DNA from: Candidatus Bipolaricaulota bacterium
GTDB lineage: Bacteria > Bipolaricaulota > Bipolaricaulia > RBG-16-55-9 > DRXL01
Assembly (NCBI GenBank): GCA_026414955.1
Contig: JAOAIA010000001.1
Span: 1 to 44,257 of the forward strand
Direction: 5' to 3'
Length of the DNA: 44,257 bases
Shown here: piece by piece, positions 1-44,257 of the stretch
Layout: every line of letters begins with the position of its first letter
Position numbering within the stretch: position 1 is the first letter of the stretch
Notes under the pieces: model-generated
The model's input: the letters and a program-made list of their open reading frames with translations, nothing else
Told to the model about the DNA's origin: nothing
Database searches by the model: none
Made by a program: the position numbers and the translations under genes

Positions 1-1283
1 CTCCGTACCCTACAGTAGGCGAGCCAGAGCATCTGCGCAAGCCCTCCGACCGTGAACGCTACTTGCGCGACATACAAGCCCGTCACTTGTCCCCAGAGCA
101 CTCCTGCGCTCAGGATCGCGCTGCTCACTATCAGGGAGAGCGCCATCGCTTCGGTGACCCCGCGCGTCCTGCGCGAGTGAACTAAAGACCCCTGATAGAA
201 GCTCTGCCAGACGCTGAACGCCGGCAGGAGCAGCGCGAACCACAGGCTCGATTGCGCGAGATTCGCCAACGACGGGAGCAACCCTGATAGCCCTCCAAAC
301 CAAAGCTCTGCTAGAGGCGTCATTGTAACAAGAAGCAGCATCGCTGTCAGAGAGAGCGAGAGCATCGTGGCGAAGCGTCGCAGGCTCTCTTCAGCCCTTG
401 GCTTACCCAAGAGCGCCACGACGACTTCGTTGTACGCGATCCCGACGCTGCGCAAGAGAAAGAGCAACCCCGACACGACCGGCCAGACGGCCAACGACTC
501 TAACGCGCCCGGCATCCGGCTGATTGCGGCACTCCCAATCGGCTGCACCAAGAGAGTCAAGAGCGATGTCATCGCCAAGGGGATATAGAAGCGCAAGAAG
601 GCTCTCAGCGTGAGCGGGTCTCCATCGGGCGTGATCTGGCGCAGTCTCTGTAAGAACGGGCGCACGCGCAGCCCGACGAAGAAAGCTTCGCTCATCACGC
701 CCATTGAGACGGCGCTGGCCGCGACGATGATGCCGGGAATGTTCCCAATTAGATACCCGATGCCAAGCACGATGAGATTGGCGCTCAAGCGCACGACCGT
801 GCCCAAACCAACAATTTCCGAATGCCCAAAGCGAATCAAGACCCCTTGATGAAACCGTCTATAGGCGATGGACCACGTCCAGGGGGTCATGAGCATCAAC
901 CCCCAGCGTGCTGGCTCGATAATCTGAGCTGGAGCGCCAATGAGATCAACGACGACAAAATAATATAACGGCGTGAAAGCAATCAAGACGTGCAGGGCGG
1001 TCAAGAGCGCGCTCGTTTGCATCATGAAGCGTCGCACCTTGAGATACGAGTCCCAATCTCTGCTGAGGGCTGTCGAAGCTGCTAACAACATAATAATCGG
1101 CGACTCGATGATCATCGAGATCGCGAAGACGATACCGTAAGCTGCGAGATTGATCTGCGGTTCTGGGAGCCGTGCGACGATAGCGCTCACTGCGGGAAGC
1201 TCTAAGCCCATGAGCAGCCAACTGGCGGCGAGGGGCCACCAGGTGCGAAAGATCTGGTCTTGCGCAAGAGCGCGTTGTGTCAT
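1..1283 (-). CDS. MATE/MOP-superfamily polytopic membrane transporter (C-terminal part lies beyond the window edge)
   Basis: The reverse frame is open from ATG 1283..1281 down to base 1. There is no stop in the window, so it is absent from the ORF track. My translation MTQRALAQDQIFRTWWPLAASWLLMGLELPAVSAIVARLPEPQINLAAYGIVFAISMIIESP... shows many hydrophobic spans. Track ORFs 10..303, 367..588, 610..849 and 946..1239 are off-frame noise. Confidence 0.55.
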   Translation of the reverse strand, partial: MTQRALAQDQIFRTWWPLAASWLLMGLELPAVSAIVARLPEPQINLAAYGIVFAISMIIESPIIMLLAASTALSRDWDSYLKVRRFMMQTSALLTALHVLIAFTPLYYFVVVDLIGAPAQIIEPARWGLMLMTPWTWSIAYRRFHQGVLIRFGHSEIVGLGTVVRLSANLIVLGIGYLIGNIPGIIVAASAVSMGVMSEAFFVGLRVRPFLQRLRQITPDGDPLTLRAFLRFYIPLAMTSLLTLLVQPIGSAAISRMPGALESLAVWPVVSGLLFLLRSVGIAYNEVVVALLGKPRAEESLRRFATMLSLSLTAMLLLVTMTPLAELWFGGLSGLLPSLANLAQSSLWFALLLPAFSVWQSFYQGSLVHSRRTRGVTEAMALSLIVSSAILSAGVLWGQVTGLYVAQVAFTVGGLAQMLWLAYCRVR

Positions 1284-1320
1284 TGTTGAGTTCACGATCT
1301 AGTTATCTTAACAAACTCCT

Positions 1321-1349
1321 TTGACGAGTGCACCTGTTCTCGCTACAAT
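1321..1349 (+). promoter_or_regulatory. sigma70-type promoter of tRNA-Arg
   Basis: TTGACG (1321-1326), a 17-nt spacer, then TACAAT (1344-1349), 12 nt upstream of the tRNA 5' end. Confidence 0.7.
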
Positions 1350-1360
1350 AGTTAAGCTGT

Positions 1361-1437
1361 GCGCCCGTAGCTCAGGGGATTAGAGCGCTGGCCTGCGGAG
1401 CCAGAGGTCGGAGGTTCAAGTCCTCCCGGGCGTACCA
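1361..1437 (+). tRNA. tRNA-Arg (anticodon GCG), CCA encoded
   Basis: Cloverleaf read by eye: acceptor GCGCCCG/CGGGCGT, D stem GCTC/GAGC, anticodon stem CTGGC/GCCAG with loop CTGCGGA, T arm GGAGG-TTCAAGT-CCTCC, then A73 and CCA. Confidence 0.9.
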
Positions 1438-1507
1438 ATACTCTCTTGTGAGTTAGAACCATCGGTTACCACCCCCTCACCTCTTGATAGCTAAGGCAAT
1501 CTAAGAC

Positions 1508-1549
1508 TTGACCAACTTCCTAAGATGAAGCTATACTTTCAGTATAACT
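1508..1549 (+). promoter_or_regulatory. mazEF promoter with overlapping inverted-repeat operator
   Basis: TTGACC (1508-1513), an 18-nt spacer, then TATACT (1532-1537). The inverted repeat AGCTATACT-ttc-AGTATAACT (1529-1549, one mismatch) overlaps the -10 box. The ATG at 1525 lies inside this promoter, which argues for the 1576 start. Confidence 0.6.
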
Positions 1550-1575
1550 TCGCTCATACCGTCGAGGTGAAGAAG

Positions 1576-1842
1576 ATGCCGGCCCAAACCGTGAAGATCG
1601 CTATCAGCCTACCTAAAGATGAGTTTCGGGCTATAGAGAAGCGGCGTCGCCAGCTTAAGCAGACCCGAAGCGCAGTGATTGCCGAGGCGATTCGCCAGTG
1701 GCTGAAAGCGCAGCAAGAAGCCGAGGACGTTCGACGCTACATCGAAGGGTATCTAAAGTATCCGGAGACTGAAGAGGAGATGGCAGCGTGTGAAAGTATG
1801 TCTGAGCAGCTCTTGGCACACGTGGAGTGGGAGGAGAAGTGA
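1576..1842 (+). CDS. mazE: ribbon-helix-helix (CopG/MazE-like) antitoxin
   Basis: The N-terminus MPAQTVKIAISLPKDEFRAIEKRRRQLKQTRSAVIAEAIRQWL has an RHH pattern. An SD GAGGTGA precedes ATG 1576. The stop TGA overlaps the GTG start of the downstream toxin (GTGA). Confidence 0.8.
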   Translation: MPAQTVKIAISLPKDEFRAIEKRRRQLKQTRSAVIAEAIRQWLKAQQEAEDVRRYIEGYLKYPETEEEMAACESMSEQLLAHVEWEEK

Positions 1843-2153
1843 AACGAGGGGAAGTCTGGTGGGCGGAGCTTGACCCTCCGGCCAGGCGGCGGCTGGTGGT
1901 GCTCGTCTCGCGTGATGAGGCTTATCGTATTCGTGAGTGGGTGACGGTGGCTCCGGTTTCGACGCGCATTCGCGGAATTCGTGCTGAGGTAGAGCTTGGC
2001 CCAACAGACGGCCTGCCTCACCGTTGTGCGGTGAACCTCGACAGCTTGATCACGATACGTAAAGCGCGGCTGCGAAAGCGGATTGTGCAGCTTAGCACAG
2101 AAAAGATCAGAGCAGTCAACGATGCGATCAAGTTCGCACTGAATCTGCCATGA
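1839..2153 (+). CDS. mazF: MazF/PemK-family endoribonuclease toxin
   Basis: VKRGEVWWAELDPPARRRLVVLVSRDEAYRIREWVTVAPVSTRIRGIRAEVEL... matches the PemK/MazF pattern (GxVxxxxxDP...RPxxVxS...PxTS/T). The GTG at 1839 is preceded by GGGAGGAG. Confidence 0.85.
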   Translation: MKRGEVWWAELDPPARRRLVVLVSRDEAYRIREWVTVAPVSTRIRGIRAEVELGPTDGLPHRCAVNLDSLITIRKARLRKRIVQLSTEKIRAVNDAIKFALNLP

Positions 2154-3112
2154 ACATGAACTTCCATATTCGCGAATTCACTGCCGACGATTACACGGCT
2201 ATCGCCGAGATCGGCAACGCGATCTACCCCGACTATCGCTCCAGCGCCGACGAGATCCGCTACGACGACGAGCACTTCGATAAAAAATATATCTTCAAAC
2301 GCTATGTCGCTGAAATACAGAATCGGGTCGCGGGCTACGCGGAATATCATCACATGCCCGGCATGTTCCATCCCCAGAAGTTCTGGGTTTATGTCGGCGT
2401 CCATCCCAGCTTTCAAAAACGGGGCATCGGTCGGGCGCTCTACGAGAAGATCGAGACCGATCTGCGCGCGCTCAACGCCGTGCGCATCTTCACCAACACT
2501 CGCGAAGATTACCCGCGCAGCTTAGCGTTCTTGCAGAGAAACGGCTTTGCGGAAACCCAACGCTCTTGGGAGTCGCGCTTGAATGTACACACATTCGATC
2601 TCTCCAAGTTCGCGCACTATCTCGAAAGATTCTCGGCTCACGGTTTGACGATCTCCACGCTCGCGCAAGAACGCCAGCGCGATCCCGATTCTCTCAAGAA
2701 GCTGCACGAACTCTTTGTTCTCATTATGGAAGACGTGCCCCACCCCGATCAGTACACGCCCGTTGATTTTGAACACTTTCTGCGCTACAGCATCGAGCAC
2801 CCTGACACCATCGCTGATGGCTACTTCATCGCCAAGGACGGCGAACAGTATATCGGGCTGAGCAACCTCCGACGCAGCCAAGGCGAGCCAAAAGATCTAT
2901 ATCAAGGGCTGACGGGCGTGCGCCGCGAGTATCGCAACAGGGGCGTCGCTATGGCGCTCAAGCTCAAGACGATTGAATACGCGCGCGCACACGGGTACGA
3001 AGTCATCAAGACGTGGAACGACAACACGAATGTTGGGATGCTGGCGATCAACGAGAAGCTGGGCTTTGTGCGCCAACCGGCGTGGATCACGTTCGTGAAG
3101 GAGTTCGCATGA
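2150..3112 (+). CDS. tandem-GNAT N-acetyltransferase (two acetyltransferase domains)
   Basis: There are two acetyl-CoA binding motifs, QKRGIGRALY and YRNRGVAMALK. The start forms an ATGA overlap with the mazF stop. Confidence 0.8.
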   Translation: MNMNFHIREFTADDYTAIAEIGNAIYPDYRSSADEIRYDDEHFDKKYIFKRYVAEIQNRVAGYAEYHHMPGMFHPQKFWVYVGVHPSFQKRGIGRALYEKIETDLRALNAVRIFTNTREDYPRSLAFLQRNGFAETQRSWESRLNVHTFDLSKFAHYLERFSAHGLTISTLAQERQRDPDSLKKLHELFVLIMEDVPHPDQYTPVDFEHFLRYSIEHPDTIADGYFIAKDGEQYIGLSNLRRSQGEPKDLYQGLTGVRREYRNRGVAMALKLKTIEYARAHGYEVIKTWNDNTNVGMLAINEKLGFVRQPAWITFVKEFA

Positions 3113-4248
3113 CGACGCTGCCGGTGCTAGAACTAGAGGGCACGCCCTACGAGCAAGGGCTGGCGCACGGTCGGCTCGCGCGCGAGCGGATCGCGCAAAA
3201 TTTAGAGATTTATTTCTATCGCTTCGAGCGCGAGACGAAGCTTCCCAAAGCTGAAGTCTTGCATCGTGCTGGGCTGTATCTGGACGTGATCGAGAAGCTC
3301 ACGCCCCCCTACGCCGAAGCGATGCGCGGCGTCGCCGAAGGCTCCGGAAGAGAGCTTCTGGAGATCGCGGCGCTCAACGCACGCTATGAATTGATCTACA
3401 GCGAAGAGACGCGCAAAGTGCTCACGGCTGACCTACCCCCCTGGCCCCTTTCCCGTGTCGGAGAGGAGCGAGGGGAGAGGTCCGACGGCTGCACCAGCTT
3501 CGCCCTCTTGCCTACTAAGACTGTTCACGGACACTTGCTCTTGGCTGAGAACTGGGACTGGATTCCCGATGTGCAGGGCTTAGTCCTAAAGATTCGCGAG
3601 CCGGGAGTGCCGGAGATCCTCTGCTTCACCGAGGCGGGGATCGTCGGGGGCAAGATCGGCTTGAACTCTTCGGGCTTAGGGCTTGCGATCAACGGCCTGA
3701 ACTCGGAGCACGACGACTGGGCACGGCTGGCGAAGCCCTTCCACGTGCGGTGCTGGGAGATCTTGCGCTGCGCGGACTTCGAGCAAGCCATAGGCGTCGT
3801 CACTGAAGGTCAGCGCAGCGTCTCCGCGAACTTTCTCATCGCCCAAGCGCCCGACAGAGCTATTAATCTGGAGACCGCGCCGACGGGCGTCCACGAAATC
3901 CCTCCTAAAGACGGTTGGCTCGCGCACACGAATCACTTTCTCGATCTGCACGCTATCGGCCTGACGCGCCGTATTCAGACCTCCAAGCGCCCCAGCACCG
4001 AGCAGCGACTCGCTCGCGTCCAGCATCTCTTGCGCACAAGCTCCCAGATTTCTCACGAGCGCGCGCTAGAAATCTTGCGTGATCACGATGATTTCCCGTA
4101 CTCGCTCTGTCGCCATCCCGACGAAGCTTTTCCGCCAGAAGAGCGTTACGCCAGCGTCGTCTCGGTCGTGATGGACCTCCACGAGGAGGCTCTCTCAATT
4201 GCACCTGGGCCGCCATGCCAGCATGAGTATCAAGCTCTGCACCTCTGA
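3109..4248 (+). CDS. C45-family Ntn hydrolase (acyl-CoA:6-aminopenicillanic-acid acyltransferase-like)
   Basis: MTTLPVLELEGTPYEQGLAHGRLARERI... followed by DGCTSFALL, the Gly-Cys autoprocessing/nucleophile site typical of the family, then ENWDW. The start forms an ATGA overlap with the GNAT stop. The upstream part of track ORF 3013.. overlaps the GNAT gene. Confidence 0.75.
   Translation: MTTLPVLELEGTPYEQGLAHGRLARERIAQNLEIYFYRFERETKLPKAEVLHRAGLYLDVIEKLTPPYAEAMRGVAEGSGRELLEIAALNARYELIYSEETRKVLTADLPPWPLSRVGEERGERSDGCTSFALLPTKTVHGHLLLAENWDWIPDVQGLVLKIREPGVPEILCFTEAGIVGGKIGLNSSGLGLAINGLNSEHDDWARLAKPFHVRCWEILRCADFEQAIGVVTEGQRSVSANFLIAQAPDRAINLETAPTGVHEIPPKDGWLAHTNHFLDLHAIGLTRRIQTSKRPSTEQRLARVQHLLRTSSQISHERALEILRDHDDFPYSLCRHPDEAFPPEERYASVVSVVMDLHEEALSIAPGPPCQHEYQALHL
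3430..3482. repeat. GC-rich palindromic element, family A copy (in-frame in the C45 hydrolase gene)
   Basis: GACCTACCCCCCTGGCCCCTTTCCCGTGTCGGAGAGGAGCGAGGGGAGAGGTC. Its termini are inverted (GACCTACCCC / GGGGAGAGGTC) and are shared with the copies at 33184..33236 and 23217..23263. Confidence 0.7.
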
Positions 4249-4260
4249 TTTGACCTGTGC

Positions 4261-4318
4261 TTGACAACCCCCTCGTCGTGCGCTATACTCTCACTAGACT
4301 GACATGTCAGTCTAGTGA
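4261..4318 (+). promoter_or_regulatory. promoter plus perfect 28-bp palindromic operator of the TetR-exporter operon
   Basis: TTGACA (4261-4266), a 17-nt spacer, then TATACT (4284-4289). Immediately downstream lies TCACTAGACTGACA|TGTCAGTCTAGTGA (4291-4318), which I verified to be identical to its reverse complement. Confidence 0.8.
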
Positions 4319-4323
4319 GAAGG

Positions 4324-4932
4324 ATGGCCAGAACTGCCCTAGAGAAGGAGACCCGACGCCAACAGTTGCTCGACGCGGCGACGAGGGTCTTCGCCCGCAA
4401 AGGGTACTTAGAGACGTCTATTGATGACATTATCACCGAGGCCGACGTTGCCCGCGGCACGTTCTATCTCTACTTTCCCGGGAAGAAAGAGATCTTCCTC
4501 GCCATCATTGATCACTATTTTGAGCTGTTGACGGGATTAGTGAATCGCTTGATGAGCCAAGAGTGGCCAGCACGCCTGGATCGGGCACGCTTGAGAGAGC
4601 ACGTGCTCACGTGGCTACGCTTCTTCGCGCAGCATCGGGATTTAGCAAAAGTGATTTATCGCGAGGCAACGTCGATTGATCCCCAATTTGAAGATCGCTG
4701 GAATCGCCTGAGCGAAACGGTGAAAAACTTCCTCATCGAACGGGTGCGCACACTCCAACAGAGCGGCGTTCTGCGCAAGACGCTCGACCCGCGAGCGTGG
4801 GCGCTCTTCACGGAAGGGATCTTCCACGGAGCGGTCTGCCATTATATCCTGCAGTCGGATCGCCCTGACTTGAATTGGCTCGCTGAGCAATGGGTCGACC
4901 TGATGCTATGGGGGATAACGCCGGAGAGGTGA
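4324..4932 (+). CDS. TetR/AcrR-family transcriptional regulator
   Basis: The N-terminal HTH RRQQLLDAATRVFARKGYLETSIDDIITEADVARGTFYLYFPGKKEIF is present. ATG 4324 follows GAGAAGG; the track start at 4315 is a GTG inside the operator. Confidence 0.85.
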   Translation: MARTALEKETRRQQLLDAATRVFARKGYLETSIDDIITEADVARGTFYLYFPGKKEIFLAIIDHYFELLTGLVNRLMSQEWPARLDRARLREHVLTWLRFFAQHRDLAKVIYREATSIDPQFEDRWNRLSETVKNFLIERVRTLQQSGVLRKTLDPRAWALFTEGIFHGAVCHYILQSDRPDLNWLAEQWVDLMLWGITPER

Positions 4933-4937
4933 AGGGT

Positions 4938-5420
4938 ATGCGCAAGCGCATCGTGCTCCTCAGCATCATCGCCCTGGGAACGCTCAGTGCTCTCGGTGCC
5001 CTCGCTCAATCGAAAGTGGATCTGCTCTTAGTCGACGAGACCCAGACGCTACAAGCGTCTCTGATGGTGCAGATCTACGCGCGTGCTCTGCAAGAGTCAG
5101 GGCTGTTCAACTTCGAGGCCAAGATCGTCCGGGTCGCATCGAGCTACGACGACCCTTTGGGGGTCAACCCTACAGATAAGAGATACGAACTGATCGTGAT
5201 CGTGCCGCGGGGGATCGAAGACGGCTCGGTGCCCCAGATCTGGTTGATCACCAAGCCCATCGGGCCGCAGACGCGCCCGGAGCTGCTCACTGCGATAGAG
5301 CTGATCCGCCAGCGCGTCGCGCAAGGCTCCGGCGGGCTTTTCAAAGCTTTAACAGTCCTGGACGACGGCGCTCTGGGGATCTTTTCGAGCGTCTTTGAGC
5401 GCCACGGATGGCTGAAATGA
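4938..5420 (+). CDS. secreted protein of unknown function (signal peptide)
   Basis: MRKRIVLLSIIALGTLSALGALAQS is a signal peptide. An SD GGAGAGGTGA precedes ATG 4938. I recognise no family. Confidence 0.6.
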   Translation: MRKRIVLLSIIALGTLSALGALAQSKVDLLLVDETQTLQASLMVQIYARALQESGLFNFEAKIVRVASSYDDPLGVNPTDKRYELIVIVPRGIEDGSVPQIWLITKPIGPQTRPELLTAIELIRQRVAQGSGGLFKALTVLDDGALGIFSSVFERHGWLK

Positions 5421-7774
5421 AGAGAAAAATTTTCGCTGAGAAGATCATAGATCATCCCTGGTGGGTGATCGGTGTTATTCTGACGCTGACGGCGCTCTTT
5501 GCCAGCGCCATCCCCAGAATTCGCTTCGAGCAAGATTTCGAGGCATTCTTGCCCCACGATGATCCTGCAACAGTCGCACTCCGTCGCGCTGAGGAGCGCT
5601 ACGGCGACCAGAAGCTCTTTATGGTCGCTCTCGAAGCCGACGACACGATCTTCAAGCCCGAAACGCTGAAGAAGCTCAAAGAGATGGAGGAACTCTTTGA
5701 GCAGATCCCCGAAGTGGACGAGGTGCGCGGGCCCACGAACTCTCAAGTCATCTCCGGCACCGAGACGGCGATCACCGTGGCGACGGCGCTGCCCCAAATC
5801 CCCGAGACTCCCCACGAGATCGCAGCGTATAGGGAGCGCGTCCTGGGGGATCGGCTGCTGCGCGGGTTCGTCGTCTCCGAGGACGAAAAAGCTGCAGGGA
5901 TTCTGATTCGCTTACAACCCGGCGAAGAGGACACCGTCGGCGTCGTCAACCGTGTCCTGGAGATCGTCGAGCGCTATCAGGGGCCGGAGCGCATCTACGT
6001 CGGCGGGATGCCGAGATTGAATCAGTTCATCGCCGAGAGCATGAGAAAAGATTTGCTGATGCTCTTCCCCGTGATGATCGGCGTGATCGTGCTCGTGCTC
6101 TACGTGGGATTCAGTAGTCTTCGCGGCGTAGTCCTCCCGTTACTGACGGTCGTGTTGAGCGCGATCTGGGAGATGGGCACGATGGGCTGGCTCGGCGCGC
6201 CGTTTACGCCCTTCTCGTTCATCGCGCCCGTGGTGCTGATGGCCGTAGGGACGGCCTACGGGATTCACATCCTCAACAAATACTACGAAGAAGCGCACAA
6301 AGAGGGGCGCCCCAGAAAAGAGATTCTCGTAGAAACAGTTACGGCGATGCTCTCCCCCACAGCGATGGCGGCTTTAACGACAGTCGCGGGCTTCTTTGCG
6401 CTGCTCAGCTCAACGCTCTGGCCTCAGCGCGATTTTGGCATCTACACTGGGATTGGTGTGCTTTATGCTGCGCTGCTGTCGCTCACGCTCATCCCCGCGA
6501 TCTTGGCGCTCTTGCCTGTGCCCCAAGGCGGGCGCCGCAGTCTCTTAGCGCGCTGGCTGCAAGGGCGCGCGGGGTTAGTCGGTTTGGCGTACCTCATAGA
6601 GCGCACGACTCTGGTGATTCTCATCGGTGCGGGCGTGGTCGCCGTGGGGTGGGCTGTGGGTATCCCTCGACTGCGCATTGAGACCTCGGCGAAAGAGTTT
6701 TTGGGGAAAGGCCATCCCGTCATCGAAGCCCTCGACGTTCTAGAGCGCCATTTTGGGGGAAGCCTCCAGACGGGGATCGAGATAGACCTGGGCGTGCGTG
6801 ACGGCCTCAAAGAACCCGAAGTCTTAAAGAAGATCCTCGCGCTGCAAGAGTTCTTAGAGACGCTGCCCGCGGTGCGCCGCACCACGTCGCTCACCAATCT
6901 CGTGCGCGAGTTGAATCAGAAGTTCCATGCCGACGATCCTGCGTATTATGTGATCCCTGACGACCGCAAGCTCATCGCGCAGTTGCTGTTGCTCTTCACG
7001 TTCCAGGGGGGCAGCCTGGGCCAGATGGCCCTGACGGATTTCTCTGCTGGGGAAGTGCTCGTCTCGATGGAGTGGGTTAGCAGCACGCAGATGTCCAAGC
7101 TTGTCGCGGAGATTCAGCGCTATCTCGATGAGCACTTCGGTCCGACAGCGACGACGTCGTTGGCCAGCGACGGCTCGGCCTTACAGATCAAGGCTGAGCA
7201 GGTGGGCACAGTACCGGTCTACGCGCGGCTCATGGAGCAGATCAAAGAGAGTCAGATTTGGAGTCTGCTGACGAGCGTGAGCGCCAGTTGGCTCATCGTC
7301 TCGCTCTTGATGGGATCGGCCGTCGCAGGGATGCTCTGTATTGTGCCGTTGGTCTTGACGATCCTCACGGAGTTTGGGCTGATGGCCTATCTGGGCCTGC
7401 CCTTGGATATGAGCACGATGATGATCGGCTCAATCGCTATTGGGATCGGGATAGATTATGCGATTCACTTTGTCGAGCGATACCGTGTAGAGTTCGCGCG
7501 TGACGAAGCTGCGCGGCGCGCCCTGGAGCACACGCTCACGTACACCGGCGCGGGGATCAGCTACAATGCTCTCGCGCTCACGTTAGGGTTCGGCGTGCTC
7601 TGGCTCTCGACGTTTAAGGGGCTGAACACGTTCGGATCGCTTGTGGCGCTGACAATGGTCGTGAGCGCGCTCAGCGCGTTCACGGTCATCCCCGCGATAC
7701 TCTTACTATGGAAGCCGAAATTTCTCAATAGCCGGAAGCTGAAGCGTCCGGCTCAGGAGGTGGAAGCGTGCTGA
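5408..7774 (+). CDS. MMPL/RND-superfamily exporter (COG1033-type)
   Basis: The 788-aa product has two approximately 6-TM bundles, each preceded by a large soluble loop, plus GIGIDYAIHF-type motifs. An alternative start at ATG 5417 forms an ATGA overlap with the upstream stop. Confidence 0.8.
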   Translation: MAEMKRKIFAEKIIDHPWWVIGVILTLTALFASAIPRIRFEQDFEAFLPHDDPATVALRRAEERYGDQKLFMVALEADDTIFKPETLKKLKEMEELFEQIPEVDEVRGPTNSQVISGTETAITVATALPQIPETPHEIAAYRERVLGDRLLRGFVVSEDEKAAGILIRLQPGEEDTVGVVNRVLEIVERYQGPERIYVGGMPRLNQFIAESMRKDLLMLFPVMIGVIVLVLYVGFSSLRGVVLPLLTVVLSAIWEMGTMGWLGAPFTPFSFIAPVVLMAVGTAYGIHILNKYYEEAHKEGRPRKEILVETVTAMLSPTAMAALTTVAGFFALLSSTLWPQRDFGIYTGIGVLYAALLSLTLIPAILALLPVPQGGRRSLLARWLQGRAGLVGLAYLIERTTLVILIGAGVVAVGWAVGIPRLRIETSAKEFLGKGHPVIEALDVLERHFGGSLQTGIEIDLGVRDGLKEPEVLKKILALQEFLETLPAVRRTTSLTNLVRELNQKFHADDPAYYVIPDDRKLIAQLLLLFTFQGGSLGQMALTDFSAGEVLVSMEWVSSTQMSKLVAEIQRYLDEHFGPTATTSLASDGSALQIKAEQVGTVPVYARLMEQIKESQIWSLLTSVSASWLIVSLLMGSAVAGMLCIVPLVLTILTEFGLMAYLGLPLDMSTMMIGSIAIGIGIDYAIHFVERYRVEFARDEAARRALEHTLTYTGAGISYNALALTLGFGVLWLSTFKGLNTFGSLVALTMVVSALSAFTVIPAILLLWKPKFLNSRKLKRPAQEVEAC

Positions 7775-7853
7775 AGCACGCTGGCCAGCCCGCTTGAGCG
7801 GGCTTTCATCTGCTGAGCCGGCGACTTCAGGCGCCGGCCCAAGGAGGTCTATC

Positions 7854-8711
7854 ATGCGTCCTATCACGAAGTGCGCTTTAGCTGTCATCGGGGTGGCGCT
7901 CCTTGTGGGAGCGTGGTCTTTGTACGGGCAGCAGACGCTCACTGGACCCCAGATCTTACAGAGAGTCGAAGAGAAGGGCGGCATCGGCGGCCTCGAAGGC
8001 GAGCTGATCAGCGACATCAAGTTCGATATCGTCGGCAAAGACAAGAAGACGGCGACCAACGAATTTCGCTTCATCTCCAAGAGAAAGAAGGGCGAGCCGG
8101 ATCGGCTCTTAGTGGCGTTCGTCAAGCCCGACGACGTGCGCGGCACGCTCTTCTTGAGCATCAAGCCTGAGAACAAGGACGCCGATCTGTGGCTCTATCT
8201 GCCCGCGCTCGGCGCGGTCAAACAGTTAGTCAACACCCAAGAGCGCAAGGGGAGTTTTGCCGGGAGCAACCTCTCGTTCGAAGATTTAGGGAGCGGCTTC
8301 AAGTACAGCGAGAGCTACACCGCTGACGAGAAGGTCACTGAAGAGAAGGTCAAAGTCGGCGATAAAGAGTATAGCACCTATGTGCTGACGCTGCGCGTCA
8401 AGAAAGAGAAAGAGAGAACCGAAGACTACCCCGTGCGCAAGATGTGGGTAGAGAAAACCGAGTTCGTCGTGCTCAAGGGCGAAGCCTACAATAAGACAAA
8501 TAAGCTCGAGACCGTCTTTGAAGCGTTAGCGTTGGGCAAGTTCGAGAACGACACTGTGCCCGATAGAGTCTTAATCAGAAACGTGCTTGATGGCAGCCAG
8601 ACGACCATTAGCTTTGTGACGCGCAAGCGCCCGGCCCAACCGTTGCCGGAGAACCTCTTCGACCCGAATAATTTGAAGAACTTGAAGATTGACGACCTCC
8701 TGAGGCTCTAG
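7854..8711 (+). CDS. LolA-like outer-membrane-lipoprotein-sorting family protein
   Basis: AAGGAGG precedes ATG 7854. The signal peptide is MRPITKCALAVIGVALLVGAWSLYG. LWLYLPALGAVKQL...SFAGSNLSFEDLG matches the motif I recall for LolA_like proteins that accompany COG1033 exporters. Confidence 0.7.
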   Translation: MRPITKCALAVIGVALLVGAWSLYGQQTLTGPQILQRVEEKGGIGGLEGELISDIKFDIVGKDKKTATNEFRFISKRKKGEPDRLLVAFVKPDDVRGTLFLSIKPENKDADLWLYLPALGAVKQLVNTQERKGSFAGSNLSFEDLGSGFKYSESYTADEKVTEEKVKVGDKEYSTYVLTLRVKKEKERTEDYPVRKMWVEKTEFVVLKGEAYNKTNKLETVFEALALGKFENDTVPDRVLIRNVLDGSQTTISFVTRKRPAQPLPENLFDPNNLKNLKIDDLLRL

Positions 8712-8724
8712 CCTAAGCCCTAGT

Positions 8725-8752
8725 GGGACGGTACACCTGCCCGTACCGTTCC
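8725..8752. repeat. palindromic hairpin between convergent genes (possible bidirectional terminator or REP-like unit)
   Basis: GGGACGGTAC-acctgccc-GTACCGTTCC, a 10-bp stem with one mismatch, starts 14 nt after the stop at 8711. Confidence 0.55.
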
Positions 8753-8755
8753 GAA

Positions 8756-8811
8756 GCGAGGACCCCTCAAGGGGGCGGGCCCTCCTCCCCTCCCCCGCCC
8801 CCTTCCCTCGC
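8756..8811. repeat. GC-rich nested palindromic element that encodes the C-terminus of the minus-strand membrane protein
   Basis: The outer stem is GCGAGG/CCTCGC. The inner 11-bp perfect stem is AAGGGGGCGGG (8769-8779)/CCCGCCCCCTT (8794-8804). On the minus strand it translates as ...AREGGGGGEEGPPP*. Confidence 0.65.
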
Positions 8812-9300
8812 TCTCAACCCCTGACGCAACAAGAGCAAGAACACCGCTAAGAAACCAAACGCGAGTAACAAGACCCAGCCAAAGCTCAACGATATCGTGA
8901 CACTCAACGCCGTTGCCCCCAAAATCCCAGAGATTAGCACAATCGCGCCCAGACGCCATAGATGCGTCCGCACTAGTGCATCAGGCACCTCGGAGTAAGG
9001 AGCCAAGCGCCGCGCAAAAAGTTCCGCATCCCACGCGATCAGCCCGCAGAGCGCACTGCCCAAAGCCGCCCACTTATTGAGGATCGTCCCAACCGCGCTC
9101 GCCGCGAGGAGCACGAGCAGATTGACCGACGCGGGCCACGCCCAGCGCCACAAGCTTGTCACCAAGGCGAGAAGCCCTAACGCACCCGCGAGCCCAGCCC
9201 AGAGCCACTCCCCACGCATCAACCAGGTCAACGCTAATATCCCATACCCAAGCAACCAACTCGCCCGCCCTATGCCCCAAAGCACTCTTTGTGCTGTCAT
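8767..9300 (-). CDS. 4-TM membrane protein, last gene of MoxR operon 1
   Basis: MTAQRVLWGIGRASWLLGYGILALTWL... The ATG at 9300 overlaps the DUF58 stop (TAATG). The tail is hydrophobic throughout except for the part derived from the repeat. Confidence 0.6.
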   Translation of the reverse strand: MTAQRVLWGIGRASWLLGYGILALTWLMRGEWLWAGLAGALGLLALVTSLWRWAWPASVNLLVLLAASAVGTILNKWAALGSALCGLIAWDAELFARRLAPYSEVPDALVRTHLWRLGAIVLISGILGATALSVTISLSFGWVLLLAFGFLAVFLLLLRQGLRAREGGGGGEEGPPP

Positions 9301-10649
9301 TATCGAATTGCTCCGCGACGGATGAGCGCCGCTCGCCAAGCCATCCGCCCCAGCTCGCTGCGCAGAACCCCGGCTAACGGCTGAGAGACATCCCAGTCCA
9401 CGACGCGAATCCCCGCGCGGCGCACCTGCGCCAGCAGCGCCCGACGCCGCAAATACTCTAGTCTGAGGGCCAATTCTGTCTCCGGCGCTCGCGCTACGAA
9501 TGCGCTCTCAAACAGCACGGGATTGGGAGCGACGCAGAGCACTTCGTAGCGCAGGCGCAGATCAACAATGGTCTTGACGTCGGATTCCAAAATCGGGCCG
9601 ACGAAGACCAACTGCGAGCCTGCAGGCAGTAATCGTGTTGGCAGGTTCTCTAAGTCCTCGAAGACGGCCTTATCGCCCTTTTCAGCCGAGGCGATAGCTC
9701 GCGAGAGCTTCTCCCGCTGCCAGCGCCCAAACCCCGGCCAGGTCCAGTCCAAATACTTCCCGTAGATGAGCAGCCCGACCCTGTTGCCCTGAGCCGTGAA
9801 GTACTGAGCTAATGAGAGCGCCGCGCGCACGCTGTGCTCGAAGAGCGAGGAGGCCCTCACCCCCAGGCCCTCTCCCGTTCTACGGGAGAGGGGTGGCGTA
9901 GCCAGGGTGAGGGCCACGACATCGCTGCGCTCGCGCGCATCTAAGAGAATAATCACGTCGGCGACGCGCTCCTGCTCAAACTCGTTCACAATCAGCCGAT
10001 CTTTGCGCGCCGTCGCCTTCCAATTGATATACCGGCGCTCGTCGCCGGGATAGTATTCTCTCACCCCGAAGAACTCTATCCCCGTGCCGCCCAGACGCGC
10101 TTTAATTTGCCCGGAGAAGATGCGCGTCCGCCGAGGACGGATGAGAATCTCATCGAGCCGCTCAAACGTCGGGACGATCAATAATTCGCTCTCACACGGG
10201 AGTTTCATTCTCTCGACGAACAACCCCAAGGTATCCGTGGCTGTGACTGCAAGCTCTTCCCAGCGGGCGAGGCCGCGCATACCCGTCACCGTGTACTCAA
10301 GGGCAATCGTCGCTCCCGCGGGGATGGCCTCAACCTTGGTGGGACTTTGAGAGCGCACGGTGAGCTGCGAAGGGACTGTATCGGCCAGCTCGACGAGGTC
10401 GAGCTTCGGCCCAAGATTTTTAAGCTCGACGCGCACTGTTACTCTCTCTTCGCTCGCGACGCGCTGGCCGCTCAGGCTGCGGTGCACTTTCAAAGTAATC
10501 TGGGGCAGGGCGAAATATGACCCAAGGGCAAGATAGCAGATCAACGGGAGCGCCACGACTAAGAGTTCCCCCTGGCGCAGGATCTCGCCGATCAGAATCA
10601 AGAGAAACGCTGCGCCACCGAGAAAGGCCCAGCGGCGCGGACCAAGCAT
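9300..10649 (-). CDS. DUF58-family protein (MoxR partner)
   Basis: Two N-terminal TM segments are followed by GIEFFGVREYYPGDERRYINWKATARKDRLIVNEFEQE, the DUF58 signature. ATG 10649 lies 2 nt after the MoxR stop. Confidence 0.8.
   Translation of the reverse strand: MLGPRRWAFLGGAAFLLILIGEILRQGELLVVALPLICYLALGSYFALPQITLKVHRSLSGQRVASEERVTVRVELKNLGPKLDLVELADTVPSQLTVRSQSPTKVEAIPAGATIALEYTVTGMRGLARWEELAVTATDTLGLFVERMKLPCESELLIVPTFERLDEILIRPRRTRIFSGQIKARLGGTGIEFFGVREYYPGDERRYINWKATARKDRLIVNEFEQERVADVIILLDARERSDVVALTLATPPLSRRTGEGLGVRASSLFEHSVRAALSLAQYFTAQGNRVGLLIYGKYLDWTWPGFGRWQREKLSRAIASAEKGDKAVFEDLENLPTRLLPAGSQLVFVGPILESDVKTIVDLRLRYEVLCVAPNPVLFESAFVARAPETELALRLEYLRRRALLAQVRRAGIRVVDWDVSQPLAGVLRSELGRMAWRAALIRRGAIR
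9852..9915. repeat. GC-rich nested palindromic element, family B copy (in-frame in DUF58)
   Basis: GGCCCTCACCC-ccagg-CCCTCTCCCG-ttcta-CGGGAGAGGG-gtggcgtagcca-GGGTGAGGGCC, with perfect 11-bp outer and 10-bp inner stems. It encodes ...ATPPLSRRTGEGLGVRA... Confidence 0.8.
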
Positions 10650-10651
10650 AC

Positions 10652-11605
10652 TCACTCTATCTTCGGTACAGGGACGCGCTCTAATATTTCTGAGACGATA
10701 TCGCGCTCGGAGAGCTTCTTCATCCATAGTTCGGGTTGTAAGATCAATCTATGGGCGAGCGCCGCATGAGCTATAGACTTGACATCGTCGGGGATCACAT
10801 AATCGCGCCCCTCTAGGGCTGCTCGCGCACGCGATAACTTCAGCAACGCTAATGAGCCGCGCGGACTGGCCCCGACTAAGACCCTCCCATCGGCGCGCGT
10901 CGCCCGCACCAGCTCGACGATATATCGCTCGATATCCGGGTGCACGAAGACCGTCTCTAGCGCGTGGCGCATCGCCAGCAGCTCTTCAGAGTTTAAGACT
11001 CTCTGAAGCTGCGGCTCGTCAGCACCGCGCTCGCGGCGGCGTCTCAAGATCTCTTGCTCGTGCTCCGCCGACGGATACCCCAGCGACAGCCGCACCATAA
11101 ATCTGTCAAGCTGCGCTTCAGGCAGAGGGAACGTCCCTTCAAATTCGATGGGGTTCTGCGTGGCCATCACAATGAACGGGTGGGGCAGGGGGAGTGTCTG
11201 CCCTTCCAAGGTCACGTGAAACTCCTGCATCGCTTCCAGAAGCGCCGATTGTGTCTTCGGCGACGCGCGGTTGATCTCATCGGCTAAGATCAGGTTGGCA
11301 AAGATCGGCCCTGGGCGCAGCTCGAAGCGCCCACTATGACGTTCATAAATATACGTCCCGGTGATGTCGCCGGGCAAGAGATCGGGTGTGAACTGAATTC
11401 GCTTAAATTCCAAGCCCAACACCGCTGCGAAGCTCTTCGCTGTAAGCGTTTTTGCTAAGCCTGGTAGATCCTCAAAGAGAATATGTCCGCCCGCAAGCAC
11501 GGTGATCAAGACTTGCTCTAATACGGCACGCTTGCCGATGACGGCCTTCTCGACTTCATCTAAGATCTTCTGTGCGTTCTCCGCGATGGTCGCGACGGCG
11601 TTCAT
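10652..11605 (-). CDS. MoxR-family AAA+ ATPase
   Basis: Walker A is DLPGLAKT and Walker B is LILADEINRASPKTQSALLEAMQE. QNPIEFEGTFPLPEAQLDRF is also present. Confidence 0.9.
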   Translation of the reverse strand: MNAVATIAENAQKILDEVEKAVIGKRAVLEQVLITVLAGGHILFEDLPGLAKTLTAKSFAAVLGLEFKRIQFTPDLLPGDITGTYIYERHSGRFELRPGPIFANLILADEINRASPKTQSALLEAMQEFHVTLEGQTLPLPHPFIVMATQNPIEFEGTFPLPEAQLDRFMVRLSLGYPSAEHEQEILRRRRERGADEPQLQRVLNSEELLAMRHALETVFVHPDIERYIVELVRATRADGRVLVGASPRGSLALLKLSRARAALEGRDYVIPDDVKSIAHAALAHRLILQPELWMKKLSERDIVSEILERVPVPKIE

Positions 11606-12212
11606 AAGCCTCCCCCGCGAAGTGCTCTAAAATATTCGTAAGCTGCGAGATCTCGTGAAGGCGGCGCGCCCGCTGCTGGATAGAGATAGGCAGATGCTCA
11701 CGAAGCCAGAGCCAGCCCCGCTCTGTCGCTGATGTGGGAAACTCTAGCTCCAGGGCGTCATAGAGGTCAGGCAGGATCTCCTTGAAGCGCCGCCGCGCCT
11801 CGCCCTCAGCAATGTCCTCACGCACGACGATCCAGTGGAGAGCGATCTCGCCCACGGCGCGATGCAGATTCCAGCGCGCCAGCTCCCCATGACACGCCAG
11901 CTCGATCTTGCGCGCCAGCGCCTGCACCGGCCCAGTAAGAGTGCTTCGCTCTTCCTCACGAGCTTGGTGACGCCCGCGCAGCACCAAGTCTATAATCACG
12001 TAGTAGACGCTCAGACCCCCAATGACTAAAAAGACCATCCAGACCAAGCCGAAGGGCAGGCTCTCTAGGCGCAGCTTCCACAGCCATAGCTCGTACACAA
12101 TATAGCGCAAAAACTTCTCGCGCAGCACCTCACCGTAGAGGAGCGTCAGCGCTATCGCGAGAGCTAAAAGCGCAAGCCCGATCCAGAACCATCGCTGCTT
12201 TAAGATTCTCAT
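11556..12212 (-). CDS. membrane protein of unknown function (3 TM plus cytoplasmic helical domain)
   Basis: MRILKQRWFWIGLALLALAIALTLLYG... It makes a 4-nt overlap with the upstream gene and a 50-nt overlap with the moxR start. Confidence 0.5.
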   Translation of the reverse strand: MRILKQRWFWIGLALLALAIALTLLYGEVLREKFLRYIVYELWLWKLRLESLPFGLVWMVFLVIGGLSVYYVIIDLVLRGRHQAREEERSTLTGPVQALARKIELACHGELARWNLHRAVGEIALHWIVVREDIAEGEARRRFKEILPDLYDALELEFPTSATERGWLWLREHLPISIQQRARRLHEISQLTNILEHFAGEAYERRRDHRGERTEDLR

Positions 12213-13111
12213 GCGGGATGGGGCACCTCAAGAGGCCCTCTCTTGTCTCCGTAGAGGCGCGCGATCTCCTCTAAGAGTTGAATCGCTTCGCGTTCTTGCT
12301 CCGGCGTGGGGCGTGCGGGGCTGTAGCGCGCCCACTCGAAGAGCCGCGACAGCCGGATAATATGCCCTTCGAGCACCCCGATCTGTGCCAGCCTGCTCTC
12401 GAACTCCCGCGCGGTCATGGCGCGCGAAATTTCTAGATGAAATCGCTCGCTCACGAGATGGCACATCTCGCGGTAGCATCGCAGGATCGTCTCGTGCACC
12501 GGCGCGCCATAGCGCAGCTCTTGGGCGTATTGTTTAGAGAGAGCGGCAAGCTCTTCGGCAGCAGTCGGTTGGGCGCGCGCCCGCCATAAACGCCATACTA
12601 TGAAGATCGTCACCCCCAGTGCAAGCAGAGCTAGGAGCACGAAGAGAAATATACCCCACGGGGGGACGTGCACTTGTTCTAGCGTAGGGAAGGGCTGAGT
12701 CGGCTCCTCAGGGAGAACGCCCGTTCCTGGAGGAGCACCCTCTGGCTCTGTGAAGAAGGGCCGGTCGCGCCAGCGCATCAGAATCAATAAGATCGCAGCG
12801 AACCAAACCGCTGCGGGGATGGCGCGCTTGAGGGCCTCCCACAGGCTCCTCGGCCACAAGATGACCGAGATGAGAGAGATCACTACCAAAGTTCCCAGAA
12901 AGACGATCAGGACTTGTTCCCAAAACGACGAGAGATTCTGCTCTGGCGGCTGAGGGCGCGACAGCACCCTCGATGACCCTTCTGAAGATTCCGGCGGCGG
13001 GCCGTAGCGCGTTCCGACAAACGAAACCCGCGACAGCCCCGCGGCCAACAGCACCAGCGCGAGCACAGCAACAACGGGAATCACCAAGCGCCATTTGGTG
13101 AACATAATCAT
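12209..13111 (-). CDS. DUF4129-like membrane protein
   Basis: TM segments are followed by a C-terminal TAREFESRLAQ...LSRLFEWARYSPARPT pattern that I associate with DUF4129, which often occurs next to MoxR/DUF58. An SD CAGGAG precedes ATG 13111. Confidence 0.6.
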   Translation of the reverse strand: MIMFTKWRLVIPVVAVLALVLLAAGLSRVSFVGTRYGPPPESSEGSSRVLSRPQPPEQNLSSFWEQVLIVFLGTLVVISLISVILWPRSLWEALKRAIPAAVWFAAILLILMRWRDRPFFTEPEGAPPGTGVLPEEPTQPFPTLEQVHVPPWGIFLFVLLALLALGVTIFIVWRLWRARAQPTAAEELAALSKQYAQELRYGAPVHETILRCYREMCHLVSERFHLEISRAMTAREFESRLAQIGVLEGHIIRLSRLFEWARYSPARPTPEQEREAIQLLEEIARLYGDKRGPLEVPHPA

Positions 13112-13164
13112 CTCAGCTCCTGAAGTCGCCGGCTCAGGAGAGGCAAGCGCGCTGCAGCACGCTC

Positions 13165-14934
<1,770 letters not shown>

Positions 14935-14962
14935 ACTCTATCTATCTCCCTTTCTGGTGTTT

Positions 14963-15058
14963 GAATCGCGGAAAGCACGGCAGGATCACGGAAGACGCGG
15001 AAGACGACAAAGGCTTTTTTCCGCGCTCTCCGTGGCCATTCCGTGTGCTCCGCGATTC
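14963..15058 (-). repeat. 96-nt rod-like imperfect palindrome in the aspS leader
   Basis: The outer arms are GAATCGCGGA (14963-14972)/TCCGCGATTC (15049-15058). The inner paired blocks are CACGGA/TCCGTG and CGCGGAA/TTCCGCG. It contains the tandem CGGAAGACG x2. Confidence 0.6.
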
Positions 15059-15068
15059 ACAATATCCC

Positions 15069-15734
15069 TCACACTTTGCGTACTGCCACCACATACGTCA
15101 CCAGCCCCAGCGTGTCGTCGAGCGTAACGTCATGAGAGAGATTGCGTCGGCACCACTGGGCCATATCTTCAGGCGCCACGGTGAAATCTGAAGATTCTTG
15201 GCGTCGGCCCGGAGCCAAGTGCGTGAAGACTAAGCCCGCGCGTGCTACGCGGAAGAGCTCCCTCAAGAGCGCGTTCATATACCCGAATGGGTCGTCGCTG
15301 ATGGGATAGCCCAAGACACTGAGCAAGAAGACGATATCAAATTCGTTCTCAGCAAACGGCTGTGCCAGCACGTCACGGCGCTCAAAGTACGGCCCAAAAC
15401 GCTTGATCGCGCCCGAGACCATCTTCTCACTCAAATCCACCCCTACATACGAGCGATAGCGCACCCCGTGCGCGTCCAGATATTTCTTGAGATACCCCAA
15501 CCCGCAGCCGACGTCCAAGATCGTCCGATCTGTCAGATCAAACTTCTCTACAGCGTGCTGGAAGATCTTCTGCTGCACGGCTTCGTCGGGGTACTCCAAG
15601 ACCGCCATGTCGTCGCCGGCTAAGACGATATTGCGCGCGTCGAAGAACGCCGCGTACTCGTAGTGATCGCGAAAGCGCTTCGGCTTATACAGCGCCATGC
15701 GCCGCCGCACACGACTCCAGAGCTTCGAGAGCAT
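15069..15734 (-). CDS. class I SAM-dependent methyltransferase
   Basis: Motif I is [11 protein letters not shown], and the downstream acidic and aromatic motifs are spaced as in Rossmann methyltransferases. Confidence 0.75.
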
Positions 15735-15749
15735 AGAGTGATTATATCG

Positions 15750-16907
15750 CTAGTGGCACTTGTGAGCTATCTCGGCGACAGACGCCTCATGGAGCGCACC
15801 AAAGTCCGTACCGTTTTGGCTTACAGCCGTCTCACGACACTCCCTAATATTTTCGGCGCTGAACGCCCACAGCCCGTAATTGCGATTGTTCCTGATCTCT
15901 ACGCGGGTGAGCCAGACTGTGATGTCGCTGTGGGCGATCTCCGCGCCGTTACTGCCGTTGCCTTCTAAAAGAACGTTGCGCAGCGTCAATTCGATCTTGC
16001 CCTCGGCGTCAATGCCGTCGTCGCGGAAGTTACGCACCGTGAGATTCTCTAGAAAGACGGTGCTCTGGCCACGCACGGTGATCCCGTCAACGTCCCCTAA
16101 GCCTGTGCCGTCAAGAATAACTTCGTCGCGACTGGCCCCGCGAATTCTTATGTTCTTATCACGAATCGTTAAGAACTCTTTGTACACCCCCGGCGCGACG
16201 AAGATCGCGCCCTCTCCCACAAGCAAGCCCGCTGGAACGTGCTCATTGACGTCACCCAAGCCGTTGAGGCCCATGCTTGCTTGCCAGGCGTCAATCGCTG
16301 CTTGAATAGTAGGAAAATCGTCAGGGACGCGCGAGCCGCTGCGATTGCCCTCACCGGAGAGCTGCGAGGTGCTATCAGCACGAATGCCGTAGCCCTTGTT
16401 GCCCCCGATAGTATTCTGAGAGATCTGCACCTGCGAAGCTTCGATGAAGACGCCGTCGCCGGCGTTCCCTGTGATCGTATTTCCCACCACAGAGATCTCT
16501 TGGCTGCTGATCACGGCGACCCCAACGTCTGCGCTTCCTGAGATCGTATTGGCCTTCAGGGTCACGCGGCGGCTGAGCGCGATCCCCACAGCTCCGTGTA
16601 CTGCCAGGGATGTAATCGAGACGTTTTCAGTCTTGGCGATGTTGATCTGCCCCTCAAGCCGAGCACCTTCGGAGCCGACGATCTGTATGGGCTTGGCGAT
16701 CAGAATGTTCTCCCGATACGTCCCAGATCGGATGTGGAGCGTGCTCCCACTGCGCGCGGCGTCAATAGCTTTTTGAATCTGCGCAAACGCGCACCCCGAC
16801 GGACAAATTGTCAGATTCTGCGGCGAGACGAACAACACCCAGACCGTTACACCTATCCCGACCACAGCTATAGCCCCAACTCCGACGACTAGCCAACGAC
16901 GAGGCAT
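15750..16907 (-). CDS. membrane-anchored right-handed parallel beta-helix repeat protein (NosD/pectate-lyase-like)
   Basis: The TM anchor MPRRWLVVGVGAIAVVGIGVTVWVLF is followed by repeated xNxIxGNxxxGI units (NTISGSADVGVAV, NTITGNAGDGVFI, NTIGGNKGYGIRA). ATG 16907 lies 10 nt after the ALDH stop. Confidence 0.65.
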   Translation of the reverse strand: MPRRWLVVGVGAIAVVGIGVTVWVLFVSPQNLTICPSGCAFAQIQKAIDAARSGSTLHIRSGTYRENILIAKPIQIVGSEGARLEGQINIAKTENVSITSLAVHGAVGIALSRRVTLKANTISGSADVGVAVISSQEISVVGNTITGNAGDGVFIEASQVQISQNTIGGNKGYGIRADSTSQLSGEGNRSGSRVPDDFPTIQAAIDAWQASMGLNGLGDVNEHVPAGLLVGEGAIFVAPGVYKEFLTIRDKNIRIRGASRDEVILDGTGLGDVDGITVRGQSTVFLENLTVRNFRDDGIDAEGKIELTLRNVLLEGNGSNGAEIAHSDITVWLTRVEIRNNRNYGLWAFSAENIRECRETAVSQNGTDFGALHEASVAEIAHKCH

Positions 16908-16917
16908 ACTGAGTCTC

Positions 16918-18438
16918 TTACCTCCGCGATGAGAATTTTTCGCGCAGACCTCGACGATACAACAATCGAATCGCTTTGGCAACCCAACGCGCGACTCTTT
17001 CGCTATACGGATACCAGAACAATTCACGCTTCAGCCCAAATCTATCTACGACGACCGTCTGCGGCCACGTGAATTGTCGTAGGCCCCATTCTCCGTGACG
17101 GCGCCCCAGCCCGCTCTGCTTGGCCCCGCCGTAGGGCGCTTCGAGAATCGCAAAGTTCGTGATGCAGTCATTGACGCAGACATTGCCCGCTTCTATATGC
17201 CGCGCCAGCTTCACCCCCAAAGATTTGTCTTTGGTAAAGACGCTCGCAGCAAGCCCGTAGATCGAGTCGTTCGCTAGCTGTAAAGCTTCTTCGGCGGAGT
17301 TGACTTTCATAAGGGGGATGACCGGCCCGAACGTCTCTTCCCGCATGATCTGCATTGAATGATCTACGTTGACCAAGACCGTCGGCTCATAAAAAAGCCC
17401 GTCTTTACGCCTTCCCCCGAGGAGAATCTTCGCGCCCTTTTCGACCGCATCGCGAATATGCCGTTCTACGGTCTCCAACTGTTTGGGCATCGTCAACGGC
17501 CCAATGTCGACTTCGCCAAAGCGCTTTTCAGCGCCCTGACGCAGATTCTTCACCTTCTCGACGACTCGGCTGACGAACTCGTCGTAGACCGGCGCTTCGA
17601 CGTAGACGCGCTCCACGGACATGCACATCTGCCCCGCGTTGCTCAGTGCCCCCCAGACGCAGGCGTTCGCGGCGCGCTCTAGGTCTGCGTCTTTCAAGAC
17701 GATCATCGGGTCTTTGCCGCCCAGTTCTAATAATACCGGGATCAGTCGCTGGGCCGCGCGCTCCGCGACTTTCTTGCCCGTTGCGACCGATCCCGTGAAC
17801 GCGATCCCGTCGCAGTGATCTACCAAGGCTGCGCCGGTGTCGCCGTAGCCGCAGAGCGTCTGCAGGACGTTTTCGGGCAAGCCCACTTCGCGAAAGACGC
17901 GCTCGACGAGCAACCCCGTCAACGGCGTATATTCTGACGGCTTCAAAATAACAGTATTGCCGGCGATGAGCGCGGGGACGACGTCGCCCAGTGTCAACGT
18001 GAACGGGAAATTCCACGGCGAGATCACCCCGACGACGCCCAACGGCTGATAGATCACAAAGACGCGCTTAGTCTTCAACAGATGTGGGCTACGGATCTCG
18101 TCTTTAAGATAGCGTTCGGCGTTTTTCGCGTAGTAGCCGAGCAGATCGCAGCAGTAGAAGACTTCGGCGACGAGGGCTTCGGTGCGGGGTTTTCCGGTCT
18201 CTGAGCAGATCGTCTCGATGACGTCGTCGTGGTGGTCTACGATCCAATCGCGGGCGGCGTAGAGATAGCGTGCCCGCTGGGCGACCGAAAACTGACGCCA
18301 CAGTTGGAACGCCTGGCGCGCGCGGCTGACCGCTTCTCCTACGGCTTCCGGTGGTGTGATCGGCACGTCGGCGATCTTTGCTCCGGTTGCGGGGTTGAAG
18401 ACCTCGAGATGCCGTTGTGTGCTTATTGAGATTCCCAT
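16918..18438 (-). CDS. NAD(P)-dependent aldehyde dehydrogenase family protein
   Basis: ISPWNFPF, FTGSVATGKKV, ELGGKDP and the catalytic-Cys region GQMCMSVERVYV are all present. Confidence 0.9.
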   Translation of the reverse strand: MGISISTQRHLEVFNPATGAKIADVPITPPEAVGEAVSRARQAFQLWRQFSVAQRARYLYAARDWIVDHHDDVIETICSETGKPRTEALVAEVFYCCDLLGYYAKNAERYLKDEIRSPHLLKTKRVFVIYQPLGVVGVISPWNFPFTLTLGDVVPALIAGNTVILKPSEYTPLTGLLVERVFREVGLPENVLQTLCGYGDTGAALVDHCDGIAFTGSVATGKKVAERAAQRLIPVLLELGGKDPMIVLKDADLERAANACVWGALSNAGQMCMSVERVYVEAPVYDEFVSRVVEKVKNLRQGAEKRFGEVDIGPLTMPKQLETVERHIRDAVEKGAKILLGGRRKDGLFYEPTVLVNVDHSMQIMREETFGPVIPLMKVNSAEEALQLANDSIYGLAASVFTKDKSLGVKLARHIEAGNVCVNDCITNFAILEAPYGGAKQSGLGRRHGEWGLRQFTWPQTVVVDRFGLKRELFWYPYSERVARWVAKAIRLLYRRGLREKFSSRR

Positions 18439-18621
18439 ACAGACCCCCTCATATATCTCTGGATTATTCTACACGCTTGCTGGCACGAGCGCCAAGCGAT
18501 TTGATAAAATCTTATCAGGGAAGCCCTCGAGCTGTACTTAGAGGCTTTTCGCTCTATGCCCATCCAGACGGGCGCGTAACAGAAGTGCCTCTACATCGTG
18601 AGCGGAGGTGGTAACTTCAGC

Positions 18622-18975
18622 ATGGCCCGTCGAGATTGGTACTGTGAAGACGTCCTCTCTGGGAAGCTCGAAGTTAAGAAAATCTGGGAAGATGAGCGCG
18701 TGTTAGCGTTCCATCATCCTCACCCTCAAGCTGAGATTCATGTGGTGGTCATTCCCAAGGCTCACGTACCGTCACTTCTAGACCCAATGGCCCTGGATGG
18801 CAAGTTGCTCTCCTCCATGATGCAAGCCGTTCAGCAAGTTGCTCACAAGTTGGGGTTAGATCGAACTGGCTTTTACGTTCGCGCCAATGCCGCAGCGCCC
18901 GACGTTACACCCCACATGCATTGGCATATAGTTGGCCTTAGTAGCCACGATCTTGACAGCAGCTTGCAGAATTGA
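18622..18975 (+). CDS. HIT-family (histidine triad) protein
   Basis: The histidine triad is HMHWHIVG. The upstream part reads VLAFHHPHPQAEIHVVVIPKAH. ATG 18622 lies downstream of GGAGGTGG. Confidence 0.8.
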   Translation: MARRDWYCEDVLSGKLEVKKIWEDERVLAFHHPHPQAEIHVVVIPKAHVPSLLDPMALDGKLLSSMMQAVQQVAHKLGLDRTGFYVRANAAAPDVTPHMHWHIVGLSSHDLDSSLQN

Positions 18976-19188
18976 TAGAGTGTTCTCACACCTTCGCGCA
19001 GTGGACCCTTGATGCGCGTTGTGATTCTTAAGTCTTGCGACTGCCCACGCGCACGCGATTCTCGACTCCATTCCTATCCCGCAGGCGCTAGCTGAGCTGT
19101 GGACAAGAACGTCGGAGCGGTAGGGTGTGGTTGAACAGGTGGAGAAGATCGGCGACACGCTACGAGCTACCGGGCACCCCTAATGATA

Positions 19189-19264
19189 TGGTGCCGAGGG
19201 GCGGACTCGAACCGCCGACACCAGGATTTTCAGTCCTGTGCTCTACCAACTGAGCTACCTCGGC
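19189..19264 (-). tRNA. tRNA-Phe (GAA), CCA encoded
   Basis: The reverse complement is GCCGAGGTAGCTCAGTTGGTAGAGCACAGGACTGAAAATCCTGGTGTCGGCGGTTCGAGTCCGCCCCTCGGCACCA, which folds as a perfect cloverleaf. Confidence 0.95.
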
Positions 19265-19284
19265 AAGCTTCGCTTGACGTTCAT

Positions 19285-19309
19285 CTTTGCCGGCTGCAAG
19301 CCGGCAAAG
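19285..19309 (-). repeat. perfect 11-bp hairpin in the tRNA-Asp/tRNA-Phe spacer
   Basis: CTTTGCCGGCT-gca-AGCCGGCAAAG. A second small hairpin, CCAGAC-gaa-GTCTGG (19319-19333), abuts the tRNA-Asp 3' end. Confidence 0.6.
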
Positions 19310-19333
19310 GCGAACAGTCCAGACGAAGTCTGG

Positions 19334-19410
19334 TGGCGGGGATGACGGGATTTGAACCCGCGATCTCTGCCTTGACAGGGCAGCGTGTTAGGCCACTACA
19401 CCACACCCCC
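19334..19410 (-). tRNA. tRNA-Asp (GUC), CCA encoded
   Basis: The reverse complement is GGGGGTGTGGTGTAGTGGCCTAACACGCTGCCCTGTCAAGGCAGAGATCGCGGGTTCAAATCCCGTCATCCCCGCCA, with anticodon loop CTGTCAA. Confidence 0.9.
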
Positions 19411-19420
19411 GTGTGTGCAC

Positions 19421-19449
19421 ATTATAACGGCTCTTCCCAAGCTCGTCAA
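19421..19449 (-). promoter_or_regulatory. sigma70-type promoter of the tRNA-Asp/tRNA-Phe pair
   Basis: The minus strand reads TTGACG (19449-19444), a 17-nt spacer, then TATAAT (19426-19421). The -35 box overlaps the carB stop codon (19446-19448). Confidence 0.7.
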
Positions 19450-22400
19450 CCGCGCGAACGCAAGTCCCCCACCGCGTATACCTGCAGCGATCCCGCTTTC
19501 AGCGCACCAATTGCCCCTACCAACGCCTGCGCTCCCTCAATAGTGGTCACGGAGGGCACACGATGTTGAACGGCTTCGATGCGGATCAGGGCTTCGTCAC
19601 GATGCGCGCGCTTGCCCGACGGCGTGTTGATAACGAAGTGAATCTGCCCGTGGCGGATCGCGTCGGCGATATGAGGATGGCCCTCGCTCACTTTGTTGAT
19701 GATCTTAACGGCGAGACCCGCGTGGCGCAGGACGTGAGCCGTGCCGCGCGTCGCTACGAGAGAAAAGCCCAGTTCTGTAAGGGCGCGCGCGATGGGCACG
19801 ACGGCGGGCTTGTCGCGGTCGTTAACGCTGATAAACACGGTCCCTTGCGTGGGCAGTCGGCTCTTGAGACTAAGCTGCGTCTTGGCAAAGGCTTCGCCTA
19901 CCGTCTGCCCTGACCCCATCACTTCGCCGGTGCTCTTCATCTCCGGGCCGAGAACAGGGTCAACCAAGAATCGGTCAAATGGGAAGACTGGAGCTTTCAC
20001 GTGGAAGCCCTTCACTCTTGGCTCTTCTGTGAACCCCAGCTCTCTCAGCTTGACCCCAGCCAGCACTTGCGCAGCGATTTTAGCTAAGGGCACGCCCGTC
20101 GCCTTGCTGATGAACGGCACGGTGCGCGACGCGCGCGGGTTCACCTCGAGCACGTATAATGTCTCGTTCTGCACGGCAAATTGAACGTTCATCAGCCCGA
20201 CGACGTGGAGCCGCCGCGCGAGCTTTCTCGTCATAGCACGCACTGCGTCTAAAATCCTTGCGCTGAGCGTAAAAGGCGGGAGCACACAGCAGCTATCTCC
20301 TGAATGAACTCCTGCGCGCTCGATGTGTTCCATAATCCCGCCGATGACACAGTCTTGCCCGTCAGCGACGGCATCAACGTCTAGCTCGATAGCGTCTTGA
20401 AGAAATTCATCAATGAGCACGGGCTGCGCCGGAGAGACGCGCACCGCTTCTTCGATATAGTGCTCTAGATCGCTCTTGTCATAGCAGATGGCCATGGCGC
20501 GTCCGCCGAGCACGTAGCTGGGCCGCACCAGCACTGGGAATCCGAGATCTTCAGCAACGCGAAACGCTTCTTCAGTCGAGAACGCGATGCCACTGTGCGG
20601 GCGCTTCGCGCCGAGTTCGTCCAAAACCAGATTGAACTTCTCGCGATCTTCGGCCAAGTCTATATTTTCTGGGCTGGTGCCCCAGATGGGCACGCCGTGC
20701 TCGTGGAGCTTGAGCGCCAAGTTGAGCGGCGTCTGGCCCCCAAACTGCACGATCACCCCCACGGGCTTCTCGATCTCAATGATATTGAGCACGTCTTCGA
20801 GCGTGAGCGGCTCGAAGTAGAGCTTATCGGACGTGTCGTAATCTGTCGAAACTGTCTCTGGATTGCAGTTGGTCATGATGACTTCATAGCCCAACTCGCG
20901 TAGCGCGAATGCTGCATGGCAACAGCAATAGTCGAACTCGATCCCCTGGCCGATTCTGTAGGGGCCGCCACCGAGGACGATCACTTTCTTCTTCGCTGTG
21001 GGAGCAGCCTCGCACTCATCGGCTTCGTAGGTCGAGTAGAGATAGGGCGTTTGCGCTTCAAACTCGGCCGCGCACGTATCTACTTTCTTGTAGACGGGTC
21101 TTATGCCCCATTGAAGCCGGCAGCGGCGCACGGCGCTCTCGCTGGTGCGCCAAAGCTGAGCCAGACGAGCATCCGAAAACCCGTATCGCTTGGCTGTCCA
21201 CAGTTGCTCTCTCGATATTTTGTCCCAGCCCAGCCGGTGCAGCTCGTTCTCGCAGAGCACGATCTCTTGAATTTGACCCAAAAACCACGGGTCAATCCCC
21301 GTCCAGCGAGAGAGTTTCTCAATCGAAGTCCCGGCTTGCAGCGCTTGATAGATATAGAAGATTCTGTCGGGATTGGGCTTCTGTAAAGATTCGCGCACCA
21401 TCTCGTCGGAGAGCAGGCGCGCTTCCCCCACGCTCAGCCCACTGCGCCCGATCTCCAGCGAGCGCACGGCCTTCTGTAACGCTTCTGTGAACGTGCGCCC
21501 CAGCGCCATCACCTCCCCGACGGAGCGCATCTGCGTCGTCAGGGTCGTGTCCGCGCCGGGGAATTTTTCAAAGTTCCAGCGCGGGATCTTGACAACGACG
21601 TAGTCAATCGTTGGCTCGAAGCTCGCCGGGGTCTTCCTCGTGATATCGTTGGGCAGCTCGTCGAGCGTGTAGCCGACGGCCAATTTAGCCGCGATTTTGG
21701 CGATGGGAAAGCCCGTCGCTTTAGACGCCAACGCCGAGCTGCGGCTGACGCGCGGGTTCATCTCGATGACCAGCATCCGCCCGGTGCGCGGGTGCACCGC
21801 AAACTGAATATTGCTCCCGCCCGTCTCGACCCCCACCGCGCGGATCACGCGGATCGCCCAGTCGCGCATCTTCTGATACTCTCTGTCAGAGAGCGTCTGC
21901 GCCGGCGCCACGGTGATCGAGTCTCCCGTGTGGACGCCCATCGGGTCAAAATTTTCGATGGAACAGATGATCACGACGTTGTCGCGACGGTCGCGCATCA
22001 CTTCGAGCTCGAATTCTTTCCAGCCGATCACGGACTCCTCGATCAAGACTTCGTGCACGGGGCTTAGCTCCAGTCCACGCTGCACGACTGTGCTCAGCTC
22101 TGCCTCAGAATGAGCGACGCCGCTGCCCTCGCCCCCTAGCGTAAACGACGGGCGCACCAAGATAGGGTAGCGCAGCTTCCGCGATAGCGTGAGGGCTTCG
22201 TCGAGAGAGCGCGCCAGCGCCCCCTGCGGGACTTCTAGCCCTGTAGCTTCCATCGTCTCTTTGAAGAGCAGTCTATCTTCGGCGATCTCGATGGCGCGTT
22301 GCTGCGCCCCGATCAGCTCGACGCCGTAGCGCGCCAAGACCCCCGACTTAGCCAGCGCGACCGCGAGATTGAGCGCCGTCTGGCCGCCGACGGTGGGCAA

Positions 22401-22658
22401 GAGCGCATCGGGCTGTTCGCGCGCGATAATTTTTTCTACAATCTCTGGGACGAGCGGCTCGAGGTAGACGCGCGAGGCGCTCTCCGGGTCGGTCATGATC
22501 GTGGCGGGGTTGTTATTGACTAAAATCACGTCGTAGCCCTCTTCGCGGAGGGCTTTACAGGCTTGGCTGCCGGAATAATCAAATTCCCCGGCTTGGCCGA
22601 TGACAATCGGCCCGGAGCCGATCACTAAGATTCTTTTCAGATCAGTGCGCTTTGGCAT
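19446..22658 (-). CDS. carB: carbamoyl-phosphate synthase large subunit
   Basis: The 1070-aa product starts [33 protein letters not shown]. It has duplicated ATP-grasp halves (second half [24 protein letters not shown]) and a C-terminal MGS-like domain. Confidence 0.97.
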
Positions 22659-23764
22659 GTTCGGGAGCTTTTTATGAATTCGAAGAACTGATCGAAGAGC
22701 GAGAGCGCGTCATGTGGCCCCGGCGAGGCTTCGGGGTGAAACTGCACCGCGAAGATCGGGAGTTTTTTATGCCGAAAGCCCTCGACCGAGCCGTCGTTGA
22801 GATTGATGTGCGTCAGCTCCAGCTCTGGGGGCAAGTCTTTCAGGGCAAATCCGTGGTTGTGCGAGGTGATCTCGACTCTATGTGTTAGGAGATTCTTGAC
22901 GGGCTGGTTGGCGCCGCGATGGCCGAATTTTAACTTATACGAGCGCGCTCCCAGTGCTAAGCCTAAGATTTGATGGCCCAGACAGATCCCGAAGATCGGG
23001 CAGCGCTCAGACTCTATGAGCTGGCGCGCTGTGCGGATTGCGTCTTTGAGAATAGCTGGATCACCAGGGCCATTGGAGAGCAGAATACCGTCGGGTTTGA
23101 GCCGAAGAATCTGCTTGGCGCTCCAGAACGCTGGGACGACCGTGACCTTTCTCGCTCGTGCGCGCAAGTTTCTGAGAATGTTGCGCTTGACGCCGAAGTC
23201 CACCACAACGATGTGAGACCTCTCCCCCTTCTCTAAAAGGGCAGTAGGCCAAGGGGGTGGGTCTTCCCATTTATACGGCTCGGTGCAGCTTACCCTGTAG
23301 ACCCAGTTCTCTTCAGAGATCGTCGGAGCGCGGCGGGCGCGCTCGACTAATTCGTCGGGATCGCTCTCAAAGCTCGAGAGACACCCGCGCATCGCGCCGC
23401 GCTCGCGGATATGCCTCGTGAGGGCGCGCGTGTCTACCTCGTACAGCCCAATGATCTTGTGCTCTTTGAGATAGCGATCTAAGTCCATCTGGCCGCGCCA
23501 GTTCGAGAAGTTCTGCGCAAGCTCACGCATGATGAACCCGTTCACCCAGGGGCGAGCAGACTCGACGTCTTCAGAATTGACTCCGTAATTCCCGATATGG
23601 GGGTAGGTCATGCAGACGATCTGGCCCGCATATGATGGATCTGTAAGAATCTCTTGGTAGCCGGTCATGGCTGTATTGAAGACGACCTCGCCGCAAATAA
23701 TTCCCTGAGCGCCGCAGGCGCGCCCGTAGAAGATTTTTCCATCTTCGAGGGCTAGGAGTGCCAT
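22637..23764 (-). CDS. carA: carbamoyl-phosphate synthase small (glutaminase) subunit
   Basis: [10 protein letters not shown]... is followed by class I GATase motifs: GICLGHQ (Cys), HGFA and [11 protein letters not shown] 23764 is preceded by GGGGAGGG; the track start at 23782 is a GTG upstream of that SD. There is a 22-nt overlap with carB. Confidence 0.93.
23217..23263. repeat. family A palindromic element copy (in-frame in the carA linker)
   Basis: The minus strand reads GACCCACCCCCTTGGCCTACTGCCCTTTTAGAGAAGGGGGAGAGGTC. It shares 15/17 5'-terminal and 11/11 3'-terminal bases with the 3430 copy. It encodes [15 protein letters not shown], compared with PPWPLSRVGEERGERS at 3430. Confidence 0.6.
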
Positions 23765-23782
23765 GAGAACCCTCCCCGGCAC

Positions 23783-23821
23783 AAAAAAAATGGGCCAGTC
23801 CGCCTCTGCGGCGGCTGGCCC
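23783..23821 (-). terminator. intrinsic terminator/attenuator in the carAB leader
   Basis: The minus strand reads GGGCCAG-CCGCC-gcaga-GGCGG-a-CTGGCCC followed by ATTTTTTTT. It ends about 17 nt before the carA SD and ATG. Confidence 0.75.
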
Positions 23822-23894
23822 GTGAATTCTCTCACCCTACAGATTCGCTGTGGCACGGCTTAAGCCGGATCACCTCACGCACGCGTTGGCCGAA

Positions 23895-23923
23895 ATTATA
23901 GCAAAACGCACACGGGGGGTCAA
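23895..23923 (-). promoter_or_regulatory. carAB promoter
   Basis: The minus strand reads TTGACC (23923-23918), a 17-nt spacer, then TATAAT (23900-23895). Confidence 0.7.
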
Positions 23924-23950
23924 ATGAACTTGTCCTGTGTTTGTGTTAGA

Positions 23951-23981
23951 GTTTGACTTGGCAGAACAGTCAAACTATAAT
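23951..23981 (+). promoter_or_regulatory. promoter plus inverted-repeat operator of the antitoxin/ParE-RelE module
   Basis: TTGACT (23953-23958), a 17-nt spacer, then TATAAT (23976-23981). A perfect inverted repeat GTTTGACT (23951-58)/AGTCAAAC (23968-75) spans the -35 box and the spacer. Confidence 0.7.
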
Positions 23982-24023
23982 CAGCGTTGTGCAGGGCTTA
24001 ACGAGCGAAAGGAGTGTCGGCAA

Positions 24024-24227
24024 ATGCCTGAAACGGTTTTGAATGAAGCACAGACCAAGAACCTACTGCGGCAAGTTCTTGTCGAATTACTTAAAAAGCG
24101 GAGATCAGAATTTCACGAGCTGGTTATTGAAGCAATGGAGGAAGTGGCGTTAGCAAGGGCTATCCGTGCAGGACGAAAGAACGAATTTGTAAGTGAAGAC
24201 GAGATTCGCGCTGCTTTGGAAGCGTAG
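24024..24227 (+). CDS. antitoxin partnered with a RelE/ParE-family toxin
   Basis: The 67-aa product is MPETVLNEAQTKNLLRQVLVELLKKRRSEFHELVIEAMEEVALARAIRAGRKNEFVSEDEIRAALEA. AAGGAG precedes the ATG. Its size, position and ...EDxALxxAIxxGxK...V pattern are typical of this antitoxin class. Confidence 0.65.
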   Translation: MPETVLNEAQTKNLLRQVLVELLKKRRSEFHELVIEAMEEVALARAIRAGRKNEFVSEDEIRAALEA

Positions 24228-24495
24228 CAGGCAAGTTGTTTATGAAGCCACTTTTCTTCGTGACTTAAAAGGCATTCGTAGCAAGAAGGTTCGTCGCCAC
24301 TTGAAGCGAATCATTGATAAGGTCAAAAGGGTTTCAGAACTATCTGACATACCGGGCTTAACGAAACTTCATGGCTATGAGACGTTCTAGCGGATTCGCG
24401 TTGGAGATTATCGGATAGGCGTCGAGATCGTCAAGGGCACGGTCATCTTTGTTCGATTCCTGCATCGGAAAGATATCTATCGTTACTTTCCGTAA
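24193..24495 (+). pseudogene. RelE/ParE-family toxin interrupted by an in-frame TAG
   Basis: The frame reads ...[83 protein letters not shown]. The TAG at 24388-24390 splits the conserved core (RIRVGDYRI...HRKDIY). There is no ATG near the expected start. Confidence 0.75.
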
Positions 24496-24527
24496 ATGTT
24501 GCTCCTAGCGAGAGGAGAGCGTGCCTT

Positions 24528-24752
24528 ATGGTGCGCACGCAGATTAGCTTGACGGAAGAGGAGTATAGGGCTGCTAAGAGAGAAGCTCGCAGGCTTGGTA
24601 TCTCGTTGGCCGAGCTGCTTTGTCGCTCGCTGCGATCCCTGCTTTCCGTGGACGAATCCAAACCCTGGATGCGGTACGCCGGGATGATCGAAACAGGCGA
24701 TAAGACTTCAAGCCAGCGGATCGACGAGGTCGTGTATGGTCAGAAAGATTAG
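24528..24752 (+). CDS. ribbon-helix-helix antitoxin (VapB-like), orphan
   Basis: MVRTQISLTEEEYRAAKREARRLGISLAELLCRSLRSLL...KPWMRYAGMIETGDKTSSQRIDEVVYGQKD. An SD GAGAGGAGAG is present. No intact toxin follows. Confidence 0.7.
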   Translation: MVRTQISLTEEEYRAAKREARRLGISLAELLCRSLRSLLSVDESKPWMRYAGMIETGDKTSSQRIDEVVYGQKD

Positions 24753-24774
24753 ACTAACTTCCATCTTGGACTGA
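24736..24774 (+). pseudogene. possible 12-codon stub of a PIN (VapC) toxin
   Basis: The ATG overlaps the antitoxin end by 17 nt and encodes MVRKIRLTSILD*. This resembles a PIN N-terminus up to the first catalytic Asp (..LLDTNV..) and then stops; nothing PIN-like follows. Confidence 0.3.
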
Positions 24775-24827
24775 CCGGGGTCCCCTTGGTCATTCATGAG
24801 TTTTAGCATCTTGTGAGCTTTAACTTT

Positions 24828-24854
24828 CACAACAAATCTCCCAGATCCCCGCAC
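24828..24854. repeat. direct-repeat copy of the rtcA 3' end (displaced copy)
   Basis: CACAACAAATCTCCCAGATCCCCGCAC matches CACAACGAATCTCCCAGATTCCCGCGC at 25480-25506 in 24 of 27 positions. On the minus strand it reads AGIWEICCES*, compared with the rtcA end AGIWEIRCE*. Confidence 0.7.
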
Positions 24855-24898
24855 AAGATATATGCTGTTGGGTGAACAGGTAGAACGATTTGTATATA

Positions 24899-25209
24899 AT
24901 GGATTTCAAAGCACAGCCTTGGAGAAGGAATTTCTTGAGCAGAATCGCGCAAATTCAGAACCTTGTCCGCAACGGCCTATACTACTTAACTGAGCACGCT
25001 GACAACGAAGCCGCTGCAGACGGCTTCGATGTTACGATATAGAGCAAGGTATTCTGACGGGCAAGATTCGCAAAACGTGGCCCAAGGAAGGCAAGTATGA
25101 AGTGGTGGGGGTGGCGTTAGACGGGCGTCGTATCGGGATTGTTTGTCGCATCACTCAGACAGGTAAAGTGCGTGTGATCACGGTTTACGAAGATAAGCCA
25201 AAGCGATGA
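24899..25209 (+). pseudogene. DUF4258-family toxin gene with a frameshift
   Basis: Frame 1 reads MDFKAQPWRRNFLSRIAQIQNLVRNGLYYLTEHADNEAAADGFDVTI* (stop at 25040-42). The shifted frame continues DIEQGILTGKIRKTWPKEGKYEVVGVALDGRRIGIVCRITQTGKVRVITVYEDKPKR* (to 25209). A single missing base near 25034 would restore ...DVYDIEQGIL... Confidence 0.65.
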
Positions 25210-25220
25210 AGGAGGGAACT

Positions 25221-25460
25221 ATGAGCTTTTGGGAAGGCGAGACGTGCGAATACTGTAGCGGGCCGATTGTGGAGAAGCGCGTGACGTTGCATCGCAAGGT
25301 GCGAGGGCAATATGTCTTGATTGAGAATGTGCCTGCCGGAGTCTGTAAGGAATGCGGCACACGCTACTATGCGGCGAACGTCCTGAAGACGATAGAAGAG
25401 AGCCTACGCGGACGTCGCCAAGCGAAGCGTAAAGTGCTTGTATCCGTGTATTCGTTATAG
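25221..25460 (+). CDS. YgiT-type zinc-finger protein (MqsA N-terminal-domain-like antitoxin)
   Basis: MSFWEGETCEYCSGPIVEKRVTLHRKVRGQYVLIENVPAGVCKECGTRYYAANVLKTIE has two CxxC pairs. AAGGAGGG precedes ATG 25221. Confidence 0.75.
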   Translation: MSFWEGETCEYCSGPIVEKRVTLHRKVRGQYVLIENVPAGVCKECGTRYYAANVLKTIEESLRGRRQAKRKVLVSVYSL

Positions 25461-25474
25461 AATCGCGCCTCCGA

Positions 25475-26512
25475 TTACTCACAACGAATCTCCCAGATTC
25501 CCGCGCGCTCAGTTACTATAAATCGCTTGCCCGTGAGCTGCTCCGCGACCCACATATTGGTCTTGATATGATCCGTCAGCTCGGCACAGAAGAATCTTCC
25601 CCCAAAGAGCGCCAAGAAGGGGATGATCTGATCAGCCATGTGACGGTCGAGCGTCGCACCGCTGCGTAGCTCAGAGATTAACGCCGCCGCAGCTTGTTCA
25701 CCGACTCTCTCGGCAGACACGCCCCGCTCCCCTAGCGCGTCCCCTCCCAAGATGGTCTTCTCGCAGTCCGCCCAGAGCACCACGGCCGAACCGGGAGAGA
25801 GCGTCTCGGCATAGCGCGTCTCGATCCCGATAGCGATCCCAGAAAACTCTCGGCTCAACAGTCTGTGAGCAGCTTCCGCCTGACGCTCGGCGACTTTGCT
25901 CTTCTGTAGATGATGCGAGGCGATTGAAAGCCCGCGAATCTCTCGAAGTTGGCCTTGCTCTGGGAAATCGAACGCTTGGGTAATCTGCGCCGGGCCGAAG
26001 CGCGCGCGCACCCGCGCCCCACCCTTGGGATAAAACCCTTCACGCTCAATCTCTAAAGAAGCTGGGAACCCCCAACGCCCTAACAGAGCGAAATTGACGT
26101 GTTCCAACGCAGCTATCGGCGACGCCCACTGGCCGTAAGTGCCCCCGCCCGCGATCTCGACCGTGACCGAGCGAGCAGCGCACGCCAGCGCGATCTGAAT
26201 GGGCTGAAGCGCCAACGCGACGGAACCCGCCGTCTCAATCTGAATTTTTAGAGAATCTGTCTGGATCGGGCCGGGATGAAACTCGATCTCGCGCGAGCCG
26301 ATCTGCGCGCCCTCCAGACGAGCTTGACAGAGCTGCGCGGCAGCACGAAGACCCGCCAGATGCTGCGCTTGCAAGCCGGGATTGGGCCGCCCCTGCCGAA
26401 TATTTATCACTCGTACAGATTTCCGCAGCGCAATTGCCAAACCCAGACCAACCCGCAAGACCGAGCCGCCTCCGCTAGCCCCATCAAGCACAAGCACCCC
26501 TGCACTTGCCAT
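25475..26512 (-). CDS. rtcA: RNA 3'-terminal phosphate cyclase
   Basis: LVLDGASGGGSVLRVGLGLAIALRKSVRVINIRQGRPNPGLQAQHL, TAGSVALALQ, GFYPKGGARV and HMADQIIPFLAL follow the RtcA pattern as I recall it from E. coli RtcA. Confidence 0.85.
   Translation of the reverse strand: MASAGVLVLDGASGGGSVLRVGLGLAIALRKSVRVINIRQGRPNPGLQAQHLAGLRAAAQLCQARLEGAQIGSREIEFHPGPIQTDSLKIQIETAGSVALALQPIQIALACAARSVTVEIAGGGTYGQWASPIAALEHVNFALLGRWGFPASLEIEREGFYPKGGARVRARFGPAQITQAFDFPEQGQLREIRGLSIASHHLQKSKVAERQAEAAHRLLSREFSGIAIGIETRYAETLSPGSAVVLWADCEKTILGGDALGERGVSAERVGEQAAAALISELRSGATLDRHMADQIIPFLALFGGRFFCAELTDHIKTNMWVAEQLTGKRFIVTERAGIWEIRCE
25480..25506. repeat. direct-repeat copy at the functional rtcA 3' end
   Basis: See the feature at 24828..24854. 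The two copies lie 652 bp apart and bracket the DUF4258/zinc-finger cassette. Confidence 0.7.
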
Positions 26513-26571
26513 ACTTCCCTCTCTGTGATATTGTGTATCCTACCCTGGAGAATACCGAATTGTCGAGTTTT

Positions 26572-27894
26572 ATGCACAGCATACGACTGCGAGGCCTGTA
26601 CGCCACAGCGTTAGCAGCCCTGCTGCGCGAACACCACTGGCGGATCGTGCAGCCTCATGAGGAGCTTCAGCCCTATACCGACCCAGAGGACTGCTTCGCC
26701 CCCTTTGACGCGGAAGTCAAGGATCGCGAGGATCGTCAGGGCGTCATTGTCGTTGGGGAGGCAGGTTCTGTCCATGCTTTCAAAGAGCTGCTCTTTGCCG
26801 AGCTGCCGGACGTCATCGGCGTGCTGGCGCCGACGGAGCTGGGAGCGATCTATCTGGGGGTTGTGCACAAGCAACGCGCGTGGGGCTACGAAATAGACCT
26901 GGGAGGTCTCACGGGCTTCCTCCCTCGGCCGGAGCTGGAGCGGCCCTTGAAGAAGGGTGAGGCCGTGCGTGTCCAAGTCAAAGAGATCGCGCTCTCCCAC
27001 CCCATCGTGACGACCCACCTCAGCCTTGCCGGGCAGCTCGCGGTGCTCTCGCAAGAGCAGGGTGTGGGTATTAGCAAAGAGATCACTGACCCTGATGAGC
27101 GCGAGCGGCTCTTGAGTCTGGGAAGAAGATGCTGCACCAACGGCTGGGGAGTGATCTGGCGCACCAGCGCCTATCGTCAAGACGAGCGCGCACTCCAGCA
27201 AGAGATCAAGCACTTGCAGCAGAAGCTCCCCGCCCTCGACAGCCATCCCGACGAGGGCATCCCCGGCAAGCTGCTCGCCGGTCAGCAAGCCCTCATCGTC
27301 GAATTCCCCGGCGGCAGCAAAGAGACGCTCGATCGCTGGCGCGCACGCTTGATCCCAACAGAACCGGGATATCATCGTCAGATGGTAGGGGCAGGTTCTG
27401 AACCTGCCCCTACCACGGGGAACGCAGGGGATCGCGTGCGCATCGAGCACGTCAAAGCGCAGAGCGATCTCAGTATCGTTATGACCGGTCGGGTTATCGC
27501 AGCGAGCCCGGAACAGATCACGGTGCGCCGCGAGATCAAGGGCTTAGGGGTCTACGACGGGCTGAATATCCCCAAAGAACCCGGCGACTATGCCGTGACG
27601 GTATTCTGTCACGGAGCCTGGCACTACGAGACGCGCTACTACGCCCGCGACGGGCAGCTCAAGGGCGTCTATATCAATATCAACACGCCGATAGAGATCT
27701 ATGCGGATCGCGTGCGCTATATTGATTTAGAGATTGACGTGGTGCAGCGCCCCGGTGAGCCGGCCCAGATCGTTGATGAGCACGATCTCCAGCGTATTGT
27801 GAGCTTTGTGAGTCCCCGACTCCTCGAGCAAGCACGCGCCGTCGCTGCTGAGTGCGCACAATCACTGAATGCGCGCACTCGTGGCAGACCGTGA
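26572..27894 (+). CDS. FAU-1-like protein: RNase E/G-related N-terminal region fused to a C-terminal DUF402 domain
   Basis: The sequence starts MHSIRLRGLYATALAALLREHHWRIVQP. It has an S1-like segment GAIYLGVVHKQRAWGYEIDLGGLTGFLP and an RNase E/G-like segment LAGQLAVLSQEQGVGISKEITDPDERERLLSLGRR...GVIWRTSA. The C-terminal YININTPIEIYADRVRYIDLEIDVV is the DUF402 signature. The track start at 26506 would overlap rtcA divergently. Confidence 0.65.
   Translation: MHSIRLRGLYATALAALLREHHWRIVQPHEELQPYTDPEDCFAPFDAEVKDREDRQGVIVVGEAGSVHAFKELLFAELPDVIGVLAPTELGAIYLGVVHKQRAWGYEIDLGGLTGFLPRPELERPLKKGEAVRVQVKEIALSHPIVTTHLSLAGQLAVLSQEQGVGISKEITDPDERERLLSLGRRCCTNGWGVIWRTSAYRQDERALQQEIKHLQQKLPALDSHPDEGIPGKLLAGQQALIVEFPGGSKETLDRWRARLIPTEPGYHRQMVGAGSEPAPTTGNAGDRVRIEHVKAQSDLSIVMTGRVIAASPEQITVRREIKGLGVYDGLNIPKEPGDYAVTVFCHGAWHYETRYYARDGQLKGVYININTPIEIYADRVRYIDLEIDVVQRPGEPAQIVDEHDLQRIVSFVSPRLLEQARAVAAECAQSLNARTRGRP
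27384..27414. repeat. perfect 15-bp-arm palindrome (GAGxxPAPT-type element), in-frame in the FAU-1-like gene
   Basis: GGTAGGGGCAGGTTC-t-GAACCTGCCCCTACC. It encodes VGAGSEPAPT between the RNase-like and DUF402 parts. Confidence 0.8.
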
Positions 27895-27953
27895 GCGCGC
27901 TCTTTATAATAATACTGATGCTGCGCTCAGCATGACAACAGGAGGAGAGAGTC

Positions 27954-28652
27954 GTGAGCACCAAGCGTTCTCAGAAGCCAACCAAGGCTGAGAAGAAGAC
28001 GTCATCGAAGTTGCCGTGGTATCGTCAGCCGATGCTCTTAGGCATTGCTGTTGGCGGAGTCGTCGTCGTGGGGTTGATAGTCCTGACGGTGTTGCTCTCG
28101 CGCCCTGGGGAGAGTTTTCAGGTGACGCGCCCGGTGGGGCAAGATTTTCTGCCGGAGATGGGCGACCCCAACGCGCCTGTGACAGTATATGAATATTCAG
28201 ACTATCAATGCCCGTTCTGCGCGCAGTTTGCCTTACGGGATAAGCCCAAGCTCGAAGAGATGCACATTAAGACGGGCAATGTGCGGTTTATCTACCGAAA
28301 CTTTATTGTGAAAGGGGAAAAGTCTGTCCTGGCTGCTGAAGCGGCATTTTGTGCTGCTGAACAGGGGGGATTTTGGGCCTACCATGATATGCTCTTTGCG
28401 AAACATGAGCGGGGCGTGGACTTCAATAAGTCCAATCTGATCGGATTTGCACGTGAGCTTGGCTTGGACGAAAAAGGGTTTACTGAGTGTCTGGACTCAA
28501 AGAGATATCGCAGTAAAGTTGAGGAGGAGCATCGCGAGGGAGAGCGATACGGGGTCACCGGGACTCCCTCCTTTGTGGTCAACGGCAGGCTCGTCAGAGG
28601 GGCTGATTATTTCAGCCTGTTAGAGACTATTAAGCAAGAATTAGGGCGGTAG
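27954..28652 (+). CDS. membrane-anchored DsbA-family thiol:disulfide oxidoreductase
   Basis: A TM anchor is followed by YSDYQCPFCAQF (the CPFC active site) and GVTGTPSFVVNG (the cis-Pro region). The GTG start is preceded by GGAGGAG. Confidence 0.85.
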   Translation: MSTKRSQKPTKAEKKTSSKLPWYRQPMLLGIAVGGVVVVGLIVLTVLLSRPGESFQVTRPVGQDFLPEMGDPNAPVTVYEYSDYQCPFCAQFALRDKPKLEEMHIKTGNVRFIYRNFIVKGEKSVLAAEAAFCAAEQGGFWAYHDMLFAKHERGVDFNKSNLIGFARELGLDEKGFTECLDSKRYRSKVEEEHREGERYGVTGTPSFVVNGRLVRGADYFSLLETIKQELGR

Positions 28653-28656
28653 CGCG

Positions 28657-29121
28657 ATGTGGCGCTTGTGGGGTATTCTGGTATTGGCGATGATCGGCCT
28701 CGGTGTAGCGGGGTATTTGACGTATGAGAAGTTCGCCGGAGGGGGACTGATCTGCTGGGGCAGCAGCCAAGAGTGCGAGATCGTGCAAAACAGCCCGTAT
28801 AGCCAGATCGGCCCCATCCCCGTTGCCGTGCTGGGCTTGCTCGGGTATCTGATCTTTCTCGTCATGACGGTCTTGCAGATACGCGCTCCGTCGCTGGAGA
28901 GGCGTCGGACGCTCGCGGGGCTGAACTTCGGCTTGGCGCTGGGAGCGTTTCTCTACTCAGGCTATCTCACATATCTTGAGTTGTTCGTGATCTATGCGAT
29001 CTGTACGTGGTGCGTCATCTCGGCGATCTTGGTGACGTTTATCTTGGTGTTGGCGACGTGGGAGCTGGTCGCGCTCACCAAAGAGCCCCAAGCAGTTGTC
29101 GAACCCGTGGCCGACGACTGA
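28657..29121 (+). CDS. vitamin K epoxide reductase (VKOR) family protein
   Basis: The product has 4 TM segments, loop cysteines ICWGSSQEC, and the active-site CTWC in the last TM. It sits immediately after the DsbA-like gene. Confidence 0.8.
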   Translation: MWRLWGILVLAMIGLGVAGYLTYEKFAGGGLICWGSSQECEIVQNSPYSQIGPIPVAVLGLLGYLIFLVMTVLQIRAPSLERRRTLAGLNFGLALGAFLYSGYLTYLELFVIYAICTWCVISAILVTFILVLATWELVALTKEPQAVVEPVADD

Positions 29122-29131
29122 GCGTGTCGGC

Positions 29132-29160
29132 TTGACAAATCCCTTCCCAGCCCGTACTCT
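29132..29160 (+). promoter_or_regulatory. candidate promoter of MoxR operon 2
   Basis: TTGACA (29132-37), a 17-nt spacer, then TACTCT (29155-60), 24 nt before ATG 29184, which has an SD GGAGAGGAAGG. Confidence 0.5.
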
Positions 29161-29183
29161 CTCTGCTGAGGAGAGGAAGGCGT

Positions 29184-30914
29184 ATGCGGCGCAGTGCTGT
29201 TGCCGGGCTTCTGACGGTGGCCCTGGCGACCGTTCCCGTGCTCGCCCAGCCCCAGATCGAGAGCGTCGAGCTGGGGTTCAATGGGCGTTTTCTCCCCGGC
29301 GCTCTGACGCCCCTGAGTGTCACGCTGCGCCACAGCGGGCCGGCTCAAAATTTCACCCTCGAAGTCTCCCAGGAAGTCCGCGACTTCACCGAGCGCAGCC
29401 TTCGTGAGCGTCTGCGGCTGCCAATCAGCCTGGGGTTGGGAGCGCGCAAGACGCTCTCGTTCGATTTTCCCATCAAAAGCGTGAGCACCCCGGTGCGCAT
29501 CGCGCTCCTGGCTGGAGAGCGAGAGATCGCGCTCACGGAGATAGACGTGCGCGAGCGTTGGAGCGAGAATGCGCTCGTAGTGGGGCTTGCTGTCCAGCCC
29601 ATGCCCGCGATAGAGCCGATAGAACCCGAAAGGCTTCCCCGGCGCTGGACAAGCTATGACGGCGTAGCACGGATTCTGTGGGGGCGGCTCGACCCCGCAC
29701 GCTTGACGGCAGAACAACGCACCGCGATGCTGGGCTGGCTGGTGCGCGGCGGCGAGCTTATTATCTTATCGGGGGAGAACTGGCACGAGCAGTTCAGTCC
29801 TGGGGAAGCGTCCCCGGAGACAGCCCAGGGCTGGTGGGCACATCTGCTGCCCATCACCAACGGGCGCATCGTGCGCCGTGCACTCAATGGCCAAGAGGTC
29901 TCCTGGGTGGAGGGCGCCCTTCGCGCGGGAGCGCGCGTCGTCACCAGCGATGCGGGACGCCCCTTGATCTGGGAGCGCCCTCTAGGACATGGGAGAGTTC
30001 TACTGGTGGCCCTCGCCACGCTCCCCGAAACTATACGTCTCCCAGAACGGAACAGCGATAAAGTTTTCGAGCAAGATCAGCTCATTGTGAAAGCCCTCGG
30101 TGCGCTTGTTGTCCCGTTTCCGTCGCGGGAGGTCATCGGCGGGCTGCTTCTAGCTTTTATTGTTGGCGTTGGGCTTGGCGGGATACTCGCTAGCAGGCGC
30201 ACCGTGTCCCTATGGATCGCCCTCGCATCCGGGGTGCTCTCGCTGGCTATCTTTCAGTATCAACACAGCGCGGAATTCTCTCACGAAAAGTATTCTGTGC
30301 ATCTTGGGGTCGTGCGGATCTGGGCGGGGGAACCGATAGCGTGGGAACAAGATTGGTACGGGGTTTTTTCTCGCCGGTCAGGTGAGGGGATTCTCCCCAT
30401 CTCTGCCGACTGCGTGAGATCGGTCGCGTGGCGGGCGGCCATGCGCCCCACGGGCACTGTCACTGTTGAGGTGGCCTCCCCACGGATGCGCGTGCTGCGC
30501 TTTCACAGCGAGCGCGACTCTGTGCGCTTCTTCGCTGCTGAACGCATGACGGACCCTCCCGTGCAGTTCACGGTGAACCGAGCCGTCAGTCCCCCGCAGA
30601 TACACGTGTATAATCGGTCATCGCTGAGCTTGCAGGACGCGGTCGTGCGCATCGGCAACGATTTTTACAAGGTGGGTCCTATCGCCCCCCAGACGGAGCT
30701 GATCCGTCCCCTGAGCGAGATGGGTCGGATCAGCAAGACCGAATGGCTCACTAGTTTACCCGAAGGGCGTCGGCTGCTCTGGCACCAGTGGGGTGCAGAG
30801 AGCGTCGGCCCTACGCTCATTGGATGGTTTGAGGCTGGCTCCGTATGGGCCAAGATGGAGCGAGAAGCCCGAACGGTCGTGCGCTTGGTCACTGTTGACG
30901 GGGGAGCCTTATGA
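29184..30914 (+). CDS. exported/membrane protein of unknown function (signal peptide, two central TM segments)
   Basis: The signal peptide is MRRSAVAGLLTVALATVPVLAQP. The TM segments are GGLLLAFIVGVGLGGILA and LWIALASGVLSLAIFQY. I recognise no family. Confidence 0.6.
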   Translation: MRRSAVAGLLTVALATVPVLAQPQIESVELGFNGRFLPGALTPLSVTLRHSGPAQNFTLEVSQEVRDFTERSLRERLRLPISLGLGARKTLSFDFPIKSVSTPVRIALLAGEREIALTEIDVRERWSENALVVGLAVQPMPAIEPIEPERLPRRWTSYDGVARILWGRLDPARLTAEQRTAMLGWLVRGGELIILSGENWHEQFSPGEASPETAQGWWAHLLPITNGRIVRRALNGQEVSWVEGALRAGARVVTSDAGRPLIWERPLGHGRVLLVALATLPETIRLPERNSDKVFEQDQLIVKALGALVVPFPSREVIGGLLLAFIVGVGLGGILASRRTVSLWIALASGVLSLAIFQYQHSAEFSHEKYSVHLGVVRIWAGEPIAWEQDWYGVFSRRSGEGILPISADCVRSVAWRAAMRPTGTVTVEVASPRMRVLRFHSERDSVRFFAAERMTDPPVQFTVNRAVSPPQIHVYNRSSLSLQDAVVRIGNDFYKVGPIAPQTELIRPLSEMGRISKTEWLTSLPEGRRLLWHQWGAESVGPTLIGWFEAGSVWAKMEREARTVVRLVTVDGGAL

Positions 30915-31588
30915 GATACCTTCGTGAAGCCCTGCCGCGCGTCGAGCTGATCACCCCGACGACATGGTCGGTCTACGTGAGCTATTTGGTTCTCAGTGGG
31001 ATTCCTTTGCTCATGGCCTTGCCGTCGTCGGCGCGCATTGACGTGCTCGTTGAACCACGCCTCAGTATGCTGCCCATCTTCGTCACGGTGATCACCCTCT
31101 TGTTCACGATCTACTCGCTCAACTTCGGGCCGGCCCACGCGAAGCTGAGGCTCTCTCCCCGCGAGACTCAGGTGAGTCTGCTGGCGCACGTCGGCTTCTT
31201 GATGGTGCTCAGTCTCCCGTACTGGACGGTCTTTGAGGGCATGACAGGCTACGCGCTGGGGCGCATGGCGGGAGCCTTGGCGTATCTGACGCTCTACGGC
31301 TCGTGCTGGGCGTTGATCGGCTTGGCCATCGGACTGCGCTGGCCCTCGGAGATCACCCAGTTTAACGTCAAGTATGCTCTGCTCGCCGTCACCATGATCG
31401 GGACGTTCTTCGTGGTGAAGCCGCTCAATCCGTTCTTGGCGCTGTCGCTGTGGTTTGGGGAGGGTCCACTCAAAGAGCAATGGTCGTTTTTGCTCGTATC
31501 GTATGGGGGTTTGGTGCTCGGAGTTTGCTTGTTACTCATGTGGACGTCGGCGCTCCTGAACACGCGCGGAAGAAGAGATATAATGTGA
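30911..31588 (+). CDS. 6-TM integral membrane protein of unknown function
   Basis: The start forms an ATGA overlap with the upstream stop. The sequence is hydrophobic throughout. Confidence 0.6.
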   Translation: MRYLREALPRVELITPTTWSVYVSYLVLSGIPLLMALPSSARIDVLVEPRLSMLPIFVTVITLLFTIYSLNFGPAHAKLRLSPRETQVSLLAHVGFLMVLSLPYWTVFEGMTGYALGRMAGALAYLTLYGSCWALIGLAIGLRWPSEITQFNVKYALLAVTMIGTFFVVKPLNPFLALSLWFGEGPLKEQWSFLLVSYGGLVLGVCLLLMWTSALLNTRGRRDIM

Positions 31589-31607
31589 CAGAAGAAGGAG
31601 GAGCTTT

Positions 31608-33197
31608 ATGGATTCGTTCAAGACAGTGTGCGCGCGGCTGGTGCGGCGCCAACGGTTCCTACACGGTTTGAGCGCCGCTCGGTGGACTCTGATGGCAACG
31701 CTCGCGCTGACAGCGATCACGCTGATACTCCAAGCGTTGAAGATCGTGCCCACTCTCTCCCCTCTGTGGCTGCTGGGCGGGAATCTCGCTCTCGCGAGCG
31801 TGGCGTTCGCATGGGGCTGGCTCAGGCCCGTCAATCTGACGGAGATGCTCTTTCGCGCCGACCGCAACGCCCACACTGAAGAGAAGCTCGTCACACTCTA
31901 TGAGCTTTCCCTGGGGCAGGCTCCCAGAGAGTTCCTCCCGTTGCTCATCTCTCGGCTTGGATCGCTGACGCTCGATCTCTCTACCGCCCTGCCCATCGGA
32001 CGGAGAGAGCGCAAGTTATGGCTCGGGGTGCTCGCCTTGGGCTTCGTATGCGTGGGGATGATCGGCGTCGTCCACGCTGGGGTTTTTGTGTGGGCACCGT
32101 GGGGCACTTCAGAGCAAGCGGTGTCTTCTCAATCGTCCGAGTCGGCCCAGGCGCCGCCACGCGAGATGCGCCTGGCTGACTTGGTGCAGCCCCCACCGCC
32201 GGAACTGGCGCAGAAGCTCGCAGCTCTGAGAGAGCGTTTCGAGCAAGCCCGTGCGGCGTTAGCGCAAAACCCCAACGATCCCCGCGCACGCGCCATCTTG
32301 CAACAACTTCAGGAAGAGATCCGCCAAGAGCAGGATCGTCTGGTGAGTCCGCCCCCGCTTGGCGAAGATCACGCTGCTCCTTCGGGGAAGCCCCGTGATG
32401 ACGCTTCTCTTGTAGAAAACCCCGCAGCCGATGTGCGGTCTCCTGAGAACACTGACTCTGCCTCAAGACAGACCGAGCTTGACAGATTGATGCGGATGTT
32501 GCGCGACATCCAGGGACAAGCGCAAGAGCTTTCACCCGAAGAGCTGCAGAAGCTCTTGGAGCAGCTCCAGCAAGAGAATCCCGATGCGGCATCTATTGCT
32601 CAGCAGGCCTTACAGATGGGCCCGAGCACCCAAGAGTTCAGCGAGAGGCTCGAAGAAGCTCTGAGAAATCTAGGAGCGCGTCGCGATCTCCATCAAGAGC
32701 TGGAGCAATTGCAGCGCGATGTGCAATCGGCACTCTCTCAATCCGAGCAGGCTGAAACAGCTCGCGGCGATGCACCGCCGTCGGGGGACGCGCAGCCGTC
32801 TTCAGAGGGTCCGCCAGACCCTCAGAACGCGAGCACAGAATCGGACTCTGACTCTGCAGAGGGGCCTCGACAAGAGAACGCGCTCTCGCAGCCGTCGGGC
32901 GGGCGCGGCAAGGCCCCCCTCGACCCAGAGGCTGTGAAAGACTTACCCGATCTGTCGCAGTTACGTGAGCACACACGCTCGTTCTCCGTCCCCGGCACAG
33001 ACGAAGAGAACCTCGAGATTCTCTTCGAGATCATCAGCACAGGGTTGCCGCAAAACCCCAATACGCCAGGGCAGCCCACGCCGGTCGAGATTGATTATCG
33101 TAAAGTCGAAGCGTTGATAGACGCGCTGGAGATCCCTAATGAGCTGCGCGACGCTGTGCGCCAGTATTTTCTGAGCTTGGCTAGACCTCTCCCCTAA
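31608..33197 (+). CDS. membrane-anchored acidic coiled-coil/low-complexity protein (possibly DUF4175-like)
   Basis: AAGGAGGAG precedes the ATG. Three N-terminal TM segments are followed by a long E/Q/P/A/D-rich region (LQQLQEEIRQEQDRL, LQKLLEQLQQENPDA). The stop codon lies inside the repeat at 33184. Confidence 0.6.
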   Translation: MDSFKTVCARLVRRQRFLHGLSAARWTLMATLALTAITLILQALKIVPTLSPLWLLGGNLALASVAFAWGWLRPVNLTEMLFRADRNAHTEEKLVTLYELSLGQAPREFLPLLISRLGSLTLDLSTALPIGRRERKLWLGVLALGFVCVGMIGVVHAGVFVWAPWGTSEQAVSSQSSESAQAPPREMRLADLVQPPPPELAQKLAALRERFEQARAALAQNPNDPRARAILQQLQEEIRQEQDRLVSPPPLGEDHAAPSGKPRDDASLVENPAADVRSPENTDSASRQTELDRLMRMLRDIQGQAQELSPEELQKLLEQLQQENPDAASIAQQALQMGPSTQEFSERLEEALRNLGARRDLHQELEQLQRDVQSALSQSEQAETARGDAPPSGDAQPSSEGPPDPQNASTESDSDSAEGPRQENALSQPSGGRGKAPLDPEAVKDLPDLSQLREHTRSFSVPGTDEENLEILFEIISTGLPQNPNTPGQPTPVEIDYRKVEALIDALEIPNELRDAVRQYFLSLARPLP

Positions 33198-33236
33198 CCC
33201 CTCCCCGACGCGGGGAAGGGAGCGAGGGGGGTAGGT
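33184..33236. repeat. family A palindromic element copy (supplies the last codons and TAA of the upstream gene)
   Basis: GACCTCTCCCCTAACCCCTCCCCGACGCGGGGAAGGGAGCGAGGGGGGTAGGTA. Its reverse complement shares 12/12 bases at each terminus (ACCTACCCCCCT, AGGGGAGAGGTC) with the 3430 copy and has the same 53-nt length. Confidence 0.75.
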
Positions 33237-33249
33237 AGAAAGGAGCCAG

Positions 33250-34254
33250 ATGATCACGGAGAAGCAGATCCGCGATCTGCAAGCGAAGTTTCATGCGCTC
33301 ATCGAAGAGATTCGCTCGGTCATCATCGGGCACGACGCAGTCATCCAACAGACGCTGATCGGGCTTTTGTGCGGCGAGCATCTTCTGTTAGAGGGCGTAC
33401 CGGGGCTGGGCAAGACGCTCCTGGTGCGCACGCTGGGGAAGGCGCTCGGCTTAAAATTCTCGCGCATTCAGTTTACCCCGGACTTGATGCCCGCGGACAT
33501 CATCGGGACTCGGATCTTACTTGAAGACGAGACCGGGCGACGCTATTTTGAATTCTCTCGCGGCCCGATCTTCGCGCACTTAGTGCTGGCCGACGAGATC
33601 AACCGTGCTACGCCCAAGACCCAGTCAGCTCTCCTAGAAGCGATGCAGGAGCGCAGCATCACCGTGAGCGGCGAGACATACAAACTCGAAGAGCCGTTCA
33701 TGGTCCTCGCGACCCAAAACCCCATCGAGATGGAGGGGACGTACCCCCTGCCAGAAGCCCAGATTGATAGATTCTTCTTCAAGATTTTGCTCCGCTCCCC
33801 GTCATTAGAACAGCTGGAGCAGATCATTGACCGGCACGGGGCAGGACGGGATGCTGTGGCGATAGAGCAAGTCTTGAGCCGTGAAGAGATTCTCGAAGCA
33901 CAAAAGCTCGTGGCGCGTTGGCCCATCGCCTCGCCGCTGCGACGGTACGCCGCGCGCCTCGTAGACGCCACGCAGCCCGCTTCGCAGAACGCCCCCGAGA
34001 TTGTCAAGCACTACGTCGAGTACGGGGCCAGCCCGCGCGCGGCGCTCGCGCTCGTGCGCGGGGCCAAAGCCCATGCGTTTCTCTCCGGCGAGGTCCACAC
34101 CCGCATCGCGGACATCCAAGCTGTTTTTTACCCCAGCTTGATTCACAGAATTATTCGCAACTTTCGCGGTGAAGCCGAGGGCGTCCCTGTAGAAAAGATC
34201 CTTCAAGAGGTCTTCGATCATGTTCGCCCGGAGTCCGTCATTGAGGCTCGATGA
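33250..34254 (+). CDS. MoxR-family AAA+ ATPase (second paralog)
   Basis: GVPGLGKT, LVLADEINRATPKTQSALLEAMQE and QNPIEMEGTYPLPEAQIDRF are all present. Confidence 0.9.
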   Translation: MITEKQIRDLQAKFHALIEEIRSVIIGHDAVIQQTLIGLLCGEHLLLEGVPGLGKTLLVRTLGKALGLKFSRIQFTPDLMPADIIGTRILLEDETGRRYFEFSRGPIFAHLVLADEINRATPKTQSALLEAMQERSITVSGETYKLEEPFMVLATQNPIEMEGTYPLPEAQIDRFFFKILLRSPSLEQLEQIIDRHGAGRDAVAIEQVLSREEILEAQKLVARWPIASPLRRYAARLVDATQPASQNAPEIVKHYVEYGASPRAALALVRGAKAHAFLSGEVHTRIADIQAVFYPSLIHRIIRNFRGEAEGVPVEKILQEVFDHVRPESVIEAR

Positions 34255-35095
34255 GGCGCTCTTCAAGAAGCTGTCGGCCCTGCAATTGTTAGTGCGCAGG
34301 CGCTTCCAGGGCCAGACCGGCCTGTGGACGACAGCGCGTGCCGGCATGAGCCTCGAATTTGCAGAATATCGCGAATACCACCCGGGGGATGACTTTCGCT
34401 ACGTAGACTGGAACCTCTACGGACGATTGGATCGGCTCTTCGTCAAGGTCTTTCAGCGCGAAGAAGACGTGCCGATCTATCTGCTCATAGACACGAGCCG
34501 CTCGATGGCCGTGGGCGAGAAGCTGACGTATGCAGTGCAGCTTGCTGGAGCTATCGCCTATGTCGGGCTGAAAGAGATGAACCGTGTGGGGGTCTTTCCG
34601 TTCGCGCGCGATGTAGCACAGGGCGTGCCGCCTAAACCTGGCATGGCGCACCTGCACCATATCTTCGATCTCTTGGGAAGATTGGAGCCTTCGGGACAGA
34701 CGGCGCTCACGGAGAGTTTGGAGCGGTTCAGCAAGCGTCCGCTGCGTCAGGGCTTGGCAGTCTTGCTCAGCGATATGCTCGATCCCCAGGGATACGAGCA
34801 CGGTCTCTTCAGCTTGCTCTGGAAGGGATTGGAAATCGTGCTCATTCACATACTCGCCCGTGAAGATATTCACCCACCGGTGCAACGCGCAACACGGCTC
34901 TGCGATAGCGAGGTGGCGCGCGAGTTTTCTGTCGGCGCAGGGGCAGTCGCCCGCTATCGTGAGAATCTTCAGAGATATGGGCGCGCTCTCGAAGCGTTTT
35001 GTCGTGAGCACCAGATCAGATATGCGCAACTCTCGACCGCCCGCTCGCTGGAGCGCGCGCTCCTGGAAGACCTGCGCGGGGTGATCTTTCAGTGA
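34220..35095 (+). CDS. DUF58-family protein (second paralog, no N-terminal TM)
   Basis: GMSLEFAEYREYHPGDDFRYVDWNLYGRLDRLFVKVFQREED...LLIDTSRSM. ATG 34220 overlaps the moxR end by 35 nt. Confidence 0.8.
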   Translation: MFARSPSLRLDEALFKKLSALQLLVRRRFQGQTGLWTTARAGMSLEFAEYREYHPGDDFRYVDWNLYGRLDRLFVKVFQREEDVPIYLLIDTSRSMAVGEKLTYAVQLAGAIAYVGLKEMNRVGVFPFARDVAQGVPPKPGMAHLHHIFDLLGRLEPSGQTALTESLERFSKRPLRQGLAVLLSDMLDPQGYEHGLFSLLWKGLEIVLIHILAREDIHPPVQRATRLCDSEVAREFSVGAGAVARYRENLQRYGRALEAFCREHQIRYAQLSTARSLERALLEDLRGVIFQ

Positions 35096-36801
35096 TCTTT
35101 CTGAACGCCTGGGCGTTTGGGCTGTTGGGCTTAGCTGGCGTGATCGCGACGCTCTATTTCCTACGGCCGCGCGAGGAGCGCCTGACGGTCTCGGCCCTGT
35201 GGCTCTGGCCCCAAGAGCCGGAGCACCCGCGCAGCGCCCTCATGTTCTTATGGACAAAAATTTGGCTCTTATTGGTGCAATTAGCCGCGCTGGCAGCGCT
35301 CGTCTTTGCGGTAGCCGCGCCCACCCTGCCCTCGGCAGTGCTCGGCGGCGGCACCCTTGCTCTGATCATAGACGGCAGCGCGAGTATGCAGACCCGCGAG
35401 CGTGAGCAGACGCGCTACGAGCGCGCGGTTGAGATCGCTCAGGAGATCATCGCGCAACGACGTCCACGCCATCTCACGATCATTCAAGCGCAGCAGAGTC
35501 CTCGCTTGCTCGTCCCCTGGACGGAGGATCGAGATCGGGCTGTCGCTCTCTTGCGAGCCTCCCACCCGACACTCCAGAGCAACGCTCCCGAATCGAGCGT
35601 GCTTCAGCTTGTGCGCAGCCAGGGGGAGCTGGAAAGCTACGACGAGGTCATCTATATCAGCGATCGTCGTCCCGAGGGTGACGTGCTCACGAGCACGGTG
35701 ACGTGGGTGCCCGTGGGCGAGCCAAGAAGCAATTTCGCGATCACAGCGTTTGCCGCACGGTTGCTCCCAGAGAGCGCTCAGGGTGTCGCCCTGTGGGCGC
35801 GCGTCGAGAATTTCTCCTCAGAAGCAGTCGAGGGCACGTTCACGGTCTTTGCAGAAGACATGGAAGTCGCGCGCGACCATCTCCAGCTCGCACCCGGCGA
35901 GTATCGCTCAGTTGAGACGATAGTAGCGCGGAGCATCGGCGGGCGCTTCCGCGCCGTTCTCGATATCGAAGACGATTTCCCCTTCGACAACGCTCGCTAT
36001 GCCGTCATGCCGACGAGGCCGAAGCTGAGGGTCTTATGGCTGGGGGAGCGCAACTTCTTTCTAGAGCGAGCGCTCGCTCTCTTCGCCGATGCTCAGATCA
36101 CCGTGCTCTCAGATGCAGATATCGCCAATACAGAAGACTATGATCTAGTCATCGCTCACAATGCGGAGCTGCCTATCCTGCCCACTGGGCGGCTTTTCTT
36201 CATCAATAGCTCTGTCTCAGCAGTCGTCCGGCTCTCCGAGAGTTCTGGTGCGACAGGAGCACCCCAGTTCCTCCAGCCGGGGCACGCTCTTGTGCAGAAC
36301 CTGCGCCTGGAGCACTTTCAGGCATCACGGGTTCGGAGTGCTGAGTTCGCCCTTCCCGTGCAGACGTTGCTCGTCTTGGATGGTCACCCGATCTTGGCTG
36401 CGCACAGATCGAGTTCGCTGAGCTTGGTCTGGCTCGGAATAGATTTGAGAGCCTCGCCCTTGGTGCTCACGCCAAGCTTCCCTATTCTCGTGCGGAACGT
36501 CACGCGTTGGCTCTTCGCCGACTTGACTCTTCTTGGAGAACGCTTTGTCTCCGAGGAGTTCCCCAATCTGGGCTTTACGGAGCAGGGCGCGATCAACCTT
36601 GACCCACGGGAATCGCAAGAGATCAGAGTCCTTTCTGGTCCCTCTAGCGTGCCGCCTGCGGCTGGCCAAAGCGAACAGTCCAGACACAGCCTAGGCGCAA
36701 GAGGGCAGTCTCTGTGGCACTATGGAGCGTGGCTTGCCTTGGGCTTGCTCGTGCTCGAGTTGCTCTGGCATGACCGAAGGCTTTTGAGGAGATCTCTATG
36801 A
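35092..36801 (+). CDS. BatA-N (double-TM N-terminal) domain protein with a VWA-like MIDAS and a C-terminal TM
   Basis: The N-terminus is VIFLNAWAFGLLGLAGVIATLYFLRPRE...VSALWLW. LALIIDGSASMQT is a DxSxS motif. The start forms a GTGA overlap with the DUF58 stop. Confidence 0.7.
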   Translation: MIFLNAWAFGLLGLAGVIATLYFLRPREERLTVSALWLWPQEPEHPRSALMFLWTKIWLLLVQLAALAALVFAVAAPTLPSAVLGGGTLALIIDGSASMQTREREQTRYERAVEIAQEIIAQRRPRHLTIIQAQQSPRLLVPWTEDRDRAVALLRASHPTLQSNAPESSVLQLVRSQGELESYDEVIYISDRRPEGDVLTSTVTWVPVGEPRSNFAITAFAARLLPESAQGVALWARVENFSSEAVEGTFTVFAEDMEVARDHLQLAPGEYRSVETIVARSIGGRFRAVLDIEDDFPFDNARYAVMPTRPKLRVLWLGERNFFLERALALFADAQITVLSDADIANTEDYDLVIAHNAELPILPTGRLFFINSSVSAVVRLSESSGATGAPQFLQPGHALVQNLRLEHFQASRVRSAEFALPVQTLLVLDGHPILAAHRSSSLSLVWLGIDLRASPLVLTPSFPILVRNVTRWLFADLTLLGERFVSEEFPNLGFTEQGAINLDPRESQEIRVLSGPSSVPPAAGQSEQSRHSLGARGQSLWHYGAWLALGLLVLELLWHDRRLLRRSL

Positions 36802-39383
36802 GCGTGAGCTTTGATACCCCGTGGATATTGGTCTGTTTAGCGGGGCTGGCCCTGTGGGTCTGGTTTTTGCGTGAGTATCTGCGCCACGCGCCCCTGGCAG
36901 ATCGCTGGGCTGCGCTCTTGCGCATCGGCGCTCTGGCTATGCTCTGTCTTGCTCTAGCGGGGCCAAGGCTCGTTCTGGGATCTTCGGATCGCTATATCTA
37001 TTTTCTCGTAGATCGCTCCGCCAGCGTCGGCGTAGATTCTGCGAAGATACTCGAGATCGTGCAGGCGCTTGCGCCCCCTGCGGAGAAGACTTCCTACGGC
37101 GTGATCAGCTTTGGTGCGGAACCCGCCATCGAAGCGGGCTTCGCTCCGGTGATTCAGCTCTCTGAATTTCAAACGGAACCCGGCAACACAGCGACAGACA
37201 TTGCCAGCGCGGTGCGCTTGGCGTTGGAGACGTTCCCGCGCTCTGGCCGTCGTGAGATCGTCTTGCTCACCGACGGGCAGATGACTGCAGGGGATCTCAC
37301 CGTGTTGGCACGGGCGCGCCGCGACGGCGTCCCCATCCATGTCTGGCCCCTCGGAGAAGGCTCTTCAGAAGCCTGGGTGCACGATCTCCAGATTCCCCCT
37401 GAAGTCACCGCGCAGGTGCCCTTCTCGCTCCGGGTGCAGATCGGCGCGACGACTGAGGGGCAGGGCACGCTCTTGCTCTATCGCAACGAAGAATTGATTC
37501 ACAATATCTCGGTGCGCTACCGCCCCGGCGTCCAAGAGATGCATCTCACGGAGAAGCTCGACGCCCCGGGGGCCTATGCGTACAGAGTCTATCTCAAAGC
37601 CGACGCGGATCGCTTGAAAGAGAACAATGAGCTGTATGGGGCTACGATGGTGCCTGGTGACCCTCAAGTCTTGCTCGTGGAGCGCTCTTCGGGCGGCGAA
37701 AGCCCTGTCGCACGGCTGTTGCGCAGCGCGGGGTTCGCGTTTGTGCAGAAGGCTTTTGAGACGTTTACTGCCAATCCTATAGTGTTGTCGGGGTATAAGA
37801 CCGTGATTCTGAATAATGTCCCCTTGGGGCGGCTCACGGCAGAACAGCGACGCGCCCTCAAACGCTTCGTCGCCGACGGGGGCGGGCTCTTTCTCATTCA
37901 AGGGCGCGAGGCCGTCATGGGCCTCGAAGAGCAGACCCCAGAAGAACTCGCTGATCTCGAAGAACTGCTGCCCATCTCGTATCTCGCTCCCGAACCCTAC
38001 CAGATTCCGGGATTAGCTTTAGTCTTCGTCATGGATCGCTCAGGGAGCATGGGCGATCCTGCGGGCCGGGGGGTTCCCAAAATCGAGATTCTGAAACGCG
38101 CCGCCCTGCGCAGCTTAGAAGTCTTGGATCGAGACGACTGGGTCGGGCTGATCGCTTTCGACACAGACTATACGTGGATCGTGCCCCTGCGGCCTCTCGG
38201 TGACGGCCATGAGTTCAGCACCAATATCCGAAGCCTGAGCGCCAATGGCGGCACCGATCTGTACTTCGCTCTTAAGGCTGCTTTTGAGACCCTGGAGAAG
38301 ACCCCGGCGCGCATCAAGCACATCTTAGTCTTTACTGATGGACACAACAACAACGAGCGCAGACGCGAGTACCAGGAACTCTATGAGCGTTTTGCGAAAA
38401 GCACGGTGCGTGTCTCGACGCTAGGGATTGATCGCACGCCCAACGAGCCGTTCTTGATGGAGCTGGCTGCAGCCGGGCGCGGACGCTATCAGCGGGTGCC
38501 GGAGTTTACAGACTTGCCGGCCTTCTCGTTGCGCGAGGTGCGGCGGATCGTGCGGCTGCGCTGGATCGAGGGCGAGTTAATGGTGCGCAGTAGCTCCCTC
38601 ACCCCCTTCTTCCCCTCTCCTTCCGAGGGGAGAGGGGCGAGGGGTGAGGGTGAGATCCCACCGGTCCAGGGCTATGTGCTCACGCATGAACGCGCTGCAT
38701 CGCAAACCCCCTTGCGCATCGCTCCTGATGGGAACCCGCTTTTAGCGTTTCACACCTACGGCTTAGGTCAGGTCGGCGTGCTCAATACAGATTTAGAGGG
38801 CGAGGGATCGCGTGATTGGCTGAGATGGGAGGGGCTAAGCAGTGTGATCGGCCCGGCCCTCGCCCGCGTCCACCGAGCGATAGCGAAAGAGCACGATATC
38901 GCTGTCCAGACAGTTGTGACTGACGAAGCCCTCGAAGTCATTGCTGACGTGCGCGACGAAGACCGATGGGTGTCGGGACTCGATCTGTACGCGAACGTGG
39001 GGACAGAGCGCGCCGTGCCCTTCCACCAAGTCGCGTCAGGGCGCTATCGCGCACGCTTCGAATCGTTGGCGAGTGGGCTGTACACCGTGCATATTATAGC
39101 GCAGCGCGACGGGCACACGGTTGCTGAAGTCAGTCGCGCATTCGCCGTCCCCTATCCCCACGAGTATCGCTCTATCGGGGTGAACGTCGAGATATTGAGC
39201 CAGATCGCTCGTGAGACGGGGGGGCAGTTCTTAGAGCGTCCGGTCTTGCCGCCGCCGGCGCGGGGGATCGGGCGCGAGGGCGCTCGCGAACTGTGGCCGT
39301 GGGCGCTGCTACTCGCGTTGGGGCTGTTCCTCGCTGATCTTGCTGTGCGCAAGCTCGGGTGGCTGTGGGACCGTCCGATTTGA
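36798..39383 (+). CDS. large membrane protein with two VWA domains and a GATase1-like middle domain
   Basis: The N-terminal TM pair is followed by YFLVDRSASVG (MIDAS 1). VILNNVPLGRL...FVADGGGLFLIQG has a class-I-amidotransferase-like fold pattern. LVFVMDRSGSMGD is MIDAS 2. A C-terminal TM is present. The start forms an ATGA overlap with the upstream stop. Confidence 0.75.
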   Translation: MSVSFDTPWILVCLAGLALWVWFLREYLRHAPLADRWAALLRIGALAMLCLALAGPRLVLGSSDRYIYFLVDRSASVGVDSAKILEIVQALAPPAEKTSYGVISFGAEPAIEAGFAPVIQLSEFQTEPGNTATDIASAVRLALETFPRSGRREIVLLTDGQMTAGDLTVLARARRDGVPIHVWPLGEGSSEAWVHDLQIPPEVTAQVPFSLRVQIGATTEGQGTLLLYRNEELIHNISVRYRPGVQEMHLTEKLDAPGAYAYRVYLKADADRLKENNELYGATMVPGDPQVLLVERSSGGESPVARLLRSAGFAFVQKAFETFTANPIVLSGYKTVILNNVPLGRLTAEQRRALKRFVADGGGLFLIQGREAVMGLEEQTPEELADLEELLPISYLAPEPYQIPGLALVFVMDRSGSMGDPAGRGVPKIEILKRAALRSLEVLDRDDWVGLIAFDTDYTWIVPLRPLGDGHEFSTNIRSLSANGGTDLYFALKAAFETLEKTPARIKHILVFTDGHNNNERRREYQELYERFAKSTVRVSTLGIDRTPNEPFLMELAAAGRGRYQRVPEFTDLPAFSLREVRRIVRLRWIEGELMVRSSSLTPFFPSPSEGRGARGEGEIPPVQGYVLTHERAASQTPLRIAPDGNPLLAFHTYGLGQVGVLNTDLEGEGSRDWLRWEGLSSVIGPALARVHRAIAKEHDIAVQTVVTDEALEVIADVRDEDRWVSGLDLYANVGTERAVPFHQVASGRYRARFESLASGLYTVHIIAQRDGHTVAEVSRAFAVPYPHEYRSIGVNVEILSQIARETGGQFLERPVLPPPARGIGREGARELWPWALLLALGLFLADLAVRKLGWLWDRPI
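38596..38650. repeat. family B nested palindromic element copy (in-frame in the VWA gene)
   Basis: CCCTCACCCC-cttctt-CCCCTCTCC-ttccga-GGGGAGAGGGG-cgag-GGGTGAGGG. It encodes LTPFFPSPSEGRGARGEGE. Confidence 0.8.
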
Positions 39384-39433
39384 TTTTCAGCGCTCTTTTC
39401 TGATATAAGTAAGAAACTTTTGGAGGTGGTCCG

Positions 39434-39859
39434 ATGTTCGAGCGGATCTTTGGCGGGTTCGGTCATTGGGGCACGATTCCGTTGCGGCTGGCTGTGGGGA
39501 TTATCTTTGCTGCGCACGGCTGGCAGAAGTTCGCGGGAGGGCTAGATAGAGTCGCTGGCTTCTTTAGCAATATAGGAATCCCACTGCCGGAGGTCTCGGC
39601 GTTCGTTGTTGCGTTTGTCGAGCTGATTGGCGGGATCGGGCTGATCGTGGGGGTCTTCACGCGATATTGGGCGCTCTTGCTCTCGATTATTATGATCGTC
39701 GCCATCTTCACGGTGAAGCTCCAAGCGGGGTTGCTGGGAACGCAGGGGCGCCCCGGCTACGAGCTGGACTTAGCCCTTTTAGCTGGCTGTCTGGCGCTTC
39801 TGCTGACTGGTCCAGGGCCGGTTTCGCTGGAACGCGCGATCTTCAACAAAGAACTCTAG
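39434..39859 (+). CDS. DoxX-family membrane protein
   Basis: LRLAVGIIFAAHGWQKF...FVELIGGIGLIVGVFTRYWALLL. The product has 4 TM segments. Confidence 0.8.
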   Translation: MFERIFGGFGHWGTIPLRLAVGIIFAAHGWQKFAGGLDRVAGFFSNIGIPLPEVSAFVVAFVELIGGIGLIVGVFTRYWALLLSIIMIVAIFTVKLQAGLLGTQGRPGYELDLALLAGCLALLLTGPGPVSLERAIFNKEL

Positions 39860-39990
39860 TCACCAAATTTTCACCCGCTCTCCATGTACTCGGAACGGAG
39901 ACTCCTGTATGATAGGGGTAATCTTCTAGACATATACAGAACCTCCTTAGCAGGGGATAAGGGGAAGAGGGGGAACGACCACGAGAGCGC

Positions 39991-40022
39991 CGAGCCTCGC
40001 AGAGCGGGGCTCGCTTTCTTTT
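39991..40022 (+). terminator. intrinsic-terminator-like hairpin ending 6 nt before the DinB start codon
   Basis: CGAGCCTCGC-aga-GCGGGGCTCG forms a 10-bp stem with one G.U pair, followed by CTTTCTTTT. Confidence 0.6.
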
Positions 40023-40028
40023 AAGACT

Positions 40029-40541
40029 ATGAATAGCTCGCGCGCATTAGTGACACACTGGCAACAGCAGTTTGAGGCGGCCTATCGGGGGAGTCGCTGG
40101 CATTCCGTAAAAGAAGCGATCAAGGGCTTAAAAGCCGACGAAGCGACATGGCAGCCGCCGCACTACAAAGGGTTCCCCTGGGCACATGGGTCTATTATAG
40201 AGATTCTCTTTCACGTCGCCGGAGATACGCTCTATCAGCTCGACTATGCGTTCGGGCAACGTACGCTGACGTGGGACAAGCTGCAAGAACGCTTTCAACG
40301 CGCCGGAGGCGATCTTGACGCTGCGAAAGGACTTCTTGACGAGAGCTTTTCGGTTGTGCAAGAGTATCTAAAGAATCTGACCGACGCTGATCTGGCCCGC
40401 ACATATATCGCCCCTGACGGCAAGACGTCCAAGACCCTGGGGGAACTCTTCCAGATGCTCTTGGAGCACTGGTTCTATCACGCAGGGCAGATTGTCTATG
40501 TAAGAAATCTTTGGGCAGGTTTATCTTCTCCAAATCCCTGA
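40029..40541 (+). CDS. DinB-superfamily (DinB_2-like) protein
   Basis: W...H at the N-terminus, SIIEILFHVAG and LLEHWFYHAGQIVYVRN give the His-triad pattern of the DinB four-helix bundle. Confidence 0.7.
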   Translation: MNSSRALVTHWQQQFEAAYRGSRWHSVKEAIKGLKADEATWQPPHYKGFPWAHGSIIEILFHVAGDTLYQLDYAFGQRTLTWDKLQERFQRAGGDLDAAKGLLDESFSVVQEYLKNLTDADLARTYIAPDGKTSKTLGELFQMLLEHWFYHAGQIVYVRNLWAGLSSPNP

Positions 40542-40602
40542 TGCACGTCATGGCGCTTGCAGCAGTGCTCGCTTAAGATAGAGAGCAAGGGGTGAGTGCG
40601 TT

Positions 40603-42495
40603 ATGGGCAAGTACGAACAGACTTTTCGCGAATCTCTCGAAAACCCTAAACAATTCTGGGGCAGGGCTGCTGAATCTATCACCTGGTATAAACGCTGGGA
40701 GACGGTGCTCGATGCGTCCAATCCTCCGTTTTATAGATGGTTTGTGGGCGGTGTGCTCAATACGTGTTATAACGCTCTCGATCGGCATATCGAGCGTGGC
40801 CGAGCTGATCAGCTCGCTTTAATTTACGATAGCCCCGTGACAGATACGATTCAGAAATTCACTTATTCTGAGCTGCGCGCCCGCGTGGCCAAGATCGCGG
40901 GCTTTTTGAAAGACTTGGGCGTCACCAAAGGTGACACCGTCGTTATTTATATGCCGATGATCCCAGAAGCGTTGATGGCCATGCTCGCCTGTGCGCGCAT
41001 CGGCGCGGTGCACTCTGTCGTTTTCGGAGGCTTTGCTCCCAGAGAATTAGCGATTCGCATAGATGACGCCAAGCCCAAGATCGTGCTCTCGGCGTCGTGC
41101 GGGATCGAAGGGAAGAAGATTATCCCGTACAAGCCCTTACTAGACGAAGCAATCGCTCTAGCTACGCATAAGCCGCAGAAGTGCGTGATCTATCAGCGTC
41201 CGCAAGTCCGCGCTGAGTTGATCGAAGGGCGTGATCTCGATTGGGTCTCGTTAGAACAGAAAGCCCAGCCTGCTGAGTGCGTCCCCGTTGCAGCGACGGA
41301 CCCCCTGTATATTCTCTACACATCAGGCACAACTGGAAAACCCAAGGGCGTGGTGCGCGACAACGGCGGCCATGCTGTCGCGCTCTCCTGGACAATGCAA
41401 TATATCTATGGGATCGAACCGGGAGATGTCTACTGGGCTGCTTCGGATGTGGGCTGGGTCGTGGGGCATTCGTATATTGTCTATGGCCCATTACTGGTGG
41501 GCGCCACGACCGTGATGTACGAGGGCAAGCCCGTCGGGACGCCCGATCCCGGTGCTTTCTGGCGCGTCATATCGCAACATAAAGTGAAAGTGCTCTTTAC
41601 GGCTCCCACGGCGTTTCGGGCGATCAAGAGAGAAGACCCCACAGGGGAATATCTCAAAAAATACAAGCTCTCTCACTTCCAGGCGCTCTTTCTTGCCGGG
41701 GAGCGCACCGATCCAGATACGTACTATTGGGCCTCTGAGTTATTGAAGAGACCCGTCATAGATCACTGGTGGCAGACGGAGACGGGCTGGGCCATCGCGG
41801 GGAACTTTTGCGGCTTAGAACTTCTGCCCATCAAGGCTGGCTCAGCGACCAAGCCCATGCCCGGCTATGACGTGCGAATACTCGACCCCAGCACCGGAAA
41901 AGAGCTGCCGCGCGGGGAGAGCGGCGTCATGGTTGTCAAAGAACCGTTGCCGCCCGGAACGTTTATGACCCTCTGGCAGCGCGACGACGATTTTAAGAAG
42001 ACGTACTTCGACCCGTTCCCCGGATACTATTTCACCGGCGACGGCGGATATTTTGACGAAGACGGCTATATATACGTCATGGGCCGTGTGGACGATATTA
42101 TTAACGTTGCGGGCCATCGGCTCTCTACCGGCGAGATGGAGGAGATCGTCGCTCAACACCCCGACGTGGCCGAGTGTGCGGTCATTGGGGTTGCGGACAG
42201 CCTCAAGGGCGAAGTGCCGTTGGGGTTTGTTGTGCTCAAGGCTGGGGTGCAGCGCGCTCACGCAGAGATTATCGCTGAAGTGAAGCAGAAGGTGCGCAAA
42301 GAGATCGGGGCTATTGCGTCGCTGAAAGACGTGCTCATTGTGAACCGTTTGCCCAAGACGCGCAGTGGAAAAATTTTGCGGGGCACGATGCGCAAGATCG
42401 CCGACGGGCAACAGTATACCGTGCCCTCGACGATTGATGACCCAGCGACTCTTCAAGAGATCGAGAGCGCGCTGCGCCCAGCGCATCTAAAATAA
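40603..42495 (+). CDS. prpE: propionate--CoA ligase / acyl-CoA synthetase (PrpE-like)
   Basis: The sequence is collinear with E. coli PrpE as I recall it: NPPFYRWFVGG, MPMIPEALMAMLACARIGAVHSVVFGGFA, YTSGTTGKPKGV, GRVDDIINVAGHRL and LPKTRSGKILR. Confidence 0.8.
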   Translation: MGKYEQTFRESLENPKQFWGRAAESITWYKRWETVLDASNPPFYRWFVGGVLNTCYNALDRHIERGRADQLALIYDSPVTDTIQKFTYSELRARVAKIAGFLKDLGVTKGDTVVIYMPMIPEALMAMLACARIGAVHSVVFGGFAPRELAIRIDDAKPKIVLSASCGIEGKKIIPYKPLLDEAIALATHKPQKCVIYQRPQVRAELIEGRDLDWVSLEQKAQPAECVPVAATDPLYILYTSGTTGKPKGVVRDNGGHAVALSWTMQYIYGIEPGDVYWAASDVGWVVGHSYIVYGPLLVGATTVMYEGKPVGTPDPGAFWRVISQHKVKVLFTAPTAFRAIKREDPTGEYLKKYKLSHFQALFLAGERTDPDTYYWASELLKRPVIDHWWQTETGWAIAGNFCGLELLPIKAGSATKPMPGYDVRILDPSTGKELPRGESGVMVVKEPLPPGTFMTLWQRDDDFKKTYFDPFPGYYFTGDGGYFDEDGYIYVMGRVDDIINVAGHRLSTGEMEEIVAQHPDVAECAVIGVADSLKGEVPLGFVVLKAGVQRAHAEIIAEVKQKVRKEIGAIASLKDVLIVNRLPKTRSGKILRGTMRKIADGQQYTVPSTIDDPATLQEIESALRPAHLK

Positions 42496-42528
42496 AAAGT
42501 TACAAGCCCAACTGCTGAACTTGTAACT
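42487..42528 (-). terminator. intrinsic terminator of the tRNA-Asn gene
   Basis: The minus strand reads AGTTACAAG-13 nt-CTTGTAACT followed by TTTTTATTTT. The T-run overlaps the prpE stop codon. Confidence 0.75.
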
Positions 42529-42548
42529 GGCAACTGTGAACTCGCTCG

Positions 42549-42875
42549 TGGCTCCTCGGGCAGGATTCGAACCTGCGACCCACCGGTTACGAGTGCCCTA
42601 ACATTTCTGCTAGGCTCGGACTATCTCTTCACCCGCTCATGGGAGAGCTAAGGGTGTCGGGCGCTTCTGAGGCCTTATTGGTATGGGCTACTCAGCCTCT
42701 AGTCTCTGCACGTTCCTGCCTACACTATGGCCCTTCGGCAGGCTTCGCTCAGGGTTACCATTCCAGCTCTTTCGGCTGGGGCGGGCTTCCCTGAATTCAC
42801 CCGATTTTTCAACCACGGTTTCCCGTGGAAGCTGCATTACTACAGCCGGTTGCTCTACCGCTGAGCTACCGAGGA
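42549..42875 (-). tRNA. tRNA-Asn (GUU) interrupted in the anticodon loop by a group I intron (exons 42875..42842 and 42589..42549)
   Basis: The joined exons read TCCTCGGTAGCTCAGCGGTAGAGCAACCGGCTGT+TAACCGGTGGGTCGCAGGTTCGAATCCTGCCCGAGGAGCCA. This gives a perfect cloverleaf with loop CTGTTAA. The acceptor and G73 are as in E. coli tRNA-Asn. Confidence 0.85.
42590..42841 (-). ncRNA. group I self-splicing intron (IC3-like core, no ORF)
   Basis: P1 pairs exon GCUGU with guide GCAGC, placing U.G at the splice site. P2 is CCACGG-GAAA-CCGUGG, P3 is UCGGGUG/CGCCCGA, P4 is CAGGG/CCCUG, P5 is CCAGC/GCUGG, P6 is CCUGCC/GGCAGG and P7 is GACUA/UAGUC. The intron ends in G. The core string AGAGACUAGA is as in the Azoarcus intron. 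Confidence 0.8.
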
Positions 42876-42885
42876 ATTTCAGCTT

Positions 42886-42915
42886 ATTATAGCATATAGG
42901 GCTGAGACGAGTCAA
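42886..42915 (-). promoter_or_regulatory. sigma70-type promoter of tRNA-Asn
   Basis: The minus strand reads TTGACT (42915-42910), an 18-nt spacer, then TATAAT (42891-42886), 10 nt before the tRNA 5' end. Confidence 0.7.
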
Positions 42916-43011
42916 GCTCTCCCTCATTCACGGGGTACTCTCTATGAAACTTATGCCCTCTCCCTGTAGTAGATTACTCGCTCACATCCCAGTCATACGA
43001 AAGGAGTGGCC

Positions 43012-43242
43012 ATGAACAAGTGGATCTATGTGCAGACGCTCAGCGGGCTCAGCTTCGCGATGGTCTGTATCCCGTTCGGCTTGACGGTGGCCCAGCTCAA
43101 GCTCTTGTTGGGGATTGATCCGCGCAGTCTGGTCACCCTGCAGTCGGGATTCCAGCCCCTCGCGGAGAACGAATCGCTCTACGAAAAAGTCCTGAACTAC
43201 GACACGGTCTATATCGCGTCGTATCGTCGCGTAGGCTATTGA
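43012..43242 (+). CDS. 76-aa ubiquitin-like (beta-grasp) small protein
   Basis: AAGGAG, 5 nt, then the ATG. The product is MNKWIYVQTLSGLSFAMVCIPFGLTVAQLKLLLGIDPRSLVTLQSGFQPLAENESLYEKVLNYDTVYIASYRRVGY. It aligns by eye over its full length with ubiquitin (see findings). Confidence 0.55.
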   Translation: MNKWIYVQTLSGLSFAMVCIPFGLTVAQLKLLLGIDPRSLVTLQSGFQPLAENESLYEKVLNYDTVYIASYRRVGY

Positions 43243-43264
43243 TGCCCACTCCCTCTCGCCCAAC

Positions 43265-43293
43265 GCGGGGGCTTCTCCTGCAGAAGCTCCCGC
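43265..43293 (+). repeat. 12-bp-arm palindrome, possible terminator or REP-like unit
   Basis: GCGGGGGCTTCT-cctgc-AGAAGCTCCCGC has one mismatch. It lies 23 nt after the stop of the small ORF, and a pyrimidine-rich tract follows. Confidence 0.5.
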
Positions 43294-43377
43294 TCCCTCC
43301 CTTCCTTGCTTATACTCTTGTCTTGTTTTAGCACCTCCCAATTGCTATGATCAATCTCAGAAAGTCAAGGTGATCTC

Positions 43378-43752
43378 ATGGCTCGGCGCGACGGACTCTT
43401 GATGCGCTTTGTGATTCGCTGGGTCGTCTCGACCGCCGCAGTCGCTGTCGTGACCTGGCTGCTCAATCCCCATATTCGCATCGAAGGCGCAGACTACCTC
43501 AGCGCGGTCATTCTCGTCGGCTTGGTGCTGGGGTTGCTCAATGCGCTCTTACGCCCGATTGTGATATTTCTTACGCTGCCCGCGACTCTGATCACGTTCG
43601 GACTTTTCTTAATTGTCATCAACGCGGGGATGCTCTGGCTCACAGATTTAATTGTGCCCGCGTTGGTCATTGAGAGCTTCGGCTGGGCGCTGCTGGGTGC
43701 GCTGCTCATCAGCATCGTGAGCATGATCTTGTACGCGATTCTCAAAAGTTAA
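43378..43752 (+). CDS. DUF360 / phage-holin-4-like membrane protein
   Basis: LLNALLRPIVIFLTLPATLITFGLFLIVINAGMLWL is the pattern I associate with the PF04020 family. AAGGTGA precedes the ATG. Confidence 0.65.
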   Translation: MARRDGLLMRFVIRWVVSTAAVAVVTWLLNPHIRIEGADYLSAVILVGLVLGLLNALLRPIVIFLTLPATLITFGLFLIVINAGMLWLTDLIVPALVIESFGWALLGALLISIVSMILYAILKS

Positions 43753-43776
43753 AACTCTGAAGGAGGGATCGAGGCT

Positions 43777-44211
43777 ATGGCGCTTGCAGAAGGGACTCTT
43801 GCTCCAAGGATCGAAACAGTAGATCAAAACAACAAAAGAGTGGCCCTCGACTTTCGCGGCGTGACGGTGCTCTACTTCTACCCCAAGGACGACACCCCCG
43901 GCTGCACCACGGAAGCGTGCTCTTTTCGAGACGATCTGAGCGAGTTTGTGCGACGCGGGGTCAAAGTTTATGGTGTGAGCACCGATGACGCCGAGTCGCA
44001 CAAGAAATTTGCGCAAAAATTCGGGCTGAATTTTGCGCTCTTGGCAGACCCAGAGAAGAAGATCTCTCAGGCGTACGGGGTCTTGAGCGAGCGGGGCTAC
44101 GCGCAGCGCGTGACGTTCATCATCAAAGACGGCGTGATCGTGCGCGTCTTTCCCAAAGTTTCTCCTGATGGACATAGCCGCGAGGTGTTGCAGGCGCTAG
44201 AAACAATATGA
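43777..44211 (+). CDS. bcp: thiol peroxidase Bcp (peroxiredoxin)
   Basis: VLYFYPKDDTPGCTTEACSFRD contains the peroxidatic Cys motif. VYGVSTDDAESHKKFAQKFGLNFALLAD is also present. Confidence 0.9.
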   Translation: MALAEGTLAPRIETVDQNNKRVALDFRGVTVLYFYPKDDTPGCTTEACSFRDDLSEFVRRGVKVYGVSTDDAESHKKFAQKFGLNFALLADPEKKISQAYGVLSERGYAQRVTFIIKDGVIVRVFPKVSPDGHSREVLQALETI

Positions 44212-44257
44212 GAGCGAGAGTGCTCTTTACCGAAGGTATCAAGCTGAGGGATTGAAT

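Follow-up and report, generated by a model that had tools for sequence, protein, structure and literature searches.

The window, meaning the whole 44,257-nt stretch that was analyzed, is contig C79 of a 1.35 Mb MAG (G000; 170 contigs, 58% GC, 72% complete), and all of the genomes compared with it are MAGs as well. Near its beginning lies a gene for an acyl-CoA:6-APA acyltransferase-type Ntn hydrolase of peptidase family C45, which carries a short palindromic element in frame just upstream of the codons of its predicted autoprocessing site. Two further copies of the same repeat were found in the window, one in carA and one at the end of an ORF that precedes moxR. The coordinates of these features and the evidence for them are listed in Table 1.

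Table 1. Positions of the palindromic elements and their neighboring genes in the window
Feature	Position	Strand	Evidence
Host gene, acyl-CoA:6-APA acyltransferase-type (peptidase C45) Ntn hydrolase	3106..4248	+	Pfam PF03417, E=2e-15; phmmer match to 2x1d; structural model
Family A solo element with one hairpin, internally deleted	3430..3482	+	Sequence; nhmmer E=6.9e-13; empty and filled orthologous sites
Gly-Cys codons, predicted autoprocessing site (G128-C129 of the 380-aa translation)	3487..3492	+	Invariant in 18 aligned orthologues
carA, host of the second in-frame copy	22637..23782	-	Pfam PF00988 and PF00117
Family A copy, 47 nt, 16-residue peptide in the carA linker	23217..23263	-	nhmmer E=1.9e-8
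529-aa ORF, C-terminus and stop inside the element	31608..33197	+	No Pfam match
Family A copy, antisense to the upstream ORF, in the spacer before moxR	33184..33237	-	nhmmer E=6e-12

The focal element and its host protein

The focal element begins with GACCTACCCCCC and ends with GGGGAGAGGTC (entire segment, GACCTACCCCCCTGGCCCCTTTCCCGTGTCGGAGAGGAGCGAGGGGAGAGGTC), and in the translated ORF it is read as ...TA-DLPPWPLSRVGEERGER-S-D-G-C-TSF. Its final two bases form positions 1 and 2 of the Ser codon, which is followed by the codons of Asp (3484-3486), Gly (3487-3489) and Cys (3490-3492). Folded as a single strand, the segment forms an imperfect hairpin (-11.6 and -12.9 kcal/mol for the two strands, z about -2). 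A preliminary description of this DNA had proposed a 53-nt repeat with inverted termini translated in frame before Asp-Gly-Cys, and the sequence, the ORF translation and the nhmmer search all agree with that proposal. The segment belongs to a repeat that we call family A and is one of its solo copies, degenerate and without a gene.

The PF03417 domain, the Ntn fold (2x1c) and the invariant residues G128 and C129 place the host protein among the C45/AAT Ntn hydrolases. Its closest solved relative is the Penicillium chrysogenum acyl-CoA:isopenicillin N acyltransferase (2x1c/2x1d/2x1e). The phmmer alignment with 2x1d (E=3e-29) covered residues 10-99 and 126-370, skipped residues 100-125, and matched the Asp-Gly-Cys of the two proteins to each other; the top Foldseek match of the host model was the precursor structure 2x1c_A (TM 0.82). 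The two enzymes thus have the fold and Asp-Gly|Cys in common, whereas the host protein is only 25% identical to the fungal one and has 17 additional residues immediately before the scissile bond. In the AlphaFold model (mean pLDDT 82, pTM 0.86), the only long coil of low confidence (pLDDT below 50) coincides exactly with residues 109-126; it is preceded by a helix (93-107) and followed by a strand (130-134) that begins just past Cys129.

In AAT-type enzymes (2x1c/2x1d) cleavage at Gly|Cys leaves the N-terminal part in place as a bound alpha-subunit. Autoprocessing at Gly|Cys is assumed to be retained in the host protein, given the conservation of the site and the homology to 2x1c/2x1d. According to the model, the insert is predicted to form a disordered surface loop between the last helix of the alpha-subunit and the catalytic Cys. 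By analogy with the fungal enzyme it would become a floppy C-terminal tail of the alpha chain after self-cleavage, which offers a plausible reason for its tolerance. A structural model had been named earlier as a check for a surface loop on the propeptide side, and the present model agrees with such a loop; the N-terminal part of this AAT-type Ntn hydrolase, however, constitutes its alpha-subunit and not a discarded propeptide.

Repeat families, copy number and distribution

A family A profile was built from ten genome copies and used in nhmmer searches of the whole genome. The 11-mers with the strongest over-representation in the genome correspond to the cores of two related repeat families, family A and a second one called family B. 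Family A has the layout GACCTCTCCCC-N3-CCCCTCCCC-loop-GGGGAGGGG-N3-GGGGGGTAGGTC, with the termini GACCT(A/C)NCCCC...GGGGNNAGGTC, and family B has the layout (G)CCCTCACCCC-N3-4-CCCCTCTCCC-loop-GGGAGAGGGG-N3-4-GGGGTGAGGG(C). At an E-value below 0.01, at least 42 family A loci and 91 family B loci (133 in total) were obtained from G000, which answers the earlier call for a genome-wide copy count. In G000 the terminal 11-mer GACCTCTCCCC was counted 32 times, as against 2 in a reversed control. Counts of the family A terminus ranged from 4 to 68 per genome within the genus and from 8 to 23 per genome within the sister genus (controls, 0-2), and were about background in other families of the order and class; the family B terminus, with 4 to 204 copies, showed the same lineage distribution. 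No Rfam family matched any copy of the elements, and the literature on repeats in Bipolaricaulota/Acetothermia yielded mentions of CRISPR only.

To classify the loci, a codon-usage log-odds classifier trained on 439 long ORFs was employed, and a locus was scored as internal in-frame when an ORF with coding signal on both flanks was read through the element. With this crude classifier, checked by Pfam on 12 hosts only, 41 of the 133 loci (about 31%) were internal in-frame, 17 supplied a C-terminal tail and a stop, and 75 were intergenic or other. Pfam returned domains for 11 of the 12 hosts; the elements lie within the span of the matched domain in PurD, a PBP transpeptidase (PBP/FtsI), LipB, an ABC ATPase and FeoB, and adjoin the domain in RluD, FolC and MnmA. 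The two orientations were nearly equally frequent in the in-frame census (9 against 7 copies in family A and 13 against 12 in family B), and the element peptides always run from a Pro/Ser/Leu-rich to a Gly/Glu/Arg-rich part. A small-genome, uncultured lineage thus appears to tolerate selfish hairpin DNA as translated loops in roughly one third of the copies, one of which adjoins a site whose self-cleavage requires a precise geometry. For annotation, segments rich in Pro/Ser and Gly/Glu/Arg in these genomes are better regarded as repeat-derived inserts than as lineage-specific functional motifs, and such inserts can break domain-model alignments, as in a DUF58 protein of the window, whose Pfam match stops at the element. 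A VWA protein, also recognized by Pfam, is a further host in the window.

The two additional family A copies of the window differ in their effect on the genes that they touch. The copy before moxR is identical to the focal element at 45 of 54 positions; its left terminus matches at 12 of 12 positions, while its right terminus ends in A for C and there is a 1-nt internal difference in length. The upstream ORF runs into this copy and ends ...ARPLP followed by TAA, its last four codons (RPLP) and stop being supplied by the element, and the remainder of the element lies inside the 52-nt spacer before moxR (ATG at 33250). The shorter copy in carA, which had also been proposed from the sequence, was recovered as described (38 of 53 positions identical). 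It overwrites, in frame and without added length, the variable linker that joins the CPSase_sm domain to the GATase domain and that has 27 residues in G000 and 27 in element-free genomes of the sister genus; in other congeners this linker contains family B or a third palindrome family. In a loop of LipB, native residues have likewise been replaced by an element. The earlier statement that the reading frame is kept in every copy is therefore right for the focal and carA copies, while the copy before moxR provides terminal codons and a stop and no in-frame insert; similarly, the view of the copies as tolerated peptide insertions fits the C45 site, where 17 codons were added, but not carA, where linker residues were replaced.

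Insertion polymorphism at the C45 site

Of 41 related genomes, 24 contain an orthologue of the host protein, and 18 sequences were aligned. The site is empty in three genomes of the same genus (G006, G007 and G010) and in all 7 aligned orthologues from outside the genus. Compared with these empty sites, the net insertion in G000 comprises positions 3430-3480 (51 nt, 17 codons) between Ala and Ser-Asp-Gly|Cys: the DNA reads ...AAG GCC CTC GAG CAC TCC GAC GGC TGC at empty sites and ...CTC ACG GCT (51 nt) TCC GAC GGC TGC in G000. The alignment with orthologues, which the preliminary description had named as a check, thus identifies a true 17-codon insertion with empty outgroup sites. Family A occupies the site at the same codon in G000, G001 and G008 (51, 78 and 75 nt net, respectively), and family B occupies it in five genomes (57 nt net), beginning 6-9 nt further upstream. 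Every net length is divisible by 3 and the frame is kept in all versions. The loop is accordingly filled in 8 of the 11 genomes of the clade, with peptides of 17, 19, 25 or 26 residues, and the insert was found at the same codon in MAGs that had been assembled independently in different studies.

In the gene tree, G000 with its family A insert is sister to G015 with a family B insert (support 99/98). The AU test rejected monophyly both for the genes with family A (p=0.0009) and for those with family B (p=0.0002), but not a single clade of all filled genes (p=0.31). The flank also changes with the element type: the 24 nt that precede the element encode VTKQAL in the family B genomes and G008, and ETRKxL at the empty sites and in G000 and G001. 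Since the G015 gene is the closest to that of G000 over its full length (82-95% identity in sliding windows) and the flanking patch follows the element type instead, a short patch at this site has been exchanged or overwritten more than once. The turnover between families A and B could reflect replacement or allelic recombination instead of new insertion.

A DUF559 cassette with the ends of family A

Small genes of the DUF559 family (PF04480, E-values from 1e-27 to 1e-41) were identified in seven genomes of the same genus, and their product matches PDB 3hrl (E=3e-20). The Vsr/DUF559 clade of PD-(D/E)XK nucleases also includes a group I intron homing endonuclease (PMC3424549). A-type ends surround the gene in G004, G012 and G006, and B-type ends surround DUF559 genes in G009, G012, G003, G007, G004 and G002. 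In G004 the cassette has a length of 464 nt and consists of GACCTAACCCCC with a subterminal hairpin, the DUF559 gene, and a second hairpin with GGGGAGAGGTC. The A-type left end reads GACCTAACCCCC-TGA-CCCCCTTCCC...GGAAGGGGG and the right end ...CCCCTCCC-TCTTTA-GGGGAGGGG-GTG-GGGGAGAGGTC. The tail of the DUF559 protein, ...SPPSLGEGVGERS followed by a stop (...LGEGVGERS and stop), is encoded by the right hairpin and terminus; the focal element has the same orientation and frame as this tail, and the C45 insert reads ...VGEERGERS.

Both termini and the subterminal hairpins are common to the solo elements and the DUF559-bearing cassette. When the 40- and 41-nt ends of the G004 cassette were joined, they aligned end to end with two-hairpin solos, among them the C45 inserts of G001 and G008, at 69 of 83, 69 of 81 and 71 of 85 identical columns (83-85%). 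To the same joined ends, 44 of the 53 focal bases could be aligned with a gap of about 28 alignment columns, and the G000 insert is 27 nt shorter (net) than that of G001. Judged from these alignments, the C45 inserts of G001 and G008 represent the two cassette ends joined with the ORF missing, and the G000 copy the same joined ends with a further in-frame internal deletion of 27 nt. The family A element is thus more than a simple palindrome: it represents the two ends, now joined, of a cassette for a DUF559 endonuclease, and this cassette is still intact in sister genomes.

The cassettes occupy the same genomic sites in different species, and these sites are conserved and apparently inherited vertically. 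At one orthologous cassette site G000 has no more than a hybrid solo whose right junction is the same, at another it is cleanly empty (GCGAGGAAT|TAGAAGAAATCC, without duplication), and at a third the synteny is broken. No small DUF559 gene was found in the G000 assembly, which is 72% complete, and the G000 copies may be fossils; the cassette was not found in the solo-rich G008 and G005, whose assemblies are both incomplete. A larger DUF559-like ORF is present in G000 (C102:4994-5785), without family A or B flanks.

Origin and spread of the insert

Taken together, the locus is probably best explained by a tolerated selfish solo element that derives from the DUF559 cassette and resides in the pre-Cys loop of the C45 protein. 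The copy would survive because its net length is a multiple of 3, and in the focal frame, which is free of stops, the pyrimidine arm would be read as Pro/Leu/Ser/Trp and the purine arm as Gly/Glu/Arg. The predicted disordered surface loop, destined to be a free tail of the alpha chain, and the intact native Ser-Asp-Gly|Cys argue for a tolerated selfish insertion rather than an adaptation. Recruitment for a function, such as a spacer peptide by which autoproteolysis or active-site access would be tuned, might be considered from the filling of the loop in most of the clade by whichever family is present, and from the spacer peptides found beside the cleavage site in some Ntn hydrolases (cephalosporin acylases), several of which are among the fold matches. 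We regard it as unlikely, given that the same DNA occurs in many unrelated proteins and in intergenic DNA, that the sequence and length of the C45 peptide vary freely between species, and that three congeners and all outgroups do without the segment, which is itself predicted to be disordered. An ancestral loop of low complexity that was lost in other genomes, or an artefact of assembly, would have only the composition of the segment in its favor; both are practically ruled out by the empty site of every outgroup orthologue, the alignment of filled and empty sites and the match of the DNA to a genome-wide repeat (E=7e-13), and the insert recurs at the same codon across independent assemblies.

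Mobilization by known enzymes was also considered. A REP/REPIN-type element moved by a RAYT (an IS200-like Y1 transposase) appears distinctly unlikely. G000 does encode a RAYT-like protein (C90:2848-3405; NCBIfam REP_Tyr_transpos, E=7e-15, below the model cut-off) that is 48% identical to same-genus homologues in tblastn, and REPs likewise occur as singlets and doublets and lack target-site duplications; but this gene is flanked by, and contains, different REPs with a GTAG head (GTAGGGGCGCAATTCATTGCGCCC) and no family A or B, family A has neither a 5' GTAG nor a CGTC head, the Pfam Y1_Tnp (PF01797) search returned no match in G000 or in the majority of the 12 genomes of the genus that were searched, and the A and B termini flank DUF559 genes and not RAYT. 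The terminal inverted repeats, the small size (below 100 nt), the high copy number and the existence of derivatives with internal deletions of a longer element recall a conventional MITE moved in trans by the DDE-type transposase of an undetected IS. This is very unlikely in our view, for no target-site duplication was seen at 16 full-length family A copies or at the empty/filled pair of cassette sites, and where a MITE has an autonomous transposase-encoding parent, the only longer element found with the same termini encodes a Vsr-like nuclease of DUF559 and no known transposase (in a non-exhaustive search of transposase families).

For the selfish solo element preferred here, the lack of duplications, the overwritten codons in carA and LipB, the co-change of the C45 flank and the residence of the cassettes at conserved loci, as is the case for RAYT genes, together favor short-patch copying over transposition. 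Spread would then proceed by break- or nick-induced short-patch copying, similar to homing, instead of cut-and-paste transposition, and the DUF559 nuclease acting in trans would drive it; this mode of spread is a weaker inference, and nothing relevant that links DUF559 to hairpin repeats or mobility was found in the literature. Tentatively, and with considerable doubt, the findings could be extended to a general scheme. In this scheme, small Vsr-like DUF559 genes and polypyrimidine/polypurine hairpins would form a nuclease-plus-hairpin selfish system parallel to RAYT/REP, and the gene-less ends (families A and B) would multiply through short-patch copying triggered by the nuclease, with short stretches of DNA, surface loops of proteins among them, being overwritten in the process. 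The pre-Cys loop of the C45 protein, the carA linker and the LipB loop would accordingly hold whichever family is active in each species. We know of no origin proposed for the BoxC/PIT repeats since the 1990s; a candidate enzyme, DUF559, is now tied to a repeat type related to them, and the link can be tested at the bench.

Comparison with known repeat systems

The Rickettsia palindromic elements (RPEs) are repeats of about 150 bp, a large fraction of which lies in frame in housekeeping genes (Ogata et al. 2000, as given in PMC10969869). In the preliminary description a Rickettsia-like behavior in a different lineage and with a different sequence had been suggested, and this is upheld by the high copy number, the confinement to one lineage, the presence/absence polymorphism at the C45 site, the proportion of in-frame copies (41 of 133 loci are read through) and the disordered loop. 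As in the RPEs described in PMC10969869, multi-copy palindromes are located in frame in unrelated housekeeping genes and are translated as fold-compatible peptide segments. Measured against the RPE size given there, membership in the RPE family is rejected, since the elements here are 47-90 nt long, apparently unrelated in sequence and from another phylum, Bipolaricaulota. The present elements are also GC-rich, with polypyrimidine and polypurine arms and a modular build of one or two hairpins, and their ends are common with a nuclease cassette, while a parent element of such kind is not mentioned for RPEs in the summary of PMC10969869.

The intrastrand triplex motif TM_ECO (BoxC/PIT) is known from E. 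coli and other bacteria (Holder et al. 2015, PMC4666352). Family B contains the blocks of this motif (CCCTCTCCC, a loop, GGGAGAGGG, a short spacer and GGGTGAGGG), and the two have in common an unexplained dispersal and an unusual variability of the loci that carry the elements. The TM_ECO consensus, CCCTCNCCC N3-6 GGGNGAGGG N3 GGGNGAGGG, was searched as a relaxed and a strict regular expression. The relaxed form matched 46 genome sites, with 0 in the reversed-genome control, and 37 of the 91 family B loci, and the strict form matched 1 locus. None of the 42 family A loci matched even the relaxed pattern, and family A is therefore not a BoxC/PIT/TM_ECO repeat. BLAST of families A and B against E. 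coli genomes, with short queries and the low-complexity filter on, gave no match, which under these settings says nothing about the relationship. The TM_ECO copies of E. coli were reported to be always intergenic and without an associated mobility gene (PMC4666352), whereas here one third of the copies are read in frame within genes, and DUF559 genes are enclosed by the ends.

A parallel in organization is the REP/REPIN-RAYT system (PMC3116915, PMC3733652), in which a single-copy resident nuclease gene at a conserved locus is likewise bracketed by hairpins, and the same hairpins are dispersed as singlets and doublets without target-site duplications. The system described here differs from it in the enzyme, a Vsr-like PD-(D/E)XK nuclease (DUF559) in place of an HUH Y1 transposase, and in having no GTAG head.

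Kinship of the C45 gene

The nearest relative of the C45 gene (an AAT-type Ntn hydrolase gene, L001) of the Candidatus Bipolaricaulota MAG (G000) was the C45 gene (L002) of G015, a genome assigned to a different genus, with 84-85% identity and support of 99/98. Unlike its C45 gene, the carA of G015 was among the most distant, a contrast that transfer or recombination of genes across genera may explain.

In-frame palindromes and a hybrid solo

Family B copies, which belong to a BoxC/TM_ECO-like hairpin repeat related to family A, were located in frame in genes for a DUF58 protein, whose Pfam match breaks off at the element, and for a VWA-domain protein of 861 aa. A third family of palindromes read in frame (CAGGCTTCGCCTGGAC...GTCCAGACGAAGTCTGG) was found in other congeners, filling the same LipB loop in L063-L065 (G004, G006 and G007) and the same carA linker in L027 (G007).

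The solo on contig C144, i.e. cassette ends without the DUF559 (Vsr-like) endonuclease gene, was a hybrid: its left arm was of B type, its hairpin CCCCTCTCCC and its right terminus of A type, and its right junction was identical to that of the A-type DUF559 cassette of G004 and G012.

Coordinates of repeats, RNA genes and associated features in the window and elsewhere in G000
Feature	Location	Strand	Remarks
tRNA gene	window 1361-1434		
Family B element	window 9854-9913		In frame, DUF58 protein gene 9300-10727 (minus strand)
tRNA gene	window 19192-19264		
tRNA gene	window 19337-19410		
GTAG-type REP	window 27385-27413		Perfect (GTAGGGGCAGGTTCTGAACCTGCCCCTAC); third repeat family
Family B element	window 38596-38650		In frame, VWA-domain protein gene 36798-39383
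Group I intron	window 42597-42851	minus	Rfam, scored complete; 77 bits, E=4e-18
TTCCGTG-heptad repeat	C11:23560-23624		Example copy
RAYT-like Y1 transposase gene and preceding REPs	C90:2680-3405		Outside window
Hybrid solo	C144:4026-4098		Site of A-type DUF559 cassette in G004 and G012

Other repeats and assembly quality

The 11-mer CTGTCTCTTAT, with which the Nextera transposase adapter begins, occurred 27 times in the G000 assembly and would suggest that untrimmed adapter was left at contig ends. The TTCCGTG-heptad repeat (terminus ...TTCCGTGATTCAAA) was present in 39 copies genome-wide, frequently as divergent pairs, and the 8-mer GTAGGGGC, linked to the GTAG-type REP family, in 85. Classical GTAG REPs (GTAGGGGCGTGATTCATCACGCCCCTAC) stand ahead of the RAYT-like gene, the coding sequence of which itself holds two in-frame GTAG REPs (...VGAQFIAPYTYRGAMNRAPT...).

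Follow-up and report, generated by a model that had tools for sequence, protein, structure and literature searches.

Locus architecture and genomic context

The stretch of DNA analysed here (the window) comprises 44,257 nucleotides of a contig of a Candidatus Bipolaricaulota bacterium (JAOAIA010000001.1, assembly GCA_026414955.1). On opposite strands it carries a gene for the RNA cyclase RtcA and a gene for an orthologue of the archaeal nuclease RNase W/FAU-1, with the following features:

25475 to 26512, minus strand: rtcA, 345 aa
26513 to 26571: divergent spacer between rtcA and the RNase W gene, 59 bp
26529 to 26542: conserved core of the spacer, TATTGTGTATCCTA, with two predicted back-to-back -10 elements; 13 of its 14 positions are invariant in 11 species
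26572 to 27894, plus strand: RNase W/FAU-1 orthologue gene, 440 aa
26839 to 27285, plus strand: S1 and RNase E-like 5'-sensor module of RNase W (aa 90-139 and aa 151-238)
27430 to 27852, plus strand: DUF402-fold catalytic domain of RNase W (aa 287-427)

Both open reading frames are present where the earlier note had placed them, with starts at 26512 (rtcA) and 26572 (the FAU-1-like gene) on opposite strands and 59 bp apart. The ATG at 26572 yields a 440-aa product beginning with MHSIRLRG, in agreement with the start and length of all close homologues, which are 430-442 aa long and share the consensus N-terminus MYSIRLRG. A TTG at 26506, from which the RNase W gene would overlap rtcA, was rejected as a start because the homologues begin with MxSIRLRG and upstream TTG or GTG codons are not conserved in frame.

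The host, a hot-spring member of the Bipolaricaulota, is clearly bacterial. The gene context in the window (carAB, an AspRS with a GAD domain, LolA-like, MMPL and TetR proteins, and a MoxR/BatA operon) is bacterial, and the G+C content across the rtcA/RNase W pair is even at 0.60, the same as in the surrounding window; both argue against a mis-binned archaeal contig. The sequence was found only in DNA runs from hot-spring metagenomes.

A Pfam scan of 32 window proteins detected neither rtcB nor archease nor rtcR, bearing out the earlier note's claim that neither rtcB nor rtcR lies nearby and that this is hence no canonical Rtc operon. Likewise, no RtcB domain was present in the Pfam-annotated neighbours of related loci. 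The window encodes no sigma-54 activator or CARF protein, its sole AAA+ protein being a MoxR located 7 kb off, in a separate operon.

Identity of the two proteins

The minus-strand protein matched the Pfam domains RTC (PF01137, E = 3e-62) and RTC_insert (PF05189, E = 8e-24) and passed the RtcA equivalog model TIGR03399 (323.5 bits, cut-off 250), in line with the identity claimed for it earlier. It is closer to the Pyrococcus horikoshii enzyme (4o89, 232 bits) than to Escherichia coli RtcA (134-136 bits). Its His315, in LTDHIKTN, aligns with the histidine of EITNHLKTN in the former (4o89) and of PSCHLLTN in the latter (1qmh), which we take to be the adenylylated, nucleotidyl-accepting active-site residue. 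The score against TIGR03400 (Rcl1p) was 75 bits, under the cut-off, and Rcl1 chains in the PDB were matched weakly. By its profile matches and its active-site histidine, this protein is a bona fide archaeal-type RtcA.

The 440-aa protein is a genuine full-length bacterial orthologue of archaeal RNase W/FAU-1. A phmmer search matched it to the Pyrococcus RNase W/FAU-1 structures 8rza and 8wo8 (E = 1e-64 to 2e-64) over two stretches, aa 3-269 and aa 287-427. Its AlphaFold model (pLDDT 91.1, pTM 0.88) aligned by Foldseek to 8wo8/8rza with a TM-score of 0.86 over 467-479 aligned columns, and to the Sulfolobus enzyme (8rzf) with 0.72. The three-part architecture described in the earlier note (a FAU-1-type N-terminus, S1 and RNase E/G-like segments, and a C-terminal DUF402) therefore holds, and its N-terminal part found support from both profile and structure matches.

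The RNase E/G-like segment is indeed present, but it amounts to an S1 and 5'-sensor module, the nuclease active site of the family being located in the DUF402 domain (PMC11602121). Pfam S1 matched at aa 90-139 with 18 bits, under the cut-off of 22, and Pfam RNase_E_G matched at aa 151-238 with 44.7 bits, covering profile positions 1-89 of 270 only. TIGR00757 gave 46 bits (cut-off 326), and the RNase E and RNase G equivalog models all gave 13-24 bits (cut-offs 594-1400). The partial Pfam match and the TIGR00757 score below its cut-off indicate that the RNase E/G catalytic domain is absent. Foldseek likewise matched the predicted model to S1/5'-sensor structures of RNase E (2c4r, 4oxp).

Pfam DUF402 was matched at aa 339-406 (E = 2e-16). 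The active-site residues H293, K295, D329, N369, D385, D389 and D402 correspond to H326, K328, D364, N404, D420, D424 and D437 of the P. furiosus (Pf) enzyme, all seven being identical and invariant in 22 of 22 bacterial homologues. The arginines of the 5'-phosphate switch (R5 and R7, matching Pf R10 and R12) and of the 5'-sensor (R177 and R197, Pf R181 and R201) are also conserved. The basic patch of the sensor is partly altered: Pf K170 is replaced by G166 and R173 by K169, and the former position is Gly or Ala in 21 of the 22 bacterial sequences. Within the regulatory histidine pair (Pf H271/H272), H272 is retained as H268. All 31 archaeal sequences examined have His at position 271, whereas the window protein has Tyr267 there and 16 of 22 bacterial sequences carry Tyr or Phe. 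The bacterial changes of His271 to Tyr/Phe and of Lys170 to Gly/Ala point to an altered gating of the nuclease.

Conservation of the pair in Bipolaricaulota

We scanned GTDB species-representative genomes with an alignment query; 17 bacterial genomes were evaluable. A divergent rtcA adjoins RNase W in 13 of these 17, including deep branches whose RNase W is only 39-41% identical, so that the adjacency in related genomes, proposed as a check in the earlier note, is kept. The same arrangement is found in three metagenome loci (L004, L005, L008).

In the four remaining species loci, rtcA is absent beside RNase W. Two loci preserve a residual scar of the rtcA 5' end (L013, L003) and a third about 15 rtcA codons (L022), which shows that the pair was ancestral. 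At least three deletions have removed rtcA and left RNase W in place, and RNase W can therefore do without an adjacent rtcA.

The bacterial RNase W sequences form one phylum-spanning clade (61% support in a neighbour-joining tree). The archaeal character of the family, suspected in the earlier note, agrees with the literature, where RNase W is called archaea-specific (PMC11602121, PMC12641178). The recent horizontal acquisition by this genome that the note also envisaged is contradicted by the monophyly of the clade, the conserved synteny and a G+C content equal to that of the surroundings, all indicating that the gene is not a recent import. On this phylogenetic and syntenic evidence, the RNase W gene is an old, vertically inherited trait of the whole Bipolaricaulota lineage.

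The same gene pair in Bathyarchaeia

The same two families are directly adjacent in archaea. In all 10 Bathyarchaeia-type loci that we identified (eight of the Bathyarchaeia clade, one complete Bathyarchaeota chromosome with a 22-bp gap, and L095 with a 13-bp gap), rtcA lies directly upstream of RNase W on the same strand, with gaps of 13-50 bp (e.g. chromosome CP070835, locus L090). This co-directional, operon-like arrangement differs from the divergent pair of the window. Moreover, neither the RNase W nor the RtcA lineage of these loci is sister to its bacterial counterpart, and a wide distance separates the two RNase W-linked clades in the RtcA tree. Bathyarchaeia RtcA sequences share 32-40% identity with the window RtcA, as against 41-51% for those from Armatimonadota, Verrucomicrobiae, Helarchaeota and Theionarchaea.

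No rtcA was found within 6 kb of RNase W in 54 of 62 archaeal loci (Thermococci, Thorarchaeota, Jordarchaeia, methanogens and haloarchaea), and a re-scan of the loci scored as lacking it with Bathyarchaeia, P. horikoshii, E. coli and Helarchaeota RtcA revealed no missed divergent copy. An archaeal-type Pus10 beside RNase W was considered as a wider pattern and rejected, being confined to the lineage of locus L093.

Joint transfer of the pair from Bathyarchaeia is not favoured, as the bacterial and Bathyarchaeia clades are not sisters in either tree. These are weak neighbour-joining trees of modest support (61% for the bacterial RNase W clade, 27-52% for deep RtcA nodes), and the pair may have been transferred jointly from an unsampled archaeon.

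The adjacency goes beyond chance: it is seen in 13 of 17 bacterial genomes and, differently oriented, in each of the 10 Bathyarchaeia-type loci. The strongest competing explanation, which we regard as rather unlikely, is that the genes are real but functionally unrelated and stand together because they have a common history (they may, for instance, have arrived on a single piece of archaeal DNA) and because this chromosomal block is slow to rearrange. RNase W and RtcA are both of archaeal type, compatible with a single joint import, and the linkage is missing in most archaeal lineages. On the other side of RNase W, 19 of 22 bacterial loci preserve the order RNase W-DsbA-VKOR, which makes no evident functional sense. 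DsbA is thus conserved beside RNase W in bacteria at least as well as rtcA, so that bacterial synteny alone is weak evidence of coupling. Such neutral linkage would also fit the repeated loss of rtcA, which RNase W survived.

However, several observations are harder to accommodate under neutrality. The pair recurs in Bathyarchaeia in a different orientation and with an RtcA lineage that is not specifically related to the bacterial one, and rtcA and RNase W are the only genes common to all 10 loci. In bacteria, the gene on the far side of rtcA varies from locus to locus (carA, an Opp permease, CMD/redoxin and others), whereas the junction of 50-61 bp is retained. Finally, the end chemistries of the two enzymes match (see below). 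The recurrence of the pair in Bathyarchaeia suggests that RNase W and RtcA act on the same RNA ends.

A conserved spacer with predicted promoters

Across the loci of the close clade, the divergent spacer measures 50-61 bp between start codons. Its mean pairwise identity in 11 species loci is 0.73, as opposed to 0.59 at third codon positions of both flanking genes, which shows, at the level of nucleotide identity, that the spacer is under selection. By consensus match, a plus-strand promoter is predicted with TTGCCA (26506), a 17-nt gap and TATTGT ending at 26534 and preceded by TG, and a minus-strand promoter with TCGACA (26566), an 18-nt gap and TAGGAT ending at 26537. The core thus holds the predicted -10 elements of both promoters. 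Where rtcA has been lost, L013 still carries the TATCCT part and a one-base variant of TATTGT upstream of FAU-1, and L003 keeps the core with one G-to-T change. Conservation of the spacer and the consensus promoter matches suggest that rtcA and RNase W share regulation, being probably expressed together or in competition.

End chemistry and a possible RNA end-processing module

Endoribonuclease activity and a role in rRNA maturation have been reported for archaeal members of the RNase W/FAU-1 family only (PMC5627344, PMC11602121), and RNase W has been implicated in late 16S rRNA maturation in Haloferax volcanii (PMC11602121). Ikeda et al. observed endonucleolytic cuts at UA by FAU-1, and its products were phosphatase-resistant, which the authors took as a sign of 2',3'-cyclic phosphate and 5'-OH ends (PMC5627344). 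In a crystal structure of RNase W, a 3'-phosphate occupies the active site, and the enzyme stays active when Mg is absent (PMC11602121). RtcA, for its part, cyclises 3'-P and 2'-P ends, thereby feeding RtcB (PMC10630183). Together, these reports suggest that RNase W cleavage leaves 2',3'-cyclic phosphate and 5'-OH ends, the former being the chemistry that RtcA makes. Literature searches turned up no paper that connects the two genes: none treated FAU-1 with a phosphate cyclase or RtcA with DUF402, none of those listed mentioned FAU-1 and either Acetothermia or Bipolaricaulota, and the papers matching RNase W and cyclase were all unrelated.

We propose the following mechanism. The N-terminal arginine switch, the S1 domain and the RNase E-like 5'-phosphate sensor would bind 5'-monophosphorylated single-stranded RNA and gate the DUF402-fold site, where RNase W would cut its substrate, which the archaeal case suggests to be an rRNA precursor or a defective rRNA. 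Cleavage would leave a 5'-OH and a 2',3'-cyclic phosphate, and the latter would decay or be resolved to a 3'- or 2'-phosphate. With ATP, RtcA would then convert the 3'-phosphate (or 2'-phosphate) RNA end back to the 2',3'-cyclic form, re-cyclising the end made by RNase W. Such an end could stay ligatable by a putative RtcB-type ligase encoded elsewhere, or be blocked against 3' exonucleases and tailing.

The earlier note had imagined a couple in which a nuclease makes ends and a cyclase modifies them. Comparative genomics and the published end chemistry strengthen this idea, which we still infer, as we do the co-regulation of the two genes, a substrate common to both enzymes, the sequence in which they act and their role in rRNA processing. 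On balance we lean, with modest confidence, towards reading the locus as two real RNA-end enzymes in a conserved two-gene module, RNase W cutting and RtcA re-cyclising the ends. The wider proposal of a cross-domain RNase W/RtcA module acting in rRNA maturation or quality control of both Bipolaricaulota and Bathyarchaeia is put forward tentatively.

Alternatively, the two enzymes could oppose each other: the DUF402 site would resolve 2',3'-cyclic phosphates or remove terminal 3'-phosphates in vivo without cutting RNA, RtcA would reverse this, and the state of the 3' end would be set between them. Vayssieres et al. indeed regard it as plausible that the site cleaves off terminal 3'-phosphates or resolves cyclic 3'-phosphates, a 3'-phosphate is bound at the site, stand-alone DUF402 proteins are phosphohydrolases, and the divergent, possibly mutually exclusive predicted promoters would suit opposing activities. 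Nevertheless, these authors tried several substrates without detecting phosphatase activity, whereas the isolated domain degraded RNA (PMC11602121), and the UA cuts seen by Ikeda et al. are endonucleolytic. As the Bathyarchaeia genes are co-directional and probably co-transcribed, cooperation fits better than antagonism, and we consider opposing activities improbable.

A recent horizontal arrival of the pair on a mobile or defence island specific to this genome could be suspected from the small toxin-antitoxin-like ORFs and the G+C dip (0.52) at 23937-25460, directly beside rtcA, and from the occurrence of RNase W elsewhere in archaea, but this very improbable origin is largely refuted by the conserved chromosomal position and downstream genes throughout the phylum, the G+C content of the pair, which equals that of the rest of the window, the lack of any integrase or transposase among the window proteins scanned, and the toxin-antitoxin cassettes themselves, which differ from genome to genome and, located between carA and rtcA, are not part of the pair.

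Implications

The name RNase W dates from 2024, when the enzyme was presented as the first ribosome-biogenesis nuclease specific to archaea, and in a 2025 survey of bacterial ribosome-biogenesis factors 0% of the non-CPR bacterial genomes had its gene. This archaea-only picture is altered by a bacterial clade that spans a whole phylum and has kept its active site intact. In the same survey, which included few of their genomes, Bipolaricaulota were unusually poor in bacterial ribosome-biogenesis factors, and this scarcity may be relevant here. The conserved partner, with reported products that fit RtcA chemistry, also provides a concrete hypothesis for a role of RtcA besides feeding RtcB. If the tentative cross-domain module is real, it would give RtcA a defined physiological substrate and provide RNase W with a partner, and a bacterial phylum would run part of its rRNA processing on archaeal-type machinery.

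Comparison with known systems

The closest known system is archaeal RNase W/FAU-1 itself (P. furiosus, Sulfolobus acidocaldarius and H. volcanii; 8rza, 8wo8, 8rzf). Architecture and fold are alike, and the window protein shares with it the seven DUF402 residues, the arginine switch and the sensor arginines, as well as the lack of the RNase E catalytic domain. In contrast, the window protein is 25-30 residues shorter, it resides in a bacterial host although the family is defined as archaea-specific, and it is paired with rtcA, a linkage unreported for the archaeal enzymes studied.

The rtcBA-rtcR operon of E. coli and Salmonella likewise includes an RtcA with the active-site histidine, genomically linked to an enzyme of 2',3'-cyclic phosphate/5'-OH ends. 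However, the partner in the window is a nuclease, RNase W, instead of the ligase RtcB, an RtcR/sigma-54 activator is absent, and the divergent genes do not form an operon.

A looser parallel, which we offer as a lead, is Rcl1 of the eukaryotic small-subunit processome, a protein of the RTC fold tied to small-subunit rRNA processing. Rcl1 has no cyclase activity and works within a large eukaryotic particle, whereas the window protein is an RtcA with its catalytic histidine.

Lastly, bacterial RNase E/G shares the S1 and 5'-monophosphate-sensor module with the window RNase W, which differs in lacking the DNase-I-like catalytic domain, the Zn-link and the tetramer scaffold, its catalysis being placed in the DUF402 domain.

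An archaeal-type RNase W next to rtcA in a bacterial genome

The earlier note had placed the starts of rtcA and of a FAU-1-like gene 59 bp apart on opposite strands, and open reading frames were found at these positions:

25475-26512, minus strand: rtcA, 345 aa
26513-26571: spacer between rtcA and RNase W, 59 bp
26572-27894, plus strand: RNase W/FAU-1 gene, ATG start, 440 aa

The longest reading frame of the RNase W gene opens at TTG 26506, a start that we ruled out: close homologues of the 440-aa protein are all 430-442 aa long with the N-terminus MxSIRLRG, and the TTG and GTG codons upstream of ATG 26572 show no in-frame conservation among relatives. ATG 26572 is therefore the start, which gives the 440-aa product and the 59-bp spacer.

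The assignment of the minus-strand gene to RtcA was borne out by matches to Pfam RTC and RTC_insert, a score of 323 bits against the NCBIfam equivalog TIGR03399 (cut-off 250), an end-to-end alignment to solved RtcA structures, and the retained histidine of the HxKTN motif. Alignment scores place it closer to RtcA of Pyrococcus horikoshii (232 bits) than to that of E. coli (134-136 bits).

The 440-aa protein matches solved structures of 'Probable ribonuclease FAU-1' over its whole length (8rza, 8wo8; E 2e-64), and its predicted structure (30 homologues, pLDDT 91.1) superposes on P. furiosus FAU-1/RNase W with a TM of 0.86 and on the Sulfolobus enzyme with a TM of 0.72; the other structural matches are to S1/5'-sensor fragments of RNase E and to stand-alone DUF402 phosphatases. 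FAU-1 was renamed RNase W by Vayssieres et al. (2024, PMC11602121), who termed the family archaea-specific, located the nuclease site in the DUF402 domain, and described the RNase E-like part as a 5'-phosphate sensor and regulator. Pfam DUF402 matches aa 339-406, and the S1 match is sub-threshold. Unlike RNase E/G, the window protein matches just the first 89 of the 270 RNase_E_G profile positions (aa 151-238), and all full-length RNase E/G models fall far under cut-off. The FAU-1 identity proposed in the earlier note holds, as does the presence of an S1/RNase_E_G segment, but the nuclease is the DUF402 domain and not the RNase E-like part.

When the 18 functional residues of PMC11602121 were mapped onto the window protein, 15 proved identical, and all seven DUF402 active-site residues and both switch arginines are shared with archaeal RNase W.

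Functional residues of P. furiosus RNase W (Pf) and their window counterparts
Active site, identical: H326 to H293, K328 to K295, D364 to D329, N404 to N369
Active site, identical: D420 to D385, D424 to D389, D437 to D402
Switch arginines, both kept: R10 to R5, R12 to R7

The DUF402 active-site residues do not vary in any of 22 bacterial homologues. In contrast, regulatory His271 (Pf), invariant in 31 of 31 archaeal sequences, is Tyr or Phe in 16 of the 22 bacterial proteins. Sensor Lys170 (Pf) is replaced by Gly or Ala in 21 of 22, and the third non-identical residue is a conservative change (Pf R173 to window K169).

Gene content is bacterial throughout (carAB, AspRS with a GAD domain, LolA-like, MMPL, a TetR regulator, DsbA, VKOR and a MoxR-DUF58-BatA-VWA operon), and G+C is even across rtcA and RNase W. 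The window is no archaeal contig, and the pair is no obvious recent insertion. Both proteins have named homologues in Candidatus Bipolaricaulota/Acetothermia, and the window sequence was found in hot-spring metagenomes. Taxon labels were taken from the MAG records, some of which read Fraserbacteria or Thermotogae despite 65-74% identity and the same synteny. The Acetithermum autotrophicum homologue is labelled 'RNA-binding protein FAU-1' in UniRef, so the annotation is already in databases; we found no mention in the literature of FAU-1 together with Bipolaricaulota or Acetothermia, and a 2025 survey of bacterial ribosome-biogenesis factors gives fau-1 in 0% of non-CPR genomes.

Conservation of the pair in Bacteria

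GTDB was scanned with an alignment of bacterial homologues (one genome per species), and the best 80 of 196 loci (18 bacterial, 62 archaeal) were all searched with the window RtcA and its neighbours, then with four other RtcA queries. The adjacency is kept among relatives: a divergent rtcA adjoins RNase W in 13 of the 17 bacterial loci of this set with enough upstream sequence, including three deep branches where RNase W is just 39-41% and RtcA 56-57% identical, and more metagenome contigs carry the same arrangement. The junction is constant at 50-61 bp in the close clade; the outer neighbour of rtcA differs between loci (carA, Opp permease genes, a CMD/redoxin cluster, others).

Spacer identity across 11 species is 73%, versus 59% at third codon positions (first 30 codons of both genes), and 13 positions of a 14-nt core, TATTGTGTATCCTA (26529-26542), do not vary. 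A consensus scan predicted a plus-strand promoter (TTGCCA, 17 nt, TATTGT, upstream TG) and a minus-strand promoter (TCGACA, 18 nt, TAGGAT), whose -10 hexamers abut within the core and whose -35 elements each adjoin the opposite gene's start codon. This layout fits overlapping divergent promoters, predicted by pattern match only. In the deep bacterial clade, a related GCTATCCT element precedes the RNase W start by about 12 nt.

Two rtcA-less loci (L013, L003) still have the spacer and its core, along with a scar of a few bases from the 5' end of rtcA, and in L022 about 15 rtcA codons (MIEIDGAIGGGSVLR) are followed by unrelated sequence and a stop (about 5890-5990). These scars and the scatter of rtcA-less tips in the RNase W tree show that the pair was already present in the ancestor of the bacterial clade and that rtcA, which is dispensable at the RNase W site, was lost several times.

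Downstream, the order RNase W, DsbA-like thioredoxin, VKOR (27954-29121 in the window) is shared by 19 of the 22 bacterial loci. In some gene calls the start of DsbA overlaps with the stop of RNase W, which suggests co-transcription; a functional reason for this order is not apparent.

A separate arrangement in Bathyarchaeia

Among the 62 archaeal loci (best 80 of 196), eight carry rtcA, in each case directly upstream of a co-directional RNase W gene. These are all seven labelled Bathyarchaeia/Bathyarchaeota and one labelled Nitrososphaerota, and their RNase W proteins form one clade (98% bootstrap). The same-strand order recurs in a complete Bathyarchaeota chromosome (22-bp gap, unrelated flanks) and in metagenome contig L095 (13-bp gap). 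Of the genes in these ten Bathyarchaeia-type loci, rtcA and RNase W alone occur in every one; the next family is found in seven. No rtcA was found within 6 kb of RNase W in Thermococci, Thorarchaeota/Promethearchaeota, Jordarchaeia, methanogen or haloarchaeal loci of the best 80 of 196, a set in which the linkage is absent from most archaea.

In neighbour-joining trees, bacterial RNase W is monophyletic (61%) and not sister to the Bathyarchaeia clade, while bacterial and Bathyarchaeia RtcA form separate clades (86% and 100%) with the RtcAs of Armatimonadota, Verrucomicrobiae, Helarchaeota, Theionarchaea, Omnitrophica and P. horikoshii between them. Neither tree therefore gives any indication that the pair was transferred as a unit between Bipolaricaulota and Bathyarchaeia, although the weakly supported deep nodes leave room for an unsampled donor in which the two genes were linked. 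Both genes of the bacterial pair are of archaeal type, and the simplest account is that they entered the ancestor of Bipolaricaulota by ancient import, with the direction inferred from how widely the family occurs in archaea. The suggested horizontal acquisition is thus retained, as an ancient rather than a recent event.

Possible functional coupling

Cleavage by FAU-1 is at UA and yields products resistant to alkaline phosphatase, which was read as 2',3'-cyclic phosphate and 5'-OH ends (Ikeda et al., 2017, PMC5627344). RNase W is active without magnesium, a 3'-phosphate was found in its active site, and cyclic-phosphate resolution was named as a possible reaction (Vayssieres et al., PMC11602121). 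RtcA converts 3'- or 2'-phosphate ends to 2',3'-cyclic phosphate, and RtcB joins such ends (PMC10630183). The two chemistries thus converge on one RNA end. On the most likely reading, the enzymes form a nuclease-then-cyclase couple: RNase W would cut rRNA precursors or damaged RNA, and RtcA would then hold the cut end cyclic, for ligation or for protection.

Slow rearrangement alone could also lie behind the bacterial adjacency, given that the RNase W-DsbA-VKOR order is kept at least as well as the rtcA side, that rtcA is dispensable there, and that most archaea lack the linkage. The case for coupling is drawn from the independent arrangement of the pair in Bathyarchaeia, from an outer boundary of rtcA that varies between loci, and from the chemistries, which match. 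We give some form of functional coupling between RtcA and RNase W slightly better than even chances, and the exact nuclease-then-cyclase order a lower probability than that.

Both proteins are members of known families. New are a bacterial clade of RNase W that spans the phylum and has regulatory substitutions of its own, and a conserved pairing of RtcA with RNase W in two domains, of which we found no prior description in the literature. The observation in the earlier note is confirmed and its interpretation mostly upheld, save for the age of the acquisition and the nuclease domain.

Other features of the locus

Between carA and rtcA (23937-25460), G+C is lower (0.52) and small toxin-antitoxin-like ORFs occur:

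23937-24227: RelB-like antitoxin, its end overlapped by a 65-aa ORF
24528-24752: 74-aa ORF without family match
25206-25460: YgiT/MqsA-type zinc-finger protein

The related locus L005 has RelB-like and ParE genes here and other relatives have none; these ORFs look like variable cassettes lodged beside the pair.

An archaeal-type Pus10 gene (Pus10_THUMP_arc; L093 4812-5915), found in this position in the L093/L094 lineage only, directly precedes a co-directional RNase W gene. The L093 contig is bacterial-looking (cytochrome c, CopCD, FabD/FabG/ACP), and its RNase W is 43% identical to that of the window.

A cluster syntenic across the phylum (29184-39383) comprises three conserved proteins without family match (576, 225 and 529 aa), then MoxR AAA+ ATPase, DUF58, BatA-like and VWA; the minus strand carries a second DUF58/DUF4129 pair at 9300-13111.

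In a tRNA gene at 42548-42875 (minus strand) that has no ARAGORN call, the anticodon loop is interrupted by a group I intron (Rfam RF00028, 77 bits, 42597-42851). The exons (...ACCGGCTGT / intron / TAACCGGT...), with acceptor stem and CCA end visible, fit a putative class I tRNA with anticodon GUU (Asn). Further tRNA genes are:

19189-19410, minus strand: tRNA-Phe(GAA) and tRNA-Asp(GUC), just downstream of carB
1361-1437, plus strand: tRNA-Arg(GCG), near the window start

Follow-up and report, generated by a model that had tools for sequence, protein, structure and literature searches.

A tRNA-Asn(GUU) gene split by a 252-nucleotide group I intron of the Asn.4Ug type in a Bipolaricaulota genome

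Results

The interrupted tRNA-Asn gene and its boundaries

The window, i.e. the whole 44,257-nucleotide stretch of contig JAOAIA010000001.1 that was analyzed, carries on its minus strand a tRNA-Asn(GUU) gene whose two halves are separated by an insert. The gene, its insert and the adjoining expression signals are arranged as follows, in the order of transcription:

42886-42915, minus strand: sigma-70-type promoter, TTGACT, 18-nt spacer, TG-TATAAT, with its 3' end 10 nt ahead of tRNA position 1
42842-42875, minus strand: tRNA-Asn(GUU) exon 1, 34 nt, comprising the acceptor 5' strand, the D arm, the anticodon stem 5' strand and the loop bases C U G34 U35
42590-42841, minus strand: 252-nt group I intron with A as its first and G as its last base, without an ORF of its own
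42549-42589, minus strand: tRNA-Asn exon 2, 41 nt, comprising U36 A A, the anticodon stem 3' strand, the variable loop, the T arm, the acceptor 3' strand, the discriminator G and an encoded CCA
42488-42528, minus strand: intrinsic-terminator-like hairpin, 14 pairs followed by a T-run tail (TTTTATTTTA), 21 nt past the CCA end

When the genomic sequence was searched with ARAGORN in the intron-search mode, the gene was reported as tRNA-Asn(gtt) i(35,252), which places the intron between anticodon bases U35 and U36, i.e. between CUGU and UAA of the anticodon loop; neither ARAGORN in default mode nor the Rfam tRNA model detected the interrupted gene. The joined exons were recognized by ARAGORN as a clean 75-nt tRNA-Asn(GUU) cloverleaf with discriminator G and encoded CCA. 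The excision register is unique, as only the removal of 42841..42590 regenerates CTGTTAACC as it stands in the intronless orthologues. A preliminary description of this DNA, made from the letters alone, had proposed a minus-strand tRNA-Asn(GUU) gene split after position 35 by a 252-nt ORF-less insert, with a flawless 75-nt cloverleaf once the flanks are joined; the position and length proved right to the base, ARAGORN agrees on the cloverleaf, and the intron, with a P1 loop that consists only of GUAA, contains no credible ORF. A tRNA scan found no other tRNA-Asn gene in the 44-kb window.

The promoter matches the consensus at 11 of 12 positions and has the extended -10 TG; one site with this pattern was found, compared with 0.3 expected in shuffles. 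The terminator-like hairpin sits between the end of the tRNA gene (42549, minus strand) and the end of a convergent prpE-like CoA ligase gene (42495, plus strand), and may terminate transcription of both. As annotated here, the interrupted tRNA-Asn gene looks like an active monocistronic unit. In 42683-42927, the ORF list has one entry of 79 amino acids on the minus strand and one of 69 on the plus strand. Both share sequence with the promoter, exon 1 and the intron and, almost certainly spurious themselves, could be mistaken for genes.

Uninterrupted orthologues in syntenic relatives

A scan of one genome per species, with the exact 22-nt 3' half of the window tRNA-Asn as the query, yielded 102 loci, most of which are ordinary intact tRNA-Asn genes. 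Six loci (L003, L019, L050, L065, L072 and L096) are syntenic with the window: the prpE-like gene adjoins tRNA-Asn in all of them, the DNA is 80-86% identical to the window, and tRNA-Asn is uninterrupted. BLAST alignments of the window to these six loci end at 42589 and restart at 42842, two points that are adjacent in the relatives. Thus, the insert is a clean presence/absence polymorphism with ends at the proposed splice sites. Exon 2 of the window gene shows no difference from its counterpart in the intronless Bipolaricaulota genes (100% identity). Each of the related genomes gave a single match to the tRNA-Asn 3' half, at the prpE-like/tRNA-Asn locus, a count that applies to incomplete metagenome-assembled genomes (MAGs) and to an exact 22-nt query.

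Most of the six loci are labelled as Bipolaricaulota. The label 'uncultured Thermotogae bacterium' is attached to the MAG of L050 and also to that of L095, a further locus in synteny with the window. Across the prpE-like gene, L050 and the window have 84.5% DNA identity, and L095 reaches 68-75% over the upstream genes; given that the other close relatives are Bipolaricaulota MAGs, the Thermotogae label is probably wrong.

Group I signature and predicted fold of the insert

The preliminary description had proposed a search with the Rfam group I intron model RF00028 (Intron_gpI), and the match is highly significant: positions 42597-42851 on the minus strand score 77.4 bits (E = 4.3e-18; gathering score, 50), and the alignment covers the full model, positions 1-253 of 253. 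The unconstrained minimum free energy (MFE) fold of the intron has an energy of -101.7 kcal/mol (z = -4.72 against 200 shuffles), recovers P1, P2, P3, P4, P5, P6, P7.1, P8, P9.0 and P9, and agrees with the comparative model for every non-pseudoknotted helix. On the strength of its sequence and predicted fold, the insert at 42590-42841 is a real group I intron, with the following elements from the 5' to the 3' splice site:

42831-42846, minus strand: P1, in which exon GCUGU and the first intron base A pair with the internal guide UGCAGC; loop GUAA
42813-42828, minus strand: P2, CCACGG/CCGUGG, with a GAAA tetraloop
42798-42804, minus strand: P3 5' strand, UCGGGUG, partner at 42657-42663
42749-42794, minus strand: P4-P5-P5a domain, with P4 UCAGGG/CCCUGA, J4/5 AA, P5 GCC/GGU and P5a CCAGC/GCUGG
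42710-42748, minus strand: P6 and P6a, with P6 GCG/CGU, P6a CCUGCC/GGCAGG and a conserved AAG / AA internal loop
42700-42706, minus strand: P7 5' strand, G-A-GACUA with a bulged A, partner at 42618-42623, part of the guanosine-binding helix
42669-42699, minus strand: P7.1-type module, with outer stem GAGGCU/GGCCUC, inner mini-hairpin GUA-GCCCA-UAC and 3' bulge CAAUAA
42657-42663, minus strand: P3 3' strand, CGCCCGA
42630-42656, minus strand: P8 and P8a, with P8 CACCC/GGGUG and P8a GCUC/GAGC
42618-42629, minus strand: J8/7 and P7 3' strand, with J8/7 AAGAGA and P7 UAGUCC
42590-42617, minus strand: P9.0, P9 and omega-G, with P9.0 GAG/CUC, P9 CCUAGCA/UGUUAGG and a GAAA loop

P3 and P7 form the pseudoknot that is typical of group I introns, and the J8/7-P7 region fits the Rfam consensus AAGAUAUAGUC. 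Three structural details of the preliminary description are borne out by this model. A U.G wobble had been placed at the 5' splice site, and the P1 pair at this position is indeed U35.G, kept in 9 of the 10 sequences with letters there; P2 had been described as GAAA-capped, in agreement with the drawn structure; and the last intron base had been given as G, which corresponds to the terminal omega-G at 42590, directly after P9.0. Both L2 and L9 are GAAA loops; in subgroup IC3, GNRA loops at these places dock into P8 (L2) and into an 11-nt receptor in P5 (L9). Between the guide region and exon 2, no convincing P10 was found, so that this helix is at most weak. The P5 region reads GCCCGCC...GGAAUGG, without the canonical 11-nt GAAA receptor CCUAAG...UAUGG of the homologues from Stahlbacteria described below. 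These two features suggest that efficient folding may need a protein or the tRNA exons.

Homologous introns at the same nucleotide and covariation of the helices

Introns inserted at the same nucleotide of tRNA-Asn were found in three groups, namely Acetothermia, Stahlbacteria/WOR-3-type genomes and Paceibacterota, with RF00028 scores of 66-104 bits overall. The Acetothermia MAG (L069) has a 550-nt intron that is about 88% identical to the window intron over the common part. Seven Stahlbacteria/WOR-3-type MAGs (L007, L009, L010, L013, L018, L079 and L102) have introns of 259-298 nt scoring 81-104 bits, and a Paceibacterota (CPR) MAG, L093, has one of 322 nt scoring 66 bits.

Covariation was analyzed in an alignment of 11 sequences, consisting of the window intron, its nine homologues from the genome scan and Pam37.Asn.4Ug, a seed published by Williams (bioRxiv 10.1101/2020.01.27.920355). 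Standard pairs occupy 96.6% of the pair cells, compared with 29-40% in a slid control in which the 3' partners were moved by 1-3 columns, and 25 of the 52 pairs changed on both sides; none of 500 shuffles attained the observed pairing values. Several helices are paired in 100% of the cells: P3, with 2 compensatory pairs; P6, with compensatory changes in 2 of 3 pairs; and P8, with compensatory changes in 4 of 5. The P4-P5-P5a domain is paired in 94.9% of the cells. In P2, 5 of 6 pairs changed on both sides (for example, a G-C pair in the window is A-U in L069), as did 6 of 7 pairs in P9 and all 3 in P9.0 (window, GAG/CUC; Stahlbacteria, AUU/AAU; L093, ACG/CGU). In P7, none of the 6 pairs varies among the 11 sequences, and the terminal omega-G does not vary either; the string GA.AUAGUCC that spans J8/7 and P7 is likewise invariant across the homologues. 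The differences between the window intron and the L069 intron in P2, P6a (C-G vs. U-A), P7.1 and P9 keep pairing, which argues for recent selection on the ribozyme fold.

Two of the Stahlbacteria/WOR-3-type introns (L010:5013-5306 and L018:5194-5491) have in the P5 loop an extra palindrome (GTCATTGCGAG...CGAAGCAATCTCA), about 40 nt long, that is absent from close relatives and looks like a small MITE-like hairpin element.

Apart from the introns, the scan recovered partial tRNA-Asn 3' copies without a group I signal (L012/L016, L036/L039, L038/L076, L017/L099 and L054), some of which have an intact copy a few kb away on their contig. Integration of elements into tRNA-Asn probably left these partial copies behind as att-site duplicates. 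Matches that had the appearance of 'interrupted' tRNA-Asn genes in L012, L016, L017, L036, L038, L039 and L099, as well as the second match in L054, were discarded, having no RF00028 match.

The hairpin between P7 and P3' and the subgroup assignment

The preliminary description had singled out an additional hairpin between P7 and P3'. This hairpin exists; however, it is not unique to the window copy and recurs in a clade of bacterial and phage introns. The layout of a stem, an inner hairpin and a 3' bulge (G)UAAUA(A) is found in L069, in the phage introns that have the common P3-P4 string and in the Williams seeds Pam37.Asn.4Ug, Lys.2Ug, Phe.2Ug and Leu.1Ug. In the Asn introns of Stahlbacteria and of L093, two tetraloop hairpins (P7.1 and P7.2) replace the single P7.1 module.

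This module bears on the subgroup assignment. Helices inserted between P7 and P3' characterize subgroup IA rather than IC3. Instead of the short J7/3 of IC3, in which P7 and P3' are joined without a helix, the window intron has a 31-nt hairpin at 42669-42699, whereas the classical IC3 seeds pass directly from GACUAGAC to P3'. The likeness to the Azoarcus IC3 intron that the preliminary description noted is real at the level of core strings, given that the Azoarcus olearius Ile2.5Ug seed contains GCCCGCCC, UAUGGCAAC (7/9 vs. AAUGGUAAC) and AGAGACUAGA; because of the P7.1-type hairpin, however, a strict IC3 label is not supported.

Distribution and the P1-loop endonuclease gene

The distribution of the intron is patchy. 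It is absent from the six syntenic relatives and from the Stahlbacteria MAG L068, in which tRNA-Asn is uninterrupted, and present in one other Acetothermia MAG, seven Stahlbacteria/WOR-3-type MAGs and one Paceibacterota MAG. The intron of L069 (2498-3047, minus strand) has about 300 nt more than the window intron, and this extra sequence is located in the P1 loop. An ORF of 167 amino acids starts there, at intron nt 16, reads through P2-P8 and stops in J8/7 at nt 519; its N-terminal part matches the Pfam HNH family PF01844 with a marginal 22.7 bits (cutoff, 21.4 bits). The window copy, with its GUAA loop in P1, encodes no such endonuclease.

Patchy presence combined with a single insertion site in three phyla fits horizontal homing spread with later loss of the endonuclease gene, and we infer such a history for the window intron, in which the HNH protein would have had a role in the mobility of the Asn intron.

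Discussion

A probably functional ribozyme in a tRNA-Asn gene

We consider it highly probable that the locus is a functional, single-copy-type tRNA-Asn(GUU) gene split by an Asn.4Ug-type group I ribozyme (252 nt) that was horizontally acquired as a homing element. The intact and conserved fold indicates that the intron is probably functional, and it would be expected to splice as follows. Transcription from the gene's own promoter would yield a precursor of about 330 nt, in which the intron would fold into P1-P9, including the P3/P7 pseudoknot and, at the periphery, P7.1. The first step would be an attack by an external, P7-bound guanosine on the phosphate after U35, within the U.G wobble of P1 (GCUGU/GCAGC). 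P9.0 would then put the terminal G (42590) into the guanosine site, and the freed 3'-OH of U35 would attack the 3' splice site, joining CUGU to UAA in the mature anticodon loop CUGUUAA. The intron would have reached the window lineage horizontally as a homing element, of which the close relative L069 keeps the P1-loop HNH gene, whereas the window copy either lost such a gene or never had one. The genome may have no second tRNA-Asn gene; a single interrupted tRNA-Asn gene, if true, would make splicing essential.

Three other explanations of the locus deserve consideration. The interrupted gene could be a tRNA pseudogene that contains a decaying, non-splicing relic, with asparagine decoded by another tRNA-Asn outside the window. 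The missing homing endonuclease ORF, the P5 without a canonical receptor motif and the restriction of the view to 44 kb of the genome are compatible with such decay. Nevertheless, it is very unlikely: all core helices are intact, the differences from the 88%-identical L069 are compensatory, the exons match functional orthologues at 100% identity, and promoter and terminator are intact; furthermore, the relatives have one tRNA-Asn locus each that is detectable by the 3'-half pattern. A milder departure from autonomous splicing is somewhat less improbable, although we still regard it as unlikely, namely that the insert is a genuine group I intron that is spliced in vivo with the help of a protein cofactor, either a host factor or an endonuclease with maturase-like activity acting in trans. 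Many group I introns require proteins in vivo, and the weak P10, the non-canonical P5 receptor and the peripheral P7.1 module are all in line with such assistance. Conversely, the classical small bacterial tRNA introns, such as those of Anabaena tRNA-Leu, Azoarcus tRNA-Ile and Synechocystis tRNA-fMet, self-splice in vitro; the window intron has GAAA tetraloops in L2 and L9 that could serve in tertiary docking, and it encodes no protein.

A third possibility, of negligible probability, is that the tRNA gene looks interrupted through chimeric assembly, or that the insert belongs to another class, for example a group II intron, a BHB intron spliced by proteins, or an element with the tRNA as its att site. 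The probable att duplicates among the scan loci lend this idea what substance it has. However, the window insert matches RF00028 over its full length, homologous inserts occupy the identical nucleotide in independent assemblies from three phyla, and both tRNA exon halves are complete; the RF00028 match, the same-site homologues and the syntenic breakpoints together effectively refute it.

Implications

Because standard tRNA finders miss the interrupted gene, the genome would seem to be devoid of tRNA-Asn. Such apparent absence distorts completeness scores and decoding inferences in Bipolaricaulota, Stahlbacteria and CPR genomes. According to the paper on tRNAscan-SE 2.0 (PMC8450103), that program is not designed for group I intron detection, and a metagenome-closing study records the same practical difficulty with tRNA genes split by group I introns. 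The locus offers a compact, 252-nt natural ribozyme together with an intron-plus/intron-minus comparison among relatives, and the endonuclease-encoding relative provides material for studying the spread of tRNA introns between phyla. No new category is opened here, and a specialist aware of the 2020 survey would not be surprised by the finding.

A broader and more speculative generalization is conceivable, although we doubt it more than we believe it. The Asn.4Ug, Lys.2Ug, Phe.2Ug and Leu.1Ug introns might constitute, together with the phage introns, a distinct unnamed subclass with an IC3-like core and a P7.1 that has the conserved (G)UAAUA(A) bulge. Such a subclass would hop between distant, mostly uncultured phyla via a P1-loop HNH endonuclease, and would interrupt the only tRNA-Asn gene in streamlined genomes, making all asparagine decoding ribozyme-dependent.

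Comparison with known systems

A group I intron database lists the four classical tRNA hosts of bacteria. In a screen of about 80,000 genomes, Williams expanded the four classical hosts to 21 host/site cases, and the seed alignment includes Pam37.Asn.4Ug, an intron in tRNA-Asn after the fourth loop base, with U at position -1 and an omega-G. An Asn(GUU) host, of which the preliminary description was not aware, therefore has a precedent, and the window intron is a new example of this rare, computationally catalogued type. Documentation of the Asn.4Ug type in that preprint is computational only; a search of the full-text literature for peer-reviewed or experimental accounts of such an intron in bacterial tRNA-Asn found only organellar or unrelated papers.

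Among the 23 Williams seeds compared, Pam37.Asn.4Ug is the best match to the window intron (pairwise score, 236), aligns with it through P3-P9 and fits the same structure. The two have the same host, insertion site, U-1 and omega-G; in the window, the loop is CUGU followed by UAA after the intron, U precedes the intron, and G is its last base. They have in common the strings AAAUCGGGUGAAUUCA(A/G)GGAA, GCAGAGACUA, AGCGCCCGAC and (A/U)GAGAUAGUCC, as well as a single P7.1 hairpin with the loop ...ACCAAUAA. Pam37.Asn.4Ug differs from the window intron in its host genome, in its P1-P2 region, which is longer and contains one more hairpin, and in the sequences of P5, P6, P8 and P9.

The Lys.2Ug, Phe.2Ug and Leu.1Ug seeds and the phage introns L103-L120 resemble the window intron in the P3-P4 string, in the P7-P7.1-P3' layout and in a short P9 with a GAAA loop, but differ in host (tRNA-Lys, tRNA-Phe, tRNA-Leu, tRNA(CAU) and phage protein-coding genes) and in insertion site. 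A scan of the IMG/VR viral contigs with the P3-P4 string returned 17 introns (L103-L119), none of them in tRNA-Asn; this string is thus not specific to the Asn type. Whole-gene BLAST against annotated phage records did not detect an Asn intron either, giving only tRNA-exon matches and one tRNA(CAU) intron of a jumbo phage. The phage introns L103-L119 and L120 score 71-108 bits with RF00028 and have the window-type P3-P4 string and the P7.1 module; their hosts are tRNA-Lys(UUU) in L105, tRNA(CAU) in L118 and L120, and also protein-coding genes. L120 (OU509535.1, 334182-336670) lies in a 347-kb 'Klebsiella phage' record without annotation.

The Azoarcus tRNA-Ile(CAU) IC3 intron (Aol6.Ile2.5Ug) is the ninth of the 23 seeds by pairwise score. 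Like the window intron, it is small, lies in the anticodon loop of a bacterial tRNA and carries GAAA at L2 and L9, and the two have the core strings GCCCGCCC, AUGG.AAC, AGAGACUAGA and AUAGUCC in common. In contrast to the window intron, it is inserted after the anticodon (loop position 5), is 208 nt long, has the canonical CCUAAG/UAUGG receptor in P5, and lacks a hairpin between P7 and P3'. The self-splicing introns of cyanobacterial and plastid tRNA-Leu(UAA) (Leu.3Ug) and of Synechocystis tRNA-fMet are also group I introns in bacterial-type tRNA anticodon loops, but interrupt other tRNAs at loop positions 3 and 2, respectively, and are canonical IC3 introns without P7.1. The Synechocystis tRNA-fMet intron encodes I-Ssp6803I and shows that such introns can bear a homing endonuclease and move laterally; the endonuclease of the Asn family, as represented by L069, is of the HNH type, whereas that of the fMet intron is of the PD-(D/E)XK type.

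Follow-up and report, generated by a model that had tools for sequence, protein, structure and literature searches.

The Gene and Its Surroundings

The gene considered in this study lies towards the right-hand end of the window, by which I mean the whole stretch of 44,257 nucleotides that was analysed. It occupies positions 43012 to 43242 on the plus strand, beginning with ATG at 43012 and ending with TGA at 43240-43242, and it encodes a stand-alone protein of 76 amino acids and 8.6 kDa, MNKWIYVQTLSGLSFAMVCIPFGLTVAQLKLLLGIDPRSLVTLQSGFQPLAENESLYEKVLNYDTVYIASYRRVGY (MNKWIYVQ...YRRVGY), for which a ubiquitin-like beta-grasp fold is predicted. The annotation draws on the open reading frame itself, on dN/dS, on the family of homologues and on AlphaFold2 and Foldseek. 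A Shine-Dalgarno sequence, AAGGAG, can be read off the sequence at 43001-43006 (plus strand), five bases 5' of the start codon. Position, length and ribosome-binding site are all as given by an earlier reading of the DNA made from its letters alone (referred to below as the sequence-only reading). That reading also pointed out that the length is exactly 76 residues; this is correct but a coincidence, in a family whose members have 71 to 86 residues.

Orthologues with 82-97% identity are found in a set of 13 genomes and metagenome contigs. The median dN/dS is 0.10 (range 0.01-0.19, by the method of Nei and Gojobori over 44 pairs, with a maximum dS of 0.85), and the 22 bases that span the Shine-Dalgarno sequence and the start codon, GAAAGGAGTGGCCATGAACAAG, are unchanged in 13 of 13 genomes in an alignment of the upstream regions. 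Because dN/dS is about 0.1 in frame and the region of the Shine-Dalgarno sequence and start codon is invariant, the ORF at 43012..43242 is a genuine coding gene under purifying selection. The view that it is a chance ORF, a shadow frame in GC-rich DNA with no protein product, could appeal to an antisense ORF of 119 aa that overlaps the gene and to the lack of any match among database families, but it is already refuted by the low in-frame dN/dS with its many synonymous changes, by the invariant start region and by homologues of 30-45% identity that retain both the length and the core motifs. A longer reading from a GTG at 43006 was also considered and rejected: this start collides with the Shine-Dalgarno sequence, and the homologues all open with MNKW, none of them using the GTG.

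Upstream of the gene, and divergent from it, is a gene for tRNA-Asn. Downstream, 135 nt on, there is a gene for a membrane protein of the DUF360 type (PF04020, E = 2e-29), followed by bcp (AhpC-TSA, E = 7e-35), the two neighbours that the sequence-only reading had named. The tRNA gene that it named is likewise real, but it is split. This tRNA-Asn(GUU), whose precursor runs from 42875 to 42549 on the minus strand, is interrupted by a 252-nt group I intron (42841..42590, minus strand; RF00028, 77.4 bits), inserted at anticodon-loop positions 35/36, between CUGU and UAA, and because the intron splits the gene, both ARAGORN and the Rfam tRNA model miss it. Joining the two exons of the window restores a tRNA-Asn(GTT). 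In loci L004-L006 and L032/L033, both exons are contiguous, and a normal tRNA-Asn(GTT) is called by ARAGORN at the corresponding site upstream of the 76-aa gene; these intron-less alleles confirm the junction. The intron is therefore a presence/absence polymorphism among close relatives.

Possible Promoter and Terminator Signals

A promoter-like element conserved in the 13 genomes precedes the gene (42945..42977, plus strand). In the window it consists of TGAAACTT (42945-42952), a spacer of 16 nt and GTAGATTAC (42969-42977), the end of the -10-like block lying about 35 nt 5' of the ATG. Judged by the place of this block, the transcript would begin at about 42983. When 130 nt of upstream sequence from the 13 genomes are aligned, most of the relatives have GTAGGTTAT in place of the window's GTAGATTAC, and the spacer varies between 15 and 16 nt. 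The letters GAAACTT and GTA..T.A are invariant in all 13, despite the different genes that lie upstream (tRNA-Asn, aroC or an ABC-F gene). Similar elements, GAAACCT-N15-CGTAGATAG and GAAACTG-N17-GTATGTGAG, lie upstream of two members of the family with about 40% identity.

There is a single copy of the motif in the window (where 0.01 copies would be expected by chance) and one in each related locus, always directly 5' of the gene, and the search for it turned up no regulon mates in the window or in the related loci. When metagenomes were scanned for it, 120 chance matches came up; nearly all lay on low-GC contigs, and none was on a contig that carries the gene.

The element is not called by a scan for sigma-70 promoters, whose only call is the promoter of the adjacent tRNA gene (TTGACT-18-TATAAT). 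Promoters of ECF sigma factors have an AAC-containing -35 and a -10 of the GT/CGT type about 16-17 nt downstream, the consensus for sigma-W being TGAAAC-N16-CGTA, and I take the arrangement TGAAACTT-N16-GTAGGTTAT to resemble promoters of this kind. From its letters I infer that the gene may be controlled by a sigma factor of the ECF type or by another alternative sigma factor.

On the other side of the gene, 23 nt past the stop codon, RNA folding finds a GC-rich hairpin of 12 bp followed by a C/U-rich stretch (43265..43293, plus strand), a possible terminator. The minimum free energy of the region 43240-43345 is -26.2 kcal/mol, with z = -2.65 relative to shuffled sequences. A consensus terminator scan does not call the hairpin, because it lacks an immediate run of T. 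It may nevertheless terminate a monocistronic transcript.

A Sharply Bounded Protein Family

The family was defined with phmmer, run exhaustively on 1.8 billion representative sequences, and with two profile searches covering 5.8 billion proteins, growing from 7 close clusters to 32 and then to about 40 proteins or clusters. Its members are all stand-alone proteins within the size range given above, with the exception of one of 114 aa, whose start was probably mis-called. The family is sharply bounded: in the profile search, the interval from E = 5e-24 to E = 1 is empty save for one frameshifted copy. Several candidate fusions were examined and rejected. Four long, repeat-rich proteins (P0009, P0013, P0018 and P0019) are low-complexity or repeat artefacts of the search of representatives, and P0038 (170 aa), which departs from the family after residue 36, is read as a frameshift or a mis-call.

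Where taxon labels are available, the family comes from metagenome-assembled genomes (MAGs) of the Bipolaricaulota/Acetothermia type: the carriers are labelled Bipolaricaulota, Bipolaricaulia, Acetothermia or 'Fraserbacteria', and two bear the label 'uncultured Thermotogae'. Three paralogues of the gene are present in a single Acetothermia MAG (GCA_016179105.1). A literature search for ubiquitin-like proteins in Bipolaricaulota or Acetothermia gave nothing relevant.

In the alignment of 32 members, K3, K30, P49 and L50 (numbered as in the window protein) are invariant, and W4, T25, V26, G34, L56, D64, T65 and V66 are nearly so. Conservation does not extend to the C-terminal tail. The majority of the family stops two or three residues past the last strand (..DTVLLEA), and a tail ending ...RRVGY is confined to the close clade, where SYRR[VLM]GY is fairly well conserved, in most genomes, and may have a role specific to that clade. 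Even there, two close and otherwise highly constrained homologues replace G75, with Arg (P0007) or Ser (P0005), and it is Y76 that is invariant. A C-terminal GG is absent from every member of the family. The sequence-only reading had equated R72 and G75 with the same residues of ubiquitin, a correspondence that holds in the close clade but not beyond it.

Relation to Ubiquitin in Sequence and Predicted Fold

The comparison with ubiquitin began as a hand alignment with 16-17 identities and two small indels. This is roughly reproduced by a global alignment of the window protein with ubiquitin (BLOSUM62), which has 18 identities and three gaps and gives z = 4.9 relative to 2000 shuffles. The best local segment, pairing IYVQTLSG.. 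with IFVKTLTG.., is marginal at z = 2.35, with 3.5% of shuffles scoring as high. Judged by such alignments, the resemblance to ubiquitin is real but weak.

With hmmscan, neither the window protein nor any of the 32 members matches a Pfam model at E <= 10, and the models unmatched by all 32 include PF00240 (ubiquitin), PF02597 (ThiS/MoaD) and those for YukD and prokaryotic ubiquitin. No model in NCBIfam, PADLOC or PHROGs fits the family, and phmmer finds no match in the PDB. The comparison with HMMs that the sequence-only reading had proposed accordingly yields no ubiquitin-family match and no assignment to ThiS/MoaD either, and its suggestion that the protein comes close to the eukaryotic ubiquitin pattern is not borne out in any formal sense, there being no Pfam match, PF00240 included, and no significant sequence match in the PDB.

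Profiles of the family searched against PDB sequences give sub-threshold matches only (E = 0.3-1.3), ISG15 appearing at E = 0.4-1.3. The larger profile gives five sub-threshold matches, of which three are chains of ISG15 and a fourth, of 73 aa, bears the name "40S ribosomal protein S30" and is, I believe, the FUBI domain. Where the alignments to ISG15 are shown, they keep register through the first two strands and into the helix, at its beginning.

Profile-profile comparison by hhalign gives no match between the family and ubiquitin alone. Set against a reference group of eight ubiquitin-like (UBL) sequences, the family gives a weak match (P = 0.012, probability 3.5%; P = 0.0065 with -M first). 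The register (family residue given first) pairs T25 with T22, V26 with I23, K30 with K27, G34 with G35, I35 with I36, P37 with P38, L50 with L50, E52 with D52 and L56 with L56. The sole invariant columns of the reference set, K27 and G35, thus fall opposite the invariant K30 and the nearly invariant G34 of the family. None of 200 column-permuted controls reaches the real score of 17.8 (mean 9.7, standard deviation 1.9, maximum 15.7). Several of the positions paired by hand in the sequence-only reading are recovered in this independent alignment, that is, GIDP with GIPP and L50 with L50. A distant homology of the family to the ubiquitin-like clade is plausible on these grounds; significance against any ubiquitin-like family is reached by no sequence method used.

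The alignment of 32 sequences was given to AlphaFold2, which returned five models with mean pLDDT of 66-79. The best has a pLDDT of 78.9 and a pTM of 0.60, with no residue reaching pLDDT 90. It predicts strands at residues 3-9 and 15-20, a helix at 26-33, strands at 40-43 and 49-50, a short helix at 56-59 and a last strand at 64-69, followed by a tail (70-76) of low confidence. The order of elements is that of ubiquitin, b-b-a-b-b-(3-10 helix)-b. A prediction from only the eight close homologues is unusable (pLDDT 46), although its order of strands and helices matches that of the 32-sequence model.

When the model is compared with the PDB by Foldseek, the top 50 matches are all ubiquitin, ISG15, NEDD8 or SUMO (TM 0.66-0.81, rmsd 1.5-3.3 A over 72-81 columns, E = 4e-4 to 1.6e-3), and no chain of ThiS or MoaD is found among them. 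In BFVD, the matches that have names comprise ubiquitin or UBL proteins from baculoviruses and giant viruses, along with fragments of pestivirus polyproteins. The structural comparison that had been suggested for this protein has therefore come out in favour of ubiquitin: the model is a beta-grasp and matches the ubiquitin family. I consider a ubiquitin-type beta-grasp fold likely, a call that rests on a prediction of moderate confidence from 32 sequences only.

Genomic Neighborhoods

The genes that surround the members of the family vary. Upstream of the gene, the relatives have aroC, dinB/tRNA-Asn or a divergent ABC-F gene. Downstream, the close relatives mostly have a convergent recX-recA pair, and elsewhere a NosD-like gene or one for an M15 peptidase. 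The more distant members are found in unrelated settings, adjacent to infB, a subtilase gene, DUF4097 or genes for secreted PKD/CLIPPER proteins.

An all-against-all BLAST of the ORFs within about 5 kb of the gene in 12 loci finds no recurrent partner, synteny remnants aside. What does recur is the tail-to-tail recX-recA pair, in most of the close clade, and an ABC-F gene nearby; in addition, in the one MAG with three paralogues, two of these have paralogous BTAD-NB-ARC-TPR regulators nearby. A functional coupling with recX was considered and rejected. Because the arrangement is convergent and does not persist in the window or in L007/L009, it is treated as inherited synteny.

The sequence-only reading had seen no E1/ThiF, E2 or JAB/DUB gene in the window, and the wider survey agrees, for the window ORFs scanned and the neighborhoods examined. 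No gene for E1/ThiF, E2 or JAB lies within about 10 kb of the gene in the window or in any of roughly a dozen distinct arrangements examined, and no ThiF/E1, E2 or JAB domain is present in the 30 other larger ORFs of the window that were scanned or in the two downstream genes. Four further window ORFs (36798-39383, 39434-39859, 40029-40541 and 40603-42495) are covered through their homologues in L004/L032, which carry precomputed annotations as BatA/VWA, DoxX, DinB and AMP-binding. The neighborhoods examined also contain no type VII secretion (T7SS) genes, of the kind encoding an FtsK-like ATPase or an ESAT-6-like protein.

Proposed Role and Alternatives

I propose that the gene would be transcribed alone, as a monocistronic unit, from its own conserved promoter-like element. 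Because this element is conserved, is not of the sigma-70 type and resembles ECF promoters, expression is suggested to be conditional and of a stress type. The product, with its predicted ubiquitin fold, would serve a partner protein as a subunit for binding or assembly, without covalent attachment. I incline, with only a little more belief than doubt, towards this picture of a binding or assembly factor that has a ubiquitin-type fold, acts non-covalently and is expressed conditionally. Its non-covalent mechanism is argued from absence and from the analogy of YukD, TmoB and Hub1/UBL5. The protein is probably not a modifier activated at its C-terminus, and probably not a carrier of sulfur; C-terminal activation is disfavoured by the lack of a conserved Gly or tail, by the lack of linked activating, conjugating or deconjugating enzymes in the contexts examined and by the single-domain, monocistronic nature of the gene.

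The family is far more hydrophobic than free UBL proteins (the median GRAVY of the core is +0.36, versus -0.36 for the reference UBLs), which suggests that part of the surface is usually hidden, by a partner or within an oligomer. The same property could be read in another way, that the product is a small hydrophobic protein associated with the membrane rather than a soluble beta-grasp, and that the AlphaFold model is misleading. The window protein has a GRAVY of +0.32 and a maximum of 1.86 on the Kyte-Doolittle scale averaged over 19 residues (at residues 15-33), values of at least 1.6 are reached in 7 of the 32 members, and a membrane protein is encoded downstream. However, the hydrophobic peak is a feature of the close clade only (the maximum being 0.9-1.57 elsewhere), and it takes in the invariant K30, P21 and the polar residues T25 and Q28. 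Moreover, the best AlphaFold2 model (pLDDT 78.9) is a beta-grasp with TM of 0.7-0.8 to ubiquitin, and the downstream neighbor is not conserved. I regard the membrane alternative as unlikely, though it is the strongest of the four considered, ahead of a conjugated modifier, a sulfur carrier and, last, a spurious ORF.

A somewhat less likely alternative is that the protein is a true modifier of the ubiquitin type, with Tyr76 removed and Gly75 conjugated by E1-like and E2-like enzymes encoded elsewhere. It would be in keeping with the predicted fold, with the K27/G35-type hallmarks in register and with the conservation of YRR[VLM]GY in most genomes of the close clade. The removal of Tyr76 would also have a parallel in UFM1, whose precursor, ending ...RVG-SC, is trimmed to ...RVG. 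The sequence-only reading had itself raised the possibility of conjugation after the tyrosine is trimmed, and this fares badly, since the tail is specific to one clade and G75 is replaced (by Arg in P0007, by Ser in P0005) while Y76 is invariant. Furthermore, the tail past the last strand is missing from most members, genes for E1, E2 and JAB are absent from the contexts examined and from the scanned ORFs of the window, PADLOC finds no match to ubiquitin-like defence systems, and the known bacterial Ubl pathways are encoded in operons (PMC1779556, PMC11601603). In its fullest form, in which the protein is a true relative of the ubiquitin/ISG15/NEDD8 clade, induced by stress from an ECF promoter and conjugated through Gly75, once Tyr76 is removed, by enzymes encoded elsewhere, I find the proposal decidedly improbable. 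If it were true, it would amount to a dispersed, non-operonic system of ubiquitin-like modification in a deep-branching candidate phylum.

That the protein is a sulfur carrier of the ThiS/MoaD type is effectively refuted: ThiS and MoaD share the beta-grasp fold, and two loci have a rhodanese gene a few kb away, but PF02597 is unmatched in Pfam at E <= 10, no member ends in GG, the gene adjoins neither thiamine nor molybdopterin genes nor ThiF/MoeB in the neighborhoods examined, and neither ThiS nor MoaD appears in the Foldseek top 50.

Comparison with Known Systems

Bacterial stand-alone proteins with a ubiquitin fold that serve neither sulfur transfer nor E1/E2/JAB operons are rare and poorly understood. 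The nearest likeness of the present family in predicted topology and in size is to ubiquitin, ISG15 and NEDD8 (PF00240), with TM of 0.66-0.81 and with the hallmark positions T22/I23, K27, G35, L50, D52 and L56 in register. It differs from them in having no HMM membership, no conserved Gly-Gly or flexible tail and no linked E1, E2 or DUB, and in being much more hydrophobic, bacterial and, as far as its members are labelled, limited to one candidate phylum.

Hub1/UBL5 is a small protein with a ubiquitin fold that ends in YY rather than GG and binds non-covalently to a spliceosomal partner. The close clade likewise ends in an aromatic residue, the invariant Tyr. However, Hub1 is eukaryotic, no sequence relationship between the two is shown, and the terminal Tyr is missing in most members of the family. 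ThiS and MoaD are also small, stand-alone bacterial proteins with the beta-grasp fold that is predicted here, but the present family lacks their GG terminus, an HMM match to them and a context of cofactor biosynthesis.

Bacterial operons that combine Ubl, E1, E2 and JAB genes (the Bil/Bub type) encode a Ubl that often has multiple beta-grasp domains, with N-terminal domains (PMC1779556, PMC11601603). The present family shares with these systems a bacterial beta-grasp (here predicted), and it departs from them in its monocistronic, single-domain genes with variable neighbors and in the lack of a PADLOC match.

A further comparison is with YukD/EsaB of type VIIb secretion in Firmicutes. Both are bacterial, about 80 aa long, stand-alone and ubiquitin-like (here by prediction), and YukD too has no C-terminal GG. 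The present family differs in matching no Pfam model (and so not PF08817, which I believe to be the YukD accession), in having no T7SS genes nearby and in belonging to another phylum. YukD is not conjugated (PMC1779556), and it has recently been found to be a non-covalent structural assembly factor that holds the T7SSb core together (PMC12637312). TmoB, of toluene monooxygenase, is another non-conjugated subunit with a ubiquitin fold (PMC1779556).

By the sequence and context criteria tested, then, the family is outside the ubiquitin, ThiS/MoaD, YukD and operon-encoded Ubl families. The most fitting description is that of a new sequence family, with no earlier model, of stand-alone prokaryotic proteins with a predicted ubiquitin fold. 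No conjugation machinery is associated with the family, and for this reason it does not at present bear on how eukaryotic ubiquitin signalling arose. Its interest lies elsewhere: it is compact and strongly constrained, its labelled members all come from an uncultured, deep-branching candidate phylum, and it has its own conserved promoter, apparently for an alternative sigma factor. Identification of the partner would provide a new case of the ubiquitin fold used without conjugation, as well as a handle on the stress physiology of Bipolaricaulota.

Intron-split tRNA-Asn gene

The minus-strand tRNA-Asn(GUU) gene that lies upstream of the ubiquitin-fold gene is split (window 42549-42875), its anticodon loop interrupted between CUGU and UAA by an ORF-less group I intron of 252 nt (window 42590-42841, minus strand; RF00028, 77.4 bits). 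Neither ARAGORN nor the Rfam tRNA model calls the intron-split gene in the window. The same tRNA gene is found without the intron in close relatives (loci L004-L006 and L032/L033), which fixes the splice junction and makes the intron a presence/absence polymorphism. The gene is flanked by its own signals on the minus strand, a near-consensus promoter (TTGACT-18-TATAAT, window 42915-42886) and a terminator (window 42528-42498). When the literature was searched for tRNA-Asn genes with group I introns, the matches listed were all organellar papers.

Other regions of the window

Three stretches of 0.7-1.2 kb each (window 10728-11555, 15735-16917 and 24753-25474) contain only short Arg/Pro-rich ORFs, which look like GC shadow frames; Rfam at its gathering threshold gave no match in any of the three. 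A cluster of the aerotolerance-operon type, consisting of genes for a MoxR AAA+ protein, a DUF58 protein and a BatA-VWA protein, lies upstream of doxX-dinB (window 33250-39383), and a second DUF58 gene is found with a DUF4129 gene on the minus strand (window 9300-13111). On the minus strand lies rtcA, which encodes RNA 3'-phosphate cyclase; it diverges from the gene of a 462-aa protein in which an RNase E/G-type domain is joined to DUF402, and the two genes share a few bases (window 25475-27894).

Unusual members of the ubiquitin-fold family

One Acetothermia MAG (GCA_016179105.1) carries three paralogues, all from a subfamily of 82-aa proteins that are extended at the N-terminus (L021 7001-7249, L023 7001-7249 and L026 5800-6048). 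In each, the ECF-like motif is replaced by a palindrome-like element, GCTGT(G/C)ACAGC or GTGTGACAGC, about 25-35 nt 5' of the ATG. Genes for paralogous regulators of the BTAD-NB-ARC-TPR type and for large secreted proteins of the PKD/CLIPPER/dockerin type lie near two of the three.

Two other members are aberrant or probably mislabelled. The copy in one relative is called as a 170-aa protein (P0038; L032 5457-5969, L033 2475-2987), of which the first 36 residues fit the family and the remainder is unrelated sequence. I read this divergence as a putative frameshift; judged by position, the protein probably extends into the recX region, and the copy would be a pseudogene or else the result of an assembly error. 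Another family member (P0016; L030 7001-7252) bears the source label "outer membrane lipoprotein-sorting protein", which no domain match backs and which is probably an annotation error.

The recX-recA neighborhood

In most close relatives (L001, L004 and L011-L017; for example, L001 10267-11787), recX-recA lies tail-to-tail with the ubiquitin-fold gene, an arrangement read as probably inherited synteny rather than a functional link. In the window, the gene is followed by DUF360-bcp rather than recX-recA, and the window ends short of any visible recX. At L032, a gene pair encoding an ECF sigma factor and a zf-HC2 anti-sigma factor adjoins recA, and to this pair belongs an ECF-like element, GTGAACC-N16-CGAC, with a TATAAT box (L032 7320-7400). 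In style, though not in exact sequence, the GTGAACC-N16-CGAC element resembles the motif that precedes the ubiquitin-fold gene.
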